Positions 1 through 64,000 of a stretch of 64,000 bases of DNA are shown in pieces (within the stretch, counting starts at the first letter, position 1; the number at the start of each line of letters is the position of its first letter). Below the pieces are notes generated by a model. The model ran no database searches. It saw only the letters and a program-made list of their open reading frames with translations, and was not told the DNA's origin. A program made the translations under genes and the position numbers. This DNA is from Theionarchaea archaeon (GTDB lineage Archaea; Methanobacteriota_B; Thermococci; Methanofastidiosales; SZ-28-30), in contig JACVGT010000011.1 in the NCBI GenBank assembly GCA_018992685.1, forward strand, positions 128,001 through 192,000, given 5' to 3'.

Positions 1-2
1 GA

Positions 3-623
3 TACATTCCCGGAGAGTTCGCCCTCTACGGAGATTTGACTGCTAGAGATTTGCTGAAATACTTCGGTACATTGAGGAGAAACTTCGATGAAAAAAGACT
101 TGAAAGACTGTTGGAGATATTTGAACTCCCGCTGGATAGAAAGGTCAAGGGATATTCACGGGGAATGAAACAAAAATTGAGCATCGTGCAAGCTTTCATG
201 CACAATCCTGAACTGATAATTATGGACGAACCGACAGCTGGGCTTGACCCTTTGCTTCAGGGGAAATTCTACGATTTCTTAAGAGAAGAAAAGAAGGAAG
301 GCAAGACCATGTTCATCTCATCTCACATATTGACGGAAGTAGAAAAAATCTCAGACAGGGTGGGTATAATAAGAGATGGAAGTTTGATAGCGTTGGAAAA
401 TGTAGATTCTCTGAAGAGTAAAAAAGGAAAAGTCGTGAAGGTGAAAACTGCAGAAAAACTAACAGTCAGGGGAATAAAAACCAAGTTGGAGAATGGATGG
501 ACGACCTTCGTTGTCACAAAAGATATGGATGAAGTCATCAAAGAATTGGCGAACTACACTATCAGAGATATAGAAATAGGCGAACTCAGCCTCGAGGAAA
601 TATTCTTGCATTATTACAGGTGA
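3..623 (+). CDS. ABC-2 type transporter ATP-binding subunit (5'-partial, runs off window start)
   Basis: Signature YSRGMKQK, Walker B IIMDEPT, H-loop SSH; frame open from position 3 (YIPGEF). Confidence 0.93.
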   Translation, partial: YIPGEFALYGDLTARDLLKYFGTLRRNFDEKRLERLLEIFELPLDRKVKGYSRGMKQKLSIVQAFMHNPELIIMDEPTAGLDPLLQGKFYDFLREEKKEGKTMFISSHILTEVEKISDRVGIIRDGSLIALENVDSLKSKKGKVVKVKTAEKLTVRGIKTKLENGWTTFVVTKDMDEVIKELANYTIRDIEIGELSLEEIFLHYYR

Positions 624-627
624 TCAT

Positions 628-1422
628 ATGAAAATAGCAATTCATGACGTAAAAAACAGCTGGAAGGGGACCTTGATGTTACTCCTGGCCTTTATTGGTC
701 TTGTTGTCATGATACTATCAATATACCCTGGTATGAAAGGGTCCATTGATATGTGGAGGGATAATCTTCCTGAGGTTGCGTTAACTACGTTCGGGAGATC
801 GGGGATTGATTTGTCAATGGTGGAAGGCTATTTGAATGTGGAGTTCTACCAGTGGGGATGGGTGCTCACTCTCGGTATCTACTTTGCATTCATTTCCTCC
901 TCCTTGATTTCAAAAGAAATAGAAAGTAAGACGATAGATATGCTCCTCTCAAACCCTGTTTCTAGGGCAAGAGTTGTCCTTGAGAAGTTTTTTGGACTAG
1001 TGCCAGCGATAATCCTGATGAACGTTGTGATGCCTATTGCCATTCTTGGATACTTGAAATACATAAACGAGACCATAGATGTGACCTATCTGTTTTACAC
1101 TCATCTTGTATCTGTTTTCTATCTGTGTGCAGTCTGTGCCATTGGGTTGTTGTTCTCCGTCATCTTCGATGAAACGAGAAGAGCAAATGTAGTGGCAATA
1201 GGAGTCATCTCTGGTATGTATATTATGGAAGTCCTCTCATTCATTTCAGAGAAATATTCTGCAATAGGGAAGATATCTATAATCCATTACTACGACCCAG
1301 GAGAAATGCTGGTGCATCACACCGTTGAAGCTTCAGACGTAATAATCCTGTTCTTCATAACTGCAGTGATACTCGTGGCAGCTGCGATCTACTTCGAGAA
1401 GAGAGATATTGCTGTCAGTTAG
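628..1422 (+). CDS. ABC-2 type transporter permease
   Basis: About 6 TM segments, EIESKTIDMLLSNPVSR motif, ends FEKRDI; follows the ATPase. Confidence 0.92.
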   Translation: MKIAIHDVKNSWKGTLMLLLAFIGLVVMILSIYPGMKGSIDMWRDNLPEVALTTFGRSGIDLSMVEGYLNVEFYQWGWVLTLGIYFAFISSSLISKEIESKTIDMLLSNPVSRARVVLEKFFGLVPAIILMNVVMPIAILGYLKYINETIDVTYLFYTHLVSVFYLCAVCAIGLLFSVIFDETRRANVVAIGVISGMYIMEVLSFISEKYSAIGKISIIHYYDPGEMLVHHTVEASDVIILFFITAVILVAAAIYFEKRDIAVS

Positions 1423-1870
1423 AGTTGTATCTCCCTTTGCGTTCCATTGTCATTGAGTGAATGGATGATCTGGATCCCCGATTTATGCAGCATCTTCACC
1501 GAATTTTGAAATCCGAAAGTGAATAGAAGGACTTATACGTGAAGCCGGAAAGTGAAGGTATGGAACCTCCCACAGATGCGAACATACTACCCAAGCATTT
1601 TGCTTTTTGCATTCTTCATTCCTCGTGGAGGGACATCTTCAACATTCGATGTAGCATCACACCTATCCAGATGAGTTGGAAGAATACTACCCAATCTTTG
1701 GTAGAAAGGATGCAGAAAGAGTGGAATACATCACGGTACCAGGAGGATGATGCAGGTCAGCTGTGAAGCAGTTCTCAAAGTCCTTGGAGTTTAAGAAATG
1801 AGAGTCTTTACCATTGATTGGATACCTTCTATGATAAAGCAGTGATATACCCAACAAGATGGATGAGAAA

Positions 1871-2473
1871 CTAATCTACTAGGCTACCATACATCCATGA
1901 ATACTCGTTATCAGTCCTTTCAAACCCCACTTTTTCGGCTAATTTTATACTTGGCACATTCTCCTGACCGCAATGCCATCCAATAGAACCATGATTACTG
2001 GACAAACAGGAGTCCACGAGAGCTGCTGTTGCGATGGCGCCAAACCCTCTCTGTCGGTATTCTTTGACTGTTTGTACTGTGAACTCACACGAAGAACCAT
2101 ACCTGAATGAAAGACACCAGCTGACAGCCGCTTTATCTCTATAGACCAGGCAGTAACCTTCAAATCTCCTTCTTATGAATTCATCAACAGAAGCAATAAT
2201 GTCTTTGACTTCTCCAATAAGTGTATCAATGTTGTCTATATTGCTCTTCAACAAGTTCTCATCGACACGTCTTAAGGCAAATCCTGGAGGTATTCTGTCT
2301 TTCCAGTCGGTAACAACCTTCTGGCTAAATGCATAGTAGCAGCGAGGCATCCTCCTCGGAAACCGATCTATCAGTACCTCATTATTCAGTACCTTTTTTT
2401 CCCAGTGATGTGAGCATATTACGAAATACAGGGTTATGTTCCTCTTCAATGCATCGGGGGCAATTACTCTCGT
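1871..2473 (-). pseudogene. GNAT-family acetyltransferase, 5'-truncated
   Basis: Motif A (EYRQRGFGA) and motif B (NVPSIKLAEKVGF); frame runs to a junction near 2473 with no credible start. Confidence 0.7.
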
Positions 2474-3228
2474 GCAAGACCACCACCATCAGACTCTTCC
2501 TGGACCTGATCCGCCCCACCCGAGGGAGAGCTGAAATCTTTGGACTAGAAACGCAGAAAAACTCGCTCAAAATCAAAAGCCGCATTGGTTATATCCCTGG
2601 TGATCTGAGTCTGTACGATGCAATGTCTGGAAAAAGGTTCCTGCAATTTGTCTCTTCCTTGAGAACGAAAGAACCAGTGATGGCAGATGCGCTCTGTGAA
2701 CGGTTTCAGGTAACAGTGGACAGAAAAATTAAGGAGTACTCAAAAGGCATGAAACAGAAAATTGGTATTGTCCAAGCTTTCATGCATGATCCCGAATTGG
2801 TCATCATGGATGAGCCCACGCTGGGGTTAGACCCATTAATGCAGCGAGAGTTCTACACGTTCTTGAAAGAAGAACAGGAAAAAGGGAGAACCTTCTTCAT
2901 ATCTTCTCACATCTTAAGTGAGGTTGAAAAAGTGTGCGATCGTGTGGGAATCATAAGAGAAGGGAACATCGTGGCAATAGAAGATGTGGAAACTCTGAAA
3001 AAGAAGAGTGGGAGACTCATGGAAGTCACTTTCTCGAATGACGTCACAGAGGAAGACTTTAACATTCCTCAGATTTCAGTAGTATCCATAGAGAATCGTA
3101 CGGTGCAGTTCAGGGTTACTGGTAACATGGATGATGTTATCAAGCATTTGTCTCATTTCGAAATTAAGGATCTCGTTTCAAAAGGTGTATCGGTAGAGGA
3201 TATATTCATGCACTACTATGGTGATTGA
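2474..3228 (+). pseudogene. ABC-2 ATP-binding subunit truncated inside Walker A
   Basis: Homology starts at KTTTIR with the GxxGxG loop missing; YSKGMKQK, VIMDEPT and SSH intact; paralog of 3-623. Confidence 0.75.
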
Positions 3229-3229
3229 A

Positions 3230-4027
3230 ATGAAGATTTTTGTCAAAACGCTGCGAGAGAAATCAAGAGGAATTCTCATTTTGATGGTACTATTTTTGGG
3301 ATTCGCAATATACACTGCAGCTATGTTCCCTGCCATGGGTGAAGATATGCTGAAAAACCTTGATAGAGTACTTGATTTTCCAGCTTTCAAAGCCTTCGGA
3401 AAGTCTGTATCCACGCTTACCGCTATTGAGGGTCTCTTCGTGGTTGAGATATATCAATGGATGATTGAACTTCTCTTGGCAGGATATGTTGTCCTCTTTG
3501 CTGCGAGTTTTGTGTCTGGAGAAATCGAGAAGAAAACTATAGATGTATTGCTGGCAAACCCTATTTCACGAACCCGAATACTCCTAGAGAAGTACCTAGC
3601 ATTGGTGGTGATGATTGTCATGGTGAATGTGGCGCTGTTCATAGGAGTTGTTGCAGGGATAGCATACATTGGTGAAGAAACAGATGTAACCTGGCTGGCG
3701 TACACTCACATCGTGTTGATGCCGTTCCTTCTGGCTGTGGGTTCTTATTCCACTTTCTTATCGGTATTGTTCGATGATTTTCGGAAGGTGATGTCTGTGG
3801 GACTTGGGATCTTGTTCGGTACTTTCTTCTTGGATTCAATTTCCTTGATGGCAGAAAAATATGCTTTCGTATCCAAGGTGACGCTGTTTCACTACTTTGA
3901 TCCAGGAGAAACCCTCGTTTTGCACAAGATCGAGTGGAACCACGTAGTGGTGTTATGTGTGGTAGCTGTGGCACTGCTCTTGGCTGCTGTGCAGTGGTTC
4001 AACAAGAGAGACATCAACATTACATGA
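3230..4027 (+). CDS. ABC-2 type transporter permease
   Basis: EIEKKTIDVLLANPISR, multiple TM segments, ends FNKRDI; paralog of 628-1422. Confidence 0.92.
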   Translation: MKIFVKTLREKSRGILILMVLFLGFAIYTAAMFPAMGEDMLKNLDRVLDFPAFKAFGKSVSTLTAIEGLFVVEIYQWMIELLLAGYVVLFAASFVSGEIEKKTIDVLLANPISRTRILLEKYLALVVMIVMVNVALFIGVVAGIAYIGEETDVTWLAYTHIVLMPFLLAVGSYSTFLSVLFDDFRKVMSVGLGILFGTFFLDSISLMAEKYAFVSKVTLFHYFDPGETLVLHKIEWNHVVVLCVVAVALLLAAVQWFNKRDINIT

Positions 4028-4198
4028 CGATGCTGACTTCATGACGATATTGACTTTTTTCCTTTTTATGAAGCACTTGGATGAACTTGAGGCGGGATGG
4101 GATGAGAACTCCTTGGAGGTTATTGATGTAGATATTACACGCCAGATTGAATCAGCTTCTGGAATTCAACCTCATCCGGAGCTTAATAATTCGGAAAA

Positions 4199-4387
4199 TC
4201 ATTTCATCATAGTCTTTGCAAATGTTCTCGCTTGATCCAAGTCTTCATGACTTGGTTTTCCTCGATTAGTAAGGAAAAACTTCCCCTTGCAGAAGAATTT
4301 ACCTTTGATACAAGTTTCCTTGGTACTCAGAACATCTTCCATTCCTTTAACCTCAACTCCCTCTCCTGCCGCCGAGGTCCCAGACAA
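4199..4387 (-). pseudogene. Flavodoxin-like C-terminal remnant
   Basis: GKFFCKGKFFLTNRGKPSHEDLDQARTFAK resembles a flavodoxin C-terminus; N-terminal half absent. Confidence 0.55.
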
Positions 4388-4539
4388 GCAACAGTTCTTA
4401 ACGTGAAATCACTCTCTTCTGTTCCAATTACTGTTCTTGTGATTCTACAACCATGTTTTCCTAATGGGCCAATAGAGGAAGATGCTTGAAATGTGCGCAT
4501 CAAAAACCTAAAATCTGAAACTATTAATTGTTTAGGTCA

Positions 4540-4552
4540 GAAAAGCTTAAAT
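4540..4552 (+). promoter_or_regulatory. BRE/TATA promoter of dps
   Basis: gaaaagcttaaat about 33 bp upstream of the ATG; RBS gaggtga. Confidence 0.55.
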
Positions 4553-4584
4553 ACACAGGATGAATAAATAACAGAGGTGATAAA

Positions 4585-5136
4585 ATGGCAAAAGTAACAC
4601 GTGAAGTGGTAGAAAAAGCTGGTGTTAATGTAGATCAGCTGGTAGAGTCATTAGTTAGGAATGCTGCAGCGGAATTGACAACATACTACTATTATACTAT
4701 CCTCCGAGCAAATCTGATCGGACTGGAGGGAGAGGGAATCAAAGAGATTGCAGAGGTTGCTCGTATCGAAGATCGGAATCACTTCGAAGCTTTAGTGCCA
4801 CGGATTTATGAACTCGGAGGAGCTTTGCCCAGAGATATGAAAGAGTTCCACGATATCTCAGGATGCCCTCCTGCATACTTGCCCGAGGACACAACTGATG
4901 TCAACAAGATTTTGAAAGTCCTTGTGGAAGCTGAGAGATGTGCAGTCCGTCAATATACCAACGTTTGTAACCTTACTGCCGGAAAGGACCACAGAACCTA
5001 TGATCTTGCGCTTTCAATCCTCAACGAAGAAATAGAGCATGAATCCTGGTTCTCCGAGTTCCTGGGCGAGGGACCCTCAGGGCACTTCATGCGCAGGGGA
5101 GAAAGCTCACCATTTGTGTCCAAATTTCTGAAGTAG
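4585..5136 (+). CDS. dps: DPS-like (DpsL) ferritin-superfamily protein
   Basis: [24 protein letters not shown] and EEIEHE di-iron ligands, with the Cys pair typical of archaeal DpsL. Confidence 0.93.
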
Positions 5137-5169
5137 ATACAAGTTTATCTCCTTTCTCCATTTTATACC

Positions 5170-5412
5170 ATGAAACTATTCAGCAAAGAGGAACTTGCCA
5201 CGTATAATGGAAAAAATGGTGCTCCAGCATACCTGGCATACAAGGGGAAGGTATACGACGTTTCTGACAGTTTTCTCTGGCGAAATGGAAATCATCAGGG
5301 GTTCCACATGGCAGGCGAAGACTTGACCACGAGTCTTGACCGAGCACCTCACAATGAGGATCTCCTTGAAAGGGTTCCCGTGGTGGGAATTCTTGATGAT
5401 ACTTCTGAATAA
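5170..5412 (+). CDS. Cytochrome b5-like heme/steroid-binding protein
   Basis: EELATYNGKNG, GKVYDVS, W..G.HQG.HMAGEDLT, APH. Confidence 0.9.
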   Translation: MKLFSKEELATYNGKNGAPAYLAYKGKVYDVSDSFLWRNGNHQGFHMAGEDLTTSLDRAPHNEDLLERVPVVGILDDTSE

Positions 5413-5449
5413 ATACCTTCAAAAATGAGAGAAATGTTTCAGCTCGTCG

Positions 5450-5544
5450 GAGTTGCTTAATGAATCATCCCTCCCTTCAGTAATTCAATGACCTTTGCTT
5501 ATGCTTGAGATTCTGGACAACAGCCAGGAGCATCACGTGGGTCT
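5450..5544 (-). mobile_element. IS 3'-end remnant, a copy of about 13712-13807
   Basis: aatgaatcatccctcc..cagtaattcaatgacctttg..ttgagattctggacaacagc.aggagcat is shared with the transposase remnant at 13.7 kb. Confidence 0.75.
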
Positions 5545-6833
5545 AGCGAGTGTGACGAAGACAAAGCACAAACGTATGTGAAGATTACAAAAGAGATCCA
5601 GCTCCGTTTAGTTTTGTGTGCACATTCTCTTTCTATCCAACTTCCTCCATAAGCCCCAATTGGAAATACATTGTAGGGGAATTTCTCCAATTCCACAAAT
5701 TCCCCATTCCTGTACACGTACAGGCTTTGCTTTAACTCCGTTGGATCAGGTACACCTATTTGTCTGATGAAGAGAATACCTCTCGATTTCCATTCAGGCA
5801 CCATGTTAGCATAACCAGAATCCAGGACTTGTTCCTCTTTTGTATCGACATCAACAATGACTAACTCATAGATTCCAAAGGGTTCGTTTTCCTTACCTGT
5901 CTTCAATCGCGAAAAGACAATTTGCTTATTATCAGGGCTCAAATCAGGATCAGCATCAATTCCAATTGGATACCCCCTCTGAGGCCCTTCATTGTCCGGA
6001 TTTTTCCCGCCATCAGTGATTTTTTCTAAATTTCCCCCATCTGAATCCATCAGCCAGACCTGAGACGGTTTTTCAAGCCAGGGTAAGGGAAGTCTGTTAA
6101 ACACGATCTTTGATCCATCCTCAGACCATGAACAATCAAAATCCATATACTCTGCATCATCAGTTAGTTCCACCAGATTCTTCTTAAAGTCAATTGTGTA
6201 GATATGGTGTGGATGACTAATATCTAGACCTTTTCTTGCAGAAAAAACGATTTTCTCACTTATACAGGAGTAATCCGGGTTATTTATGGCATCCAGTCCA
6301 CATTCAGAGGTAAGACAGTTCATCTCCCCTGTGGTTAAGTCCAAGAGGTACAGTTCTGTCTTGTCCCTATCAGTAACCATCCCGTCCTTGTCGGTGTCAG
6401 CGCAGGCTGCATTACACATAATCGTCGTGGTGTCCACAACCTGGCCATTGACAAAACAGCACTCTATATTTGTTATCTGGATAACATTTCCTGTCTCCAT
6501 GTCTAGAGCAAATAACTGTCTCGGGGAAGCCAATCCATCGTCTGGATTATATATTTTCTTGTTGCAGAGAGGATCATTGATGAAATTGTTCTTTAATTCG
6601 TACTTTTCATCTAGACAGGCAACATCATCCAAAACATATCGAATGGAACTGAAGATGATATCCATGGATTCTGGAATTTCATTGACGAGGATCCCTTTTG
6701 GTATTTCTGTAGGTGGTTGCTTTTCCATCTGGTCTTTCTCTTCAACACATCCACTGATCACTATAATTCCCAGTAAGAGAACTCCTACCAGGGAGAACAT
6801 TTTTCCATTCTTGCGTCTAATTTTCATCAGCAT
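5499..6833 (-). CDS. TolB-like (PD40) beta-propeller lipoprotein
   Basis: Lipobox VISGC; WSEDGSKIVF and LSPDNKQIVF repeats; DTDKDG Ca-binding-like motif. Confidence 0.82.
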   Translation of the reverse strand: MLMKIRRKNGKMFSLVGVLLLGIIVISGCVEEKDQMEKQPPTEIPKGILVNEIPESMDIIFSSIRYVLDDVACLDEKYELKNNFINDPLCNKKIYNPDDGLASPRQLFALDMETGNVIQITNIECCFVNGQVVDTTTIMCNAACADTDKDGMVTDRDKTELYLLDLTTGEMNCLTSECGLDAINNPDYSCISEKIVFSARKGLDISHPHHIYTIDFKKNLVELTDDAEYMDFDCSWSEDGSKIVFNRLPLPWLEKPSQVWLMDSDGGNLEKITDGGKNPDNEGPQRGYPIGIDADPDLSPDNKQIVFSRLKTGKENEPFGIYELVIVDVDTKEEQVLDSGYANMVPEWKSRGILFIRQIGVPDPTELKQSLYVYRNGEFVELEKFPYNVFPIGAYGGSWIERECAHKTKRSWISFVIFTYVCALSSSHSLDPRDAPGCCPESQA

Positions 6834-7134
6834 CTCCTTGGAATTACCTAGGTTGATTCTTACTTCCCTATTCCCACATAAGTATATATTTCTTTTCTCT
6901 ATTCAGTAGTTCTGAATGTAGAAAATTACTGCACACATATCGCGAAGCCTGTAATCAAAAGAACGACAAGGGCAGCCATATCTGATACCAAGTGCTGGTT
7001 GGAAGTCCTCTGTCTACAAGCAAAGAGAAAAGATCTCAGAAGGGTTGGTGAGAGTATTTCAGCGACAGGAACGTTATTGGTGGCCACCCCATAATATATT
7101 CATTAGAGTTGTTTCGTGTATGTTCCATCATAGG

Positions 7135-8379
7135 TCATTCGTGTAGTGTTCTGGAAAAAACTGCATTTGCCACTATACCTCCAAGTGTGGTAATTGCACA
7201 GGTACATAACAGAGAACCCAGTGAAAGAACAATGAGAAGGACTTCGTTACCTAGGAGACTATCCAAACCTTGACTTTCTCTCTGGATAATTCCAAAGAGA
7301 CCGAAGACTGCATTGAATACATAGTAAGCTAAGAAAAGCACAATCCCAGTTTTCAAAGATATAAGAGTGCTTTCTTTGTAATTCAAAGGATTCTTATATA
7401 TCCTATACGTTAGAAAGACGGCTGCAAATCCTGCGCTGGCAAACAGGAAAACAGCAAAATAACTCTGAAATACAAAGACTGCCAAAACACCTGCAGCAAT
7501 TCCTGCCATAACTGCAGGACTCTTTCTATGGAACAATACTAATATGACAATTCCCGCAGCTGCAAGGGACAAGAGTGAAATTGTTACTAATTCAAAGACT
7601 ATCAAAAATCTTAAATCGATATCAAGTCCAGAAAAATAATCAATATCTTCTTTTATGTTTTCTTGATTCATGTGAATTCCATATAACAAGAACAAATCGG
7701 CACTTGCGCGTACGAGATCCTCTTCAGCCATATGTTCTTCATACGTATTGTAGAGGATTTCAGCTCTTTCTTTGGTGTAGCTATCCCATGGGGTTAAAGA
7801 TATTCTTTTGAAAAGGGACAATTCCTGTAAAGAGGAGGCAAGAATTTCTTCTTTGAGTTCTTCGGGAGTTTCCCAGTAGATTTGAGCACCTGAGAACTCC
7901 TTTTTCAAAATTTCCAGAGTTGCAATTTCATCTCTTATGGCAAGGCACCATTCTCTGTAGTGTGCAGTACCTTCCAGTTCTGCCATTGTCTCTTCGGGAA
8001 CCGTTTCAAATTCTTTCAGTTTCTCAGCCCAGTATCCAGATGCACTCGCATATGCTATAATATTATCTGAAACAACTACTATGATAGAAAAGAGCTTTCC
8101 ATAAAAACTAATGGTGGCTGTGACTGGCAGTCTCGTTCTGGGAATGTTACGAATGAATTTGATTTGAGACACTAAATTTCCCCGGCAAGCCATGATCACA
8201 GTATCCATAATATAGACCTGTGGGTCTTGTTGTGTAGAAAGAGAATTTGGAGGAGCTATTTCCTCGACGTAGTTGTCAGCCCATTCGTTCAGGACACGAG
8301 TTTTTCTGACAGACAGAATTTCCGAGAACAGCATGAAGAATAGAAAGAAACTGAATACAACCAAGAGCTTTTTCTTCAT
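7135..8379 (-). CDS. Hypothetical membrane protein (signal/anchor, extracellular domain, about 5 C-terminal TMs)
   Basis: 414-aa ORF with hydrophobic N- and C-terminal segments. Confidence 0.75.
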   Translation of the reverse strand: MKKKLLVVFSFFLFFMLFSEILSVRKTRVLNEWADNYVEEIAPPNSLSTQQDPQVYIMDTVIMACRGNLVSQIKFIRNIPRTRLPVTATISFYGKLFSIIVVVSDNIIAYASASGYWAEKLKEFETVPEETMAELEGTAHYREWCLAIRDEIATLEILKKEFSGAQIYWETPEELKEEILASSLQELSLFKRISLTPWDSYTKERAEILYNTYEEHMAEEDLVRASADLFLLYGIHMNQENIKEDIDYFSGLDIDLRFLIVFELVTISLLSLAAAGIVILVLFHRKSPAVMAGIAAGVLAVFVFQSYFAVFLFASAGFAAVFLTYRIYKNPLNYKESTLISLKTGIVLFLAYYVFNAVFGLFGIIQRESQGLDSLLGNEVLLIVLSLGSLLCTCAITTLGGIVANAVFSRTLHE

Positions 8380-8509
8380 GAGGCGTCATGGAGTTGGACC
8401 TTTAAGAGTTTTTGCATCTTCTAGTTCTCTCGGTTAGTTCAGAAGAACAGATAGTACAAACTATCATTCGCTTGTCTGAAAAGAATTGTTCTTGCCGATA
8501 ATTCTCCCG

Positions 8510-9194
8510 CCATTCATGCTGGGGTTTGGTGGCGGCTGGAAGCGGGGAGTAATTCCCTCTATTCATGGAACGTCAACCTGGTTAACTTGGGAATAACAGG
8601 TACCCTGGGCAGTATCAGCACCAGCAAGACACCTCTCAAGGCTCTCCCCCGCCTTGGTTATTCTCTTGAGGTTACTATTTTCAGGATTGAGACGTTCTGA
8701 CCTCTTCCTGGATAAAGGTACAATTGATGCTCCTGTCGAACCCTCAAGGCTCCTGTGCATGAAGAAATCCACCCCCCCTGGACACGGACTGGGAGTATCT
8801 TTGCCGTGGTGTTCACCGTTGTTACCTTCATTTTCCTGATGCTTTCCACACATCCAGCCGTAAAAGCTCTTAGGATTGTCGTGCCCCTGATCCCTGTTGC
8901 TGTGCTTATTGCCGCAATAAATGCGTTTAATGAAGAGTTCACCCTGCGTGCTGCTCCCCTTTCGGTACTGGTATCCACTCTGGGTAGTCAGCAGGCACTC
9001 ATGATCACCGCAATCTATACGGGCTGGGGCATTTCTACAGCGTGCCCAATGGAGTGTTGAGTGTTCTCCTGTCAGGATTCCTAGGCTGGTTCCTCGGGAA
9101 GAGCCTCCTGGAAACGGGAGGATTCTTATGGGCATAGCTGATTCACTTCCTGCCTGATGCTATCATCTTCACCTTCTACGCAATGAATGTATAA
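8510..9194 (+). pseudogene. Decayed copy of the CPBP/Abi intramembrane protease gene
   Basis: Aligns by eye with about 35980-36659 (shared AINAFNEEFTLRAAPLS); internal stops (gaa taa near 8594, gca tag near 9135), frameshifts, no 5' end. Confidence 0.9.
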
Positions 9195-9250
9195 TGCGAT
9201 GGATTCAGATTCTCCGCACTGTACAAAGCATTATTAATTATGTTGCTAAT

Positions 9251-9271
9251 CAATAATGTTAATCATTATTG
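9251..9271. promoter_or_regulatory. Palindromic candidate operator CAATAATG-N5-CATTATTG
   Basis: Perfect 8-bp inverted repeat just upstream of a TATA-like ggtataaat; degenerate copy at 36715-36735. Confidence 0.45.
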
Positions 9272-9346
9272 AAGTATAGCAAAGGTATAAATTCCCAGAA
9301 TTCTTTAGAAGAAGCTGGATGTCGTTTCGAGGTATAGAGGTGTTAC

Positions 9347-9571
9347 ATGAACTGGCTTGGCAGAATTGGTCTCATCGTGTGGTCTATAAGTGTGGTAAGC
9401 TATTCAGTTCTGTTTATTCTTAATATTTATACAAGAACTGAGCCTGCCGTGAGGGCTCTCTGGATCGGGTCTATCGTGGGGACACTAGGGGGGTTCCTTC
9501 TCATGTTTATATCAGTGGTGTATGACCGATATAGGCAACTGGAAACAGAGCAGATTCATCCAAAGGTTTGA
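9347..9571 (+). CDS. Small two-TM membrane protein
   Basis: RBS gaggtg, two hydrophobic helices. Confidence 0.7.
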   Translation: MNWLGRIGLIVWSISVVSYSVLFILNIYTRTEPAVRALWIGSIVGTLGGFLLMFISVVYDRYRQLETEQIHPKV

Positions 9572-9632
9572 AAGATGAAAGGTTCCTGAAGATCTCTCAC
9601 AAGTGGTATGGAAGATTCAACAATCTAACTCA

Positions 9633-9971
9633 GCCCTCAGCCAGGGCTTTCGCAGCTTCTCGAGTAGCATCTGGTCTTTTCCTCCCACAATCAGAACATC
9701 ACACATTCCATAGGGTGCCGCAATATATTTCCACTCGCCAGGAGATTCTTCCCAGTTTTCCAGAGAAATGCCTTCTGTAACCAGTTCTTTGACAATTGCT
9801 TTGGCTACCGATCCACCAATCAGGATTAAATTGCGCCCGCAGGAAATCGTCCATTAGCTAAAATCCGGCTTTGTGTCCCCCTGCACAATATTAGCTTCAT
9901 CAATTACATTTTCAGGCCTGATCCGGGAAGAGTCAATGGGCGTAACGAATGCAGTGAGATAAGAGATCCCA
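9633..9971 (-). pseudogene. Decayed 3' fragment of an S-layer protein gene
   Basis: Aligns with 37525-37861 (ccctcagccagggctttcgcagc..., ccaccaatcaggat, aagagatccca) with indels and stops. Confidence 0.88.
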
Positions 9972-10085
9972 ACATTTAGGCGAGACTTGATCAAGAAGAT
10001 GGAAAGTGGATGAGGTGAAAGGAAAGAAATTGAGAAGAAAACAAAAGATACTTAAGGTAGGAGAGCAAAACTGATGAGATGAAAG

Positions 10086-10850
10086 ATGGAATGGAGGAAA
10101 ATATCAATTCGGGATCACAAGGGTAAGATTGCTTTCATAGTTCTGGCAGCAGTCTTGCTTGTAGGATATTTCATAGTATCTAAGCCCCTCACGTATCATC
10201 AGTATCACAGAGATATTACACGAAAAGTCGACAATGACTTTGAGGAAACCCTATTGGAAATGTCAGAAACCCTTGACTACCCCTCAATACTTGGATTTGA
10301 AGATGAGTGGGGAGAAGGAGAATTGAACCCGAAAGAAGAAATATACACACAATATATCAGCAAAGACTTTATCCAGTACTACTGGGATAGACTTGGGCAC
10401 TTGAAAAGCAGGTTGAGCAGAGGATACTGCTACATGTATTATGGAGCAGATGTTCACTATGTAGATAACCTGAGCGCTGTCGTCTACGAAAAAGACTCCG
10501 AACATTCTGAGTACAAGTATGCAATAACTCTGGAACCTCTCATATCCACACTTTACCCTGATATTGATATTCCTGCTTATGGTATGGCATCTTCTGTGTC
10601 ACACAGCTGGGTTGCATTCTGGAATGGAAAGGATTTTGACATACTGGAAGGAATTGTGATCGGCGAAGATGATAACATTCTGCTAGAACGAGATTTCACT
10701 GACTGCATTCTCGTTGAGATGGTTCTTCATTATGGGAGACAAACGTTCGTGCTATCGGGTTCTGGATTCGTTCTGTTTCAGGATGTGGTATTCGACCAGA
10801 ATGGAGACATACTGATGATCAGTATATGGAGAATTGACTGGGAGAGTTGA
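10086..10850 (+). CDS. Hypothetical N-terminally anchored protein
   Basis: 254-aa ORF with one N-terminal TM. Confidence 0.75.
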   Translation: MEWRKISIRDHKGKIAFIVLAAVLLVGYFIVSKPLTYHQYHRDITRKVDNDFEETLLEMSETLDYPSILGFEDEWGEGELNPKEEIYTQYISKDFIQYYWDRLGHLKSRLSRGYCYMYYGADVHYVDNLSAVVYEKDSEHSEYKYAITLEPLISTLYPDIDIPAYGMASSVSHSWVAFWNGKDFDILEGIVIGEDDNILLERDFTDCILVEMVLHYGRQTFVLSGSGFVLFQDVVFDQNGDILMISIWRIDWES

Positions 10851-10933
10851 TTAGAACTGGCAGATACTTGTACGAGGTTTCGCAGGAGATCCTGTAACTC
10901 AGAGACTATGGGGCCCAGGCAGCCCTCCAAATT

Positions 10934-11659
10934 TCAATTCTTTTTTACTATGTGCAATCTTTCTAGCGAATAAACATAATCCCTCGTTTGTATTTTCCAA
11001 TCTGATAGATAATCCGCAATGAAAGACCATATCGGAGCCATGTATCTTAGTTCACCATGCAGTAAACAGGAAAAAGTGATGTGCTCATGGTTGGATCTTT
11101 TCTTTCTCAGTTGGGAAAGCGGTCTCTCTTTCTTAAATTCTGTTGAGGAATACCACTTTGATTCATCCACTATAGACAGATGTTCTGTGGTGTAGATTGG
11201 TTCAATGAGCTCCACACGATTATTATAGACGCCAGTTTCTTTAATGTACCGTTCCACATCTTCCAGATATTCAGGTTCTCCGCGTAAGATAAGCGCAAGA
11301 TAGAATAGCTCTCGAGAGAGCCCCCTGGAGTGAAGAAGTGCCAGTATATATAGGGAGAAAATGAGTGCAATGCCAGCAAGAAGAAGAGAATGGTCATGAA
11401 GATACATGCCACAGAAAAAGACCGATAAACTCCACGTTCCAAGAGCCATAATAATGTGTTTCATTCGTGTGTAATACTCAGGCATCGGTGCACTCTGTCC
11501 TGAAGTAAACAGGGTGAGAGAAGTGAGACCTGACATCCAGGCCATTAATCTCATCCCATAGCCGTGATAGGGAGAGGGATACAGAATACAGAAAATGAGT
11601 ACAAGTGCTACATTTGCGAGGTGGAGTATTATCATGGTACGGTTTCTCGTTGTTATCAC
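10934..11659 (-). CDS. Hypothetical membrane protein (4 TM plus soluble C-terminal domain)
   Basis: 241-aa ORF, hydrophobic N-terminal half. Confidence 0.65.
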   Translation of the reverse strand: MITTRNRTMIILHLANVALVLIFCILYPSPYHGYGMRLMAWMSGLTSLTLFTSGQSAPMPEYYTRMKHIIMALGTWSLSVFFCGMYLHDHSLLLAGIALIFSLYILALLHSRGLSRELFYLALILRGEPEYLEDVERYIKETGVYNNRVELIEPIYTTEHLSIVDESKWYSSTEFKKERPLSQLRKKRSNHEHITFSCLLHGELRYMAPIWSFIADYLSDWKIQTRDYVYSLERLHIVKKN

Positions 11660-11934
11660 CTGCGATTACATCAGTCCACCGTATGCACAGTCTCTTGAAG
11701 GTTGTAAGCCTATTGATATCCCCTGGATTATCGGAAGACTGAGGATCATCAGAGCTACTATGAAAGTCTCTGGTTATAAATCTGTGGCCTTAAAGGTCGT
11801 AGATCACCTCTTTTTGGCCTCTTGAAATACATTCAAAGAGCAGTCACATAAAAAAGCTTATACATCTTGAGTCTCCCAATCAAAGGTGGAGGATCTGATG
11901 GTTCGAGAGAGTGAAGAAGAGGAGTAATGATCAC

Positions 11935-12591
11935 ATGAGTAAGGATTTTCAGACGAGTTGGATGGAGATTTTTCTCCAGCGTGTTGAGGAGATTGCGGGA
12001 CAGGAGATCAAGGAGAAAGTGCAAGAAGGGAAAGAGAAGCTGCCCCTGCCCAACACACCAAAGGCAAGAAAGGAAATCTCAACATGGATTGCCCATGCCA
12101 TTGAGAAGCTCGATAATCTGGTCGACGAGAAAAAGAGAACCGACATACTGGTGGCCACCTGTCCCCATACATACCCAAAGAAGCGTATACGTGAGATGAG
12201 AGCCCTGTTCCAACAACTGGGCAGCATTGACAGGCTCATTGAAGAAATGCTAAAGGATACATCCTGGGGAGGCGTCCCCTATTATGATTATCCAGAAAGG
12301 GTCGAAACCGTCATCCGTATTACCAAGGTTCCTTTCAATCCTAAGGCCTACAAGATTGCTCAAACTGAACAGGAAAAAAGAAATTCCTACTGTCACTGCC
12401 CTGTGGTGCGGAAAGCCAATATGGAAATATCATCCACCATATGTTGCTGCTCGGGAGGATGGGATAAACAGCTATGGGAAGGTATTCTGGGCGAACCTCT
12501 TCGTGTAGAGCTTGCAAAGTCTATACTCAAAGGGGACGAATGCTGTGTCCATACTATCGAGATTCCTGCTCACTTTGTCGAGGGCCAGTAG
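11935..12591 (+). CDS. DUF6144-like Cys-rich (V4R-like) protein
   Basis: YCHCP, CCCSGG, LGEPLRVELAKSILKGDECC; paralog of 24617-25615. Confidence 0.75.
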   Translation: MSKDFQTSWMEIFLQRVEEIAGQEIKEKVQEGKEKLPLPNTPKARKEISTWIAHAIEKLDNLVDEKKRTDILVATCPHTYPKKRIREMRALFQQLGSIDRLIEEMLKDTSWGGVPYYDYPERVETVIRITKVPFNPKAYKIAQTEQEKRNSYCHCPVVRKANMEISSTICCCSGGWDKQLWEGILGEPLRVELAKSILKGDECCVHTIEIPAHFVEGQ

Positions 12592-12633
12592 CTGCCCGCA
12601 TTTGGGCACAAATCCCATGACATCCTGGCAATT

Positions 12634-13500
12634 TCATGCCTTGAATCGTCTCCTAAGAGCTCTATATCCTTCCTCAAAAGTGCAAGGATACCCCAATAAT
12701 GCATCTTTCATGATATAGAGTGGAATTCTCTTGAAGTACAATTCCGATCGCAGGAGCATCTCTTCGTCCTTTGTACCTTTGTATGACTCGAAGACACGGG
12801 TTGCAAATGGTAAGCCATATTCTCGTAACCCAGTGAAATCGATAGCTGGATCACCAAGAGAGCGATCGCTAAAGTCAATGATGTTTATTCGCCTTTCTTG
12901 AGCGTCCCATAAGATGTGTTCGCTTCCCAAATCATTATGAGCGAGTACATGGGAATAATCGTGGCTAAGGGCAATTTCTAGTTCTTCAAAGTATTCTTCG
13001 ATGGAATGAATATATTTCTCAGGTAGACGAGGATAGAGAAGAACTCGTGTGTCTCGGACGAGCTCTTCGTACATTCTTTTCTGGTCTTCTGTTCTAACGT
13101 GACATTTCTTGAGGATGGATCTTGGTGTGGCGTGGAGAGCTGTAATGAATCCAGCGAGTTGGTTGGCAGCGCATTCCTTTTCAGAATCAGATAGGTGCTG
13201 AAAGCGAGAAGTCGTGAGTTCCAGGCCTTTCACCAGTGGATACCCGGCAAATGATTCGTCTCTGGAAATGTAAATGTAGTCAGGAATACCTACATCGACT
13301 TTTCTTTTCAGATAATGAAGGAGTTGTATCTCATTCATGAGCTCTCTCCTGTAAGAAGAATCTCGTGGAGCACGAAACACAATCATCTCATCGAGGATGA
13401 TGACTACATGATCCCACCCCTGAGTCAGGTAGCGATAGGTCTTCCATTCGAGTTCTGGAAACTCCTCTCTGATTCTCTGTAAGAAGCATTCCTCTTTCAC
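12634..13500 (-). CDS. Aminoglycoside phosphotransferase (APH)-family kinase
   Basis: GWDH, VFRAP, HNDLGSEHIL, IIDFSD, GDPAIDF; GTG start inferred from an upstream TATA. Confidence 0.85.
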   Translation of the reverse strand: MKEECFLQRIREEFPELEWKTYRYLTQGWDHVVIILDEMIVFRAPRDSSYRRELMNEIQLLHYLKRKVDVGIPDYIYISRDESFAGYPLVKGLELTTSRFQHLSDSEKECAANQLAGFITALHATPRSILKKCHVRTEDQKRMYEELVRDTRVLLYPRLPEKYIHSIEEYFEELEIALSHDYSHVLAHNDLGSEHILWDAQERRINIIDFSDRSLGDPAIDFTGLREYGLPFATRVFESYKGTKDEEMLLRSELYFKRIPLYIMKDALLGYPCTFEEGYRALRRRFKA

Positions 13501-13711
13501 AAAGTCATTTTGACTACTCTCTATAAAGTTCTTCTTATAGGCATCATTCCGAACGCATCCTGGCATGGCTGTGTTCTCTGGGGAATATCCTGGAAGTTAA
13601 TATTGAGGAGGTAGCTCTGGGCAAGTATAATGATGTATGCCCTCAATGCAAAAAGCTACCCTGTGAATGCTCCCTGCAGTGAGCATGTTTGGCAGCTCGG
13701 GTGCTAGCCCG

Positions 13712-14190
13712 TGATTTGTCCAATGAATCATCCCTCCCCTCAGTAATTCAATGACCTTTGTGTATACCTTGAGATTCTGGACAACAGCTAGGAGCATGAC
13801 ATGGGTCTTTCGGGTGTGGCGAAGACAGCGTTGTGTCCTGTTGCTGTGTCCAGTCTCCGTCCCGTCAAAGACACCTTCAATCATTCCACGAAATTGCTTA
13901 TAGAGTGTTTCACAGAAGTCTTTCCGTGCTTTCTGTCGAATGAGAGAAGCACCGCAGGATTCCCTCTGTTTGATCATGGGGATGAACCTCTCTTGTATTC
14001 AAGTCTGAGGTATTCCTCACTGTCATACCCTCTGTCACTGAGAACAATTCCATGAAAGATTTTGCGCGTCAGGAAATCATAGTAGCGTGAATTGTGGGCA
14101 GTACCATGAGAAACAGCGGCTGTAACAAGTGCAGTGACTCCATGCCCTGGAGTAAGTCCTTGTTCTTTCCAGTAGGCAAATCGAAGCTAC
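13712..14190 (-). mobile_element. IS4/IS5-type DDE transposase remnant, frameshifted and 5'-truncated
   Basis: Reverse-strand translation gives LSDRGYDSEEY, then after a frameshift LYKQFRGMIEGVF and HVMLLAVVQNL. Confidence 0.75.
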
Positions 14191-14197
14191 TCAACTC

Positions 14198-14593
14198 CTA
14201 CATTATGGGATAGTAAAGATAACCAGGTTCCATTGAACCTATGTCATGAGGTCTTGGAAGAATCATTGCTAGAGGTCGGTCATGAATACTGGGGTTATCA
14301 GGAATTCTTTCAATGTCACATTCTACAACGAAGATCAGTGACGCATCAATTGCGAGCATGTCTGTAATCCCCGTATTCAAGACTTTTCTCGCCTGCTCTA
14401 TAGCTTCATCTGTTGAATACTTGAGGAATCTATCTAGTCCCTCTACAATAGTGAGTTTTTGGTGAGAATTGGTCTCAATCAATCTCAATAGATTAATAAT
14501 GCTTGTCTTGTGTATTAGAGTGAAATCTTCATCATGAATATCTCCGAATTTCTGACCCTCAATAACGTGGAATCCTCGTTTCCGTAGGTCCAC
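14198..14593 (-). CDS. Small alpha/beta protein, probable degenerate P-loop (BrxB/BrxF-like) subunit of the BREX-related operon
   Basis: GTG start abuts the MTase stop, with RBS ggaggtg; LTIVEGLD resembles a Walker B strand; no Walker A. Confidence 0.65.
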   Translation of the reverse strand: MDLRKRGFHVIEGQKFGDIHDEDFTLIHKTSIINLLRLIETNSHQKLTIVEGLDRFLKYSTDEAIEQARKVLNTGITDMLAIDASLIFVVECDIERIPDNPSIHDRPLAMILPRPHDIGSMEPGYLYYPIM

Positions 14594-17206
14594 TTATTTC
14601 ACCTCCAAGCCGAAGTCCTCCAAGGTCTTGCTAGGTGAGGTTTTGAAGGTGTGATATATCCTTTTCCATGTTGTATTATTCGTCCGCTCCGCCATAAATC
14701 CCATATACTGCCCCAACCTCTCCTTGTCGAGACCTGTTCGGAGTATCATTTCGAGTGTACTACCAAAGTTTCCATTGTCTTCTCTATCTATCCATAATAG
14801 ATGAGCTGCGTCAATGTAGGTTAAAGGAATTCTCCTGGACATCTTTTTGTCGATGAAGTCTTTTCTTTCATTCGGCGGTGTAATAGTCATTATATCCTTT
14901 TTTTTGTCTCTCACCACCAGTTTCTCCTCTTCAAACGTATTTGTTTCTATGCCTCCGTGTCTAGTGAGCTTGTTAATTGTATCATTCGAGATTTTCACTT
15001 TCTTCGCAAAGATGCTAGCATATATCTTTGATATCCGATCAACATCTGGCACTCTCTCCAATACACGCCTCAATAGTGAATCAAATACAATGTCTCCCAT
15101 GATTTCCATCGAAACTTCTGAGACATCGAATACCTGACTATCTCTCGTAATGTTCCCATAGTTTCGGCTGTAAACCTGCAAGGCCTTTCCCATTGCAATT
15201 ATGAAGGCATCTTCAACTTCAAGGTCGGGATGCTTGTCGACAATAGTGCTTATGCTAATATCAACATGGCTTCTTAGCTCGCTTTCAAATATTACCCAAG
15301 GTACTTGCTGGTGCTTTCTTTCGAGAAGCTTACGACAGACTATAATTGAATTATAGTTTATTCCAAAGGCTCTTACTCCACTTGGAGTCTCACCATGCGT
15401 TGGATAAACTGCAGTAACATAAAACCCTGCTTTGAGTATTGCACTTAAAATCGCAGACCACGCTTCAGTTTTCTTGTGCTGGAATACAAAAACCAATATA
15501 CCATCTTCTCTAAGAACTCGGTGGGATTCGCTAAGCACTCTTGTCATTCCTTCAATGTAGAACCTTTCATTTTTACCCTGAGTAGCATTGACCAGTATTT
15601 CTCTGTCTTTTCTTGTGAGCGGAGATTTGAAAACATCTTTGTCTTCCAACCCTAACCTGAGCCAGACATAGAAGAAATCTGACAGTTCAGAGTACATTAT
15701 GTTGGCATAGTACGGAGGATCAGTTATTACTGCATCAACACTTTTTTCTGGGATGAAATCAAGATCCTCTGCAGTATCACATCTTAGTAGTACATCTCTA
15801 TCCCCAAGGAGATCTTCAAAGTAACTGGTGTTGTTACCATTGATTTCTTCATCTTGTATGATTAATTTACTTCTGATCTTTTTTCTTTGTCCATGTTTTC
15901 CTTTTTTCAACTTGAATCTTATCTCATATGGACTTTGTTGATATTCAAGTGCCCTGAGCGCTTTTTCAAAATATTTCCGGAATGTTCCTCTCCCGTATTT
16001 CGTTCCCCACACATTTCCTTCAATCGGAAATACTGGTGGCCAGAAATGGTGACCACCAAAGAGTGGTTCAATCTCAAGTCTTATCATGTTGTATACTGTG
16101 AACATATTATTTGAATTCAGACTATCTGAGAAGAGGATTAGAAGAAATTCCTTGATATTCTCATCTTCGGTTTTCAATATTTCTTCGAGGACTAGGCTAA
16201 GGCATACAAGCTGTCTCTTGTTAAACATTTGATACCAATAGCGGTAATTAAAGTTCCTCATTTGATTTGTGTTGAAACCAATAGGAATTTCCTGAAGAGG
16301 TATTAATTTCCCAAACAGTTGATCTCTCTTCTGGATAAATTCGCTATTTGCCCTCATGTACAGTTCAATGTCCTTTTCATCAGGCTTCTTGTAATCTCTT
16401 CGCTTCCATCCGCTTTCTTCGCACTCCTGACAGTAGTATTCTATTGCGTACATCTCATGTTCTGGTGGGTTTTTGGTGTCTTTCACTGCAGAGAGAATAT
16501 CTCCTTGGTATTTGCAGTGTTGGCACTTATATATCTTTCCAGTAGCGAATCCATTGTCAGGACTGAATCTGCTGGCACAGGCAGAACAAAGGATTACTTC
16601 AAGACTCTTTTCTGCGGAAAAGATTTCACCACATCTGGGGCACTGATAAACCCAGTGATCCCTGAGTTTGGCAACTACAAAAGACCTATACAATGGTACA
16701 TCTTTGCTGCAGTTTTCACACTTCACCTTCTTTGCCCAAAAAACATACATTACATCTGCATTGTGACCTTTGTTGCATGAAGTCCTATAATAAGATAGTA
16801 TCTGATTCTTGGTTGCTTCTTCGATTCTCTTAAGCTCTTTTCTTATTCTTGTTTTTTCCACAGGTTTAAGTTCCATTCTTGTGATATACCATGCCAGGGG
16901 ATTTATGTCAATGCCTATCATTCTGCAACCGAGTCTATGCCCTTCTATGATTGTTGTACCACCGCCCATAAAAGGATCAAGAATAATAGGGGGATTTCCT
17001 TTCTTGTTTCTTAATTTACTTCTTTTGTAATAGTGGATCATGGGATCTTCTTCAAGAAATGTGCCAAGTATGAGTGCCCGAAAAGTACTACCAACCCTGC
17101 GGGCAAACCATTTATGAATATGATATATTGGTTTTCTCGCATTGCTTTCACTCCAGGCGATTTCATCTATCTGTTCGATTGGAAAGTCTTTTTCGATATA
17201 CGGCAC
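14594..17206 (-). CDS. DUF1156-type Zn-ribbon adenine DNA methyltransferase (PglX-I-like)
   Basis: N-terminal IHKWFARR, motif I DPFMGGGT, motif IV TDPPYY, CxxC pairs CENC/CPRC/CSAC/CQHC/CQEC. Confidence 0.92.
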   Translation of the reverse strand: MPYIEKDFPIEQIDEIAWSESNARKPIYHIHKWFARRVGSTFRALILGTFLEEDPMIHYYKRSKLRNKKGNPPIILDPFMGGGTTIIEGHRLGCRMIGIDINPLAWYITRMELKPVEKTRIRKELKRIEEATKNQILSYYRTSCNKGHNADVMYVFWAKKVKCENCSKDVPLYRSFVVAKLRDHWVYQCPRCGEIFSAEKSLEVILCSACASRFSPDNGFATGKIYKCQHCKYQGDILSAVKDTKNPPEHEMYAIEYYCQECEESGWKRRDYKKPDEKDIELYMRANSEFIQKRDQLFGKLIPLQEIPIGFNTNQMRNFNYRYWYQMFNKRQLVCLSLVLEEILKTEDENIKEFLLILFSDSLNSNNMFTVYNMIRLEIEPLFGGHHFWPPVFPIEGNVWGTKYGRGTFRKYFEKALRALEYQQSPYEIRFKLKKGKHGQRKKIRSKLIIQDEEINGNNTSYFEDLLGDRDVLLRCDTAEDLDFIPEKSVDAVITDPPYYANIMYSELSDFFYVWLRLGLEDKDVFKSPLTRKDREILVNATQGKNERFYIEGMTRVLSESHRVLREDGILVFVFQHKKTEAWSAILSAILKAGFYVTAVYPTHGETPSGVRAFGINYNSIIVCRKLLERKHQQVPWVIFESELRSHVDISISTIVDKHPDLEVEDAFIIAMGKALQVYSRNYGNITRDSQVFDVSEVSMEIMGDIVFDSLLRRVLERVPDVDRISKIYASIFAKKVKISNDTINKLTRHGGIETNTFEEEKLVVRDKKKDIMTITPPNERKDFIDKKMSRRIPLTYIDAAHLLWIDREDNGNFGSTLEMILRTGLDKERLGQYMGFMAERTNNTTWKRIYHTFKTSPSKTLEDFGLEVK

Positions 17207-17207
17207 C

Positions 17208-18122
17208 CTATCTACCTCGATTCTGTTTTATTTCGATAAATGGGATGATCGTTTCAAGAAAAGATAATCCACCATGTCGCACATGGACGTATTTTCCTCT
17301 TTTTATAGTATTGTACCTTCCCACAAGTATCCAGTAGTTGTCAAACTGCCTGCAGTATCTTTTCAGAGATTCTGGAACGCTAGACGAATACCTCTTGTTA
17401 CTTGGGAAATCCGATAATCCCTTCCAGGAGAAGGTATCCACAAAATATCCATGATCTGAGGTGACAATAATCCTATCATAGAATGATAGGTGTTCTAACA
17501 ACTCAAAAAGAATGCTCTTTGTTTTACTAAGCACCTTTTTGAGATCTTGGGTTTCGAATGCACTCGTGAACTGAGAAAACATAAAGTCGGGAAACGTCGA
17601 CCAGATCAGCAACTTATTCTTGTCCACGGGAATATCACCAATGGCATCCTCTCTTTCCAAGTGGACGTAATAATACTCGTCTCCAGTTCTAATTTGTGAA
17701 GGTGACGAGGTGTTGAAGTATTGACTTGTGAAGAATTCCGTTTCGCTCGGGATTGCCGAGAGTGTGTATCCATATCTTATCTCTTTGTGTCTTTTCAAAT
17801 CTCTTGATAAGGGTATAGCCTCTCTTAGGCTCATTCCGTCCATAATTATAAGACAAAAGCAGTTTTCCAATGCTATCATTGGTATTGCATTGTTCTTGCC
17901 TACGTTCTGTAAGATAGAGTCAAATACCTCTGGAAAGATCCTGAAAACTTGTTCTTCAAATTTGGATGTTAACTTCTCCCCCAGAGGGTAGTAATTGTCT
18001 TCTTCTGACAACGCGTAGTTCCAGATTTCATTGAGAGATACGAATATCTCATCTAATGGATCTCCCTGGATAAGTTTATTAATATCAGCGATTCTAACCG
18101 AATCCTTGTCTATCTCTATCAT
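17208..18122 (-). CDS. pglZ: Short PglZ-family alkaline-phosphatase-fold protein
   Basis: IIMDGMS, PSETE, IIVTSDHGY, HGGLSFLETIIP. Confidence 0.82.
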   Translation of the reverse strand: MIEIDKDSVRIADINKLIQGDPLDEIFVSLNEIWNYALSEEDNYYPLGEKLTSKFEEQVFRIFPEVFDSILQNVGKNNAIPMIALENCFCLIIMDGMSLREAIPLSRDLKRHKEIRYGYTLSAIPSETEFFTSQYFNTSSPSQIRTGDEYYYVHLEREDAIGDIPVDKNKLLIWSTFPDFMFSQFTSAFETQDLKKVLSKTKSILFELLEHLSFYDRIIVTSDHGYFVDTFSWKGLSDFPSNKRYSSSVPESLKRYCRQFDNYWILVGRYNTIKRGKYVHVRHGGLSFLETIIPFIEIKQNRGR

Positions 18123-21118
18123 ATCTCCTTTCTCCTTGCGAGAAACCTAATGTTCAAGTCACCAGCTTTCTTAAGAAGATTCATGAGTTCCCTTGCAGTT
18201 AAGTCCTTTGCAACTTCTATCCTAACATCTTCCATGATGTCGGCATCTTCCACTTCTTTTTCAATTCTCTTCAATATCTCGCTGATCGTCCCTTCTTCTC
18301 TAAAGATGATTCTTTTCTTTGGTAGCTCTCGGGATGGACCCTTCCCCTTTGGTAATGAGAAAATACTCTTATCTTTGTCAAATACGAGCCTATTTTCATC
18401 AATTAAGGAGGCGATTGCATAATTAATGATTTTCTTTTCTGTTGGAAATATCTTGGATACTTCTTCCACAAGGGGTTCCCTTCTGAATTCACCTTCCTTT
18501 TCCACTTCAATGAATACTTTTTTCTTCACTTCTTCAGTTAATTTTTCCTCCGGAAGTTGAATTACAACAGAATCTTTTCCTCTCAAAATGTGCACTTGGG
18601 TCCCTATTTCTAAGTTGTCTCCTGCCATTAAGACAAGATCATCCGTTATGCCAGAATTCCCGTGAGTTTCTTTAAGAATTATGCTTAAATCTGTCACCTT
18701 GGTGGCAATTCTTTCATTAACGATCTTGAGAATCAGTGGCTCCAAGATTTCAGCAGCCTCTTCTACTACAACTAAGGCGCTAAGTTTTACATTCGAAGGT
18801 CTACTGATAATCCTATTCTCCTCTAAAGCAAATATTCCATCCTCTGTGTTTATTGATGAAATGTAGACTGTTTCGAGAATTTTATCATCAATGAAAGGAT
18901 AGCTCTCCGCGAATTTCCTAAAGGGTAATCTCTTCTTGTCTCTGACCATTACTGCTATATCACTTGAAGTGGGAGGTATGGCAATTTCTAGTGGTTTCTT
19001 GACAACGTCTTCATTGCCAATTGTCTGAGGCGATATAGGTTTTCTATAAAGTATTCTGCCTTGTTTCGTCTTGATAGCTACCTGGCCAATTTTCTCTGTT
19101 TCAACCAGTAATGATAATAAATCCTCATCTCTTAAGAGCATTGGTGCTCCTTCAAGCCTGTACAACCTCTCCTTTAGATCTCGTACTGATATTTCATCGT
19201 TTTCCTCTAAGATCATGTTCAAGAAGTATTCTAAGAGGTCTTTTGAGGCATAATTCCTAATAACTCGGTCAACATCTCTAAGGCTTGTTATGGTCCTTTC
19301 ATCTGGAGCGGGTTTGTCTCTTGGATTCTTCCTGAACCATCTGAATCCCCTCCACCCAGCATTATCTATCTGTCTTGTTATATGTTTCATGTATTCTTCA
19401 TGGAATTCCTTGAAGGGCTTTTCTTGCCCTTCCGTATCGGCCAATTCATCACTAGCTATTATTCGCTTAGCTAGTTTTATTGTTTCATCGCTTTTCAGGC
19501 TATAACTCGGATACAGAAGATAAAGGGTGTTTCTGTTCGTGAATTCTGGCGGATATAGATATGAAACATCTATGGGTTTTTCCAATAGTGTTAGTATTTT
19601 CAGTCTTTTATCGTTACTAATCTCAGATGGATCATGAATGAGTCTGTAACCTTTGATCTCGGATGAAGCTTTTCTTTCTACCAGTTTTTCTATGATCTGT
19701 AGAGCATCACCTGAAGACACCAACTCAGATTTTCTTTCGATTTTTACTGCAACTGGAAGCTCAGTCGTTATGACATATCTTATTGTTCCATCTTCCTCAA
19801 CTCTCTTCAATCTCGTCCATTTCTCCAAGAATGATATAGTGTCATCAATATCTTGAACCTTATACTTCGGACCGCAACCAAAGACAATGTCCTTGACGTC
19901 GGCGCCTTTTTTTGCTTCAGTGGTGCCTAGCATAGAAGTGATCAATATTGCTCTAGCAAGTTCAAATGAGATTATACCATCCTTGACTTCCTTTGTATTC
20001 TGCACAAATCCTATGTCTTCAAAATATGCATCAACAACCTTAGGATTTGCTGAATGCAAATAATCGCGTAAGATATCATCATCAAGGTCTGAGGAGATTA
20101 TCAGGTCTACTTCATCGATTTTTCTCATCACAACTTTTGCTAGCATTACAAGCATTTGCCTTACTCTAAGATGACTCAATGTTCTAAGGAACGAAGGATG
20201 GAATGGATATGCTTTTTTGAGCTCGTCCTTCAAGTATGAGTTTTCATCTAGCCCCTTCTTGCGCAATCTTTCCCCGATTGTCCTCAGATAATCTGGAATA
20301 ATAATGTCTATCTTGTTTTGATCAATGCTCTTGAACAATCTGAACCTGACAATGCCAAATATGTCATCCGATCTTTGCATGATTATCGAAGAACCACCAC
20401 GTGGGCGAGCCACAATATCCCTCAGTACTTTGACGTCAGAAGATATACCTAAGAAGGTTGTAACAAGCTTAAACTGACATCGTGAATCTTCAGAGGATTC
20501 AGAAAGACCCTGCAAGAACCCTCGAACTCTTGCTTTCTCTTGGTTGTTCTTTGCATCATACCAGTTGTCAATTTCATCAATTAGCATTAGGACGTTTTTC
20601 TCCCCTATTGCTTTCTTTATTTGATTAGATCTAGGCCAATCACCTTCTCCAAAGCCAATGTCTTTTCCCAGTGCTTGAAAAAGGGGGGACCATAGGTCTC
20701 TATAGCTAACACTCTGAAGAGGTATTGGGATAATTGCGGTTCCCCTGATTCTAGGAAAGTCTATACCCCATTCTTGAAACCATCTATCAGCATGATCTGT
20801 ATGTCTGAAGATATGATACAATGTTAGAAGAACATGAGATTTCCCTGAACCCAAATAACCATCTAAAGGAAAGACACCGGGACCGGTGCTTTCAATTTTC
20901 TCCTTTATGTCCCTCAATATCTCTCTTATGACACTGGTAGGGTATGTATGAGAAAAGAACCATTCCGGGTCACCCTCTAGTCCTCCCAGCTGAGCTGGGG
21001 CTTTTGGTCCCTCAGGAGGCCTGAAATTGTCCCATGATATTACGGGATTGATATTTCTGATAAGTTGGGATTCACTTTTGGCGTTGACTATTTCTTTACG
21101 AAGTTTGACAGCAAGCAT
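18119..21118 (-). CDS. DUF499-family (BrxC/PglY-related) ATPase
   Basis: DPEWFFSHTYPT, Walker A GYLGSGKSH followed by LYH, Walker B LMLIDEID, AYPFHP; ATGA overlap with pglZ. Confidence 0.88.
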   Translation of the reverse strand: MLAVKLRKEIVNAKSESQLIRNINPVISWDNFRPPEGPKAPAQLGGLEGDPEWFFSHTYPTSVIREILRDIKEKIESTGPGVFPLDGYLGSGKSHVLLTLYHIFRHTDHADRWFQEWGIDFPRIRGTAIIPIPLQSVSYRDLWSPLFQALGKDIGFGEGDWPRSNQIKKAIGEKNVLMLIDEIDNWYDAKNNQEKARVRGFLQGLSESSEDSRCQFKLVTTFLGISSDVKVLRDIVARPRGGSSIIMQRSDDIFGIVRFRLFKSIDQNKIDIIIPDYLRTIGERLRKKGLDENSYLKDELKKAYPFHPSFLRTLSHLRVRQMLVMLAKVVMRKIDEVDLIISSDLDDDILRDYLHSANPKVVDAYFEDIGFVQNTKEVKDGIISFELARAILITSMLGTTEAKKGADVKDIVFGCGPKYKVQDIDDTISFLEKWTRLKRVEEDGTIRYVITTELPVAVKIERKSELVSSGDALQIIEKLVERKASSEIKGYRLIHDPSEISNDKRLKILTLLEKPIDVSYLYPPEFTNRNTLYLLYPSYSLKSDETIKLAKRIIASDELADTEGQEKPFKEFHEEYMKHITRQIDNAGWRGFRWFRKNPRDKPAPDERTITSLRDVDRVIRNYASKDLLEYFLNMILEENDEISVRDLKERLYRLEGAPMLLRDEDLLSLLVETEKIGQVAIKTKQGRILYRKPISPQTIGNEDVVKKPLEIAIPPTSSDIAVMVRDKKRLPFRKFAESYPFIDDKILETVYISSINTEDGIFALEENRIISRPSNVKLSALVVVEEAAEILEPLILKIVNERIATKVTDLSIILKETHGNSGITDDLVLMAGDNLEIGTQVHILRGKDSVVIQLPEEKLTEEVKKKVFIEVEKEGEFRREPLVEEVSKIFPTEKKIINYAIASLIDENRLVFDKDKSIFSLPKGKGPSRELPKKRIIFREEGTISEILKRIEKEVEDADIMEDVRIEVAKDLTARELMNLLKKAGDLNIRFLARRKEI

Positions 21119-21567
21119 TCGATTTCTCCTCCCTCACCTGTTCATATCTATCATCCTGTGTAAATGGGAAAAATGTGAAATGACTCCTGTTCTCAAAGAC
21201 CGTTTCCGTTGAGCCCATTCTTACCCATTTCAATTCGTCTGAATGAAGGATTGAAGTATTCGTCCCTCTGAGCATTTCATCACTTCGCGCATGTATGAAT
21301 ATTTAATGTTGTTTTGGTATAAAAAGCTTGTGTCTCAGTGATGTCAGATTATTCGAATTTTCTAGAAGGTTCCAGGCATTTCTTGCATTTCTCACGGCCT
21401 AGTGATAAGGTAGCTTGGATGAGATTAAAAGGAAGAGCAAAACTACCAAGATATCTGACCATAAAATCTCTTCTTAAGTCCGGCCTCTTTCTGATTCAAA
21501 CATGATTGTCACTACGTGGGAACCCATCAAGGTCCGGATTCTTGAATATCGAAATTGCATCCTGCTC

Positions 21568-21927
21568 TCAGATCCACTCCAGTTCTTCAACAGTCAGGCT
21601 GCTCTTGACGTCGCCTGTATGCTTCGTTTCCTTGGGCTCTAACAGCATCATGTGAACTTCTTCGGGGGCAACTGGCCTGTGTTCGACCCCTCTCGGGACA
21701 ACAAATATTTCTCCCTCATTCAGGGTGATGTCTGTGTCTCTCAGTTCAATTGTCAGCTGACCTCGTATGACAAGGAACAGCTCGTCTTCATTCTGGTGGC
21801 TGTGCCACACCATTTCTCCTTTCGCTTCTGCTATTTTTACATACTGTCCGTTCAGTTCTGCAATAATCTTGGGAGTCCAGAATTCATGTATGAGACTCAG
21901 CTTATCCTCCAATGTTATCTTGTCCAT
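21568..21927 (-). CDS. Cupin-domain protein
   Basis: WHSHQNEDELF...VPRGVEHRP; RBS ggaggt before the ATG at 21927. Confidence 0.92.
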   Translation of the reverse strand: MDKITLEDKLSLIHEFWTPKIIAELNGQYVKIAEAKGEMVWHSHQNEDELFLVIRGQLTIELRDTDITLNEGEIFVVPRGVEHRPVAPEEVHMMLLEPKETKHTGDVKSSLTVEELEWI

Positions 21928-22029
21928 TTTTTTTACCTCCGATAGATTCATGGTTGTCTCTTTCCACCGTGGACGGAAGGAGAGTATTTCCATAATCAGG
22001 GTTCCCATACTCTTCCAGGGAATCTCACT

Positions 22030-23052
22030 TTACGAACGAGACTTCACTCCAAGCCCTATTACCAGGATAGCACTGACTAGAATCAGACCCAGCACAACGT
22101 ACCTCTGAAATGGAGAATCTGGGACAGCTTCAGGTTCGACCGTGCCCCCTGGGCCAGAGCCAGGCTGACTCTCAAACGCTACCAGCTCGGACAGGTAAAC
22201 ACCCTCACCGATATTCATTGTAATGTGTTCACGGAATCCCCTGACGGTTTCTACAGTCTCATTCAGTAATGAAATTTTCCATATCTTATCAAAGTCACCT
22301 TCCAGAGTGAGGTAGACGTCATTATTTCCAGGATCAAACAGCATGGAACAGCGCGTTGAAGCATTCGTTCCATGACTTACAACACTTTTCAGTAGAGAAA
22401 ATCCATCTTCCAGATCGAAAGCTCCTGCATGGTCCCTTAGATATCTGCACGCAGTCTTGTATCTGTCACTGCCTGCTCCGTAGACAGTTTCATATGGCTC
22501 GCCTGCAAACTCAGCACAAGGGAAATTCGTCATAACAATAAAATCACCTTCAATTCTGGTACTGAGGTTATCCCCCTGGCCAACCTCCACAATCATGGCA
22601 TCACCATATGCATCAGCATATAGGCTGTGAAGTGACACCATCCCCGTTACCATCTCATGATCATGCAGTATACTAGCGACATCCTGACAGCTGCTTAGCA
22701 TCATTGCTGCTTCAAGCAACTCTGTCATCTCCATTTCGTCGGAATCTTCAGATATTTTTCCAGGAACCCCGGGGAACACCATCTGGACGTTACAGAACAG
22801 CCCCTGTGAGTTCATGACAGCAATAGGCACAAAAAGATCTCTTTCCCACTCAAGTTTCATACAGAAAACCTTCAGGTCTCCCATTGTTGTGACACAGAAC
22901 ATCAAGTCTTTTGAGGGATCATAATCAAAGTTCATTCCGTAGAACGTTCTGTCAGCGTATACAGCAAAACTCGTGCATGCAAGGAGAGAACTGGAGCTGA
23001 GGACAAATAATGCAGTTACAGATAACCACACGCTTGCAGCTTTCTTTTTCAT
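22030..23052 (-). CDS. Secreted, C-terminally anchored Ntn hydrolase (choloylglycine hydrolase/penicillin V acylase-like)
   Basis: Signal peptide then CTSF, GMNFDY, MNSQGL, MTNF; C-terminal TM. Confidence 0.82.
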   Translation of the reverse strand: MKKKAASVWLSVTALFVLSSSSLLACTSFAVYADRTFYGMNFDYDPSKDLMFCVTTMGDLKVFCMKLEWERDLFVPIAVMNSQGLFCNVQMVFPGVPGKISEDSDEMEMTELLEAAMMLSSCQDVASILHDHEMVTGMVSLHSLYADAYGDAMIVEVGQGDNLSTRIEGDFIVMTNFPCAEFAGEPYETVYGAGSDRYKTACRYLRDHAGAFDLEDGFSLLKSVVSHGTNASTRCSMLFDPGNNDVYLTLEGDFDKIWKISLLNETVETVRGFREHITMNIGEGVYLSELVAFESQPGSGPGGTVEPEAVPDSPFQRYVVLGLILVSAILVIGLGVKSRS

Positions 23053-23274
23053 CTTGACATCTCCACGTGCTGATTTTTCTCAATTGAAGAGGAGGTCCAC
23101 TCATTAATTTCAAATTGTGGTATTCAACTGCCGGATCTTTCTGCAGTTCCCGTATGAGAAGCCACTGTCAATACTGTACTTACTATAGTGAATAGTAACT
23201 CACCTTTTTAACTCTTGCGGTTGGGAACACCTCCCTCTAGGAACATTTATCAGGGTGGGAGACACAGTAGGACT

Positions 23275-24576
23275 ATGAAAAAATGGGTGGTTGTACTGTT
23301 GATGCTTTTGGTAGTTCCTGTGGATGCTGAATCTTGGCAGGAATACGAATCCAGCCACTTCATATTCAACTATCAAGAAGGTTACCTCACGAGTGATGAC
23401 GTGGCTCGCATAGCAGAAAACCAAGAAGCAATCTTTTCAACACTCGTTGACCTCCTGGATTTGAAATTTCATGGAAAAGTAGTGTACTACCTGTACGGAA
23501 ATCGTGGAGATTTCAAGTCTTTGTCTCAGGCGTACTATTCGGGGGGAGTCCACATCTTGTGTACCACATGCGAGAACCTCTGTACCAAGGGATTGAATGA
23601 AGCCCACGAAATGACCCACGCCCTGTCCGTCCAATTGAACGTCCAGCAGCAAAGACTCCTGTCAGAAGGACTGGCAGTATACTGCCAGAACTACATCAAC
23701 CAGAGATACAATCTCCACAGTATTGCCAGAACACTGCATGAAGAAACTGGGTTGTCCGTCAAAGACGTTCTGCACGGGTTTTATGAGTACATTCCCTCCA
23801 GCTATTTCATCTCGGGATCTTTTGTCACGTTCTTGCTTGAAGAATATGGAATGGCGTCATTCAAGGACTTTTATGGAAGACCTCTCACTGGTGATTCTTT
23901 TGTTCAGGTCTATGGAAAGCAAGTGGACACTCTTGAAGAGGAATGGCTGAAGGCTATTGAACAAACAGAAAGGAGCCAAGAAGAAAGAGATTTCGCTCAG
24001 CTCATGATTGCCACCACAGGAGGAGATGATACCCCCTTTTTTTTCGGGCGTGACTATCCCGAATATGCCACCCACCCTTCTAGGGCAGAAGAAATAATGT
24101 GTATCATCCATGATACAATAAAATCTGATCGAGAAAAAGCATTTTCTTACGCGAACCAATATAGAAAAGTGATGCAAGCGTGGAACCAGGGCATTGATAT
24201 CTTCAGGAAGGCTCTAGAGGAGAAGAACCTGCAGATGAAACCAGAATTGTTTGAGAAGGCTGCATTACTGTATGGGGTGGCAGGTGATGAGGACATGAAA
24301 ATACAAGCAAGAAAGTATGCTGCAGGGTATATCTCCCTGGCACAGGCCCAGACATTCTTGGAACAGAAGTGTGTGCCGGCTGCAGAAGATGAGTTAGAAA
24401 AAGCGAAGATCCTCCTCAAAGGTGCCGGAGCGGAAGAACACATCGGTCAACTTGACGAATACCTTGTTGAGTTGAAAAGGCAAAACGCGGACACACTTGA
24501 CATCTTTGTCATTCTTTTTGGAATTGTCATGGGGGGGAAAGTTCTCCAGAGGATCTATTCTCGTGTTCTGAAATAA
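23275..24576 (+). CDS. Secreted membrane-anchored zincin-like metallopeptidase
   Basis: Signal peptide, HEMTH...LSEGLAVY, C-terminal TM. Confidence 0.75.
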   Translation: MKKWVVVLLMLLVVPVDAESWQEYESSHFIFNYQEGYLTSDDVARIAENQEAIFSTLVDLLDLKFHGKVVYYLYGNRGDFKSLSQAYYSGGVHILCTTCENLCTKGLNEAHEMTHALSVQLNVQQQRLLSEGLAVYCQNYINQRYNLHSIARTLHEETGLSVKDVLHGFYEYIPSSYFISGSFVTFLLEEYGMASFKDFYGRPLTGDSFVQVYGKQVDTLEEEWLKAIEQTERSQEERDFAQLMIATTGGDDTPFFFGRDYPEYATHPSRAEEIMCIIHDTIKSDREKAFSYANQYRKVMQAWNQGIDIFRKALEEKNLQMKPELFEKAALLYGVAGDEDMKIQARKYAAGYISLAQAQTFLEQKCVPAAEDELEKAKILLKGAGAEEHIGQLDEYLVELKRQNADTLDIFVILFGIVMGGKVLQRIYSRVLK

Positions 24577-24616
24577 ATCGGAATAAAAAAGAGTGGATGT
24601 ACACGAACCTAAGAAT

Positions 24617-25615
24617 TCATGGAGATTTCTCAGCAGCCTCCACAACATCTGCGGGAAGATGAACTGCAAACTCGCACACAAGGTCTCCACTCAGAACAGA
24701 TTTCAAAACTTTAACTTCTATTGGCTGATCGAGAACGATCTCCCAGTATGCCCTGTAGTATCCTGCACTACAGTTGCAGAATATAGGAGAGACGGGTTGT
24801 GGGGATTTTACCAGAGCTTCTCTTACCCACGGGCAATGGCAATAGTAATAGCGCCTCTTCTGTTCATCCGTTTCCCTCAGGTATTCATCTGCCATACACG
24901 GGATTTTCCTCACGATAAGTACGTCTCCTTTGCGAACACCGCCTTCAATATAGGGATCATTCGCTATGAAATCAAGCACTGGAGCAGTGATTCTCTGCGT
25001 GAAATAGAAGGTTCCATCCTTGAAATGCTTCTCCAGCTCCTGGAGATACGCTGAGCGCTTGGTTTTGAGGAACTCATCAATATTCTTTGATTTGAGAAAT
25101 CTCTCTCTGTCAGGCTTCCGCCATTGCTCATAACGATCTCTCAGCCCCTGATTCAAGAATTGACAACAGCGCTCGACACCCAGGACTTTTTCAAGTCGTG
25201 GTAGAAGTTTCTTTGTGTATTCTGGTTTCTTATCAGGAGGTATTCCCAATGGAGGAAGAGATATCCCCTCAAAGACCTTGTTTCTGATATCATCACCAAA
25301 TTCCTCTATCAATCGCCTGGAAAGATTCTCCATCACCTCTCTTCCGTCAAGAACTTCCATTGCAGCGAGATAGAGGTCCGGATTTGCCACAAGTCCATAA
25401 CGAAGAATACTCAGGTAGGCCTCCAGGGTGTTCTCCCCTTGATCAACCAGATGATTGGAATACTCATAGAAATCTTTTCCTGATGCTCTGTCAACAGTGG
25501 TCCCTTTCTGTTTTAGGAAACCATCAAATTCCTTCACCAGAGCAATAGACCTTTCAATCGTTTCTTTTTCTACATTGTTTTTCTCCATGAACATTCTGAA
25601 TTTCTTCTCATCCAT
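24617..25615 (-). CDS. DUF6144-like Cys-rich protein with N-terminal helical domain
   Basis: YYCHCPW, FCNCSAGY, SVLSGDLVCEF. Confidence 0.8.
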   Translation of the reverse strand: MDEKKFRMFMEKNNVEKETIERSIALVKEFDGFLKQKGTTVDRASGKDFYEYSNHLVDQGENTLEAYLSILRYGLVANPDLYLAAMEVLDGREVMENLSRRLIEEFGDDIRNKVFEGISLPPLGIPPDKKPEYTKKLLPRLEKVLGVERCCQFLNQGLRDRYEQWRKPDRERFLKSKNIDEFLKTKRSAYLQELEKHFKDGTFYFTQRITAPVLDFIANDPYIEGGVRKGDVLIVRKIPCMADEYLRETDEQKRRYYYCHCPWVREALVKSPQPVSPIFCNCSAGYYRAYWEIVLDQPIEVKVLKSVLSGDLVCEFAVHLPADVVEAAEKSP

Positions 25616-25948
25616 AGGGTCACCTTCTCTTCTTCTGAAGACTTCACACTTGAACCGTCTCCACAGACTTCACCATCTTCCCATTTCCTGAGAAGATTTG
25701 TGTTCAGCCACTGGTACGGAATCACGTGCATGAACTCCGACCTCACTTTTTCTTTCTTCTATATAAATACTCATCTCTCCTTGTCAATGGCTACTCAATC
25801 CTGCAGACCAACTGTCTCTCTCCAAAGAGATTCATCATACGAGGCCGCCAATTTCAGTGATCTGTAAGCCACCATTGGGGTACTCTTCACCGCCCAGGAG
25901 AAAAAGATAAGAGCACCTGCTAATAATGGTTCAACAGGAGGAATAAGA

Positions 25949-26659
25949 ATGGGAAGAGAAGATGATATAGGCCCGGTACATATTGAATACAACGACGAAG
26001 TAGCTGTGGTAAGACTAGCCCGTGGTGTCACGAATGCGATAAATTTGGAACTTGTTCAGGAACTGCACAACAAGTTCTTTTCCATTGGGTGGGATATCCC
26101 GGAACTCTATTATTTTGACAGAAGGAATTTCACTGAGTTTTTTCGCGCATTTGCTCGATTGCAGATAGATCTGTTTACCCTGCCAATACCTACGATAGCA
26201 GCTATGACAGGACATGCAGTTGCTGGAGGGTGTATTCTGGCTCTTTGCTGCGATTACAGGTATATTGCTGAAGGGAAAAAGTTCATGGGGCTAAACGAAG
26301 TGAAGCTCGGCGTTCCTATTCCGTATCCTGTTGACTGTATCCTGCGGAGTATTGCAGGAACACGTATTGCCCGCACCATGACGGAGTTTGGTGAGTTCTA
26401 CCTACCTGAGCAGTTGCTGGAGATGGGTATCGTGGACTGTGCAGCGCCGTTGGAGGAAGTACTACCTCTTTCAGTAGAGAAGGCTCAGGTACTGGGTGCT
26501 CTGCCTCGAAACGCACGTGCTGCAATTAAGAGAGACCGTACAGAAATAGTTGAAGCACAGATTCTGCCCCACCTTGAAGAGAAAGAACGAACATTCTTGG
26601 ACTGTTGGTTTTCTCCTGAGGCTCGACACCAGCTTGAAGAACAAATGAAGAAGTTTTGA
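25949..26659 (+). CDS. Enoyl-CoA hydratase/isomerase family protein, apparently with an internal deletion
   Basis: NAIN, FFSIGWDI, GHAVAGG, CDYR, GLNEVKLG. Confidence 0.85.
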   Translation: MGREDDIGPVHIEYNDEVAVVRLARGVTNAINLELVQELHNKFFSIGWDIPELYYFDRRNFTEFFRAFARLQIDLFTLPIPTIAAMTGHAVAGGCILALCCDYRYIAEGKKFMGLNEVKLGVPIPYPVDCILRSIAGTRIARTMTEFGEFYLPEQLLEMGIVDCAAPLEEVLPLSVEKAQVLGALPRNARAAIKRDRTEIVEAQILPHLEEKERTFLDCWFSPEARHQLEEQMKKF

Positions 26660-26746
26660 ATACGTGACGTGCTGGAGTGTCACTACAGTTGCGTATCACC
26701 AGTTTAGAAGAGAAATGTATAAGAGTAGTGCAGACCAAATACTTCT

Positions 26747-27574
26747 ATGAGAACAGTAGAACTGGGGAAAACGGGCGAGAAGATACCTGTTATAGGACAG
26801 GGCACCTGGGGTCTTGCTCGCTGGAAATCAGCAGAGTATTATCAACAATGGAAGAGGGTACTGCATCTGGGGATTTCCCTTGGGATGACGCATATTGACA
26901 CAGCTGAAGCGTATGGAATGGGGGTGGCGGAACGAATCGTTGGTGAGGTAGTCAAGGAATACCCTCGTGATGATCTTTTTATCACCAGCAAGTTGTTACC
27001 CTTTCGAGTATTCCATAACAGTATGAAGAAGGCTGCGTACAGGAGTCTTGAGAGGCTGCAGCTGGACTATTTTGATCTGTATCTGGTTCACTGGCCAAAT
27101 CCTATCATATCCATTGAAAAACACATGAAAGTCCTGGAAGAATTGGTCGAAGAGGGAAAGACACGATTCATTGGAGTGAGCAATTACTCTGTGAATCAAG
27201 TAGAGACTGCCATGAGGGCTTTGAAGAAGCATGAGCTCGCAACGAACCAGGTTAAGGCAAGCGTGGTAGCCCAGGAACACCTCAGCGATTTGCCCCTTTA
27301 TCAAAAGGAAACGGTCACATTGACAGCATACAGTCCTTTGGGTCACAAAGGGTTAACCAATATTCGAGATGATTTGCGAACAAAGCTTGTGCTCCTCGGT
27401 GAGAAGTACAACACTACCATTCAGCAGATTGCACTTTCATGGCTTGTGTCTATGGAGGGAGTCATTACCATCCCAAAGACAGTTGCTCTTGATCACGTAA
27501 GAGCCAATGCCCAGGCAGCAGAGATCGTATTGTCATCAGAGGAAATCGACATGCTATTCCAGGATGCCCGATGA
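26747..27574 (+). CDS. Aldo/keto reductase
   Basis: GQGTW, IDTAEAYG, DLYLVHWP, IGVSNY, IPK. Confidence 0.95.
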   Translation: MRTVELGKTGEKIPVIGQGTWGLARWKSAEYYQQWKRVLHLGISLGMTHIDTAEAYGMGVAERIVGEVVKEYPRDDLFITSKLLPFRVFHNSMKKAAYRSLERLQLDYFDLYLVHWPNPIISIEKHMKVLEELVEEGKTRFIGVSNYSVNQVETAMRALKKHELATNQVKASVVAQEHLSDLPLYQKETVTLTAYSPLGHKGLTNIRDDLRTKLVLLGEKYNTTIQQIALSWLVSMEGVITIPKTVALDHVRANAQAAEIVLSSEEIDMLFQDAR

Positions 27575-27722
27575 GCTGCTGAAGAGATGGAGATCTCAGA
27601 TCTAGATGCCGTGCTCCCATGACTCTGGGAGACACAAGACCGTTTTACTTTAGATTATTCAGCACTTCATTAAGAAAACCATATAAGCAAAGAATGGGGG
27701 AATTCATGTAGGGTAGATATAC

Positions 27723-29150
27723 ATGAAGACCGCTCGTACCACTGAAATTCTTGCAGTTGTCGTTGGCAACAGAGAATATTTTCCAGATCAGTTGGCTGAA
27801 GAGGGAGGAAAGGACGTGATCCGGACTCTCACGGATCTTGGGTTCACCATAATAACCAATTTCTCTGAAGAGACAGGCACTGGCAGTGTCCAGACCTGGA
27901 ATGACTCCAAAGCATGTTCTCAGATTCTTAAGGAAAATGCAGACAAGATAGACGGTGTGGTAGTAACCCTTCCGAATTTTGGTGACGAAAAAGGGATTGC
28001 TGAAACCCTGAAGCTTTCCAGCTTGCCTGTCCCCGTTCTTGTTCATGGATTCCCGGATGAATCAGAAAAAATGGATAGAGCACACCGAAGGGATTCCTTT
28101 TGTGGAAAGATCTCCGTGTGCAACAACCTGTACCAGTATGGGATACCCTTTACCAACACCCGGTTCCATGTGGAAGCTCCAGATTCCCAGGAATTTCAGG
28201 AAGATGTAATTCATTTCGGGAAGGTCTGTCGGACAGTAAAAGGACTGAGAAATGCTCGGTTGGGTGCTATTGGAGTACGGCCCAATGCATTCAAGACTGT
28301 TCGGTACAGTGAGAAACTCCTGGAGAACAATGGTATTGCCTTGGAAGTCGTGAATCTGATGGAAATCGTGGGTCGGGCAAGAGAACTGGAAGACACCTCA
28401 CCCGAAGTCAGAAAAATACTGACTCAGATGAAGCAGCTATTCGCATTGGAGAATGTTCCTCCAGGCCCTATTACCAAAACTGCCAGACTTACTGCCGTTA
28501 TCCTGGAATGGGTTCAGGAACTTGAACTCGATGCAGTTTCCTTTAACTGCTGGCCTGCAATAGAAAAATACTATGAAATAGTTCCCTGTGCTGCTATGGC
28601 CATGTGCTCCGACTTCTCCGTACCTGCTGCATGCGAGACAGATGTCATGGGATCTCTTTCCATGTACGCCCTCCAGCTCGCTTCGGGAAGGCCCGCAGCT
28701 TTGGCCGATTTCAACAACAACTACAAGAATGACCTTGACAAGTGCGTGCTCTTTCACTGCAGCGCCTTTGCACCTCATTTCTTTGAAGAACGTCCTGAAG
28801 TAGTTTGTCACGAAATGCAGGGGTGTTATGGGTCACTAAGTGGAAAAATGAAGGCAGGACCAGTAACTCTATTCAGGGTGGAAACTGATGATATCAAAGG
28901 AAAAATCAAAGGATACGTTGCTGAAGGCGTAATCACAGATGATGAAGTGGAAACGTTCGGTTCATACGGTGTTCTCGAGGTTAACGAACTGCAATCCTTG
29001 CTACATTATGTCACAGGACATGGGTTTGCTCATCACGTGGCCCTGGTACGAGATCACGTAGCTTCTGTCATACAAGAAGCTGCTTCCACGTATTTGGGCT
29101 GGGAAATCTTCACTCACGGGACCACAGGAAGGACTGGACCAGGAGATTAA
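27723..29150 (+). CDS. L-fucose/D-arabinose isomerase-like protein
   Basis: NFGDE, RRDSFCGK, NCWP, CETD, FHCS, GFAHH. Confidence 0.88.
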   Translation: MKTARTTEILAVVVGNREYFPDQLAEEGGKDVIRTLTDLGFTIITNFSEETGTGSVQTWNDSKACSQILKENADKIDGVVVTLPNFGDEKGIAETLKLSSLPVPVLVHGFPDESEKMDRAHRRDSFCGKISVCNNLYQYGIPFTNTRFHVEAPDSQEFQEDVIHFGKVCRTVKGLRNARLGAIGVRPNAFKTVRYSEKLLENNGIALEVVNLMEIVGRARELEDTSPEVRKILTQMKQLFALENVPPGPITKTARLTAVILEWVQELELDAVSFNCWPAIEKYYEIVPCAAMAMCSDFSVPAACETDVMGSLSMYALQLASGRPAALADFNNNYKNDLDKCVLFHCSAFAPHFFEERPEVVCHEMQGCYGSLSGKMKAGPVTLFRVETDDIKGKIKGYVAEGVITDDEVETFGSYGVLEVNELQSLLHYVTGHGFAHHVALVRDHVASVIQEAASTYLGWEIFTHGTTGRTGPGD

Positions 29151-29842
29151 CCTCTTTTTTCCAGAGTGATGGCCTCTGCGGGGCAAGTAGATACACACAA
29201 CCCACACCCTGAACACAGGTCAGGATTGAAGACCACACTTCCGGTCCCTATCTCTCTCGCGCCAAACTGACATCTCGTAACACATACTCCGCACCCCGTA
29301 CACCGGGAACTGTCAGTTGCAGCCACTGCACTGAAGCTTAGAATGTGGCGCAGAACTCCAAATCGCACTGCTGCAGACAGGACAAGACAGCAACACATGC
29401 AACAACTACAAATCTCGTTGATTCCTTCCCGATCGACAGCCAGGGCCATATGCACAAGCCCAGCCTTGTGAGACTGGTCCAGAACTGCCAGGGCTTCTTC
29501 AATGGTGACTTTTCTGGGATTCAGCTTTCTCAGTTCATCGCTGGTTAATGCCTGTTCTCCTCGTTCATTCAATCTGAGACAGGTGTGAACTGGAAAATCA
29601 CAATTCTTCCTCTCTACTCTGCACGTACAATCCATAAGCACAATCAGCCAGGCATCTTCCAGGTATTTCCTGGCTTCTTCAAGGTTGAGGACTCTGTTTT
29701 CACCTCTTATCTCAACCTCTACAGGGACAGTCACTGCAGTGTGAAGTCTCCCTTCTATATCCCCAATTTCCTCCGCAGTCCAGTCACCTGTGAGTTCGTG
29801 CCTGTGCTTACTGCTCCGGGCATAATTCGCCTCTTTTGTCAT
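29147..29842 (-). CDS. 4Fe-4S dicluster-domain protein
   Basis: CTCR, ICSCCMCCC, two CxxCxxCxxxC motifs; start chosen from RBS ggagtga. Confidence 0.88.
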   Translation of the reverse strand: MTKEANYARSSKHRHELTGDWTAEEIGDIEGRLHTAVTVPVEVEIRGENRVLNLEEARKYLEDAWLIVLMDCTCRVERKNCDFPVHTCLRLNERGEQALTSDELRKLNPRKVTIEEALAVLDQSHKAGLVHMALAVDREGINEICSCCMCCCLVLSAAVRFGVLRHILSFSAVAATDSSRCTGCGVCVTRCQFGAREIGTGSVVFNPDLCSGCGLCVSTCPAEAITLEKRG

Positions 29843-30107
29843 GGTATTCACTCCTCTGAAGCCATCAGTCATGCATCGCGCCCATCTATTGCAATTACTT
29901 GGGACCCTTTTCTCCTGTGTGATAGCTTCAACATTGACACAACCATCACGTTCTTCAGTTAAAACTGTTTTCAACTCTCTTCATCATTTACCCATAATTT
30001 TACATAAACAGCAAAAGATCTGAAATGAGATAATCCATCATAATAAGGAGAAGCATTCTTCACATCTTTTAATGAATAGGTGCAACCCTTTTCATCCGGG
30101 AGCAGCG

Positions 30108-30995
30108 CTAGAATCCCTGCAGAATAGCCTTTTCTGGTATTGCACCTTTTACCCCAGCCACCTTTCCTGCCAGTTCAACAGCATAGTCAAGCATCCTCTC
30201 CTCGTCAACCTTCTTGATGAGAGAATGTACAATCCCTGCAGTGAAGGCGTCTCCACAGCCAGTTGTGTCTACAACATCAATTTCGGAGGCAGCTCTGTGG
30301 AGTACCGTTGTTTCAGAATACAGAGAAGCTCCTTCACTCCCTCTTGTCACAAAAACGTACTGCAGGTTGTGGTGCTGCATCAACCTGGTTATCACCATAT
30401 CATCAGACTCTTCACTCTTGTATAACATCTTGATTAATCCCAGTTCCTGTTCATTTATCTTTAAGATATCTGCCATCTCTACTGATTCTGTAAAGAGTGA
30501 TTCCCAGCTACTAATCCCCTCCCTGTAGTTGAAATCATAAATTTTCACTGCATCTGTTGATCTCAGAAGAGTTCTCAAAGTGTTCCTTGAGACACTGTGT
30601 CTCTGCGCCAGTGTTCCAAAGCAGAAGAATTTTGTGGCTGAACAGATGCGTGCCATGCCTTGATCAAAGGTAATATAATCGAAGGCCACATCATTGGCTA
30701 TGAGAAAAGCAGGATTCTTATTCTTGTCACGCGTGACTGTCACCGTGCCCGTCTTGTGCTCATTGATCTGACAGAGCAGTGGAACTTTCTCACTGGCAGC
30801 AGCCTGAAGTCTCTTCCCTTGTTCATCAGATCCCACAGCCGTTATCATGAATGTTCGTATCCCTGTGAGTGAGGCCAGGGCTGCTGCATTGAAGGGAGCT
30901 CCTCCTATCTTCTCTTCTCCATCTTCATAGATGTCCCACAGGAGTTCTCCAAAGCAGACGAGGTCAGTTGCTACAAAGTGTCTCGCGTACTTCAT
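30108..30995 (-). CDS. PfkB-family sugar kinase (fructokinase-like)
   Basis: GELLWD, GGAPFN, DFNYR, VDTTGCGDAF. Confidence 0.93.
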   Translation of the reverse strand: MKYARHFVATDLVCFGELLWDIYEDGEEKIGGAPFNAAALASLTGIRTFMITAVGSDEQGKRLQAAASEKVPLLCQINEHKTGTVTVTRDKNKNPAFLIANDVAFDYITFDQGMARICSATKFFCFGTLAQRHSVSRNTLRTLLRSTDAVKIYDFNYREGISSWESLFTESVEMADILKINEQELGLIKMLYKSEESDDMVITRLMQHHNLQYVFVTRGSEGASLYSETTVLHRAASEIDVVDTTGCGDAFTAGIVHSLIKKVDEERMLDYAVELAGKVAGVKGAIPEKAILQGF

Positions 30996-31338
30996 GCTAC
31001 CACCAGCTACATCTGTTCTGAGGATATTTAAATGCCTCAGTGTGGAAGCCAGGACGTGTCCTCAGGCCCTTGAAGAATTGATGTCGCTGTCCGTTCCTTA
31101 AACAAGGGTTGTCACAGGTGTGGAGAGGACATTACCAAGATGATAAGGTGGCTACTAGACAGCAGGTCCACAGAACGTGGCTTCAAGAGGGGTATCACCA
31201 GCAGATGAACCGGAACTCAAAGCTCCTCGGCTCCCCCTGTTATTTTCTGCCTTGCATGCTGCCTGACCCACTGTTCCCACGAAAGATAAAAAGAAAGAAG
31301 TGGAAAACCTTTAAAACTGAAAAGTATTCAATATAGTT

Positions 31339-31854
31339 ATGGAAAAAGTCGTCACGAACAAGCACGAGGCAGGAACAGCAGGGAAGGCCGTAATCGTGTA
31401 TGACTCATGCTATGGGAATACAGAGAAAATCGCCACATCCATGGGCGAGGCTATTGCTGGTGGCACGAGAGTTGTCCGGGCCGCTGAAGCACATCCTTCC
31501 GATTTGAAATCCGTTGAGGTTCTCATCGTTGGTTCTCCGACGCAGGGGTTCAGAGCGACAAAGCCTGTGCAGGAATTCATTAAAAGCATTCCTGAAGGTG
31601 CCCTCAAGGGGATCGCTGTGGCAGCTTTTGACACAAGGATGCCTGCCGACGATGTGGGAAAGGGGCTGCGATTCATCATGAAGGTTGGCGGCTATGCTGC
31701 TCCTCGCGTTGCAGATGAACTCAAGAAGAAAGGTGGCACCTTGGCAGGACTTCCCGAAGGGTTCTTTGTCAAAGGCAAAGAAGGTCCACTGAAAGAAGGA
31801 GAATTAGAGCGTGCTGCCACGTGGGCAGAAAGTATCATCAAGAAAGGAAAGTAG
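31339..31854 (+). CDS. Flavodoxin-domain protein
   Basis: YDSCYGNTEKIA, GSPT, AAFDTR, EGPLKEGELERA. Confidence 0.92.
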   Translation: MEKVVTNKHEAGTAGKAVIVYDSCYGNTEKIATSMGEAIAGGTRVVRAAEAHPSDLKSVEVLIVGSPTQGFRATKPVQEFIKSIPEGALKGIAVAAFDTRMPADDVGKGLRFIMKVGGYAAPRVADELKKKGGTLAGLPEGFFVKGKEGPLKEGELERAATWAESIIKKGK

Positions 31855-31911
31855 CTAGGACCAATCTAAATGCGTATTTCCTTCCTTACCCATAATATTG
31901 AAAGTGATTTC

Positions 31912-33786
31912 ATGCACCTGACTGCAGAGAAAGAATGGTTCAAGGATTCTGAAGGACGCTCAGTCTTACTCCGTGGAGTGAATCTCGGCGGAAGCTCCAA
32001 AGTCCCAGCTCCTGATGGCGCCACTCATATAAAGACAGATTTTTCAAACCATGAAGATGTCTCCTTCGTCGGTCGTCCCTTCCGTTTGGAAGAAGCTGAT
32101 GAACACTACACCCGACTGCAGAGCTGGGGATTCAACTGCCTCTGGTTCCTCGTTACCTGGGAAGCTATCGAACATGCGGGACCGGGTGTCTATGATAGAG
32201 GCTACCTGGACTATCTTGAAGCCGTAGTCGAGAAAGCAGGAGAATATGGCTTTTTTGTTTTCATCGACCCGCATCAGGATGTGTGGAGCAGGATGACAGG
32301 AGGAGACGGTGCACCCGGATGGCTCTTTGAGAAGGTGGGCCTGGACTTTACCACCTTTGATGCGACAGAGGCCGCCATTGTCATGCAGCACCGTTACCCA
32401 GACTATGAACCCATGTGCTGGCCACAGAACTATAACCGATTTTCAGCAGCGACCATGTTCACCCTCTTCTTTGGTGGGAATGATTTTGCCCCGCATTGTC
32501 TCATTGACGGTCGCCCAGTCCAGGAATACCTGCAGACTCACTACATCAATGCTATCACCCAGGTTGCAGATCGGCTGAAAGGTCTCCCTCACGTCATAGG
32601 ATACGAATGTATGAATGAACCCCACCCCGGATTCATTGGAGTGAATGATCTCACTGTGCCCACTCGAGTTGCAGATCAGATCATGCCTGGACTGCAAATC
32701 CCACCCTTTGACGGCATGGTTTCGGCTTCAGGGGTTCCTCGAACCGTTAAAGTGGCGGAGCTCAAGAGACTCGGAGTCAAAATAACTGGTGAAACTGTCA
32801 TCAATCCAGGGAAGGTATCATGCTGGCTTCGTGACAGAGATGCCATCTGGCAGAAAGAGGGCATCTGGGAGATGGGTCCTGAAGACAATCCAAGGTTACT
32901 CCGTCCCGATCATTTTGGAATAGTCAATGGTAGTCCGGTACTCTTCTTTACCGACTATCTCACTCCGTTTATCAACCGATATGCAACTGAAATCAGAAAT
33001 ATACACCCAAATGTCTTTATTTTTGTTGAAGGTGAACCCTATCATCCAGAAACAATGAAATGGGAGTTGAACGATGCTGGAAACGTGGTGAATGCCAGCC
33101 ACTGGTATGATGGTGTCACGCTCATTACCAAGAAGTTTTCTGCACTGTACAACTATGACATCACCACAGGAAGTCTTGTATTCACTCACAGGGGCATCAA
33201 GAATATGTTTACACGTCAATTAAGAAGAATGAAAGAAGCCTCAACCAGGATGCAGAATATTCCTACAGTAATTGGCGAATTTGGCATCCCTTTTGACATG
33301 AATAATAGACGAGCATACAAGACTGGTGATTTTTCCAGTCAGGTTACAGCATTAGCCATGAACTATGATGTTCTGGATTCCCTCTTACTCCACAGTACTC
33401 TGTGGAACTACACGGCAGACAACACAAACCAATGGGGTGACCAGTGGAACCTGGAAGATTTATCTATTTTCAGCAGGGACCAGAAGAAAACCAGTGATAT
33501 CAGCAGTGGGGGACGTGCTCTGAAAGGATTCTGCCGTCCTTATGCTCAAAAGACTGCAGGGACTCCACTGCGCATGTCTTTTGATCTGAAGAAGGGGAGA
33601 TTCCTCTTTGAGTTTGACACTGACCCCACAGTGGATGAGCCCACAGAGATTTTTGTCCCGCGTGTCCAGTATCCTGGAGGGGCTACCGTAGCAGTGACGA
33701 ATGGACAATTTCAGAAAAAAGATGACCACGTATTCATTTTTGCAGATACTCCCGGGCGGTGCATTGTGGAGATTTCAAGAGTGTGA
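31912..33786 (+). CDS. GH5 glycoside hydrolase, endoglycoceramidase/steryl-glucosidase-like
   Basis: LRGVNLGGSSKVP, IDPHQDVWSR, GYECMNEP (acid/base), VIGEFG (nucleophile), WNLEDLS. Confidence 0.9.
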   Translation: MHLTAEKEWFKDSEGRSVLLRGVNLGGSSKVPAPDGATHIKTDFSNHEDVSFVGRPFRLEEADEHYTRLQSWGFNCLWFLVTWEAIEHAGPGVYDRGYLDYLEAVVEKAGEYGFFVFIDPHQDVWSRMTGGDGAPGWLFEKVGLDFTTFDATEAAIVMQHRYPDYEPMCWPQNYNRFSAATMFTLFFGGNDFAPHCLIDGRPVQEYLQTHYINAITQVADRLKGLPHVIGYECMNEPHPGFIGVNDLTVPTRVADQIMPGLQIPPFDGMVSASGVPRTVKVAELKRLGVKITGETVINPGKVSCWLRDRDAIWQKEGIWEMGPEDNPRLLRPDHFGIVNGSPVLFFTDYLTPFINRYATEIRNIHPNVFIFVEGEPYHPETMKWELNDAGNVVNASHWYDGVTLITKKFSALYNYDITTGSLVFTHRGIKNMFTRQLRRMKEASTRMQNIPTVIGEFGIPFDMNNRRAYKTGDFSSQVTALAMNYDVLDSLLLHSTLWNYTADNTNQWGDQWNLEDLSIFSRDQKKTSDISSGGRALKGFCRPYAQKTAGTPLRMSFDLKKGRFLFEFDTDPTVDEPTEIFVPRVQYPGGATVAVTNGQFQKKDDHVFIFADTPGRCIVEISRV

Positions 33787-34043
33787 GATTTTCAAGTACG
33801 GGCATGATTCGTGGTCCCATCCAACCCACTCCATGAAATCCACATCAGATATGTGCCCTGGGTGATCCTTCCATCCTCCTCTGTAACGGGCACCACCTCA
33901 TGCCTCCCACCTGACAGACTGCTTCTGGTGTTCGCTACATGTACAAGTGCGTGGTTCACATGCTGTAACCCATCGACGCGAGAGAGCGAACCTCAAAAGC
34001 TCGAAAAGGAAACCTTTATAAAAGTGTCTAAAGAGGAGCTCCT

Positions 34044-34241
34044 GTGACAGATAGGAAATTCTCAAATGGCATGCTTCTTCTTGTGGTAGGTCTTTTGATC
34101 TCAAGTATATCCTCAGTGATAGAGGACTTTGGGATTTTTGGATCTTCTGGCAGTCTTGCCATGGGCTTTTTTGATGGACTTTCAGTAGTGATGTTCGCTG
34201 TGGCAATCTTTTTTCTGGTCAGGAGTAGAAATCCAGCTTGA
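34044..34241 (+). CDS. Small two-TM membrane protein
   Basis: TATA (cctttataa) and RBS gaggag upstream; two hydrophobic helices. Confidence 0.7.
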   Translation: MTDRKFSNGMLLLVVGLLISSISSVIEDFGIFGSSGSLAMGFFDGLSVVMFAVAIFFLVRSRNPA

Positions 34242-34383
34242 ACATAATTGTTTCTGTTATCCTCTCCAAGGTCTCTTCCACATGCTTCAGAAGTGAGTGA
34301 TGGCAGAGAAGTTCCTGTATACTGAGATCAGCCTCTAGAACATCTTGCGCAACCTATAAATACCAGATCATAACAGTTTTCCC

Positions 34384-35652
34384 ATGAAAAAGGTTGTGAT
34401 TATAGCTGTTGTTGTTCTACTTGTTTCCGGATGTGCAGGCCAGAATCCAAAGGTGGAAGACGCTGGCTCCACAGTAGCAGCCATTTCTGTCATCGTAGAA
34501 TATGGGAAAAGCCTGGACTGGTGCCCTGCTAATGATCTCATTGCTTTTGGCAAGATGAGAGAGGATTCGTACTATGATGTGTGCATCATGAAGCCTGATG
34601 GTTCCCAGGAAATATGTCTAACCGACAAGGAATGCCCTCAAAAGCACAATGGCAATCCTGTCTGGCATCCTTCGGGACAGTACATCGTGTTCACGTCTGA
34701 AAACGGTGATGTTACAGGACATGAATATGATAGGGTTTCCATCCCGGGAAGAGGGATAAACTGCAACTTGTGGGCAGTGACACCGGACGGAGAAACCTTC
34801 TGGCAGCTGACAGAGTATCGCACCAGTTTCACCAATCCCAGAGGCGTGATTCACCCCCAGTTCTCCCATGATGGCAGAACCCTCATGTGGGCAGAAAGAG
34901 TGGGGAACAAGGAAGGGACCCCCTGGGGAGAGTGGGCACTGAAAGTGGCGGATTTTGTGGCAGATGGGAATTGCCGCCTGGAGAATATCAAGACCTACCA
35001 GCCCGGTGAGTCACTGAGGTTTTATGAGACTCATGCCTTCTCAGGAGATGACACGAGAATCCTGTTTTCAGGGAACCTTCTCTCAGACCAACTGGAATGT
35101 GGACTGGATATCTACGAACTCAACTTGAAGACAGAGAACCTCAGGAGGCTAACTGATACGTTCAACGACTGGGACGAACATGCCCATTATTCTCCGAATG
35201 GGGAAAAAATTGCCTGGATGTCCAGTACTGACCTTGGTGACCTCGGGATTACTTTTGATGATATCAAGAACCATCTCTGGGGCCTCAAGTTGAAGACTGA
35301 ACTGTGGATCATGGACACAGACGGTTCACACAAGCAGCGGCTGACCTCTTTCAATGAACCCGGCAACGGTGAATACCCGGGGCATGTTGCTGTCAGTGAT
35401 AGTTCTTGGTCACCAGATGGAACGAAAATTGCTGCCTGCATAGCATATGAGGATGGAAAGGATTCTGGGAAATTCCGCTCAAGGATCATTCTCGTTGATC
35501 TCGGTGCCCAGAAAAAGGATTTCATAGGTACTTCGCATTTCGGAGCATTCAGGAATGTGCGACTCTTCCTGTTAACGGCAGTTTATGATCTATTTATCCA
35601 CCGATTTCCGAACTTGATTTCATTGGGTGTACGGTGGATAAATCTGGTCTGA
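34384..35652 (+). CDS. TolB-like (PD40) beta-propeller lipoprotein
   Basis: Lipobox LVSGC; WHPSG, FSHDG, YSPNG and WSPDG repeats. Confidence 0.87.
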   Translation: MKKVVIIAVVVLLVSGCAGQNPKVEDAGSTVAAISVIVEYGKSLDWCPANDLIAFGKMREDSYYDVCIMKPDGSQEICLTDKECPQKHNGNPVWHPSGQYIVFTSENGDVTGHEYDRVSIPGRGINCNLWAVTPDGETFWQLTEYRTSFTNPRGVIHPQFSHDGRTLMWAERVGNKEGTPWGEWALKVADFVADGNCRLENIKTYQPGESLRFYETHAFSGDDTRILFSGNLLSDQLECGLDIYELNLKTENLRRLTDTFNDWDEHAHYSPNGEKIAWMSSTDLGDLGITFDDIKNHLWGLKLKTELWIMDTDGSHKQRLTSFNEPGNGEYPGHVAVSDSSWSPDGTKIAACIAYEDGKDSGKFRSRIILVDLGAQKKDFIGTSHFGAFRNVRLFLLTAVYDLFIHRFPNLISLGVRWINLV

Positions 35653-35744
35653 TAATGATCTATTCCATGTAATAGGTACTCTCGTGAGTCCTGTGGCCAG
35701 AATGGAATGGCAAGGCTTATATACTCGTAGAATAACCCAGCGCC

Positions 35745-36659
35745 ATGAATGATGAGGAATATCCTGAGCGTTCACGCCGAAAAGTAACAGTGATTGCCTG
35801 GATAGCCATGCTGATTGCCAGCAATCTGGCAATCATTCTCTGGCGAGAAGTATCATCAGGTGAACCTTCTTGGTGGCCCTGGATTCATGCAGTTGGATTA
35901 CTCGCGTTATTCACTCTCACCTTCATTGATGGAGACTTGAAGCCGCTTCGAGCATTTGTCGGAATTTTGCTTGTGATATTCATTCTCGGGTTTGGAGGCG
36001 GCTGGAAATGGGGAATAATTCCCTTTATTCGTGGAACTGACGCCTGGCTCACATGGGAATCCCAGACGCCCTGGGCGTTCTCAGCAATTGTCACTCACCT
36101 CGTGAGGCTCTCCCCCGCCTTGGTTATTCTCGCAGGGTTGCTACTTTCAGGATTGAGACGTCCTGACCTTTTCCTGGTCAAGGGTACAATTGATGCTCCT
36201 GTCGAACCCTCGCGGCTCCTTGGTATGAAGAAGCCAGAACCCTGGACGCGGACTGGAAGTATCTTTGCTGTGGTGTTCACGGTGGTTACCTTCATGTTCC
36301 TGGTTCTTTCGACCCATCCTACGGCAGATGCTTTCATGAATGTGCTGCCTCTTGTTCCTGTTGCTGTGCTTATTGCCGCAATAAATGCTTTTAATGAAGA
36401 GTTCACCCTACGTGCTGCTCCTCTATCTGTGCTGGTGTCCACCCTGGGTAAACAGCAGGCTCTCTTGATAACAACAGTCTATTTCGGGCTTGGACATTTT
36501 TATGGCGTCCCCAGTGGAGTGCTGGGTGTTCTCCTATCAGGGTTCCTGGGCTGGTTCCTCGGGAAGAGCCTCCTGGAAACACGAGGATTCTTCTGGGCGT
36601 GGGTGATTCACTTCTTGCCCGATGTCATCATCTTTACTTTCTACGCCATGAATGCATGA
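35745..36659 (+). CDS. CPBP/Abi (CAAX protease-like) intramembrane protease
   Basis: NEEFTLR (EExxxR), FGLGH, IHFLPD motifs. Confidence 0.9.
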   Translation: MNDEEYPERSRRKVTVIAWIAMLIASNLAIILWREVSSGEPSWWPWIHAVGLLALFTLTFIDGDLKPLRAFVGILLVIFILGFGGGWKWGIIPFIRGTDAWLTWESQTPWAFSAIVTHLVRLSPALVILAGLLLSGLRRPDLFLVKGTIDAPVEPSRLLGMKKPEPWTRTGSIFAVVFTVVTFMFLVLSTHPTADAFMNVLPLVPVAVLIAAINAFNEEFTLRAAPLSVLVSTLGKQQALLITTVYFGLGHFYGVPSGVLGVLLSGFLGWFLGKSLLETRGFFWAWVIHFLPDVIIFTFYAMNA

Positions 36660-36781
36660 TTGAGATGGATGCAGAACGGGGTATTACGCAATGACGTTAA
36701 TCAATGTTGGTGATCATTAATGCTAATAATTATTGAAAAGAGAGCATCAACCTATATATGGTGTGATCCCCTTACGAGTTC

Positions 36782-37486
36782 ATGGTAGTGAGAGGCGACG
36801 AGATTGGAGACATCCTCAACCGTGAAGGGATTGTGGAGTACGGGATCATGAAAACATCTGGCTATGATCAAGAAGCTCCCGTGGGTCACAGAGCTTCAGA
36901 TTTCCTACCAACAGCCCGGACCGCCATCGTCTACATTTTCCCCGTTGATCGGGATGTCGTAAGAAAGTTTCCTCGGGATTTTGCTGGAGAATCCTACGAA
37001 GCATATGTAAGAGAAAAGAAAAGGGTTACTGACCTGCTCCTTGATGCGGGCGAGGTGCTGGCTGCAGCCCTCAGGGAATGGGGATTTGATGCCAGGGTCA
37101 TACCCAAAGGATCGAGAGAATACATGGGATGGATCTCGCTCAAGCATCTGGGGTATTATGCAGGATTGGGATTTCTCGGAAGAAGTTCTCTTCTCATGAA
37201 TCTGACCCATGGTCCAAACCTTCGGATAGGTGCAGTACTCACAGATTGCCAACCACAAGACCTTGCAGCGCCTGCGGGTGTTGAGGCAGTGTGTCGTGAC
37301 TGTAAGAGATGCATTACAGCCTGCCCAGCCCATGCTCTGGAAGTTCCCAGAGAAGGTGAACTGTACCGCATCTCCAAGGAGAAATGTCACAGATATTTCT
37401 GCAGAATGAAAGGCATTACCTACAGCTCAGAGAATGCCAATGTGGTTTGTGGCCTGTGCAGGCAGGTGTGCCCCGTGGGTACATAG
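36782..37486 (+). CDS. QueG/reductive-dehalogenase-like Fe-S protein
   Basis: SLKHLGYYAGLGFLGRSSL, CRDCKRCITACP, CGLCRQVCP. Confidence 0.85.
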   Translation: MVVRGDEIGDILNREGIVEYGIMKTSGYDQEAPVGHRASDFLPTARTAIVYIFPVDRDVVRKFPRDFAGESYEAYVREKKRVTDLLLDAGEVLAAALREWGFDARVIPKGSREYMGWISLKHLGYYAGLGFLGRSSLLMNLTHGPNLRIGAVLTDCQPQDLAAPAGVEAVCRDCKRCITACPAHALEVPREGELYRISKEKCHRYFCRMKGITYSSENANVVCGLCRQVCPVGT

Positions 37487-37515
37487 AAGAAAGAGATGTC
37501 CGGGAAATTCTGTGA

Positions 37516-39744
37516 CTACCTGAGGCCCTCAGCCAGGGCTTTCGCAGCTGCTCGAGTAGCATCACGATCTTTTCCTGCCACGATGAGCATGTCACAGGTT
37601 CCATACGGTGCCTTAATGTATTCCCATTCACCATCAGATAGTTCCCAGTCTACCCTAGAAATTCCTTCCGTGACGAGTTCTCTCACAATGATATTAGCTA
37701 CCGGTCCACCAATCAGGATCAAATTTTGCCCACACGAAGACTTCCATTGGCCAAAATCCAGTTCCGTGTCATATTGCACGAGTGTGGTTTCGTCCACGTT
37801 GGTGGGCCGTAACCGGGAATAGTCTACAGGGGCAACAAAGGCCGTCAAGTAAGAGATCCCATCCCCATCTTCGCAGTCAAAAGCCACATCAGTCACTTCG
37901 ATACTGAAGTACGATTTGTCCTCGAAGGATGGTCCGGAGATATCCCATGAATGGGTCCCCCGGGGGCACAGATTTTCGCACAACACAACGTTCAATTCAA
38001 CCATCAGCTGACCAGCAGCGTGCCACACTGCAGGATCTTCAATATCATATGTGTTGATGCACTCCACGTGCGACCCATCCGTGGCTTTGCAGTCATTTGT
38101 GATACTGCCATCCCTGTCTAGATCATCACCTTCGAGAAGAATCCCGTTCCAGTAACCAGCTTCGTATCCAATGTGTCCGTCGTTGCTGTCCAGAAGCCCA
38201 TTGCCTCCTGTGTCATCTGGAGCTACGGAGGTATCGGGTGGCCACAATCCAGTGCCTGGAGGTTGGTGAAGAAGTACTCCATCTTCTCTGTCATCCCATC
38301 CTGTCTGGTACACATCCAAGACCAACCTGTAATCATGAGGATCAGAAGTCCAGGGCGAGGCACACGATCGACCATACCAGAATTTCTTGTTCTCCAGCCA
38401 ATACACGTTGGCTCTAACAGCCAAAGTACCACCTTTACCAATGACGATCTGAACGCCATCAATGACAATGTCGGCCGCACTGAACAAGAGGTGTCCTTGC
38501 CCCTGGTCATCAGCATAGTAAAACCATGTGTAATCCGCCCATGCGCCCTCTTCAATGCGATGGATGATTGCTTTATCATAATCAGGAGAGCCATCGCTAT
38601 CGTAATCATAGCTGGCGAGAGCAGTCAGTTCTCTTGGATCTAGCCTCCTGTTTCTATTCAGATCATTGCAGCACGGGTATGCGGTGAAAGGGAACTCCTC
38701 TTCATAAACCCCAGAGGAGAATCCAGTCAGAGGATCCAGCGTCATCCAGAAATCTTCCAGAACCTCTCCGAAAACGGAAGCCTCAAAATAGGCTTTGTTA
38801 TTGTCAATATCTACATCTAGAAGTTCAATAGAGTAATCAGAGACGTCATAGAGATCTCCTTTTTTCAGCAGTACCTCTTCAAAGTGGGGAGTACCTGTTA
38901 TTACGTATGGCATACCGTGGAGATATCCAACATCCCCTGTTGTGAAGTTGATGTCAAGTACAGGGCCTGCGTCGATTACGGTATACACCTCTCCAAAGAG
39001 CGTAAAGCAAGGTAGGTGTTCATGTATGACCATCCAGGGTTCGGGGACAAAGAGAAGAGTGTAAGGATCGAAATCCACGGCAAAGGGAAAGCCTGGAGAC
39101 TCCCCTTTCGGCAGGTCCATCAAAACTGAGGGGGGGACAAAGATGTTATCTGCTCTGTACGTAATCCCGGGAATCAAGCTCCGCTCAGAAGGTTCCTGGT
39201 CCCGGATGTCTTTCTCCCACCCGTACAAACACGCCCTGCAGTCAGAAGATGCACTCGAACGTTCCACATTGAATTGAAGCTGGAATTCTTCGTGTGTCTC
39301 CCACGGTTGAAATGTGCTGTCTCCGTTCCCCCAGAAGGCATGGTTATCATCATCAAAGTACCACAGCCCTCTCAGTGAATACGTGAGAGGAGGGGTAGTA
39401 TTGTCCCACTCCGCATATGAAGCGCTGTCCGGCACATCAACTGTGGGGAGTCCTCCTTTTTCCCCACCGAGGAGACGAATATCATCATGAGAGGCTGAAT
39501 AGGCTCCTATTATGATGAGATCATCAGATTCGGTGAAGGTCATTGTACCAATTGCAGCCGCCAGCACGGTCGCTGATATGACATCCATGGCGGCAGCGTC
39601 CTTACCCACCACCAGAGTAACTGCAGTGGTGCCTGTTTCCTCATCGACAAAGAACTCGGCAGGAATTTCTAGGGAATTCGCACTTGAAAGCAGAAAGCTC
39701 ATCAGAACCATACCACCTGCGAGGACCCCATGTAGTTTATTCAT
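37516..39744 (-). CDS. S-layer protein (Methanococcales/Thermococcales-type N/C domains)
   Basis: VVGKDAAAMDVISA N-terminal motif; NLILIGGPVAN...VAGKDRDAT C-terminal motif; acidic, with DxDxDG motifs. Confidence 0.88.
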   Translation of the reverse strand: MNKLHGVLAGGMVLMSFLLSSANSLEIPAEFFVDEETGTTAVTLVVGKDAAAMDVISATVLAAAIGTMTFTESDDLIIIGAYSASHDDIRLLGGEKGGLPTVDVPDSASYAEWDNTTPPLTYSLRGLWYFDDDNHAFWGNGDSTFQPWETHEEFQLQFNVERSSASSDCRACLYGWEKDIRDQEPSERSLIPGITYRADNIFVPPSVLMDLPKGESPGFPFAVDFDPYTLLFVPEPWMVIHEHLPCFTLFGEVYTVIDAGPVLDINFTTGDVGYLHGMPYVITGTPHFEEVLLKKGDLYDVSDYSIELLDVDIDNNKAYFEASVFGEVLEDFWMTLDPLTGFSSGVYEEEFPFTAYPCCNDLNRNRRLDPRELTALASYDYDSDGSPDYDKAIIHRIEEGAWADYTWFYYADDQGQGHLLFSAADIVIDGVQIVIGKGGTLAVRANVYWLENKKFWYGRSCASPWTSDPHDYRLVLDVYQTGWDDREDGVLLHQPPGTGLWPPDTSVAPDDTGGNGLLDSNDGHIGYEAGYWNGILLEGDDLDRDGSITNDCKATDGSHVECINTYDIEDPAVWHAAGQLMVELNVVLCENLCPRGTHSWDISGPSFEDKSYFSIEVTDVAFDCEDGDGISYLTAFVAPVDYSRLRPTNVDETTLVQYDTELDFGQWKSSCGQNLILIGGPVANIIVRELVTEGISRVDWELSDGEWEYIKAPYGTCDMLIVAGKDRDATRAAAKALAEGLR

Positions 39745-39893
39745 AGTTTTCCTCCTTTCCTACTGCACTACTGAACAACAAGCACACTGTATGTCAGGAA
39801 TCATATAACTCTTTGCCTGAAGCCCGATGAACGACTCTTCCCACCTGCAGCCATGATTTCATCCATTACGGTTCTTCCTGACATGACACTGTG

Positions 39894-40736
39894 TCATCCT
39901 TTCTCCTCACTGAGGACGATCTCCGCCTTCTTCACTAGAGAACTCAGTTTCTTCTTTGAGATGCCAGTTTTCCTCTTCAATTCATCGAAATCCATATCTA
40001 CTACTTGCTTTAGCAGTACTATGCCAGCAGAAGACAGGGCTTTGAGAGTAAGGCTATCCAACCCTTTCAGGTATGTTGCAGGATACACCTGAGTCTCTCC
40101 AATGGATGCGGCCAGATCGAGCTCAGGGGGAGCGTTCCATCCTAAATAGTCAATTCCTCTGCAATCTGCGTATCTCCTGGCGTAATCTGAAAATTTGGTG
40201 TTACACACCAGGAGTATTCCATTGATTTTGAGGTCATTGTGCCCAGATTCAGACCCATCTGCAACATCTTCAAGAACGGCTCTGGCGATTCGAGCTTCAT
40301 CCAGTCCGGTGACAGTGCGGTAGTTGCGGTGGTGTTTTACTTCCAGAAGGAAGGTCTTCCCATCTTTCTCAATGATGCCATCAACCTCATGTTCCACGCA
40401 TTTTCCTGCAAGTATTTGATTGGGAGACACAGTGTACCCTTTTCTGTTCAGGAGAGTTCTGACAAAGTGTTCGAAATCTGGTTTCGAATTCATGAGAGCC
40501 AGGGCTTTTCTGAGACTTATCACATGCTTTGTGGCAGGCTTATACTCTGCCATGAGTGCAAAAATCATTTCCATGATTCTTCGAGTTCGGACTCCATCGT
40601 TCGTTCTGCTTTCTACTTCACTTGCCACAGTCTCTGCCAGCGTCTGAGAAGCGCCCATTCGTAGGCAGGTTTTCACAATCTTCCCCCTGTCAAAAGGTAC
40701 TCTTGTTCCATCTGCTTTCGTAACATACGTGGTCAT
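39894..40736 (-). CDS. ATP-cone plus Mrr-like restriction-endonuclease-fold protein
   Basis: VTKADGTRVPFDRGKI (ATP cone), HEVDG...LLEVKHH (PD-(D/E)xK), C-terminal HhH-like segment. Confidence 0.85.
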   Translation of the reverse strand: MTTYVTKADGTRVPFDRGKIVKTCLRMGASQTLAETVASEVESRTNDGVRTRRIMEMIFALMAEYKPATKHVISLRKALALMNSKPDFEHFVRTLLNRKGYTVSPNQILAGKCVEHEVDGIIEKDGKTFLLEVKHHRNYRTVTGLDEARIARAVLEDVADGSESGHNDLKINGILLVCNTKFSDYARRYADCRGIDYLGWNAPPELDLAASIGETQVYPATYLKGLDSLTLKALSSAGIVLLKQVVDMDFDELKRKTGISKKKLSSLVKKAEIVLSEEKG

Positions 40737-40871
40737 CAGTCTACTTGTGTTGTCGAGTTATTTAAGGTCTACCACTGTTCTGTTGGGCACAAAAGAGAAG
40801 AGATGCACACGCTTACTGGCGTGAAAAGAGAGTCCTCCAGATCAAAAAGAAAAAGAAAAAGGAAAATAGTT

Positions 40872-41660
40872 CTAGGGACGCAGTGTCCCTGCAAATACCT
40901 GCCATGCCAGCAGTGATTTGGCAACGAGACTCAGCACCACGTACATTTTTTCCCCGTAGAGGTAGTCCTTCCATCTGCCCACGTTCTTGTACTGGAGGAT
41001 CATGTTCACGGCAAAGAGGTTGAAGAACACAGCAATCGAGATGAATATTGCTATGACAAAGGTGGGAACTGACGTCCCCTCTGTGGATGAAGCGCCCAGC
41101 AGTGATATGAATATCACGATCCAGGGCACAACTCCTGCAATGCATCCGATGATGTAGGACGTCCAGCTTGTCTTTTCAGTGGTCTGGTTATGGAGCTCCA
41201 TCATGTATCCCATGAGATTCATGACCCCCGTGAGGGTGAACAGAGCCAGAAGTGTTCCGATATCATAGATTCCTACAAGCATGGCGATTAGTACAATCAT
41301 CAGTGAGGCACTGAAGGTGTATTCTATCCAGCGGAAGCTATTCATGTGCGACTTCAGATTTCTGACATAGACGGCGAATCCTGGGGGAGAAGCCACAACA
41401 AAATGAGCGATGGCTGACATAAACAGGAAGAGGGCAACTGCAGGACCCAGTGGCAGGTGATACAGTGTTTCTGTGGCTGGAACGAGACTGGCGGTTTCTG
41501 GGTTGAACTGGAGGTAGGTTGTAGTGACGGGCAAGGAGAAATCAGTGCTGATGAGCACCATGAGAATACCCTGAACCAGATGGAGAACACCCATGAAGGC
41601 ATTGAATTTCCGGAGGTTCTGAAATTGTCTCTCTGAACTAGCCCTTGAATTCTCTTTCAT
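40872..41660 (-). CDS. heR: Heliorhodopsin
   Basis: LHLVQG, AIAH, RWIEY, GEKMYVVLSLVAKSLLAW (retinal-binding Lys); 7 TM. Confidence 0.95.
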   Translation of the reverse strand: MKENSRASSERQFQNLRKFNAFMGVLHLVQGILMVLISTDFSLPVTTTYLQFNPETASLVPATETLYHLPLGPAVALFLFMSAIAHFVVASPPGFAVYVRNLKSHMNSFRWIEYTFSASLMIVLIAMLVGIYDIGTLLALFTLTGVMNLMGYMMELHNQTTEKTSWTSYIIGCIAGVVPWIVIFISLLGASSTEGTSVPTFVIAIFISIAVFFNLFAVNMILQYKNVGRWKDYLYGEKMYVVLSLVAKSLLAWQVFAGTLRP

Positions 41661-41726
41661 TATGTAATATGGGAGGCAATCTTTATAATCTTTTCAGTGC
41701 AGGGTGTGAGACAGGTTTTGGACCAC

Positions 41727-42653
41727 TCAGGGGGAGCTCGGGCACGTTGAATCTGGTTCAGAGTCGCTGAGGTGGGGAACTGCTACGACTGTCAGATGTT
41801 CTAGGTCAGAATAACGGTTATTGACCAGATTCTGGATCTTGGTACTGATTTCATGTATTTGCTTTACTGTCATGACCTCTGGAACTTCAATTTCGATTTC
41901 TCCCTGAATTACGGGTCCTGTCCTCCTCAGCCGGGCGACACGTGCTTTTTCCACACCTGCAACCTGTTCAGCTATGGCCTGGATTTCCTGCCTTTTTACG
42001 AAACAATCAGCGTCACAGGCATCTACTAGGACAAAGCTTGCTTCCTTTACTGTGGCAAATCCAATGCTCACAATAATGGCCGCTATGATGAATCCCGCCA
42101 CCGCATCTGCCACCGGATATCCTCTCGCAGACAATATTAAGGCTATCACAGCCAGAAATGAGGCGGTGCCGTCCTTCACAGTATTGATTGCATCGAGTTT
42201 AAGGGAACTCAGCCCCATTTTTCTTCCACGTATGAATTTTTCTATACCCATGCCCCAAGCCACCAGAGCTGCCAGGAGGGCGACCACAGCTCCCACCAAT
42301 GGAATACTCACAGGGTGAGGATCTACCAGCTGCATATACGCCCGGTATACAATGTAGGACGCCAATCCCATCATGACCATTGCTGCACCAATTGAGGCAA
42401 GGTTTTCAATCTTGTAGTATCCGTAATGAAACCTGCTGTCTGGTGATCTCTTGAAGAACCTGAGACCCACCCACACGATTAGGGAGACAAACCCATCTCC
42501 AATGCAATCAATCCCATTGGCAGTGAGGGCAACACTTCTAGCGACTGTCTCGCCCATGACAACTTGAACAACTCCAAATCCCATCAGAATTAGAATAGTA
42601 AGTCCTGCAGCTCTCTGAGCATAATATAGCGGTTTTTCGTTCATGGACATCAA
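41727..42653 (-). CDS. Cation diffusion facilitator (CDF) transporter
   Basis: DCIGD, PDSRFHYGYYKIE, C-terminal dimerisation domain. Confidence 0.92.
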   Translation of the reverse strand: MMSMNEKPLYYAQRAAGLTILILMGFGVVQVVMGETVARSVALTANGIDCIGDGFVSLIVWVGLRFFKRSPDSRFHYGYYKIENLASIGAAMVMMGLASYIVYRAYMQLVDPHPVSIPLVGAVVALLAALVAWGMGIEKFIRGRKMGLSSLKLDAINTVKDGTASFLAVIALILSARGYPVADAVAGFIIAAIIVSIGFATVKEASFVLVDACDADCFVKRQEIQAIAEQVAGVEKARVARLRRTGPVIQGEIEIEVPEVMTVKQIHEISTKIQNLVNNRYSDLEHLTVVAVPHLSDSEPDSTCPSSP

Positions 42654-42670
42654 TAGTCACTTGATGGAGC

Positions 42671-42862
42671 CTAGCCAGGAATGGGGCCTGCACCACCCCC
42701 CGGACCACCAAGGGTGGCGCAGGGGCCTGCAGATGGAGGAAGGAATCCCAGAAGACGCAGAAATTCAGGAATTAGTGGCTCTTCGTCTGATTCTTGGATA
42801 GCACAGAAGGAACCCACCATAAGACAACCGACGATCAGGAAGAGGATTAACACCTTTTTCAT
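42671..42862 (-). CDS. Small secreted peptide with Gly/Pro-rich C-terminus
   Basis: RBS aggtga, upstream TATA-like aaaacatttttat, signal-peptide-like N-terminus. Confidence 0.65.
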   Translation of the reverse strand: MKKVLILFLIVGCLMVGSFCAIQESDEEPLIPEFLRLLGFLPPSAGPCATLGGPGGGAGPIPG

Positions 42863-43316
42863 GTTCTCACCTTATAGTATCAGTATCAACCACCATAAAA
42901 ATGTTTTGGTGCAGGCTACACAAAGATCTGGATATTTTTCCTGCTTTTTTCCTCAGTTCAAATCAGACTCTCTTTTGATCACTCCGCCACCGATTTTCAG
43001 AACAACCTGCAGAGAATCAATAGTCTGGTCGTTGGACAGGAACTCGTTCTGGCATCTCTCTGCAATCCGGTGCTGCTTCAGGAATTCTCCTCCTGCACTA
43101 TACCACAGCTCTGCTGCTGTTTCACATCTCTTTTATTCCGAGGTTCTTGAGCTACTGTTCCCAGTCTCCTTGATTGTGAGTTCACAAAGTGGGTTAGTAC
43201 CGTCTTGTGCCACCTATCAATCCGGGGGAAAGCACTCTGATGCTCATGACAGGTCGAATCCAAAATTCCCGCCATGTATTTAAGGGTAGACATGACAGAA
43301 CACATGAGGTCAACCC

Positions 43317-44276
43317 ATGTCCCCAGGTACTTCCTTGAATCTTTTTGAAGAAGAGCTGTACGATGTGGTAATCGTTGGTGGCGGTCCTGCAGGGCTCAGC
43401 GCTGCTCTCTATGCAGCCCGGTTCAACTTGAAAACCATTGTACTGGACAAAAACCCTGCTTCAGGAGCTCTCGGGCATGCAGAGAAGATTGAGAACTACC
43501 CTGGGATTCCCCAGGAGATATCAGGTCAAGCTCTCCTATCCACGTTCAGGGAACAGGCAGAACATTTCGGAGCTTCTGTCGTGCAGACGACAGCCGTAGG
43601 AGTGAATTTTGATGGAGACATCAAAGAGGTGATGACAGCTGAAGGTTCATACAGGGGAAAGACTGTCATCATTGCGACAGGGGCTATGGGGAGGAAATCC
43701 ACCCTAAAAGGAGAGGCTGGCTTTACCGGGAGAGGAGTGAGCTACTGTGCAGCATGCGACGCTCCCTTCTTCAAGGGAAAGACGGTGGCTGTCGTGGGTG
43801 AACTCGAAGAGATCCTGGAGGAAATAGATCCTGTCACTGCGTTTGCTGATATCGTCTATATCATTCTGCGGAAAGAAGCCTCATCAGAACTTCTGGAAGC
43901 CATGGAAAATGTCCGCATTCTCCGTGAGACTTCCGTTACTGAGATTCTGGGAGATACAACGGTGACTCATCTTGCAATCACTGATAAGAGAGGTGAAAAG
44001 AAGATGCTGCCCGTTTCCGGCGTGTTCATATTCCTGCACGGGAGCAGCCCCATTGTGGATTTCCTGTACAACACAGTAGAGGTAACCCCTGAGGGATGTG
44101 TACAGGTCAACCGAGAGGACATGTCCACCTCAGTACGCGGTGTGTTTGCAGCTGGCGATGTTACCTGCAAGAGGTTCCGGCAGGTAGTCCTATCTGCTTC
44201 TGAGGGATGTGTAGCTGCCCTTTCTGCAGAAAAATACCTCAACCAGCGAAAAAGAGCGAGATCACAGTGGGGATGA
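43317..44276 (+). CDS. trxB: Thioredoxin reductase-family flavoprotein with atypical NADPH site
   Basis: GGGPAG, ATGA, GRGVSYCAACD, GVFAAGD. Confidence 0.88.
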   Translation: MSPGTSLNLFEEELYDVVIVGGGPAGLSAALYAARFNLKTIVLDKNPASGALGHAEKIENYPGIPQEISGQALLSTFREQAEHFGASVVQTTAVGVNFDGDIKEVMTAEGSYRGKTVIIATGAMGRKSTLKGEAGFTGRGVSYCAACDAPFFKGKTVAVVGELEEILEEIDPVTAFADIVYIILRKEASSELLEAMENVRILRETSVTEILGDTTVTHLAITDKRGEKKMLPVSGVFIFLHGSSPIVDFLYNTVEVTPEGCVQVNREDMSTSVRGVFAAGDVTCKRFRQVVLSASEGCVAALSAEKYLNQRKRARSQWG

Positions 44277-44470
44277 TCCAGTGATTTTCGGATTCTTTCC
44301 TGAGGTAGATTTGTTCATCAGAAAATGGTATGATATTCATTTTTTCTGGAAATAAAGAATGGAGACGTGTCTGTCCAGTCTGAAGTCAGAAATTCCTTCC
44401 ATAATCTTTCCTTTTAATGTGAAGCGTAACCTTTTTATGGTGAAAATGCACTACTACATGGGGAAACCAT

Positions 44471-46639
44471 ATGAGGGAGTTTAAGTCGTTGAAGCCGGAA
44501 GGTCTCCCTTTTGAATATGATGCAGGTCTTCATGGGGAGGAGCCTCTGGTTACCGTGGAAGAACGAGAACGGAAAATCGTACTTTCGTATATATTTCCAG
44601 GGTTCTATCTTTCAGACGACTCTCGCACCGTGGAGGGAGTCGTGATTCCTTTCAAGCAGGTGACCATACCCCACACTCAGTTCCTGGCAGAGAGTGGTAA
44701 ACCCTTGCTACCGTCATTCGGACGGTACGTGCAGATTCCTGATGACTGTCGCTATAGTGTCACGGTAGAACCAGGAAACCCAGTCTATTTTGAACCTGTT
44801 CTGATTCTGCCTGCTCAGGAGCTGCTGGTAGATGGCAAGAAGATAAATCGATTCGAGTATGACAAAGACTTCTACAGAACTGACAGGCTGTATCCTGAGG
44901 ACATTGTGGAGGTGACGGGTCCCCTCACTATTGATGAGTATCGTGCTCTGCTCATTCATGTGAGACCTCTCCAGTACAACCCCGCACGGAAAAGGCTCGT
45001 AGGGTTCAGTTCTGTTACGGTTACCATCCATCTCAGCCCGTCTCCAGGCGAAGGAGAACCCACAGATACTGCAATAGACAGGAAAGCCTACGGAAACTTC
45101 TTTTTGAACCCAGTACGCGGAATTGGGACCAGAGTTGAGATACCTCCTGCTCGGGCAGGAGCCCCCTTGCCAGGCGGAGGTCCAGAATTCCTCATTATCT
45201 ACCATGATCGATTCAAGGAACCCGCAGGAAAGCTGGCCTACTGGAAAACTATGCGGGGGCTTTCTACAGAGGTGGTCCCCCTTGATCAGGTTGGAACCAC
45301 GGTGAAGGCGATAAAAGAATATATTCGAAAGAGAAGACGAGCCGCAGGAAGTCGTCTTCAGTATGTTTTATTGTTCGGGGACGTTGAAGTCATCCCCTCA
45401 GAGAAGATTACAGGGAGCCCTTCAGGTCACAATATCACTGATTACTACTATTCTACAAAAGAGGATCCCACTCGCAACGACCAGTATGTGCTACCATGGC
45501 TTTCAGTGGGGCGGATTCCTCTCCAGACTGAAGAACAAGGATTGGGTGTGGTTGACAGGATCATATCATATGAGAGAGATCCACCCAAGAACCTTCACTA
45601 CTACAGGAAGATGGTATTTGCGGCCTACTTCCAGGACAAGGGTAGACGGGATGGCAGAGAAGACAGAGCCTACGTGAGAACCATGGAGACCATAGCTGCC
45701 CACATGACAGGGTTGGGATTTGAGGTGGAACGGGTGTATGTCACCAGCAACCCTGACGTGCGAGAATATGTGGACGGCAGTCTGGTACCTGAGACGGTGA
45801 GAACGCACCTTTTCAGTGAGGAAGAAGCCACTCAAAAGCTCATAGAAGCCGTCTCTGAAGGATGTTTGCTGGTCGGGCACAGAGACCACGGATCCTCCAC
45901 AGGATGGGTTCACCCCGCGTTCAAGACGCCCCACCTCGAATCCATCATCAGTGACACGCCGTCTGTCTTTTACAGCATCAACTGTTTGACAGGACGGTTT
46001 GATCTCCGGAGACCAAGGGAGTGTTTTGCTGAAAAGCTGCTTTCCATGGAAGGAGGTGCCCCTTCCCTTATTGCAGCCACAAGACCTTCCCACACCTGGC
46101 TGAATGACGATTTGATGAAAGCACTTTTTGATGCCATCTGGTCCGGGATTATCCCCACATTTCCAGGGTTTACAGCAAGTTATACCGTGAGGAACAACAG
46201 AATAGGAGATATCCTCAACTACGCCAGGACCTATCTGCCCCTGACATTGAGCGGAGGCCTGCGCCACGTCAAGGATCACCTGGAAATCTACCACGTCATT
46301 GGAGACCCTTCTCTTGAGATCTGGAAAGAGTGTCCCAGGGCCAATGCCATTGAGACTGAGTACCGACAGGGATACCTGAGAATTACCATGGATTGCTGTC
46401 CGGTGGGCACCGTCCTCACCCTCTGGTGTGGCAGTGATCTCGTTAAGAGATTGACACCCACTTCTACCTACGTAACCATATCTTTGAGAAATACAGCAGT
46501 CTACTCCCGTGCCAGAGAACCCATTGTCGTCTGTTTCTGGGCACCAGGGTATCGATTCCAGAGGATACAGGTTTCCACCCAGAACTCTGGCGCATCATCT
46601 CCATCGAGAGAAAAACGCCTATCTAATGACGGTTCCTGA
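44471..46639 (+). CDS. Gingipain-like C25 cysteine peptidase with propeptide
   Basis: YVLLFGD, TDYYY, VGRIP, catalytic RDHG and SINCLTG, IGDPSL. Confidence 0.88.
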   Translation: MREFKSLKPEGLPFEYDAGLHGEEPLVTVEERERKIVLSYIFPGFYLSDDSRTVEGVVIPFKQVTIPHTQFLAESGKPLLPSFGRYVQIPDDCRYSVTVEPGNPVYFEPVLILPAQELLVDGKKINRFEYDKDFYRTDRLYPEDIVEVTGPLTIDEYRALLIHVRPLQYNPARKRLVGFSSVTVTIHLSPSPGEGEPTDTAIDRKAYGNFFLNPVRGIGTRVEIPPARAGAPLPGGGPEFLIIYHDRFKEPAGKLAYWKTMRGLSTEVVPLDQVGTTVKAIKEYIRKRRRAAGSRLQYVLLFGDVEVIPSEKITGSPSGHNITDYYYSTKEDPTRNDQYVLPWLSVGRIPLQTEEQGLGVVDRIISYERDPPKNLHYYRKMVFAAYFQDKGRRDGREDRAYVRTMETIAAHMTGLGFEVERVYVTSNPDVREYVDGSLVPETVRTHLFSEEEATQKLIEAVSEGCLLVGHRDHGSSTGWVHPAFKTPHLESIISDTPSVFYSINCLTGRFDLRRPRECFAEKLLSMEGGAPSLIAATRPSHTWLNDDLMKALFDAIWSGIIPTFPGFTASYTVRNNRIGDILNYARTYLPLTLSGGLRHVKDHLEIYHVIGDPSLEIWKECPRANAIETEYRQGYLRITMDCCPVGTVLTLWCGSDLVKRLTPTSTYVTISLRNTAVYSRAREPIVVCFWAPGYRFQRIQVSTQNSGASSPSREKRLSNDGS

Positions 46640-47272
46640 ATGATTTCCCGCAAGAACCTTTTCCAAATCTTTCATGTCTTCTACGCCGATTACTACAGTC
46701 TGAAGGCCATTATGGGAGATGACAGTTGCAGCTACAGGATCAATGACAGAAGAAATTCCCGCTTCAAACTCCTTTTTGGAAAAGGATTTCAGCTGATTAA
46801 AGCTCATCTTTGAAATCTTTCTTGCAGCTGGGTCTCTTGCAGGATCAGCAGTAAAGATGCCCCCTACATTGGTCACCTTCACCAGGATATCTGCATTGAC
46901 AACTTCTGCCAGCAACGCTGCCACCGTATCAGTAGTCTGGCCAGGAGTAGTCCCACCCAAGATGGGCAACCCTCGTGCGTGGATGGCTTCATGGATGTCT
47001 CGTACCAGTTCCGCTCCTGCGATGCAGGTGACAAGCAGCAATGCATTCAGCTGTGAGGAGAGTATTCCCAGGGTATCAAGGGTTTCTTCTGTGGCATTGT
47101 GATCTCTGGCTGCGGAAATGTACCTCCGGGCAGTCCTGCCTCCACCTACTACCAGGAACAGGGCATGAGTTGCTCTGATTTTTTCAACCTGCGCTACCAA
47201 GGTTGCCAGGACTTCTTTGTCAATTTCTGAAGGTACCAGGACAGAGCCGCCAATACGGAGCACCACTTTCAT
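46619..47272 (-). CDS. pyrH: Uridylate kinase
   Basis: VLRIGGS, VVGGG..AR.YI, GGTTPGQTTD, DPARDP. Confidence 0.93.
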   Translation of the reverse strand: MKVVLRIGGSVLVPSEIDKEVLATLVAQVEKIRATHALFLVVGGGRTARRYISAARDHNATEETLDTLGILSSQLNALLLVTCIAGAELVRDIHEAIHARGLPILGGTTPGQTTDTVAALLAEVVNADILVKVTNVGGIFTADPARDPAARKISKMSFNQLKSFSKKEFEAGISSVIDPVAATVISHNGLQTVVIGVEDMKDLEKVLAGNHSGTVIR

Positions 47273-47323
47273 ACTCCTGTGTTTCCACAAAAACTATATA
47301 AACATAAGCCTTACCCTTAAATC

Positions 47324-48580
47324 ATGAAGAAAAAGACGGAACAGTATAAATTCAAAAAAATGCTCGATCATCTTTCATCTTTTAAAGGGAGACACACTGA
47401 GCTTGTCTCTTTGTATATACCCGCAGGGTATGAAATCCCCAAAGTAGCCCAGCAGATAAGGGATGAACAGGGGACCGCAGTCAATATTAAATCTACCACC
47501 ACCCGGAAGAACGTGTTGGGAGCACTAGAAAGGGTATCACAGCATCTCACCCTGTTCAAGGAGCCTCCTCCCAATGGCCTGGTGATCTTCTGTGGTAATG
47601 TCTCAGAGAGAGAAGGTGTTTCTGATATCCAGTTGTTTTCGTTTGAGCCCTTAAAGCCGTTGAGTACCCGAATTTACCGATGTGATCAGGAATTCGTGCT
47701 GGAGCCTTTATATGATATGCTGGAGGCAAAAGAGGTCTATGGGTTATTGATTGTAGAGAGAAATGAAGCCACTGTGGGGATACTGAAGGGGAAGAGTATC
47801 AGTATGGCGGATTACATGACCTCAGGAGTCCCGGGGAAGACCCGGGCAGGAGGACAGTCAGCTCATCGGTTCGAGAGGCTGAGAGATGCTGCAGACCATG
47901 AATTCAGGAAGAGGATCGCAGAACATGCCAACCGCATTTTCCTGGATGAAAAGAACCTGTCGGGAATTCTGGTAGGAGGTCCCGGACACACCAAGAACAA
48001 GTTTTTTGAGGGAGGGTTCCTGCATCACGAGTTGCAGAAAAAGGTTATTGGCATTGTGGATACCAGCTACAATGGGGAGTATGGGTTGAGGGAACTGGTG
48101 GACCGCGGAGAAGACATCCTGCAGAATCTGGAAATGACCCACGAACGGGACCTGGTGCAGCAATTTTTGAGGCAGCTGGTTAATGATGAGCCGGTGACGT
48201 ACGGAGAGAAGGAGGTGCGCTACGCCCTGCAGATAGGTGCTGTGGAGACAGTGTTGTTGTCAGAGGATGTGGACTTATACCGGGTTAGGATAGCATGCGA
48301 GGTCTGCAACCACACAGAAGAGATGACCCTCTCGGGCGAGAAACTGAGGAAGTTCAGAGAAGGAATTGCAGATTCGAATTGCCCTCAATGCGGTAATGTG
48401 AAGCTAGTCATCAAAGAGGAAAAGGAGCTGGTGGAAGACTTCACTGAATTGGCAGAGGCAACAGGAGCTGAAGTGGAATTGATTTCCACCGAGACTGAGG
48501 AAGGTTCGCAATTGTTCAAGGCATTTGGCGGGATAGCTGCTTTGTTGCGATTCAGGGTGGAACAGACTGTGTTGCCGTAG
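47324..48580 (+). CDS. prf1: Peptide chain release factor aRF1
   Basis: NIKS, YRCD, GGQS, Zn ribbon, FGGIAALLRF. Confidence 0.98.
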   Translation: MKKKTEQYKFKKMLDHLSSFKGRHTELVSLYIPAGYEIPKVAQQIRDEQGTAVNIKSTTTRKNVLGALERVSQHLTLFKEPPPNGLVIFCGNVSEREGVSDIQLFSFEPLKPLSTRIYRCDQEFVLEPLYDMLEAKEVYGLLIVERNEATVGILKGKSISMADYMTSGVPGKTRAGGQSAHRFERLRDAADHEFRKRIAEHANRIFLDEKNLSGILVGGPGHTKNKFFEGGFLHHELQKKVIGIVDTSYNGEYGLRELVDRGEDILQNLEMTHERDLVQQFLRQLVNDEPVTYGEKEVRYALQIGAVETVLLSEDVDLYRVRIACEVCNHTEEMTLSGEKLRKFREGIADSNCPQCGNVKLVIKEEKELVEDFTELAEATGAEVELISTETEEGSQLFKAFGGIAALLRFRVEQTVLP

Positions 48581-49877
48581 AGTTGATTGTCGATCCGACA
48601 ACCTTGATTTCTGTCTCTTTCTTGACTGATCCGTGTTTTCCTTGAGCATTTGCCGTGATTGTGTACTCCCCTGCAGCTTTATATGTATGTTCAGTAGGGA
48701 AGAAGTCGGGGTGGGACGTTTCTCCAGTGCTGCCGTCTCCCCAATCCCAAGTAACGGTATCGGCATTAATCACATTGCCATTAATCGTTACAACCTTGCC
48801 GCAGACTTGGGGGCAAGGAGGACCAACTATTCTTATCCGAGGTAGTGCCTCTTTTGAATAGACGTCATAGCGGACCAATGTCGAGGTGGACAGCAAATAT
48901 GCGTCATCAAGTGCTCGTAATATTGACCAGAGATCCTTCTGTTTGACAATTATCTGTCTAGTTCTGTTGAATTCCAAATCCAGAACATACTGGTTACAAA
49001 CATCATCCAGCGTATCTGGGGTAATCAGTGCCAGAGTTTTACTTTCCAGAATGCTGTAAAGTTTCCTGACCTTCTTTGGATCATTTTTCGACAATTCCAC
49101 CAGCAAATTGGTGTTGTCCACAAGATTTAGTTGTTCCAGGGTAGGTTTCTTTGATTCAACCTTCTCCATGAACACTTCCATGAAACTGAAGATTATCTCG
49201 AACTGGTCTCTGTTGAAAATGTAGATTCTCTTATTCCTTGTATCATAGATGCAGTCAACTTCCTTGTCTACAGTGAGGGCAGGCTCATCAAGTCTATTGA
49301 AGACTCCGTCTCTCACAAAGAGCGGAATCAATCCTGCATTCTCTAGTATCCTGCCTGGTGTGAATTTCCTGAATAGTACGAGTCCGGCGTCTCTTATATG
49401 TACAGCCATTGCCCAGGGAACTCCATTATCTTTGATATTATAACTGTCCAAACCAAGTGACTGCATGTCCTTGTATATCTTGGGAAAGTGATCAACCTTA
49501 CTTGCTTCAATTTGCTCGATTACAGACTGGTCGGCGACAATACCGGGACTATATTTGCGTAAACACAGTCCATCTATCTTTAGCAGACCATCCATTTTGT
49601 TTTCGCCTATTCCCTCTAATACTAAGCCAACATCCCAAGTAATATCTGTTTGAAGAACTTCGTACGTGATTTCATAGTCTCCGCTTGCTGGATTATTGTT
49701 TCCTTTCTTACCTCCTAGGTTCTGATCTTTCAATCTCCTGTTTTCTTCTTTCCGCTTTCGCTTATGTCTATTAATAAAGAATAGCTCAACACTACTTGGT
49801 GAAGCTCCTACGAGCCTGCCCTTCATACTTCCCAGTAACACGTTGGCATCTACTACATTGTTGGTATCTTCCTCCAT
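48552..49877 (-). CDS. kwaB: Kiwa KwaB-like (DUF4868) protein with C-terminal PKD domain
   Basis: FRKF..., LTVDKEVDCI, FEIIFSF, ILRALDDAYLLS typical of KwaB; then WDWGDG...HTY..AGEYTI (PKD). Confidence 0.78.
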   Translation of the reverse strand: MEEDTNNVVDANVLLGSMKGRLVGASPSSVELFFINRHKRKRKEENRRLKDQNLGGKKGNNNPASGDYEITYEVLQTDITWDVGLVLEGIGENKMDGLLKIDGLCLRKYSPGIVADQSVIEQIEASKVDHFPKIYKDMQSLGLDSYNIKDNGVPWAMAVHIRDAGLVLFRKFTPGRILENAGLIPLFVRDGVFNRLDEPALTVDKEVDCIYDTRNKRIYIFNRDQFEIIFSFMEVFMEKVESKKPTLEQLNLVDNTNLLVELSKNDPKKVRKLYSILESKTLALITPDTLDDVCNQYVLDLEFNRTRQIIVKQKDLWSILRALDDAYLLSTSTLVRYDVYSKEALPRIRIVGPPCPQVCGKVVTINGNVINADTVTWDWGDGSTGETSHPDFFPTEHTYKAAGEYTITANAQGKHGSVKKETEIKVVGSTINSTATQSVPP

Positions 49878-50431
49878 TACCTCACCTCCTCATCGTAGGT
49901 GTTATCTGATTCTGTGTCCTTTTTTCCTATATCAAGATATATATTATCTGACATTCTTGTGGCGTGAATCAGCTTTCCTCTTGCCAGCTTGAATTTTCTA
50001 GTTATAAGCACGATATTTCCACCCTTGACAGCTTCTACATCGTGGATCTTGAATCCAAAAACATTCAACAGCGGATTTATGAATATGAGATTCGAGTGGA
50101 TGTAGACGAAGAAAATCACAATCAGCAGTATCACAATGGAGGCAACATCCTGCCATTGAGTGAATTCGAACCCCAGAAAAACAATAATATATGCTATTAT
50201 GTAGTCCAATGCGTCACTGGTTCTGTTTTTCGATTTTTTGACATTGAATCTCCTAGGATTCCATTTCCTTGCAATCATAAAGACTGGGATCCAGATTGAA
50301 TTCACAAGTAACAATACAAGAATGGAAATCCAGAAGTTCCTTGATCCCACTTCAAAGTACTTGATAATGAAAATCAACAAGAGAGGTGAGTATGCACTGA
50401 CAAACAAGAGACTTCGAACCCAGCCCCTCAT
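49877..50431 (-). CDS. kwaA: Kiwa KwaA-like membrane protein
   Basis: LFVSAYSPL, YIIAYII, YIHSNLIFINPLLNVFGFKIH; about 4 TM; 1-bp overlap with kwaB. Confidence 0.82.
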   Translation of the reverse strand: MRGWVRSLLFVSAYSPLLLIFIIKYFEVGSRNFWISILVLLLVNSIWIPVFMIARKWNPRRFNVKKSKNRTSDALDYIIAYIIVFLGFEFTQWQDVASIVILLIVIFFVYIHSNLIFINPLLNVFGFKIHDVEAVKGGNIVLITRKFKLARGKLIHATRMSDNIYLDIGKKDTESDNTYDEEVR

Positions 50432-50664
50432 CTTCCCACCCCTGACAGAGCTCTGTAACCCTTCTCAAGTGATGACTGCCCTTTCCCCTGGCAGCATACT
50501 TCAGCACGTTTTGAGATGCGTGGAATCACCACAACCACCGCAGGTTCTTACGTGGTAGAAGTATTTACCCTTTTGGTATGTACTATTTTGTGTAAACCCA
50601 GGATTTACCTTTGGGTTTCCAAGGCATCAAAAAGCTTAAGTAGTCTCTCTTTTCTTCTGCACCA

Positions 50665-52368
50665 ATGTTTGAAATCAGGGCAAAAGATGGACTGGGAAGA
50701 ATTGGCCGCCTTGAAATACATGGAAAAGTAGTAGAAACTCCAGCACTCATGCCTGTAATCAACCCGAAAAAGGCTGAAATCACCCCCCGTGAAATACAGG
50801 AGAGGTTCAAGGCCCAGATGATTATTACCAATGCATATATTATCTATGAATCCTCCTTGCGGGAAGAAGCTGCATCCAGAGGGGTTCATACATTGCTGGA
50901 TTTTGACGGGGTTATTGCCACGGATTCAGGAAGCTTCCAGCTCATGAACTATGGGAATATTACCGTCACCAACCAAGAGATTATCGAATTCCAGCAGGCC
51001 ATCAAGTCTGATATATCAACCTTCCTGGATATCCCTACAACTCCTACCTGCACTTACGAAAGGGCTCTCACCGATCTGGAGGCTACCCTGGAGCGAGCTC
51101 GGGAAGCACAGAACCTCAAGAAAGGGTTCATGAATGGTACAGTCCAGGGAGGGAGGTTCCTTGATCTGCGGGAGAGGGCCTGTAAAGAACTGGCCACCAT
51201 GGACTTTGAGATCCATCCCCTGGGAGCTGTGGTCCCTTTCCTGTTGAAATACTCATTTACGCCCTTGATAGACATTATTCTCACCTGTAAGAAACATCTA
51301 CCAGTTGAGAGGCCTGTCCACTTGTTTGGAGCTGGCCATCCGCTGTTGTTGCCACTGGCGGTTTTGTGTGGATGTGATCTCTTTGATTCAGCAGCCTACA
51401 TTCTCTATGCCAAAGGAACCAGGTACCTGACACCATCAGGCACCAAGAATCTGGAAGACCTTGTCTATTTCCCTTGTGAGTGTCCCGAATGCTCAAGGAC
51501 CGATCCAGAAACAGTCTCCAGACTTTCCTCCCAGGAGAAAATTGCCTTTCTCACCAGACACAACCTGTATTCCACGTTTGGGGAACTCAAGAGGATAAAA
51601 CAGGCCATTCATGAAGGTTCGTTGTGGGAACTCGTAGAATCAAGAATCAGGTCACACCCCAATTTGCTGGAGTCATACCGTGTCATCAAGAAATACTCTG
51701 ACTTTATTGAAACTTATGAGCCGTTCACTAAGCGGAGTGGTTTTTCCTATACGGGGGCAGAAACCCAGTTCAGACCGGTGACAGCCCGGGCCAGATCCAG
51801 GATAGCCCGTATAAGAGGCGAAACCTTTGAACATCCCGTGTTTGGTCAGGTTCCCGTTTCCCTGAGCCAGACCTACCCTTTTCATACTGACGAGGTAGTC
51901 AGTCTGACAGAAAAGGACATGATCAGAGACATTGCAGTATACCAGTTTGGTGTGGAGGCTGCCCCCCTGTTTGAAAAAGCGAAAATCTCCTATGGAAGAA
52001 CGGGAAAAGTACGCCATCTGCACGAAGACGGCTCCCTCCTGGCCACCCTGCGTCCCATGGATGGGCTGTTCGTTTTGACTTTTGAGGGGGCACAGAAGCT
52101 GCATTCCCTGGTCCCACCTCCCCAAAGACGAGTTGTAGCAGATGAAGAAGCCATCCCCTTTGTGAAGGATGGTAAAGACTTGTTTTCTCGATTTGTTGTC
52201 TCCATGGATGAAACCCTGCGCGCGTACGAAGAAGTGCTCATAACTGATAGGGCAGACATCCTTCTTGGAGTGGGACGGCTGACGATGTCTCCACCAGAGG
52301 TTCAGGCTTTTAAGAGAGGAGTTGCAGTGTACTGCAGGAGAGGTGCTGATGCCATACGTGATCCTTGA
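50665..52368 (+). CDS. tgtA: Archaeosine tRNA-guanine(15) transglycosylase
   Basis: FEIRAKDGLGRIG, TDSGSFQL, HLFGAGHP, FDSAAY, CECPEC, C-terminal PUA domain. Confidence 0.97.
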   Translation: MFEIRAKDGLGRIGRLEIHGKVVETPALMPVINPKKAEITPREIQERFKAQMIITNAYIIYESSLREEAASRGVHTLLDFDGVIATDSGSFQLMNYGNITVTNQEIIEFQQAIKSDISTFLDIPTTPTCTYERALTDLEATLERAREAQNLKKGFMNGTVQGGRFLDLRERACKELATMDFEIHPLGAVVPFLLKYSFTPLIDIILTCKKHLPVERPVHLFGAGHPLLLPLAVLCGCDLFDSAAYILYAKGTRYLTPSGTKNLEDLVYFPCECPECSRTDPETVSRLSSQEKIAFLTRHNLYSTFGELKRIKQAIHEGSLWELVESRIRSHPNLLESYRVIKKYSDFIETYEPFTKRSGFSYTGAETQFRPVTARARSRIARIRGETFEHPVFGQVPVSLSQTYPFHTDEVVSLTEKDMIRDIAVYQFGVEAAPLFEKAKISYGRTGKVRHLHEDGSLLATLRPMDGLFVLTFEGAQKLHSLVPPPQRRVVADEEAIPFVKDGKDLFSRFVVSMDETLRAYEEVLITDRADILLGVGRLTMSPPEVQAFKRGVAVYCRRGADAIRDP

Positions 52369-52999
52369 TTCTCAGACAAAGAAGAGAGAATTGAAGAAAG
52401 TTGCCCCCTCCCTGTACTACTGTACTCCAGATAGGCTGAAACGGTACCCCGCTGCATTGTGTTTCCAGAAGAGAAAAGTCAAAAAATACCGCCTTCAGCA
52501 GAGACAGAAGCATGTGGGTTACATCCTCATGTGGTACAGGATCGAAAATCACGCAGACAAGAACCGTAAAATCGTGCACCGCATGATCGAGAAATCGTTG
52601 GGATTCCCTGTTGCCCGCTCATTGATCGCCTTCCCCTATATACACTATGAGTCAGATATGCCCTTCCTATCTCCCCAGAGGATTTTCACCCGTGCCCAGA
52701 GCTTGGATATTAATATGTCCAGGGTTGGTGTCCTCACCCCCCTCGGGAAGACTCATGAACGCTTGCGAGAAAGAGCAGAGCACTATATGAGAAGCAAGTA
52801 CGAACATCTCATACGACGGGTCTTGAAAGCTCCTCATGACAGGAGGACACGGAGTGAGATTCGCCAGAGCTATAAGAAACTGAAGCACAAGGGAAGAACA
52901 TTATCTGCAATTCTAGGAACTGATGTAACAAAGTTGGAGAGAAAGACATATACTATCATCTGGAAGTGGGAAAAAATAGGACAGACACAAAAAAAATAA
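52349..52999 (+). CDS. Basic hypothetical protein coupled to tgtA
   Basis: ATG at 52349 after RBS gaggtg; overlaps the tgtA end; K/R-rich. Confidence 0.7.
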   Translation: MPYVILDSQTKKRELKKVAPSLYYCTPDRLKRYPAALCFQKRKVKKYRLQQRQKHVGYILMWYRIENHADKNRKIVHRMIEKSLGFPVARSLIAFPYIHYESDMPFLSPQRIFTRAQSLDINMSRVGVLTPLGKTHERLRERAEHYMRSKYEHLIRRVLKAPHDRRTRSEIRQSYKKLKHKGRTLSAILGTDVTKLERKTYTIIWKWEKIGQTQKK

Positions 53000-53141
53000 A
53001 TGGAAAATTTTTGAGATTTTTATTTGCAAATGTGATATAAATCGGCGATCTGAAACTTATTTTTTATTAAAATCGATGAAGCTGCCTGTCCTGTTGATTT
53101 ATTCTTTTTTTATGCAATATTTGAAGTTTTGCGAGTGCAGC

Positions 53142-53160
53142 GAAAAGATTTTATAAACGG
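53142..53160 (+). promoter_or_regulatory. BRE/TATA promoter, identical copy at 53746-53764
   Basis: gaaaagattttataaacgg ends 28 bp before the ATG of both LysW-like genes. Confidence 0.75.
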
Positions 53161-53188
53161 TAAAAGATCAAGGCGGGAGGTGATACAC

Positions 53189-53362
53189 ATGATACTGGAA
53201 TGCCCCATCTGTGATGCAACGATCACAATAAACAATCCCAAGGAAGGAGCCATTGTGGTATGCGAGGAATGTGATACAGAGTTCGAGCTTGTTCAGTTCG
53301 ATGATGAATGGGATCTCTTGGAAGTTGGAGAAGAAGACTGGGAAGAGGAAGAGGATTTCTGA
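53189..53362 (+). CDS. LysW-like Zn-ribbon acidic protein, copy 1
   Basis: CPIC...CEEC, ends EEDWEEEEDF; RBS ggaggtga. Confidence 0.8.
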   Translation: MILECPICDATITINNPKEGAIVVCEECDTEFELVQFDDEWDLLEVGEEDWEEEEDF

Positions 53363-53792
53363 TTTATCTTCCTTGACTTTTTTTATTTTCATGCATGGAG
53401 TTAGCTTCAAATCATTGCTTCTTAATTTTTGAATATCCTGATGAGTACAGACTTCTCAAGAAGACACGAATTGCTGAGTGGATTCTTGTGGGAAGACTAT
53501 GAGACGCTCTCTGTGAACTCTGTGTCTTGTGAATGCGGGCAGGGCGCACGCTGATGCTGTGAAAGCTTTTGATGGAATAATAGGACAGACACCGGGTAAC
53601 TTAGAATGACGAGAAAGAGGAGATTATGAGGTAGCTCCATATTGAGTGACATTCTGTAATTTATTTTTTCATTTTTATTATCCATGGTGCCGATAAGAAG
53701 GGTTAAATCCATCTTTTGACGTGTAACACCACGAGGAAATCAATAGAAAAGATTTTATAAACGGGCTAATCAACGCCACCGAGGTGTTCTAC

Positions 53793-53966
53793 ATGATGTT
53801 GGAGTGTCCAATTTGTGACGCCGCTATCAACGTGAAGAATCCACAAGAAGGAGATATCGTTACCTGCAAGGAATGCGATACAGAGTTCGAGCTTGTTCAG
53901 TTCGATGATGAATGGGATCTCTTAGAAGTGGGAGAGGAAGACTGGGAAGAGGATAAAGATCTCTAA
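53793..53966 (+). CDS. LysW-like Zn-ribbon acidic protein, copy 2
   Basis: CPIC...CKEC, ends EEDWEEDKDL; RBS gaggtg. Confidence 0.8.
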   Translation: MMLECPICDAAINVKNPQEGDIVTCKECDTEFELVQFDDEWDLLEVGEEDWEEDKDL

Positions 53967-54060
53967 TCTGTCTTCCTTCTTTTATTTTTGTTCTTCTATC
54001 GAGAAAGGATTGCCCAGGCTGGAGGTCAGTGTCAATTGCATCTGGCTGAAAAGCAGATGA

Positions 54061-55407
54061 TCATGCCATTCTTCTTCTGTACAGTGCTGCAATTATCAAA
54101 GTTATTGAAAGTCCTGCTATTCCAGCTATCCAGTATGGATTGATCCATTCTCTGCCTTTTTCTGGTGAGGATACTTTTGTCGGAACAGGAGACACAGAAG
54201 AAGGGGTGATTTCTCGTGGGGAAGAAGATTCAGGAGGTTCAGGGCTGGGCGTGTCAGGAGGTACGTAGCCAGGCACACCATAACAGTGGACAATCCCATC
54301 CACCGATCCGATGTAGAGGGCACCTCCTGCAATTGCAGGGGAAGATTCGGCAATTTCTCCTGTTTCCATAAGCCAAACTAGCTCACCGGTCTCCCCTTCA
54401 AGACAATATACGTATCCATCATGAGACCCGATGTATACCTTCCCATCGACTGCAGCAGGAGATGAGTCGATATCGTCGCCTGTTTCATAGGACCACACTA
54501 GCTCGCCACTATCACTATCGAGACAATATACAAAGTTATCCCCTGATCCAATATACACGTTCCCATTCATTACCGCGGGTGAGGAATACACAATTTCCTC
54601 TCCAGTATCAAACACCCAGACCAATTCCCCGGTATATGCATCAAAACAATAGAAATAGGAGTCACAGCAAGGATACACATACGAGCCAAAATATACTTTA
54701 CTTCCGTAGACTGTGGGAGAGGAACGCACTCTGACATAGTGTTCTCCCATTGAGTAAGACCAGAGAAGCTGGCCTGTATCTGCTGAGAGGCAATAGACGA
54801 TAGTGTCTCGAGCACCTACAAAAACTCTTCCATCATAAACAGCAGGAGAGGAAGCGATCCATACTCCCGTCTCATAGGCCCAGAGGACTTCTCCCGTATC
54901 TGCTGAAAGGCAATATACCTTTGTATCCCCAGACCCTACGTATACTTCTCCTTCCACTACAACAGGTGAAGTCCACACTGCCTGACCAGTTCTGTATGTC
55001 CAGACTGCCTCTCCTGTCTTCGCATCAAGACAGTACACCGAATGGTCATTCGACCCAATGTACACCTTTCCATTGCTCACAGCAGGAGAAGATACCACTT
55101 CACCTTCTGTCTGGTATGTCCAGACTGCCTCTCCTGTCTTCGCATCAAGACAGTACACCGAATGGTCATTCGACCCAATGTACACCTTTCCATTGCTCAC
55201 AGCAGGAGAAGATGCCACAGCACCGCCCGTTTGATACGTCCACAGCTCCTCCAATTTGTCAGGCAGGCTACACTGAGAATATCCTGTGTGTACAGCATTC
55301 AACCTGAACATGGGCCAATCACAGAATGTCTGAGACATGCACCATGAACTGGCATATCCAGCACACAATACCAGTACCAGGACACTGACTCCGCATTTCC
55401 ATTTCAT
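54061..55407 (-). CDS. PQQ-like (BamB-type) beta-propeller surface protein
   Basis: Signal peptide, WPMFR, eight SSPAV..GKVYIGS-type repeats, Pro/Ser linker, C-terminal TM. Confidence 0.92.
   Translation of the reverse strand: MKWKCGVSVLVLVLCAGYASSWCMSQTFCDWPMFRLNAVHTGYSQCSLPDKLEELWTYQTGGAVASSPAVSNGKVYIGSNDHSVYCLDAKTGEAVWTYQTEGEVVSSPAVSNGKVYIGSNDHSVYCLDAKTGEAVWTYRTGQAVWTSPVVVEGEVYVGSGDTKVYCLSADTGEVLWAYETGVWIASSPAVYDGRVFVGARDTIVYCLSADTGQLLWSYSMGEHYVRVRSSPTVYGSKVYFGSYVYPCCDSYFYCFDAYTGELVWVFDTGEEIVYSSPAVMNGNVYIGSGDNFVYCLDSDSGELVWSYETGDDIDSSPAAVDGKVYIGSHDGYVYCLEGETGELVWLMETGEIAESSPAIAGGALYIGSVDGIVHCYGVPGYVPPDTPSPEPPESSSPREITPSSVSPVPTKVSSPEKGREWINPYWIAGIAGLSITLIIAALYRRRMA
54994..55213. repeat. 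Exact 100-bp direct repeat with 120-bp period (54994-55093 = 55114-55213)
   Basis: Base-by-base identity; encodes two adjacent propeller blades. Confidence 0.92.
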
Positions 55408-55816
55408 AGTATCGCCTTCTGTCTGCTGATAGATGGCATAATTTGGGCTCTATTTAAACCTTTTGTGGGGTCAGTGCAATGGGAAGATCGTGAGCATAGG
55501 TCATCAATTCAGGCTGCCCAGGGTTACCCCAGTGTTCTATCATTGCTGGTCCTCCCGATTTTTCAGTTGACGGTGGATAATTCCATTTCGATTAGTTTCA
55601 AACAGCAGGAAAACTCAGAGTCCTGGATTGTTGATTGTACTCTTGAACTGGAACCTACCATTCTTCGAGGCAGGAAGACCTCCGTCTCTTGTGTATCCAC
55701 CGAGTCTCAGATGTTTAAAAGAACGTATGAAGAGGGAAATTGACTCTCTTGAGTCTAGGAAGGGCAGAAAGCATGCTTCGTTGAGTGCATCTGTCCAGAA
55801 TACCTGCACACAATGA

Positions 55817-56884
55817 CTATTCCTTCCTTTCTGTGCGCACGTTGTAGACGATCCACCACACTCCACATGAGAGAGCTATTGATAACACTATCGACGTGAT
55901 TAGTGCCCTCTCCACGAAGGCATATGGGTTCTCCGCGTACGATACGTGGAATATCACCTTCTGGATCAGGGAACCGGTCCTCATCACGTACTCTTCATGA
56001 ACGATTCTGTCCTGTTCAGAATGAATGTGGGGATACAACCTGTTGGTCGATCTTGTAATGCCTGCAGCTGGTATTCCTTTTCTGTTGAAAGGGACATGAT
56101 CACTAAATAGAGGGCCAATAGAGGGGGTTCCCTCATCTGATAGTCCATATATGAGCTGTGCAAGCCAGAATGAGGCAAACCTGTGAGATCTCAAGCAGGA
56201 AATGTGAAGATCTTCCCCTACACCCACTGTATCAACGCAGATTACGCCTTTCAGATTCGTCTGAAGAGCATCTGCCATGTCGGTGGACTCTGTCAATCCC
56301 TTTTCTTCGCCCGTAAAGAAGGTGATCATGAGCGTGTTCTTGGGAGATTCAGGGATATCCAATTCCAGCAGGATAGCCACTCCTGAAGCATTGTCATCTG
56401 CACCCGGGGAGTCCTCCACCGTGTCAAAGTGAGCACAGAAGAGAAAGGATTCCTCTTTTTCTCCCTGGATTGTGGCTGTGACGTTTGTGTGGTATTCTGG
56501 TGATAATCCCTTCTGGTGTAATATTCTTTCAATGTAGGAAGCAGCCTCCTCTTCTTTTTCACTGGAGTAGGGCCTGGGGCCAACAGCTGTGGAAAGATAA
56601 TCTACGTGGATGAGCGGATCCCCTGTGTACGACAAACTGTAGTCAGGTGCAAACCATGAGGTTAGAGGGGAGATGGTCAGAAAGAAGAAGACAAATGAAA
56701 AAGTTGTTACAAACAAGAGAGATTCAGTCCATTTCTTATGTGCAACAACGTTGAAAAACCACAGTAAAACCAGAAAGAGTATCAGTTCATGGACCATATA
56801 GATGTAATATGGGAAGGGATACCCAACAACAAGTGAGGAGACAATGGTGGCCAGCAACACTGAGAGGGCTAAGAAAGGTTTCAC
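55817..56884 (-). CDS. M28-family membrane-anchored peptidase
   Basis: CAHFDT, PGADDNASG, GEEKGL, SDHVPF, IHSEQD. Confidence 0.9.
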   Translation of the reverse strand: MKPFLALSVLLATIVSSLVVGYPFPYYIYMVHELILFLVLLWFFNVVAHKKWTESLLFVTTFSFVFFFLTISPLTSWFAPDYSLSYTGDPLIHVDYLSTAVGPRPYSSEKEEEAASYIERILHQKGLSPEYHTNVTATIQGEKEESFLFCAHFDTVEDSPGADDNASGVAILLELDIPESPKNTLMITFFTGEEKGLTESTDMADALQTNLKGVICVDTVGVGEDLHISCLRSHRFASFWLAQLIYGLSDEGTPSIGPLFSDHVPFNRKGIPAAGITRSTNRLYPHIHSEQDRIVHEEYVMRTGSLIQKVIFHVSYAENPYAFVERALITSIVLSIALSCGVWWIVYNVRTERKE

Positions 56885-57134
56885 AAGAGGAAATTGAGGA
56901 GATACCTTTTATGGCTTGCGCCCTTGGATTCTCGTCTGCCGGTACATGGTGGATACTTTCGCAAGATGCTTCCTCTCTTACTCGATTCGGGGCACTGGTT
57001 CCTGAAACTGACATCCTGAAGGTTCCTATCCTATCTGCTCGACCGTCACGCCACAAGAAAGTCTCGACACCGTAAGAAGCCTATTATCTCAGGGACCCTG
57101 TTTCTTGTGGAAACTGCGTAGACTTGAGATGGAT

Positions 57135-58037
57135 TCAGGTCAAAAACAGGAGCAGTACTGTCAGTGAACCGATGCTGGCTATGGTAGATGTCAGAACTGC
57201 ACTGGAAACAAATCCGGGTTCTGCATCGAATTCAATGGCAATCAAGACAGAATTAATGGCCGTAGGCATGGAACATTCAACAATCAAGATACTCCGCAAT
57301 ACACCCTCTATTCCCATTAAACTGGTGAGAGCAACGCCGATAAGAGGAGATAGCCCCAATCGCAAGATATTAACCAGTAAGAGTGATTTGAAATCTTTGT
57401 TCATATGCGTATTGCAGAGTTGAATACCCAGAAGCACCATGCACACGGGGATGGCGGCAGATCCCAGGAGGCCGACTGATTTTCCCACGAAAGAGGGAAC
57501 TTCTACATGGAGTGAGCTGATGAGAGATGCTATTACTACTGCATATATGAGTGGGATTTTGAATACGTTCAGAAAGGACTCCTTGAAGCTGGACTTACCC
57601 CTAGATGCGATGTACACGGCAAGCGTGTACATGATGATTGATCCATACATCATGTAGGCCAGCGCACTGATTGTTCCTTCTTCACCAAAGGCAAAGGTGC
57701 ACAAGGGGACGCCATAGTTGCCTGAGTTGGTAAAGAGGACTGACAGGAGGAATGCACTCTCTACAGTCTTCTCCAGATTGAGAAGTCTACAGGCTGTGAG
57801 GGATATGATGTAGAGGATTCCCGTAAACCCCACCACGAAGACTCCAATAACTGCTAGGCTGCCCAGGACATCTCTGTCTATGAACGTAGTGAAGACTAGC
57901 GAAGGAAGGAGGATATAGATACTGAGGTGGGCTATGGAACGTGTGTCCGGGTTCTTGGTCTTACCCAGCAGGACACCAATCCCAAATATAAGGAATATGG
58001 GGAAGAGTACGTCCATGAGCACCTGGATGAGGTCCAT
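57135..58037 (-). CDS. AEC-family (auxin efflux carrier-like) transporter
   Basis: NSGNYGVP, MPTA, about 10 TM. Confidence 0.92.
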   Translation of the reverse strand: MDLIQVLMDVLFPIFLIFGIGVLLGKTKNPDTRSIAHLSIYILLPSLVFTTFIDRDVLGSLAVIGVFVVGFTGILYIISLTACRLLNLEKTVESAFLLSVLFTNSGNYGVPLCTFAFGEEGTISALAYMMYGSIIMYTLAVYIASRGKSSFKESFLNVFKIPLIYAVVIASLISSLHVEVPSFVGKSVGLLGSAAIPVCMVLLGIQLCNTHMNKDFKSLLLVNILRLGLSPLIGVALTSLMGIEGVLRSILIVECSMPTAINSVLIAIEFDAEPGFVSSAVLTSTIASIGSLTVLLLFLT

Positions 58038-58581
58038 GGGTAGGCGTTGTGATGGGTCTTAAAAAGATTGTGGGTATTCACTCCATCTTGCATGGTAAAG
58101 GACTGAGTCGTACCATCCGTATAATCAGAAATCAGGGAACGACAAACGGTAGTAGCGAATGGATCAGTCTTTACAAACAGCAAGTTGAAGTCAGAGATCC
58201 GTACGTATGCGTCCGGACATGAATCTTCATTTTATGTCCTTTTATTTTTTATTATCATTTCCATTATTCTTAAAAAGAAATTTTCATCATCATTCTAAAT
58301 GTCGTGTGCGGTTTTTTTATTAATTATCCACCGACTTTGAAATCGGGTCGCGAAATTCGCAGAGTCCGCAAGCTTTATAAAGAATGGAGCCCTCTACTTA
58401 TTATAACTGGAAGGTACTGGTTGGAAGGGTAAATCCCCCCGAGGCTCAACAAACCATTGCCCCCATAACCTTCTTCTCAAACACTGAGGCCTCTCAGCGG
58501 AGAGCCCATATTCCAACTCTCCTTCCGACTTCTGCTTTTCACGAGATACTCTCTCTGCTGGTGGGTAGAAGGTCATGATCC

Positions 58582-59076
58582 TCATTCTCCATCAAAGGTG
58601 AACAGATCCACGATCCTCCTGGCAGGCTCAAATGCTTTGCAAAATCGTCTCAGACCTGGTACTGCTTCAATCTGTCCCCTTTCATCCCTGTAGGCATGCA
58701 GTCCATCAGGGAATACCAGGTCTCTGCGATCCTTATTGGCGAATGCTACAATGACACTGACAATATACACTGTATTCTCCTGGGGATCGGGAAGGTTCAC
58801 CGTTTTATCATAAGATATATCAGTGATATCCACACCGTCAACAGTTTCGGAACGCCTCTCAGTTTCTTTCACTCGCGCCACCTTTCCACTTCGTGGAATT
58901 ATGATATCCTTTTCACCCTGTCGGATGACCACATCATGAGGGGTTAAATTTATGAGGACGGGTTTTTTCTTTTCAAAAAGGCTCTTGACTTTCTGAAAGA
59001 CCTTTGAAAAAAGGTTGAAAGCCTGCTTTGTGCTATCTGAAAACAAATCCCAACTCATGACGAGATGTTCTTCCAT
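58582..59076 (-). CDS. Hypothetical protein of the NLTPH family
   Basis: LINLTPH...PRSGKVARV...LPDPQENTVYIVS...RDLVFP...RDERGQI. Confidence 0.72.
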   Translation of the reverse strand: MEEHLVMSWDLFSDSTKQAFNLFSKVFQKVKSLFEKKKPVLINLTPHDVVIRQGEKDIIIPRSGKVARVKETERRSETVDGVDITDISYDKTVNLPDPQENTVYIVSVIVAFANKDRRDLVFPDGLHAYRDERGQIEAVPGLRRFCKAFEPARRIVDLFTFDGE

Positions 59077-59195
59077 GACATCTTAAAGGTTTCCCACCGT
59101 CCTTTCTCCCTCCTGACAAGGGGTTCACATCCCCTCTCACCGACCTGAAGTGGATCAGCACCCAACCCTTTTATGTGACGACTCAAACACTGATC

Positions 59196-59738
59196 ATGCT
59201 CACGCAAGAACAAGGCCAGTACCTGGTAAATCTAGCCAGGAAAAATATTGCTCACTTTCTCAAGACTGGAACAGCACTTCCTATCAACGGCTTTCCCACC
59301 ATTCTCAACGAGAAAAGAGGTGTATTCGTCACTCTCAAGAAGAACGAGCATCTCAGGGGCTGCATCGGGTATCCAGAGCCTGTCTACCCTTTAATCGAGG
59401 CACTCTTGGATTCTTCGATTTCTGCAGCGGTGAGAGATCCCCGGTTTCCACCTGTTACCGCCTCTGAAATGGAGACTGTTACTGTGGAGGTTACTGTCCT
59501 GACAGAACCGACCCCCATCAAGCCAGATCCTGCCAACGTCACTATTGGAAAGGACGGTCTCATGATAGAACAGGGTATGTTCAAGGGCATCCTTCTCCCC
59601 CAGGTACCCGTGGAATGGGAGTGGGATTCTGAAGAATTCCTTTGCCAGGCGTGTATCAAGGCAGGACTCCCTCCAGATTGTTGGCTGGACAAGAAAACTG
59701 TCGTCTACGCATTCCAGGGTCAGATCTTCTCTGAGTGA
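59196..59738 (+). CDS. AMMECR1-domain protein (AmmeMemoRadiSam protein A)
   Basis: GVFVTL, LRGCIG, DPRFPP, GILLPQV, CIKAGL. Confidence 0.95.
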   Translation: MLTQEQGQYLVNLARKNIAHFLKTGTALPINGFPTILNEKRGVFVTLKKNEHLRGCIGYPEPVYPLIEALLDSSISAAVRDPRFPPVTASEMETVTVEVTVLTEPTPIKPDPANVTIGKDGLMIEQGMFKGILLPQVPVEWEWDSEEFLCQACIKAGLPPDCWLDKKTVVYAFQGQIFSE

Positions 59739-59835
59739 GAGTTCATATTTTCCGGAAAGCGTAGGCTTTGCATGCTTTTCTTACATTACCCAAAGTGAAG
59801 AGAAACCTTTATATACAGGGATACCCAACGTACAT

Positions 59836-61197
59836 ATGCACACCCCTGAAGACATTGTTGACTTTTGTGAAGAAAGAAACATCCGGCTCATAAAATTACA
59901 GTTTGCTGACCTCGTGGGAGAACTGAAACAATTCGAGGTTCCTCTCAAGATCTTTCCCAAGGCACTTGAAGAAGGACTGAGCTTTGACGGTTCATCCGTC
60001 ACGGGGATGAACCCCGTGGAGGAAAGTGACCTGGTGGTAAAACCTGATGTGTCCACGTTTATTGAACTGCCTCTGGCAAGACAGAATGGAAAAGAGAAAG
60101 ACAGACCCCGGGTGGCCCGTGTCTTGTGCAACATCTATGAACCTCAAAATGGCAGCCTCACGCGACATCCAGGTGATCCTCGGTTTGTTTTACAGAAGAA
60201 TTTAGAATATGCTCTGAAAAAGGGATTCATCTACAATGTAGGCCCTGAGCTGGAATTCTTCATGTTCGAGCAGGATGGAGTCGCCAGGGTAACAGACTCA
60301 GGCGGGTACTTTGCTTCACCCTTCAGAGACCGTGGTGAGCGTGTCAGGGAGCAGATTATTGGGATTCTCTCCGAGTTGGGCAACCAGACAGGGATTGAGG
60401 CCGAGTATTCCCACCATGAGGCAGCCTTCTCGCAGCATGAGATTGATCTCAACTACGCAGAAGCACTGAAGATGGCAGATTTCACCATGTTATATAAGTG
60501 GATTGTGAAATTCATAGCAGAGCAGAGCGACATGGTGGCTACCTTCATGCCGAAGCCCATTGAAGGTATCAATGGCTCTGGCATGCATATCCACCAGAGT
60601 CTGGCAAATGAGAAAGGGGATAACCTGTTCTTTGATTCCCGGAATGACTACGGGCTGTCAGATATTGCCAGGCAGTTTATTGCAGGACAGTTGAAATATG
60701 CACGTGAAATATGCGGCATTCTGGCCCAGTGGGTGAACTCATATAAGCGGCTTATCCCAAATTTTGAGGCCCCCACCTATGTCTCCTGGTCTGTAGTGAA
60801 CAGGTCTGCTCTCATCAGGGTACCTTTGTCGTTGAAGAATAGAGAGAAAGCAGCAAGAGCAGAAATTCGGTGTGCAGATCCTGCGTGCAATCCGTACCTG
60901 GTCTTCGCTGTGCTGCTGAGGGCAGGGCTCAAAGGCATTGAGGAAGGATTGGAACTTGAAAGTCCCCAGAAAGACAATTTATACAACTTAGGATATCAAG
61001 AGCGGAAAAAACGGGGCATCATAGATTTGCCGGGAAGCCTGGGAGAAGCCATCAGAGAAGTTGAAAAGTCAGAGCTTGTCAGACAGGTACTGGGAGGGGT
61101 TATCATGGATAACTGGATCGCCCTGAAGGCGGAGGAATGGGCCAACTACAGAAAGAAAGTCCATCCATATGAGTTAGAGGTATACTACCACCTCTGA
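59836..61197 (+). CDS. glnA: Glutamine synthetase type I
   Basis: FDGSS, GPELEFF, HHE..SQHEI, FMPKP..NGSGMH, NRSALIRVP, DPACNPYL. Confidence 0.95.
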   Translation: MHTPEDIVDFCEERNIRLIKLQFADLVGELKQFEVPLKIFPKALEEGLSFDGSSVTGMNPVEESDLVVKPDVSTFIELPLARQNGKEKDRPRVARVLCNIYEPQNGSLTRHPGDPRFVLQKNLEYALKKGFIYNVGPELEFFMFEQDGVARVTDSGGYFASPFRDRGERVREQIIGILSELGNQTGIEAEYSHHEAAFSQHEIDLNYAEALKMADFTMLYKWIVKFIAEQSDMVATFMPKPIEGINGSGMHIHQSLANEKGDNLFFDSRNDYGLSDIARQFIAGQLKYAREICGILAQWVNSYKRLIPNFEAPTYVSWSVVNRSALIRVPLSLKNREKAARAEIRCADPACNPYLVFAVLLRAGLKGIEEGLELESPQKDNLYNLGYQERKKRGIIDLPGSLGEAIREVEKSELVRQVLGGVIMDNWIALKAEEWANYRKKVHPYELEVYYHL

Positions 61198-61351
61198 TCT
61201 TCTTTTTTCGGATCTTCCTTTATCAATGCTTCCCACTCCTTCTTTCTGGTTTACACATTGTAGGACAGACCCAACCCTTAAGAAGTATCTACTCTTATGA
61301 CTAACAGAGATCAAAATCGAGAATTTCCTTTGAAATAACGGAGGTGATGGA

Positions 61352-61852
61352 ATGAGTCATAATATCCGCTGTGAAACGGCACAGAGTCAACCAGAAGAGT
61401 GCGAATGCAGATGCAATGGGGAGTACCATGGCATACACAGACGGGACCTACCTGAGAGAGCTCAATTCGTGAACAGGAAAATGGGTGGAGGACTGGGAAG
61501 GATCATTCAGACCTTGAACAGGAGAAAGTTGGTGATGGCGTGCGGCATCCAGATAGAAATGGTTCTCTTCATTGGAATCGAAGATGAAGAGGGCATTCTG
61601 GATGGAGCTGGAAGGAAATGGGCAGTATACAGTAAGTGTCGATATCTGGTTGAAGGGAAATGCAGGAAGTTAGGAAAGACTCCCCGCAATACGGCAGAAT
61701 GCAAACCTGTCATCGTTGCGCCAACCTCATCAGGGATAGCTCAAATAGACCGCCTGAGCCTTGTGGAGATAAGCATCATCTGCTTTCTGTCGGCCAGGAG
61801 GGTATGGGAGTTCGAAAGCCCTGTGGAATCCATAGTGGTAGGCACAGAGTAA
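61352..61852 (+). CDS. Hypothetical Cys-rich protein
   Basis: RBS ggaggtga; N-terminal CETA....ECECRCNGEYHG. Confidence 0.65.
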   Translation: MSHNIRCETAQSQPEECECRCNGEYHGIHRRDLPERAQFVNRKMGGGLGRIIQTLNRRKLVMACGIQIEMVLFIGIEDEEGILDGAGRKWAVYSKCRYLVEGKCRKLGKTPRNTAECKPVIVAPTSSGIAQIDRLSLVEISIICFLSARRVWEFESPVESIVVGTE

Positions 61853-61891
61853 CAGAACCACCTTTAAAAGTGTTCCATGCAACAGGGAGTG

Positions 61892-63070
61892 ATGCATGTT
61901 TTTGGGTTTGTCGTTAATCCCATTGCTGGAATGGGTGGACGTGTTGGACTGAAAGGAACAGATAATGTGGTAGAAGAGGCAATTGAAAGAGGTGCAGAGC
62001 CTGTCTCAGGAGAAAGGGCACTTCGTATGCTGAAAGTGCTAGTAAGGGCACGCAATGAGTGCAAGAGAGAACTTCCCATTACCTGGGTTACTGTCTCCGG
62101 GAACATGGGAGCAGCCCTTCTCGAGGAGGCAGGCTTTTCTTCACAGGAGTACACAGTTCTCCATGAATGTGCGGACATCACGACGAGGGAAGATACAAAG
62201 AAGGCTTGCAGAGAATTTCAGACCCATAATGCAGAATTAATAGTATTCTGTGGAGGGGATGGGACAGCACGAGACATATTTGAGGTGGTAGATGCTGAAA
62301 CTCCTGTTGTGGGCATCCCGGCAGGAGTAAAAATGCATTCTGGCGTCTTTGGGGTCAATCCAGAAAGTGTAGCTGAAGTGATTCTCGCCTTTGTAGAGGG
62401 GAATTTGGGACTCAGCGAAGTGGAGATTATGGATTTGGATGAGATAGCATATCGTAAAGGAGAATGGAGAATAGACCTGCATGGTATTGCTGTTACTCCA
62501 TTTGAAGATAGTTATATACAGAGTGCCAAGATGATGGTTCGCGGGCCTTCAGAAGAAGAATTGAAAAAGGAAATTGCAGAGTATCTGCTAGAATTGATGG
62601 AGGAGGACACCTTATATATCCTGGGTTCGGGGAGCACTCTGAGAACTGTCGGTGAGGAACTGGGCATCGATAAGACTCTCCTGGGGATAGATGCTGTGGT
62701 CAATAGGACGTTGATCGGGAAGGACGTCAATGAAAAGGAATTGCTACGCCTCCTTGGAGAGTATGATCGTTCCACACTGATTGTCAGTCCCATTGGAGCA
62801 CAGGGATTCATACTGGGTAGAGGAAACCAGCAGTTAAGTCCAGCAGTTATAAAGAAAATTGGCATCGACAGAATCATGGTGGTTGCCACCCCCACCAAGC
62901 TCCAACAAACAGAAGCTTTGAGAGTGGACACCAATGATTCAGACCTGGATAGAGCATTTTCAGAGAAGAAATACTTCAGAGTTATTACAGGATACCACAC
63001 CATGGCTGTACGGAATGTCGAGGTTCAGGTAGCCAGGAGATCTCTTGAGAAACGTGGTGGGATTTTCTGA
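61892..63070 (+). CDS. ATP-NAD kinase-like family protein
   Basis: VNPIAGMGGRVGLKGTD, GGDGTARD, GVKMHSG, GRGNQQLS. Confidence 0.9.
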   Translation: MHVFGFVVNPIAGMGGRVGLKGTDNVVEEAIERGAEPVSGERALRMLKVLVRARNECKRELPITWVTVSGNMGAALLEEAGFSSQEYTVLHECADITTREDTKKACREFQTHNAELIVFCGGDGTARDIFEVVDAETPVVGIPAGVKMHSGVFGVNPESVAEVILAFVEGNLGLSEVEIMDLDEIAYRKGEWRIDLHGIAVTPFEDSYIQSAKMMVRGPSEEELKKEIAEYLLELMEEDTLYILGSGSTLRTVGEELGIDKTLLGIDAVVNRTLIGKDVNEKELLRLLGEYDRSTLIVSPIGAQGFILGRGNQQLSPAVIKKIGIDRIMVVATPTKLQQTEALRVDTNDSDLDRAFSEKKYFRVITGYHTMAVRNVEVQVARRSLEKRGGIF

Positions 63071-63239
63071 ATCCTGGTCGTCGCCCTGTTCTTCTTTCGT
63101 GTTCAATGCTACCATTCTCGTGAACTCGCCATCTGATCTAAGACGACACCCCTTGTGAGGACGGTTCAGTTTCGCGCGCCACATGCAACCTTAAATACCT
63201 GTGTGTTGTAAGGTGTATAACTTATGCAGGAGGAATAAA

Positions 63240-64000
63240 ATGAAAGACACAATGCTGGCTGTCTTCAAAACCAACCCCGAGCCAGGAGGAACAGAAATCA
63301 GAGAGGTGCCAGTCCCTATCGTGGGAGCACGTGATGTTCTCATCAAGGTCAAAGCATGTTCTATTTGTGGAACAGATGTGCACATCTATAACTGGGACCA
63401 GTGGGCGCAGAAACGGATCACTCCTCCGCTCCTGTATGGTCATGAGTTTGGAGGAGAAGTCGTTGAAATCGGAAGTGATGTCACGACTGTTCAGGTGGGT
63501 GATTATGTCTCAGCAGAATCCCATATTTTCTGTGGTTCATGTTACAACTGTAGAATGCAACAGCGCCACATCTGCTCAAACCTGCAGATCCTGGGTGTGG
63601 ACACGTCAGGCATTTTTGCTGAATATGCTCGGATACCTGCCCAAAATATATGGAAGAACGATCCTGATTTGCCCATTGAGTATGCGAGTGTACAGGACCC
63701 ACTGGGAAATGCGGTGCATACCGTATTCGCGGCAGACGTCCCGGGGAGAAATGTGGTTATCCTGGGATGTGGGCCCATCGGGGTTTTCGCCACTGCAATC
63801 TGCCACACGATTGGTGCAGCTCAGATTTTTGCCACCGAGGCGAAGTATAAGTACCGGGCAGACATTGCAGAAAAAGTCGGTGCAGATCAAGTTTTCTTTG
63901 GTGATGTGGATGTGCATGCTGGAGTGATGGAAGCTACCGATGGAGTGGGTGCAGATGTGGTTTTGGAATTCACAGGAAGTCCTGCTGCTGTCAATCAGGG
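63240..64000 (+). CDS. tdh: L-threonine 3-dehydrogenase (3'-partial; not in the ORF track)
   Basis: Manual translation MKDTMLAVFK...ICGTDVHIYNWDQWAQKRI..GHEF, CGSCYNC, DPLGNAVHT, GCGPIG. Confidence 0.92.
   Translation, partial: MKDTMLAVFKTNPEPGGTEIREVPVPIVGARDVLIKVKACSICGTDVHIYNWDQWAQKRITPPLLYGHEFGGEVVEIGSDVTTVQVGDYVSAESHIFCGSCYNCRMQQRHICSNLQILGVDTSGIFAEYARIPAQNIWKNDPDLPIEYASVQDPLGNAVHTVFAADVPGRNVVILGCGPIGVFATAICHTIGAAQIFATEAKYKYRADIAEKVGADQVFFGDVDVHAGVMEATDGVGADVVLEFTGSPAAVNQ

Follow-up and report, generated by a model that had tools for sequence, protein, structure and literature searches.

The locus at positions 14,198 to 21,118 of the window is probably (probability of approximately 0.6) a variant without a helicase among the Type-3 BREX-related (BR) defense systems, carried on an 8.0-kb accessory island of low GC content. 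The window is the whole stretch of DNA that was analyzed, 64,000 nucleotides from a Theionarchaea archaeon (GCA_018992685.1, contig JACVGT010000011.1, positions 128,001 to 192,000). The locus is peculiar only in lacking a DNA motor gene; otherwise, it is an intact four-gene module of a published family. As judged by sequence comparison, all four genes are homologous to a module whose order is conserved across archaea and bacteria.

The preliminary description had considered the locus to be the best candidate for a poorly described system in the window. This does not hold, since the gene set matches that of the Type-3 BR systems, which in the account of Rakesh & Krishnan (NAR 2026;54(3):gkag035, PMC12839542) are defined in 569 taxa, including 134 archaea, and consist of an ATPase, a methyltransferase (MTase), a stand-alone active PglZ and an inactive STAND protein. 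The preliminary description was nevertheless right in assigning the locus as BREX-related and in its core of a DUF499 ATPase together with a minimal PglZ and an m6A MTase of the DUF1156 type.

Table 1. Features of the island, with positions given in the window.
Feature	Positions	Strand	Remarks
g1: DUF499-type ORC/Cdc6-like AAA+ ATPase (BrxC/MtsA analogue)	18119..21118	-	999 aa, ATG start
g2: stand-alone PglZ (alkaline-phosphatase-superfamily phosphodiesterase/nuclease), proposed effector	17208..18122	-	304 aa, ATG start
g3: DUF1156 N6-adenine DNA methyltransferase	14594..17206	-	870 aa, GTG start
g4: probable degenerate P-loop (iSTAND-like) protein, always adjoining the MTase	14198..14593	-	131 aa, GTG start
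Decayed IS-like repeat within the island	13564..14197	.	further partial copies and transposase-like features
Non-coding leader, 445 nt, 5' of g1, within the island	21119..21563	-	sequence inspection
Whole island, 8,000 nt, presence/absence polymorphism	13564..21563	.	empty-allele contig

The features of the island are collected in Table 1. The four genes are co-oriented and tightly coupled, as had been described: from ORF coordinates and sequence, g1 and g2 overlap by 4 nt, a 1-nt gap separates g2 from g3, and the TAA stop codon of g3 directly abuts the GTG of g4. A GGAGG was found by inspection approximately 9 nt 5' of the g1 ATG. All four ORFs are full length with no frameshifts and no premature stops. 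Since homologues of all four are found elsewhere in conserved order, g1 to g4 are real genes and not chance ORFs. As g4 begins immediately behind the g3 stop codon and in the same frame, a read-through or recoded fusion was considered and was rejected because the stop is TAA. In a related locus (L088), the g3 and g4 homologues share 4 nt and are read in different frames; together with the TAA stop, this indicates that g3 and g4 are separate genes. The locus is also the lowest-GC stretch of the window (0.3945 vs. 0.4606 for the rest), consistent with the AT-richness that had been noted by eye. No other sliding window of this length (229 compared) reaches a GC content that low; the minimum begins at 14001. 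A search of positions 12500–22500 against Rfam gave no matches at E ≤ 0.1.

The motifs that had been reported as intact (Walker A/B, SDHG/HGG, and MTase motifs I and IV) are all present. In g1, a motif scan identified the Walker A sequence GYLGSGKS at 87 and the Walker B sequence LMLIDE at 177, and residues G87, G90, G92, K93, D181 and E182 are invariant in an alignment of 24 sequences. The protein matches Pfam DUF499 with 44.5 bits (cut-off 23) over residues 161–321 only, PADLOC HmaC with E = 2.7e-11, and NCBIfam DUF499_antiphage with 44.8 bits (cut-off 1200). A search with the ATPase profile identified no solved structures related by sequence at a meaningful E-value.

The MTase g3 matches Pfam N6_N4_Mtase (55.2 bits) and DUF1156 (25.1 bits, cut-off 24). 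Its best PADLOC matches are PglXI (8.6e-34) and HmaB (1.3e-31), and NCBIfam DUF1156_antiphage scores 142 bits (cut-off 1000). Motif I (FMGGG) is found at 79 and motif IV (DPPY) at 496, with CxxC motifs at 163, 189, 207, 228 and 259. A large insert of approximately residues 110–470 lies between the two motifs and contains two Cys4 zinc ribbons (CxxC 163/189 and 207/228). Solved structures related to the MTase by sequence were limited to motif-sized matches.

Sequence profiles recognize g2 only below their thresholds, at 18.3 bits for Pfam PglZ (cut-off 25) and 18.3 bits for NCBIfam BREX_PglZ_3, a model 642 positions long with a cut-off of 250. The AlphaFold model of g2 (pLDDT = 93.7) displays the PglZ fold. 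In Foldseek searches, the model matched the PglZ domains of PorX with E = 5e-12 and the Acinetobacter BREX PglZ (9zn5_B) with E = 7.5e-10. The motifs MDG (94), PSET (125), SDHG (222) and HGG (283) were located by scanning, and 35 sequences show no variation at D95, S98, R100, E101, T128, S222-D223-H224-G225 and H283-G284-G285. Among 1.84 billion sequences, the g2 family comprises 259 representatives at E ≤ 1e-10, and the best 150 of the 259 are all 362 aa or shorter.

The smallest protein, g4, had been described as a degenerate P-loop protein, and the present data are in keeping with this description. It contains no GK[ST] and no Walker A motif, and IFVVE was located at 87 by the motif scan. 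The best structural matches of the predicted model (pLDDT = 90) are all AAA+/RecA-type P-loop cores, with the weak likeness of VIA Z-scores of 5.2–5.6, while Foldseek returned no match at E ≤ 0.001. BrxB is absent from the Foldseek and VIA matches listed for g4, which does not imply a difference in fold. No family was matched in Pfam, PADLOC or NCBIfam at E ≤ 0.01, and no solved structure was related to the g4 profile by sequence at a meaningful E-value. Ten homologues were identified by phmmer in the clade of the window. A profile of nine sequences aligned with a profile of 25 small proteins that follow the MTase in other loci (hhalign probability 96.2%, E = 2.3e-9, 110 columns), and g4 is homologous to these small proteins. 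In the four loci where the operon is split (L092, L093, L095 and L096), the g4 homologue stays with the MTase and not with PglZ.

A survey of gene order had been proposed, and the order ATPase, PglZ, MTase, small protein was found to recur among 99 related loci. In 61 of the 80 genome loci (L002–L081), the ATPase immediately precedes PglZ on the same strand, and in 58 of these 80 the MTase is downstream on the same strand. Across all 99 loci, a full-length MTase is followed within 80 nt by a co-oriented gene of 95–175 aa in 37 of 50 cases. The motor gene varies by clade, being an SNF2 helicase in the bacterial clade and, in one small group, a ResIII helicase of 526 aa. In the clade of the window (16 rows, support 98), a tightly coupled HerA-like ATPase of 392–394 aa with intact Walker A/B motifs follows the g4 homologue. 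The preliminary description had asked whether homologs always carry additional helicase or nuclease genes. The outcome is mixed. Most relatives carry a motor gene (SNF2 in 32, HerA-like in 10 and ResIII in 2 of the 52 judgeable loci), but the haloarchaeal loci consist of the same four genes with no conserved fifth gene in 8/8 cases, counting those whose flanks exceed 3 kb on each side. They form one clade (support 100) with varied neighbors, representing eight species from five families. Thus, the four-gene form is more than a relic.

The island is a presence/absence polymorphism within one archaeal population, being absent from some of its cells. This is derived from an empty allele in the contigs of one public run (X3), where positions 13564–21563, exactly 8,000 bases, are replaced by 75 letters. 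The empty-allele contig (1,691 nt, depth 12.7) joins 13563 to 21564 and spans 1,296 nt of the left side and 320 nt of the right side. In the same run, the contigs bearing the island have a depth of approximately 10. A second run (X6) presents the same joint more weakly, as its shorter side spans just 29 letters. The island is bordered by the start codon of an APH-like gene and by a point 4 nt past the stop of a cupin gene. The 8-nt sequence GCATCCTG is present at both borders; it was found post hoc and may be due to chance. When three close genomes were searched for the empty site, a C45-like flank gene gave one weak match (E = 4e-6).

Within the island, four ORFs and the IS remnant are the only contents, and there is no motor gene. 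The absence of a helicase, BrxA and BrxL from the locus, as initially described, was borne out. PADLOC found neither BrxA nor BrxH among the 12 proteins encoded at 10–24.6 kb, and BrxA, BrxHII, HmaA and a helicase-nuclease were found neither in the island (Pfam, PADLOC) nor in the 91%-complete assembly. Searches of this assembly for an SNF2 helicase with the L059 helicase, PADLOC HmaA and Pfam SNF2-rel_dom as queries gave no match; the family controls for the latter two matched in 14/14 genomes. Two candidates for a HerA-like motor were considered and rejected. A remnant 3' of g4 yielded nothing usable (tblastn E = 0.8–2 at 14171–13989, hmmsearch E = 0.67). A motor acting in trans was sought in the assembly, where the sole good HerA-like match is an 846-aa HerA+wHTH protein on another contig (C14). 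It is 40% identical and lies among unrelated genes, and nothing ties it to the locus.

A rather unlikely alternative is that the locus is a decaying relic, in which an IS-mediated event removed the HerA-like motor from a five-gene ancestor. The remaining genes may methylate without restricting, or may be in the process of being lost. The HerA-like gene after the g4 homologue is complete in six loci of the clade (L088, L089, L092, L093, L095 and L096) and is cut by a contig end in L086, while in the sister lineage (L082/84/85) it is shortened to 112 aa, which could mean that the sub-clade is decaying. The window has an IS-like repeat exactly at the position where its nearest relatives carry the HerA-like ATPase gene, so a motor component may have been lost. 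An IS remnant beside the locus had been noted earlier and is substantiated here by five further partial copies of positions 13560–14197 in the same assembly (72–89% identity). A 126-aa ORF at 13597–13977 on the minus strand also resembles fragments of DDE transposases in language-model features (score 0.95), and this is a lead only. The co-existing empty allele, which has similar depth in run X3, might suggest that loss is ongoing; however, presence/absence polymorphism is normal for active defense islands. Decay is also opposed by the integrity of the four genes: no ORF is interrupted or shortened, translational coupling is kept, and every family-invariant residue that was checked is retained. 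Furthermore, the haloarchaea keep the four-gene form in the eight loci with enough flank.

It is improbable that the module serves a purpose other than defense, either in ATP-dependent methylation for epigenetic or regulatory ends or as a selfish methylase-based addiction element. PglZ would then be a phosphatase or signaling enzyme, as in the PorX two-component regulator. The PorX proteins are indeed the closest solved folds to g2, but g2 is a PglZ without a receiver domain. Neither a nuclease of a classical family nor a motor is encoded at the locus, and a search of the literature found no experimental test of any Type-3 BR system. Against a role in regulation, the module in the relatives is interleaved with defense and abortive-infection genes (PIN, Fic, Schlafen/AlbA_2, OLD+UvrD and a YhcG nuclease) and surrounded by integrases, resolvases and GmrSD, McrB-like and Dnd-like genes. 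Its distribution is patchy, and a search of 60 relatives of the host did not recover it. The last rival, an already named system with its full complement of genes (canonical BREX type 3, Hma/Type-1 BR or MANTIS/Type-2 BR), draws on the PglXI, HmaB, HmaC and DUF499 matches, but is refuted at the level tested by BREX_PglZ_3, DUF499_antiphage and DUF1156_antiphage scores far below their cut-offs, by the missing BrxA, BrxHII, HmaA and helicase-nuclease, by the lack of a Pfam family for g4 and by a different gene order; the PADLOC run that had been called for likewise gave only sub-threshold or partial matches, as did the NCBIfam models.

As a helicase-less Type-3 BR system, the locus may be considered in terms of a marking step and a restricting step. 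In the first, g3 would mark the DNA of the host with N6-methyladenine, probably by modifying one strand of a short asymmetric motif that is read by the zinc-ribbon insert. It would act only once the AAA+ ATPase g1 loads it onto DNA, and g4, a probable small inactive P-loop protein, may be a co-factor or adaptor. In the second, the ATPase-centered complex would also recognize unmodified incoming DNA and direct the stand-alone PglZ against it. By analogy, g2 would be a metal-dependent phosphodiesterase or nuclease. Self-marking by m6A and a PglZ effector were proposed for Type-3 BR systems by the authors who defined them, with PglZ described as a nuclease in their account of type I BREX (PMC12839542), and the preliminary description had arrived at the same reading. 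MANTIS (Type-2 BR) is the only biochemical model so far. In the account of Shaw et al. (10.64898/2026.09.23.753747), the DUF499 ATPase MtsA and MtsB, the small co-regulator, are each needed by the DUF1156-type MTase MtsC, which they load, and MtsC hemimethylates adenine in asymmetric 6-bp sites.

A broader proposal, offered tentatively, is that the autonomous unit consists of ATPase, PglZ, MTase and iSTAND protein, with an exchangeable motor (SNF2, ResIII, HerA-like or none), such that PglZ could restrict in these archaea without a dedicated translocase. If true, the sensing and cutting step of BREX-like immunity would be separate from DNA translocation. Mechanistically, BREX-like systems are still poorly understood, above all in the action of PglZ on invaders and in the part played by the helicases. 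The locus by itself adds little to the 2026 survey. The minimal four-gene form, with orthologues in cultured haloarchaea such as Haloarcula japonica DSM 6131 (locus L039) and on a Haladaptatus plasmid (locus L017), and with motor swaps specific to clades, provides a small and tractable set of constructs, and a natural island-plus/island-minus pair is present in one population. Such constructs could ask if ATPase, MTase and iSTAND protein are enough for methylation, and if PglZ alone is enough for restriction.

Among known systems, MANTIS/Gao_RL (Type-2 BR) and Hma (Type-1 BR) share the DUF499 ATPase, the DUF1156-type MTase and a small accessory protein with the locus. Their effector is a helicase-nuclease (MtsD/HmaA), whereas the window has a PglZ and no helicase, and HmaA was not found in the assembly. 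The small protein of Type-2 BR is of the DUF3780 type, a different family from g4, which has no Pfam family at the threshold given above. BREX type 3 is composed of BrxF, BrxC, PglXI/BrxXI, BrxHII, PglZ and BrxA, and resembles the locus in the broad clade of its ATPase, in a nested-TRD MTase, in the use of PglZ as effector and in having BrxF as an inactive P-loop partner (PMC12839542). It differs in that the window has neither BrxA nor BrxHII, has DUF1156 at the amino terminus of its MTase, and encodes a 304-aa PglZ that lacks the N- and C-terminal domains found in BREX PglZ. The gene order is also unlike that of BREX type 3, as had been pointed out.

Type I BREX offers a parallel for a complex of an inactive AAA+-like protein, PglZ and a BrxC-like ATPase. 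As described by Kaiser et al. (NAR 2026, PMC13326643), BrxB, an inactive AAA+ protein, attaches to the AAA+ domain of BrxC and retains PglZ by binding its N-terminal domain (residues 1–98). In contrast, g4 is genetically tied to the MTase and not to PglZ in the clade of the window. The BREX-Related Capture (BRC) systems resemble the nearest relatives of the window in combining PglZ with two ATPases, one HerA/FtsK and one BrxC-like, but in the same survey (PMC12839542) they have DUF6079, DUF4007, an active STAND protein, GNAT and TGT and no MTase. The clade of the window instead carries DUF499 together with a DUF1156 MTase and the small protein g4, and a Pfam search of the island identified none of the BRC families DUF6079, DUF4007, HerA/FtsK, TGT and GNAT. 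A TGT with PUA and C1/C2 domains is encoded at 50665–52368, 29 kb away.

The closest counterpart is Type-3 BR, as presented in PMC12839542. In that account, a BrxHII-like SNF2 helicase without a nuclease is one of three core components, and none is present in the window or the assembly. The HerA-like ATPase of the nearest relatives receives no mention for Type-3 BR in its main text. The ATPase, the MTase and the PglZ correspond. The window has a DUF499-type AAA+ ATPase with intact Walker A/B motifs, and an MTase with an N-terminal DUF1156 and a nested target-recognition insert bearing zinc ribbons; a subset of Type-3 BR MTases is noted to have two 4C zinc fingers, as is the case here. The stand-alone PglZ has a complete active site (D95, T128, D223, H224 and H283). 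Type-3 BR also has a small inactive STAND/P-loop protein with eroded Walker motifs, for which g4, without a Walker A motif and weakly resembling AAA+/RecA cores, is the candidate. In keeping with the present host, these systems are common in archaea.

The four minus-strand genes of the locus (g1–g4), which encode an ATPase, a PglZ protein, a methyltransferase (MTase) and a small P-loop protein, are tightly coupled. From the coordinates and the sequence, g1 and g2 overlap by 4 nt, a 1-nt gap separates g2 from g3, and the TAA of g3 is directly followed by the GTG of g4. The GC content of the locus is 0.3945 compared to 0.4606 in the remaining window, and is the lowest among 229 sliding windows of equal length, upholding the AT-richness that had been judged by eye. 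Downstream of g4 lies a 634-nt stretch with five more partial copies within the assembly; its appearance as a DDE-transposase remnant is a lead only. The preliminary description of four coupled genes with intact motifs, low GC and an adjacent IS remnant was thereby confirmed in full. The window is archaeal, with genes for aRF1, for a PUA-bearing TGT of the archaeosine type and for an S-layer protein.

Coordinates of the locus and of the other features discussed
Feature	Sequence	Coordinates	Strand	Size
g1, g2, g3, g4	window	14198–21118	-	999, 304, 870, 131 aa
Island	window	13564–21563		8,000 nt
Border repeat	window	13555–13562; 21557–21564		8 nt
Mrr_cat protein	window	39894–40736	-	280 aa
Heliorhodopsin	window	40872–41660		
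KwaB-like protein and preceding ORF	window	48552–50431	-	441, 184 aa
Second DUF1156 MTase	L015 (Saliphagus)	14310–16958	+	
Four-gene module	L011 (Candidatus Methanodesulfokora washburnensis)	50–4432		
PglZ fragment	L100 (523-kb metagenome contig)	around 10001–10369		
HerA/DUF87 protein	contig C14 of the source assembly G000 (L110:8641–11181)	50640–53180	-	846 aa

The g1 protein is a divergent DUF499 AAA+ ATPase. It scores 44.5 bits against Pfam DUF499 (cut-off 23), matches PADLOC HmaC at 2.7e-11 and preserves both Walker A and Walker B, while its NCBIfam DUF499_antiphage score falls far short of the cut-off. The g2 protein scores 18.3 bits against Pfam PglZ, under the cut-off of 25. Its structural model is confident (pLDDT = 93.7) and resembles PorX PglZ domains (E = 5e-12) and the Acinetobacter BREX PglZ (7.5e-10). 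The expected catalytic set of D95, T128, SDHG (222–225) and HGG (283–285) is present and invariant among 35 aligned relatives. The third protein, g3, is a DUF1156 N6-adenine methyltransferase. It has motif I at 79, followed by an insert of ~400 residues with two CxxC...CxxC pairs and then by DPPY at 496.

None of 60 relatives of the host yielded the mini-PglZ. A large protein collection contained 28 other clusters (29 including its own) of ~300 aa or shorter fragments, and 259 representatives were identified at E ≤ 1e-10 among 1.84 billion, the best 150 all being ≤362 aa. A scan of species-representative genomes gave 110 relatives, from which 80 loci were kept, and a metagenome scan added 19. 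With crude gene calling (longest non-overlapping ORFs) and the window's proteins as queries, the ATPase was detected in 67/80 and the MTase in 65/80 genome loci. In 61/80 the gene immediately upstream of PglZ, in the same orientation, encodes the ATPase; in 58/80 the MTase gene is found downstream in that orientation, and in 31 it is the next gene after PglZ. Across all 99 loci, a co-oriented gene of 95–175 aa begins ≤80 nt after a full-length MTase in 37 of 50 cases. The arrangement of ATPase, PglZ, MTase and small gene recurs. Some loci present additional features. A second full-length DUF1156 MTase that directly follows the first MTase and small-gene pair in Saliphagus could be a specificity duplicate. 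The four-gene module of Candidatus Methanodesulfokora washburnensis adjoins a phosphorothioation-type system of DndB-like, PAPS-reductase (DndC-like) and SMC-like genes. A different arrangement occurs on a metagenome contig (L100), where a PglZ fragment faces a 1,158-aa SNF2 helicase, a 932-aa MTase and a 950-aa gene on the other strand.

No family in the Pfam, PADLOC or NCBIfam libraries matches g4. Among the 19 metagenome loci phmmer found 10 matches to it, and among the 80 genome loci none. When g4 and eight close homologues were combined into a profile, this aligned with a profile of 25 small post-MTase proteins over 110 columns (96.2% probability, E = 2.3e-9); therefore, g4 is the same conserved component. 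The g4 model (pLDDT = 90, pTM = 0.86) is a domain of alternating strands and helices for which Foldseek returned no match at E ≤ 0.001. VIA-align reached a Z of at most 5.2 against 48,161 representatives and of 5.6 on a second look, too low to call a fold. The matches listed were all AAA+ or RecA-type P-loop cores, including the inactive Rad51 paralogues Psy3-Csm2 and Shu1:Shu2. With Walker A absent and an IFVVE strand present, the earlier term "degenerate P-loop" is a fair description. Judging from its position and size, g4 is likely the iSTAND of PMC12839542.

The 99 loci were sorted by the genes accompanying the core: SNF2 (phmmer E < 1e-40 to the helicase of L059, itself a PADLOC HmaA match at 5e-109), 32 loci; HerA (hmmsearch E ≤ 1e-10 with a profile of six 392–394-aa proteins), 10; Res526 (E < 1e-100 to the helicase of L009), 2; none (the three large genes present, the core flanked by >3.0 kb before and >3.5 kb after it, and no SNF2, Res526 or HerA match), 8; and unknown (all other loci), 47. 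From 86 PglZ rows of 250–400 aa, a quick maximum-likelihood tree was built with SH-aLRT as its sole support measure; it splits into two clades with support of 96 each. One comprises 49 rows, all bacterial (SNF2 28, unknown 21). The other comprises 37 rows with zero SNF2, and contains a haloarchaeal group (support 100; 8/8 of class none), a group with a 526-aa ResIII helicase, and the pair L002 and L011. The window also belongs here, within a clade of 16 rows (support 98).

Within the window's clade, a HerA/DUF87 ATPase gene is located 3–27 nt after the g4 homologue. It is complete in six loci (L088, L089, L092, L093, L095 and L096), where the GKRGSGKS and LLIDE-type motifs are intact; the L086 copy is cut by the contig end, and in the near-identical L082, L084 and L085 the gene is shortened to 112 aa. 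In the metagenome loci L092, L093, L095 and L096 the genes form two divergent units, MTase-g4-HerA and ATPase-PglZ, instead of one operon, an arrangement that links g4 to the MTase and not to PglZ. An additional gene of ~140 aa with no family lies between the two units in L095 and L096. Elsewhere in the source assembly, in an unrelated neighborhood, a HerA/DUF87 protein with a C-terminal TrmB-like winged helix shares 40% identity over 376 residues with the HerA-like ATPase of the clade.

No HerA remnant was found in the window, and the 91%-complete assembly gave no match to the SNF2 helicase, PADLOC HmaA or Pfam SNF2-rel_dom, with family controls for the latter two positive in 14/14 genomes. 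The absence of a helicase claimed in the preliminary description is supported accordingly. Its refuting condition, that homologs always carry extra helicase/nuclease genes and the locus is a truncated relic, had a mixed outcome: most of the 52 loci that could be judged have a motor gene (SNF2, HerA or Res526), but the 8/8 haloarchaeal loci with enough flank are of class none. Haloarchaeal neighbors vary (integrases, resolvases, transposases, GmrSD, an EVE-McrB-like protein and AddAB-like genes), with no conserved fifth gene; one locus has an upstream ResIII helicase and one a 446-aa RapA_C fragment.

Contigs of four public runs were compared with window positions 11500–22500. A single 1,691-nt contig of run X3 (depth 12.7) skips exactly 8,000 nt, matching 12268–13563 with 2 differences and 21564–21883 with 1, with 75 other letters between; contigs of this run that bear the island have a depth of ~10. 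The same joint recurs in run X6, where one of its sides is covered by just 29 letters. The island borders coincide with the start codon of an APH-like gene and with a point 4 nt beyond the stop of a cupin gene, and thus the IS remnant, the four genes and a 445-nt leader form one accessory block replacing a 75-nt spacer. An 8-nt repeat, GCATCCTG, noticed at both borders after these were known, may be due to chance. No RNA runs are listed for the stretch.

Elsewhere in the window, the KwaB-like protein (Pfam KwaB 2e-24) carries PKD domains and its gene is preceded by a 184-aa ORF without a family in a low-GC kilobase (0.412); the two may constitute a Kiwa-like defence pair. A protein with an ATP-cone, an Mrr_cat restriction-endonuclease domain and an AF1548-like C-terminal domain is encoded beside a heliorhodopsin gene.

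Taken together, the locus is probably (0.6) a working or recently working helicase-less module of the type published as Type-3 BREX-related (Type-3 BR). In such a module, g3 would place m6A on self DNA, g1 and g4 would load and control g3, and g2 would target unmarked DNA. The main alternative, distinctly less probable, is a relic in which the HerA-like gene was lost and the remaining module is restriction-dead. A role other than defence is unlikely given the genes that accompany the module; in relatives, the PglZ–MTase interval hosts PIN, Fic, Schlafen/AlbA_2, DUF3800, OLD+UvrD and YhcG nucleases.

Full membership in BREX type 3, Hma or MANTIS was excluded at the level tested. Two studies supply the closest biochemistry. 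In MANTIS (Type-2 BR), hemimethylation of asymmetric sites by the MTase needs both the DUF499 ATPase and a small co-regulator (10.64898/2026.09.23.753747). In type I BREX, BrxB, an inactive AAA+ protein, docks on BrxC and binds PglZ through the N-terminal 98 residues of PglZ (PMC13326643). Type-3 BR systems were described from 569 taxa, 134 of them archaeal, with a DUF499 ATPase, a DUF1156 N6-MTase (two 4C zinc fingers in a subset), a BrxHII-like SNF2 helicase without a nuclease, a stand-alone active PglZ that is near-universal and, in 82% of taxa, an inactive STAND protein (Rakesh & Krishnan, NAR 2026, PMC12839542). Their embedded auxiliary nucleases are of the same kinds as those in the window's relatives. 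The SNF2 helicase, a defining core gene, was found neither at the window locus nor in the 91%-complete assembly; the locus is therefore a variant of Type-3 BR rather than a plain member. The main text of that study makes no mention of helicase-less or HerA-bearing loci, and a literature search found no experimental test of Type-3 BR. With this kind of system and its proposed mechanism in print, the claim of a poorly described system has been overtaken; the idea of m6A self-marking with PglZ as effector coincides with the published proposal of PglZ as primary effector, and is not new. What is added here is the swap of motor by clade, the recurrence of the four-gene form in cultured haloarchaea, and a natural plus/minus pair.

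What the first reader, a model, noticed from the sequence alone, without database searches (positions are those of the whole stretch)
48552..50431. Archaeal Kiwa-like system whose KwaB is fused to a PKD (Ig-like) domain
Seen: a kwaA-kwaB pair (1-bp overlap) on the opposite strand between housekeeping prf1 and tgtA, overlapping the prf1 3' end by 29 bp. KwaB continues past its normal end into an approximately 85-aa PKD domain (WDWGDG, HTY) and has a basic insert (RHKRKRKEENRR). Known: Kiwa is a two-gene antiphage system with membrane KwaA and DNA-binding KwaB, and PKD domains are normally extracellular. Inference: a new KwaB architecture, perhaps adding a virus-protein sensor or decoy. It could instead be a chance capture of a surface-protein fragment.
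Basis: partly seen in the sequence, partly recalled or inferred. Interest (0 to 1): 0.72.

Follow-up and report, generated by a model that had tools for sequence, protein, structure and literature searches.

The report
Archaeal Kiwa defence with Ig-like domain
A sediment archaeon carries a two-gene Kiwa cassette, predicted to fight viruses, whose predicted DNA-binding protein ends in an extra immunoglobulin-like (PKD) domain; the domain is kept, though fast-changing, across a small family of relatives and likely binds a virus protein inside the cell.

Summary
Confirmed. kwaA (49877-50431, -) and kwaB (48552-49877, -) match KwaA/KwaB profiles. The KwaB model overlays solved KwaB (Z 18, residues 9-342) and then a PKD fold (Z 12.5, residues 343-432), joined where ordinary KwaBs end. 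A contig from a study not flagged as the source bridges the junction, so it is no assembly chimera.

It is not a singleton. Six full-length fused proteins (44-69% identical to this one) and one fragment were found; the six form one clade (100/99 support) with one truncated copy, and the named members are Theionarchaea. Only 4 of 71 KwaB-type representatives carry the domain. A same-genus genome has prf1 and tgtA about 308 bases apart with no cassette.

The PKD keeps its fold residues but changes faster than the core (estimated dN/dS about 0.5 against 0.3; neutrality rejected). It has no export signal, so it is inferred to be cytoplasmic. The 'basic insert' is a variable loop, not a conserved feature.

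Best guess: a Kiwa variant whose PKD binds a viral protein, as the Ig-like sensor of pSlfn5 does. A structural role or a tolerated passenger remain real rivals. New variant of a known system; function untested.

The parts
49877..50431 (-). kwaA, 184 aa, membrane protein with four predicted helices
   Evidence: PADLOC KwaA best E 6.5e-25; profile of its cluster hits solved KwaA 9mrg, E 7.1e-8; hydrophobic windows 4-26, 32-56, 90-122; low-confidence model with helices 3-25, 31-56, 70-86, 93-124
48552..49877 (-). kwaB-PKD fusion gene, 441 aa, no signal peptide or membrane segment
   Evidence: highest 19-residue hydropathy 0.88; model pLDDT 90.5, pTM 0.85
48852..49853 (-). KwaB core (residues 9-342)
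   Evidence: Z 18.0-18.2, rmsd 4.4-4.5, 287-288 aligned to 9nyu, 9mtn, 9mrx
48594..48851 (-). PKD domain (residues about 343-428), starting right after the usual KwaB end motif Y-x-V-x-S-K
   Evidence: Pfam PKD 38.2 bits; Z 12.5, rmsd 2.2, 85 aligned to archaeal surface-protein PKD 1l0q; 13 of 82 positions invariant in six full-length homologues
   Evidence: block pLDDT 57-69 over residues 41-70; length and charge vary among fused relatives
48552..48593 (-). 14-residue tail running into the antisense of the prf1 3' end; site-specific
   Evidence: absent from P0005, P0016, P0017 and the L039 copy; prf1 ends at the same length in the empty allele; pLDDT 52-57
50432..50664 (.). 233-base spacer between divergent kwaA and tgtA; promoters inferred, not located
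   Evidence: the sigma-70 scan found no site in it and does not cover archaeal promoters
47324..48580 (+). prf1 (aRF1), left flank
50665..52368 (+). tgtA, right flank

Best explanation
This is a kwaA-kwaB Kiwa cassette inserted between prf1 and tgtA, whose KwaB carries a C-terminal PKD domain, likely captured once from a secreted PKD-repeat protein, which likely sits in the cytoplasm and likely binds a virus protein. Steps: (1) KwaA tetramers in the membrane would anchor KwaB dimers, and KwaB would bind incoming viral DNA (shown for E. coli Kiwa; inferred here from profiles and fold). (2) The fusion has one origin in a Theionarchaea lineage and has been kept at two or more genomic sites (shown, within the sample searched). 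(3) The PKD is cytoplasmic (inferred: no export signal, fused to a cytoplasmic protein). (4) It keeps its fold while its surface changes quickly, and binds a viral protein, either adding a trigger or aiming cue to Kiwa or trapping an anti-Kiwa protein (inferred by analogy; untested). Kiwa membership alone I put at about 0.9; the confidence below is for the whole chain including step 4.
For: Fold and profiles. One clade, 100/99 support. The PKD is intact in all 7 homologues that run past the KwaB end, whose cores are 45-74% identical. The junction is exactly at the normal KwaB end. PKD mean pairwise identity is 43% against 53% for the core, and 40% against 66% on strands. Against the sister-species protein P0003: PKD 60%, core 74% (Fisher p 0.019), while kwaA, tgtA and prf1 are 91, 91 and 96%. 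In a 12.5-kb sister-species contig the PKD is the longest block too diverged to align. Simulated dN/dS about 0.4-0.6 for the PKD and 0.2-0.3 for the core; 0 of 400 neutral runs reached the observed PKD identity. Precedent: the C-terminal Ig-like domain of pSlfn5 detects a phage tail chaperone, sets specificity and varies more than its effector (PMC13056530, abstract and passages).
Against: No ligand or activity is shown. Faster change is also what a loosely constrained beta-sandwich would show; estimated dN/dS stays below 1, so positive selection is not demonstrated. The contrast is not universal: this protein against the L039 copy gives PKD 45%, core 46%; P0003 against L039 gives 47% and 45%; P0003 against P0020 is not significant (p 0.35). 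Most invariant PKD residues are general fold residues also seen in surface-protein PKDs. E. coli Kiwa is reported to be triggered by membrane change and needs no such domain, and 67 of 71 KwaB-type representatives lack it. The pSlfn5 domain is Ig-like but is not called PKD in that paper (0 occurrences). Only 2 of 6 E. coli DNA-contact residues are identical here.
Confidence: 0.4

Rival explanations
1. Structural accessory: the PKD packs on KwaB or on a neighbouring KwaB or KwaA and spaces or stiffens the membrane lattice, or blocks the KwaA-free dimer-of-dimers contact that uses the KwaB C-terminal region. It has no viral ligand.
For: Three- to four-residue linker and whole-chain pTM 0.85 suggest a fixed placement. 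The N-A-D turn (371-373) and a basic residue at 413-414 are kept in the homologues; from recalled Ig topology these loops lie at the KwaB-proximal end. In E. coli the C-terminal region mediates the dimer-of-dimers contact.
Against: PKD strands, which would form a packing face, are the least conserved class (40%). The N-A turn is also common in unrelated PKDs. KwaA is much more conserved than KwaB (91% against 69-74%), which does not suggest co-adaptation to a fast-changing PKD.
Confidence: 0.3
2. Tolerated passenger: one old chance fusion, kept only under selection not to misfold, with no role in defence.
For: Single origin in a small clade; weaker constraint than the core; mostly fold residues invariant; one member of the clade, the truncated duplicate P0019, lacks it. 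The chance of no stop codon under neutrality over the sister-species distance is still 9-12%.
Against: One stop at the junction would remove it, yet 7 of 7 homologues that run past the KwaB end keep it whole, down to 45% core identity and at different sites. P0019 also lacks the last KwaB hairpin and looks like a decaying copy (dN/dS 0.39, 0.70 in its last third). Neutral change is rejected for the PKD.
Confidence: 0.2
3. Nucleic-acid grip: the PKD extends the DNA-binding surface of KwaB, as an Ig-like subdomain does in Druantia DruH.
For: [quoted passage not shown] Three E. coli DNA-contact residues are changed here. Two homologues have basic PKDs (+8, +4).
Against: Net charge of the seven PKDs is -1, -3, -2, +8, +4, +1, 0. 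The changed DNA-contact positions also vary among unfused KwaBs.
Confidence: 0.08
4. Artefact or recent accident: a misassembly, or a one-off read-through into a surface-gene fragment.
For: The genome is a metagenome assembly; the C-terminal tail does run into prf1 antisense.
Against: Contigs from a study not flagged as the source bridge the junction; homologous fusions exist; no other W-x-[FW]-G-D-G PKD was found in this 91% complete genome.
Confidence: 0.02

Closest known systems
Kiwa (KwaA + KwaB/DUF4868), E. coli O55:H7; bioRxiv 10.1101/2023.02.26.530102; PDB 9mrx, 9mtn, 9nyu, 9mrg
   Same: Gene order kwaA-kwaB; four-helix membrane KwaA; KwaB fold over its full length (Z 18); R21, D169, R233 and K234 positions kept as R37, D204, R271, K272 (R21 mapped by motif, the rest by my count on the alignment); patchy, mobile distribution.
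   Different: KwaB has about 85 extra residues forming a PKD domain and an expanded first hairpin loop; 16-18% structural-alignment identity; archaeal host. The paper reports split KwaB as its architectural variant; 'PKD', 'Ig-like' and 'fusion' occur 0 times in its main text.
pSlfn5, prokaryotic Schlafen with C-terminal Ig-like sensor (PMC13056530)
   Same: Cytoplasmic defence effector with a C-terminal beta-sandwich that varies more than the effector.
   Different: Different effector (tRNase against a DNA-binding lattice protein); common architecture (3.9% of pSlfns) against a rare one; sensor role tested there, not here; homology of the two Ig folds not tested.
PKD domains of secreted or surface repeat proteins (Pfam PF00801/PF18911; PDB 1l0q, 4xed; best sequence match P0133, 55 bits)
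   Same: Fold (Z 11-12.5, rmsd about 2) and the V-T-I-x-G, W-x-W-G-D-G, F-P, H-x-Y, Y-T-x-x-x-x-A pattern.
   Different: Single copy with no export signal, on a predicted cytoplasmic protein; the relatives are mostly long multi-PKD proteins, several with hydrophobic N-termini.
Unfused archaeal KwaB (P0025; P0022; P0023 cluster with ANME-1 names; Thermococcales-family loci L053-L056)
   Same: KwaB core; kwaA just upstream in L053-L055.
   Different: The nearest ones end within a few residues of the S-K motif; L053 and L055 lie beside genes that look like restriction-modification genes (read by eye).

Membership tests
Kiwa | Two adjacent co-oriented genes, kwaA then kwaB | tested here: met
   same order in L039 and G001
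Kiwa | KwaA profile match | tested here: met
   14 PADLOC KwaA models, best E 6.5e-25 over 2-167; solved KwaA E 7.1e-8. PADLOC's own system rules were not run.
Kiwa | KwaA has four membrane helices and a cytoplasmic beta-barrel | tested here: inconclusive
   four helices in a low-confidence model (pLDDT 45, 6 sequences), barrel not modelled; three hydropathy windows above 1.6
Kiwa | KwaB carries DUF4868 and the two-domain KwaB fold | tested here: met
   Pfam 87 bits against cut-off 26.3; Z 18.2, rmsd 4.5, 287 aligned
Kiwa | DNA-contact residues (N134, R142, R167, D169, K187, R233 in E. coli) | tested here: inconclusive
   map to K171, E179, T202, D204, D224, R271: 2 identical, 1 basic, 3 changed; basic neighbours R170, R176, R223, K272 are kept as in most unfused KwaBs
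Kiwa | KwaB dimers bound to KwaA tetramers | not tested
Kiwa | Protection against viruses or plasmids | not testable with these tools
   needs an assay
NCBIfam equivalogs KwaA NF041622 / KwaB NF041623 | Whole-protein score above the curated cut-off | tested here: not met
   70 against 100 and 46.1 against 200 bits; not filed under these narrower naming models
PKD domain (PF00801) | Profile above cut-off, WDFGDG-type motif, Ig-like beta-sandwich | tested here: met
   38.2 against 23.5 bits; Z 12.5 to 1l0q. In homologues Pfam scores are lower: 32.5 (P0020), 21.4, 18.4, and no hit at E 0.01 for three.
Extracellular PKD proteins | Export signal or membrane anchor | tested here: not met
   highest hydropathy 0.85-1.11 in six fused proteins; a simple window scan, no signal-peptide predictor
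Ig-like phage-sensor fusions (pSlfn5 type) | Domain binds a viral protein and sets specificity | not testable with these tools
   needs swaps and pull-downs
Ig-like phage-sensor fusions (pSlfn5 type) | Ig-like domain varies more than the effector | tested here: met
   43% against 53% mean pairwise identity; holds in most pairs but not those with L039 noted above; not specific to sensors

The most novel reading that the evidence does not exclude
A Kiwa lineage in Theionarchaea recruited a surface-adhesion PKD domain into the cytoplasm as a receptor for virus proteins. That would give a system described as sensing membrane change a second, protein-level input: an archaeal defence effector with an evolving Ig-fold recognition module, swappable to re-aim Kiwa.
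Probability: 0.3. Interest if true: 0.75.

Novelty: new variant of a known kind. Interest (0 to 1): 0.5.

Why it matters
Kiwa's trigger is still a hypothesis (membrane bending at the attachment site), and the only architectural variant in the mechanism paper is a split KwaB. A natural fusion with a clean junction gives a direct test, with and without the domain and with swaps, of whether Kiwa can take a protein cue. It would also add an archaeal PKD-fold case to the few cytoplasmic Ig-like domains known in antiviral defence. The limits: the clade is small and uncultured, its viruses are unknown, and archaeal Kiwa itself is not new (10.1101/2024.10.26.620412, passage, lists Kiwa as more frequent in archaea than in bacteria).

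Tried and rejected
Complex prediction (KwaB-PKD dimer): not available, nothing folded.

Protein atlas: no answer for P0001 or P0003.

KwaA model: pLDDT 45, not used for a fold search.

Sequencing runs: no RNA holder listed, so nothing on expression.

Other collections: no relative by pattern scan in viral contigs or GTDB genome contigs. The PKD scan of GTDB gave one 14-residue match, L047, treated as chance. Phage records: no match. Plasmids: one unfused KwaB at 25.5%. Shorter standalone relatives of the PKD: 0 of 22 candidates.

Insertion signature: no att-like or terminal repeats stood out; five short two-copy direct repeats and one inverted pair. Promoter and terminator counts were at shuffle level (6 against 5.4, 2 against 2.0).

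Direct dN/dS against L039: dS saturated (2.2-3.3), not used.

Local donor: none; the PKD alignment gave only weak matches (E 9e-4 to 9e-3) in 5 of 33 other order genomes, not followed up.

Basic insert as a DNA clamp: rejected, because length and charge are not conserved. The 29-bp prf1 overlap as a regulatory feature: rejected, because the tail is absent in four homologues and prf1's end is unchanged in the empty allele.

Earlier-findings look-ups: nothing by sequence or by the full word set; three other-genome notes do not bear on this.

Literature: 0 papers for DUF4868 + PKD. Listings show no Kiwa fusion in titles or abstract starts; only four papers were opened. Most subscription journals and bioRxiv supplements, including the Kiwa paper's protein tables, could not be seen and may bear on the novelty claim.
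Full report
OBSERVATION. kwaA (49877-50431, minus strand, 184 aa) and kwaB (48552-49877, minus strand, 441 aa) share one base, and kwaB overlaps the end of prf1 by 29 bases. The flanks are aRF1 and TgtA on the plus strand. KwaA hits 14 PADLOC KwaA models (best E 6.5e-25) and KwaB hits 8 KwaB models (best E 8.9e-17). Pfam gives KwaB at residues 155-331 (87 bits) and PKD at 374-426 (38.2 bits), both above cut-off. Both proteins score below NCBIfam's narrower equivalog cut-offs. The cassette is poorer in G+C than its flanks: kwaA 0.386, KwaB core 0.414, PKD 0.484, prf1 and tgtA 0.49, genome 0.467.

NOT AN ASSEMBLY ERROR. Of the runs laid, X5 (study P3, not flagged as the source) has a 1,589-base contig over 48493-50081 with one difference, spanning the prf1 end, the PKD, KwaB and the kwaA end. 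X8 (also P3) bridges the junction with no difference. X6 (study P4) covers it in two overlapping pieces. X4 holds the whole stretch but may be the source. No RNA run was listed.

ANATOMY. An AlphaFold2 model from 59 aligned sequences has mean pLDDT 90.5 and pTM 0.85. Residues 9-342 overlay solved E. coli KwaB end to end (Z 18.0-18.2, rmsd 4.4-4.5, 287-288 aligned). Residues 343-432 overlay PKD domains, best the archaeal surface protein 1l0q (Z 12.5, rmsd 2.2, 85 aligned) (Foldseek agrees). Ordinary KwaBs end a few residues after the Y-x-x-x-S-K motif, and the PKD begins three to four residues after it. None of six fused proteins has a hydrophobic stretch above 1.11, so the PKD is inferred to stay in the cytoplasm with KwaB. 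The 'basic insert' is an expanded loop at the first hairpin. The segment is 37 residues here, 13-56 in fused relatives and 7-17 in 51 unfused KwaBs, with net charge -4 to +8 in the fused set. The last 14 residues, which cause the prf1 overlap, are absent from four homologues.

DISTRIBUTION. The fusion is not a singleton. Full-length fused relatives are P0003 (69%; cluster of 4), P0016 (59%), P0017 (45%), P0005 (44%) and the L039 copy (44%), plus fragment P0020 (68%). Those with names are Theionarchaea; the kwaA beside the L039 copy clusters with Theionarchaea proteins. Among the best 150 of 1,719 hits in the 50%-identity library, 71 carry a KwaB core and 4 also carry the PKD; a fifth, P0004, is a fragment whose cluster-mate P0016 has it. 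For the tree I used 58 KwaB cores: 6 fused, 1 truncated copy and 51 unfused, leaving out fragments and two long-tailed proteins (P0114, P0145). The 6 fused rows and the truncated copy form one clade, support 100/99, in all 200 bootstrap trees; the root is a midpoint for drawing only. The KwaB family was found in 1 of 34 genomes of the order (this one) and 5 of 133 of the phylum. The three of the other four that I read show no W-x-W-G-D motif.

SITE. G001 (same genus) has kwaA upstream of tgtA at the same place; its contig ends 29 bases into kwaB, so the gene lies in a gap. A 12.5-kb contig of a relative in run X13 has the same layout through the PKD-sized block. In G002 (same genus, 84% complete) the prf1 contig and the tgtA contig overlap by 69 bases (68 match), which puts the genes about 308 bases apart with no cassette. 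kwaA was not found in G002 or G003. L039 carries the cassette among unrelated genes. So the cassette is an insertion that has occupied at least two sites. No att-like repeats stood out.

SELECTION. All 7 homologues that run past the KwaB end keep a whole PKD with V363, G367, N371, A372, W377, W379, G380, D381, P394, Y399, Y405, T406 and A411 invariant. The PKD changes faster than the core: mean pairwise identity 43% against 53%, invariant positions 13 of 82 against 80 of 275. I tested 4 of 21 pairs by Fisher test: p 0.019, 0.033, 0.0015 and 0.35; the pairs are not independent. Two pairs with L039 show no contrast. G000 against G001 gives dS 0.51-0.59 and dN/dS 0.04-0.10 for prf1, tgtA and kwaA. 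I had no DNA for the sister kwaB, so I simulated protein identity at that distance. The observed 60% for the PKD fits dN/dS about 0.4-0.6, and 74% for the core about 0.2-0.3; neutrality never reached 60% (0 of 400 at each of two distances). This assumes that P0003 belongs to the G001 lineage (its neighbour accession P0008 reads like the G001 kwaA) and that there was no allele exchange. Conclusion: purifying selection, weaker on the PKD; positive selection is not shown.

ORIGIN OF THE PKD. A profile of the seven PKDs finds no second copy in this genome. Among fetched proteins its best matches are PKD repeats in long proteins with further extracellular-type domains (P0133 55 bits, P0039, P0070, P0129, P0018), mostly unnamed. 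Capture from such a protein is inferred; the donor is not identified. The viral fold library gives two full-length KwaB-sized matches and generic Ig matches.

MECHANISM. From 10.1101/2023.02.26.530102 (abstract, introduction, results and discussion read; methods only as passages; supplements not seen): KwaA tetramers and KwaB dimers form a membrane lattice, KwaB binds DNA without sequence preference near the entry site, and the DNA mimic Gam blocks it. The core here is predicted to work the same way. R37, K171, D204, R271 and K272 are kept, while three of six E. coli DNA contacts differ, as they do in many unfused KwaBs. For the PKD I favour binding of a viral protein (0.4). The grounds are its terminal position, its retention, its faster change, and the tested case of pSlfn5, where a C-terminal Ig-like domain detects a phage tail chaperone and diverges more than its effector (PMC13056530, abstract and passages). 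A structural role (0.3), a passenger (0.2) and DNA binding as in DruH (0.08; 10.64898/2026.05.12.722862, two passages) are not excluded. No complex model could be run, so the position of the PKD in the dimer is open.

NOVELTY. No paper in the searched library holds both DUF4868 and PKD, and the Kiwa mechanism paper does not mention PKD, Ig-like domains or fusions. The other searches were seen as listings only. Archaeal Kiwa is known (10.1101/2024.10.26.620412, passages). Three of six fused homologues scanned have no Pfam PKD hit at E 0.01 and the named ones are labelled only DUF4868, which may be why the fusion went unnoticed.

VERDICT. Real, conserved, rare and apparently undescribed: a new variant of Kiwa. 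Interest 0.5.

Noticed in passing
L039:802-1683: A second kwaB (293 aa, about 82% DNA identity to the fused copy) lies upstream of kwaA-kwaB-PKD. It lacks the loop expansion and stops about 15 residues before the normal KwaB end. The same length recurs in a cluster of 3. dN/dS against the full copy is 0.39: a decaying duplicate, or a PKD-less partner subunit.
   Followed up: partly
P0013 and P0020 (protein ids; no locus held): Two partial kwaB-PKD proteins; P0020 differs from P0003, the full-length member of P0013's cluster, at 11% of core and 17% of PKD positions. G001 breaks at the start of kwaB. Allelic variety in kwaB may be breaking assemblies at this gene.
   Followed up: partly
L033:29-673: The G001 KwaA has a 30-residue longer, lysine-rich C-terminal tail than the window's KwaA (214 against 184 aa), similar in character to the KwaB loop expansion.
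   Followed up: no
L049 and L050 (G002 contig ends): The empty prf1-tgtA spacer is broken in the assembly at a 69-base overlap with one mismatch; it may be a repeat or a strain difference. It is not repeated in G000.
   Followed up: partly
L053:482-2220, L054:458-2220, L055:564-2169: Kiwa pairs in the family f5 genomes of the same class, with 358-386 aa KwaB and no visible PKD motif; L053 sits between genes that look like type I restriction-modification subunits (by eye).
   Followed up: no
window 53129-53362 and 53784-53966 (+): Two near-identical small zinc-ribbon ORFs with acidic ends, recalling LysW-type carrier proteins (recalled, not tested) but without the usual terminal motif.
   Followed up: no
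window 44471-46639 (+): 722-aa peptidase C25 (gingipain family) with propeptide; its N-terminus shows no obvious signal peptide by eye.
   Followed up: no
window 52322-52999 (+): 225-aa basic ORF overlapping the tgtA end; only a sub-threshold Pfam match.
   Followed up: no
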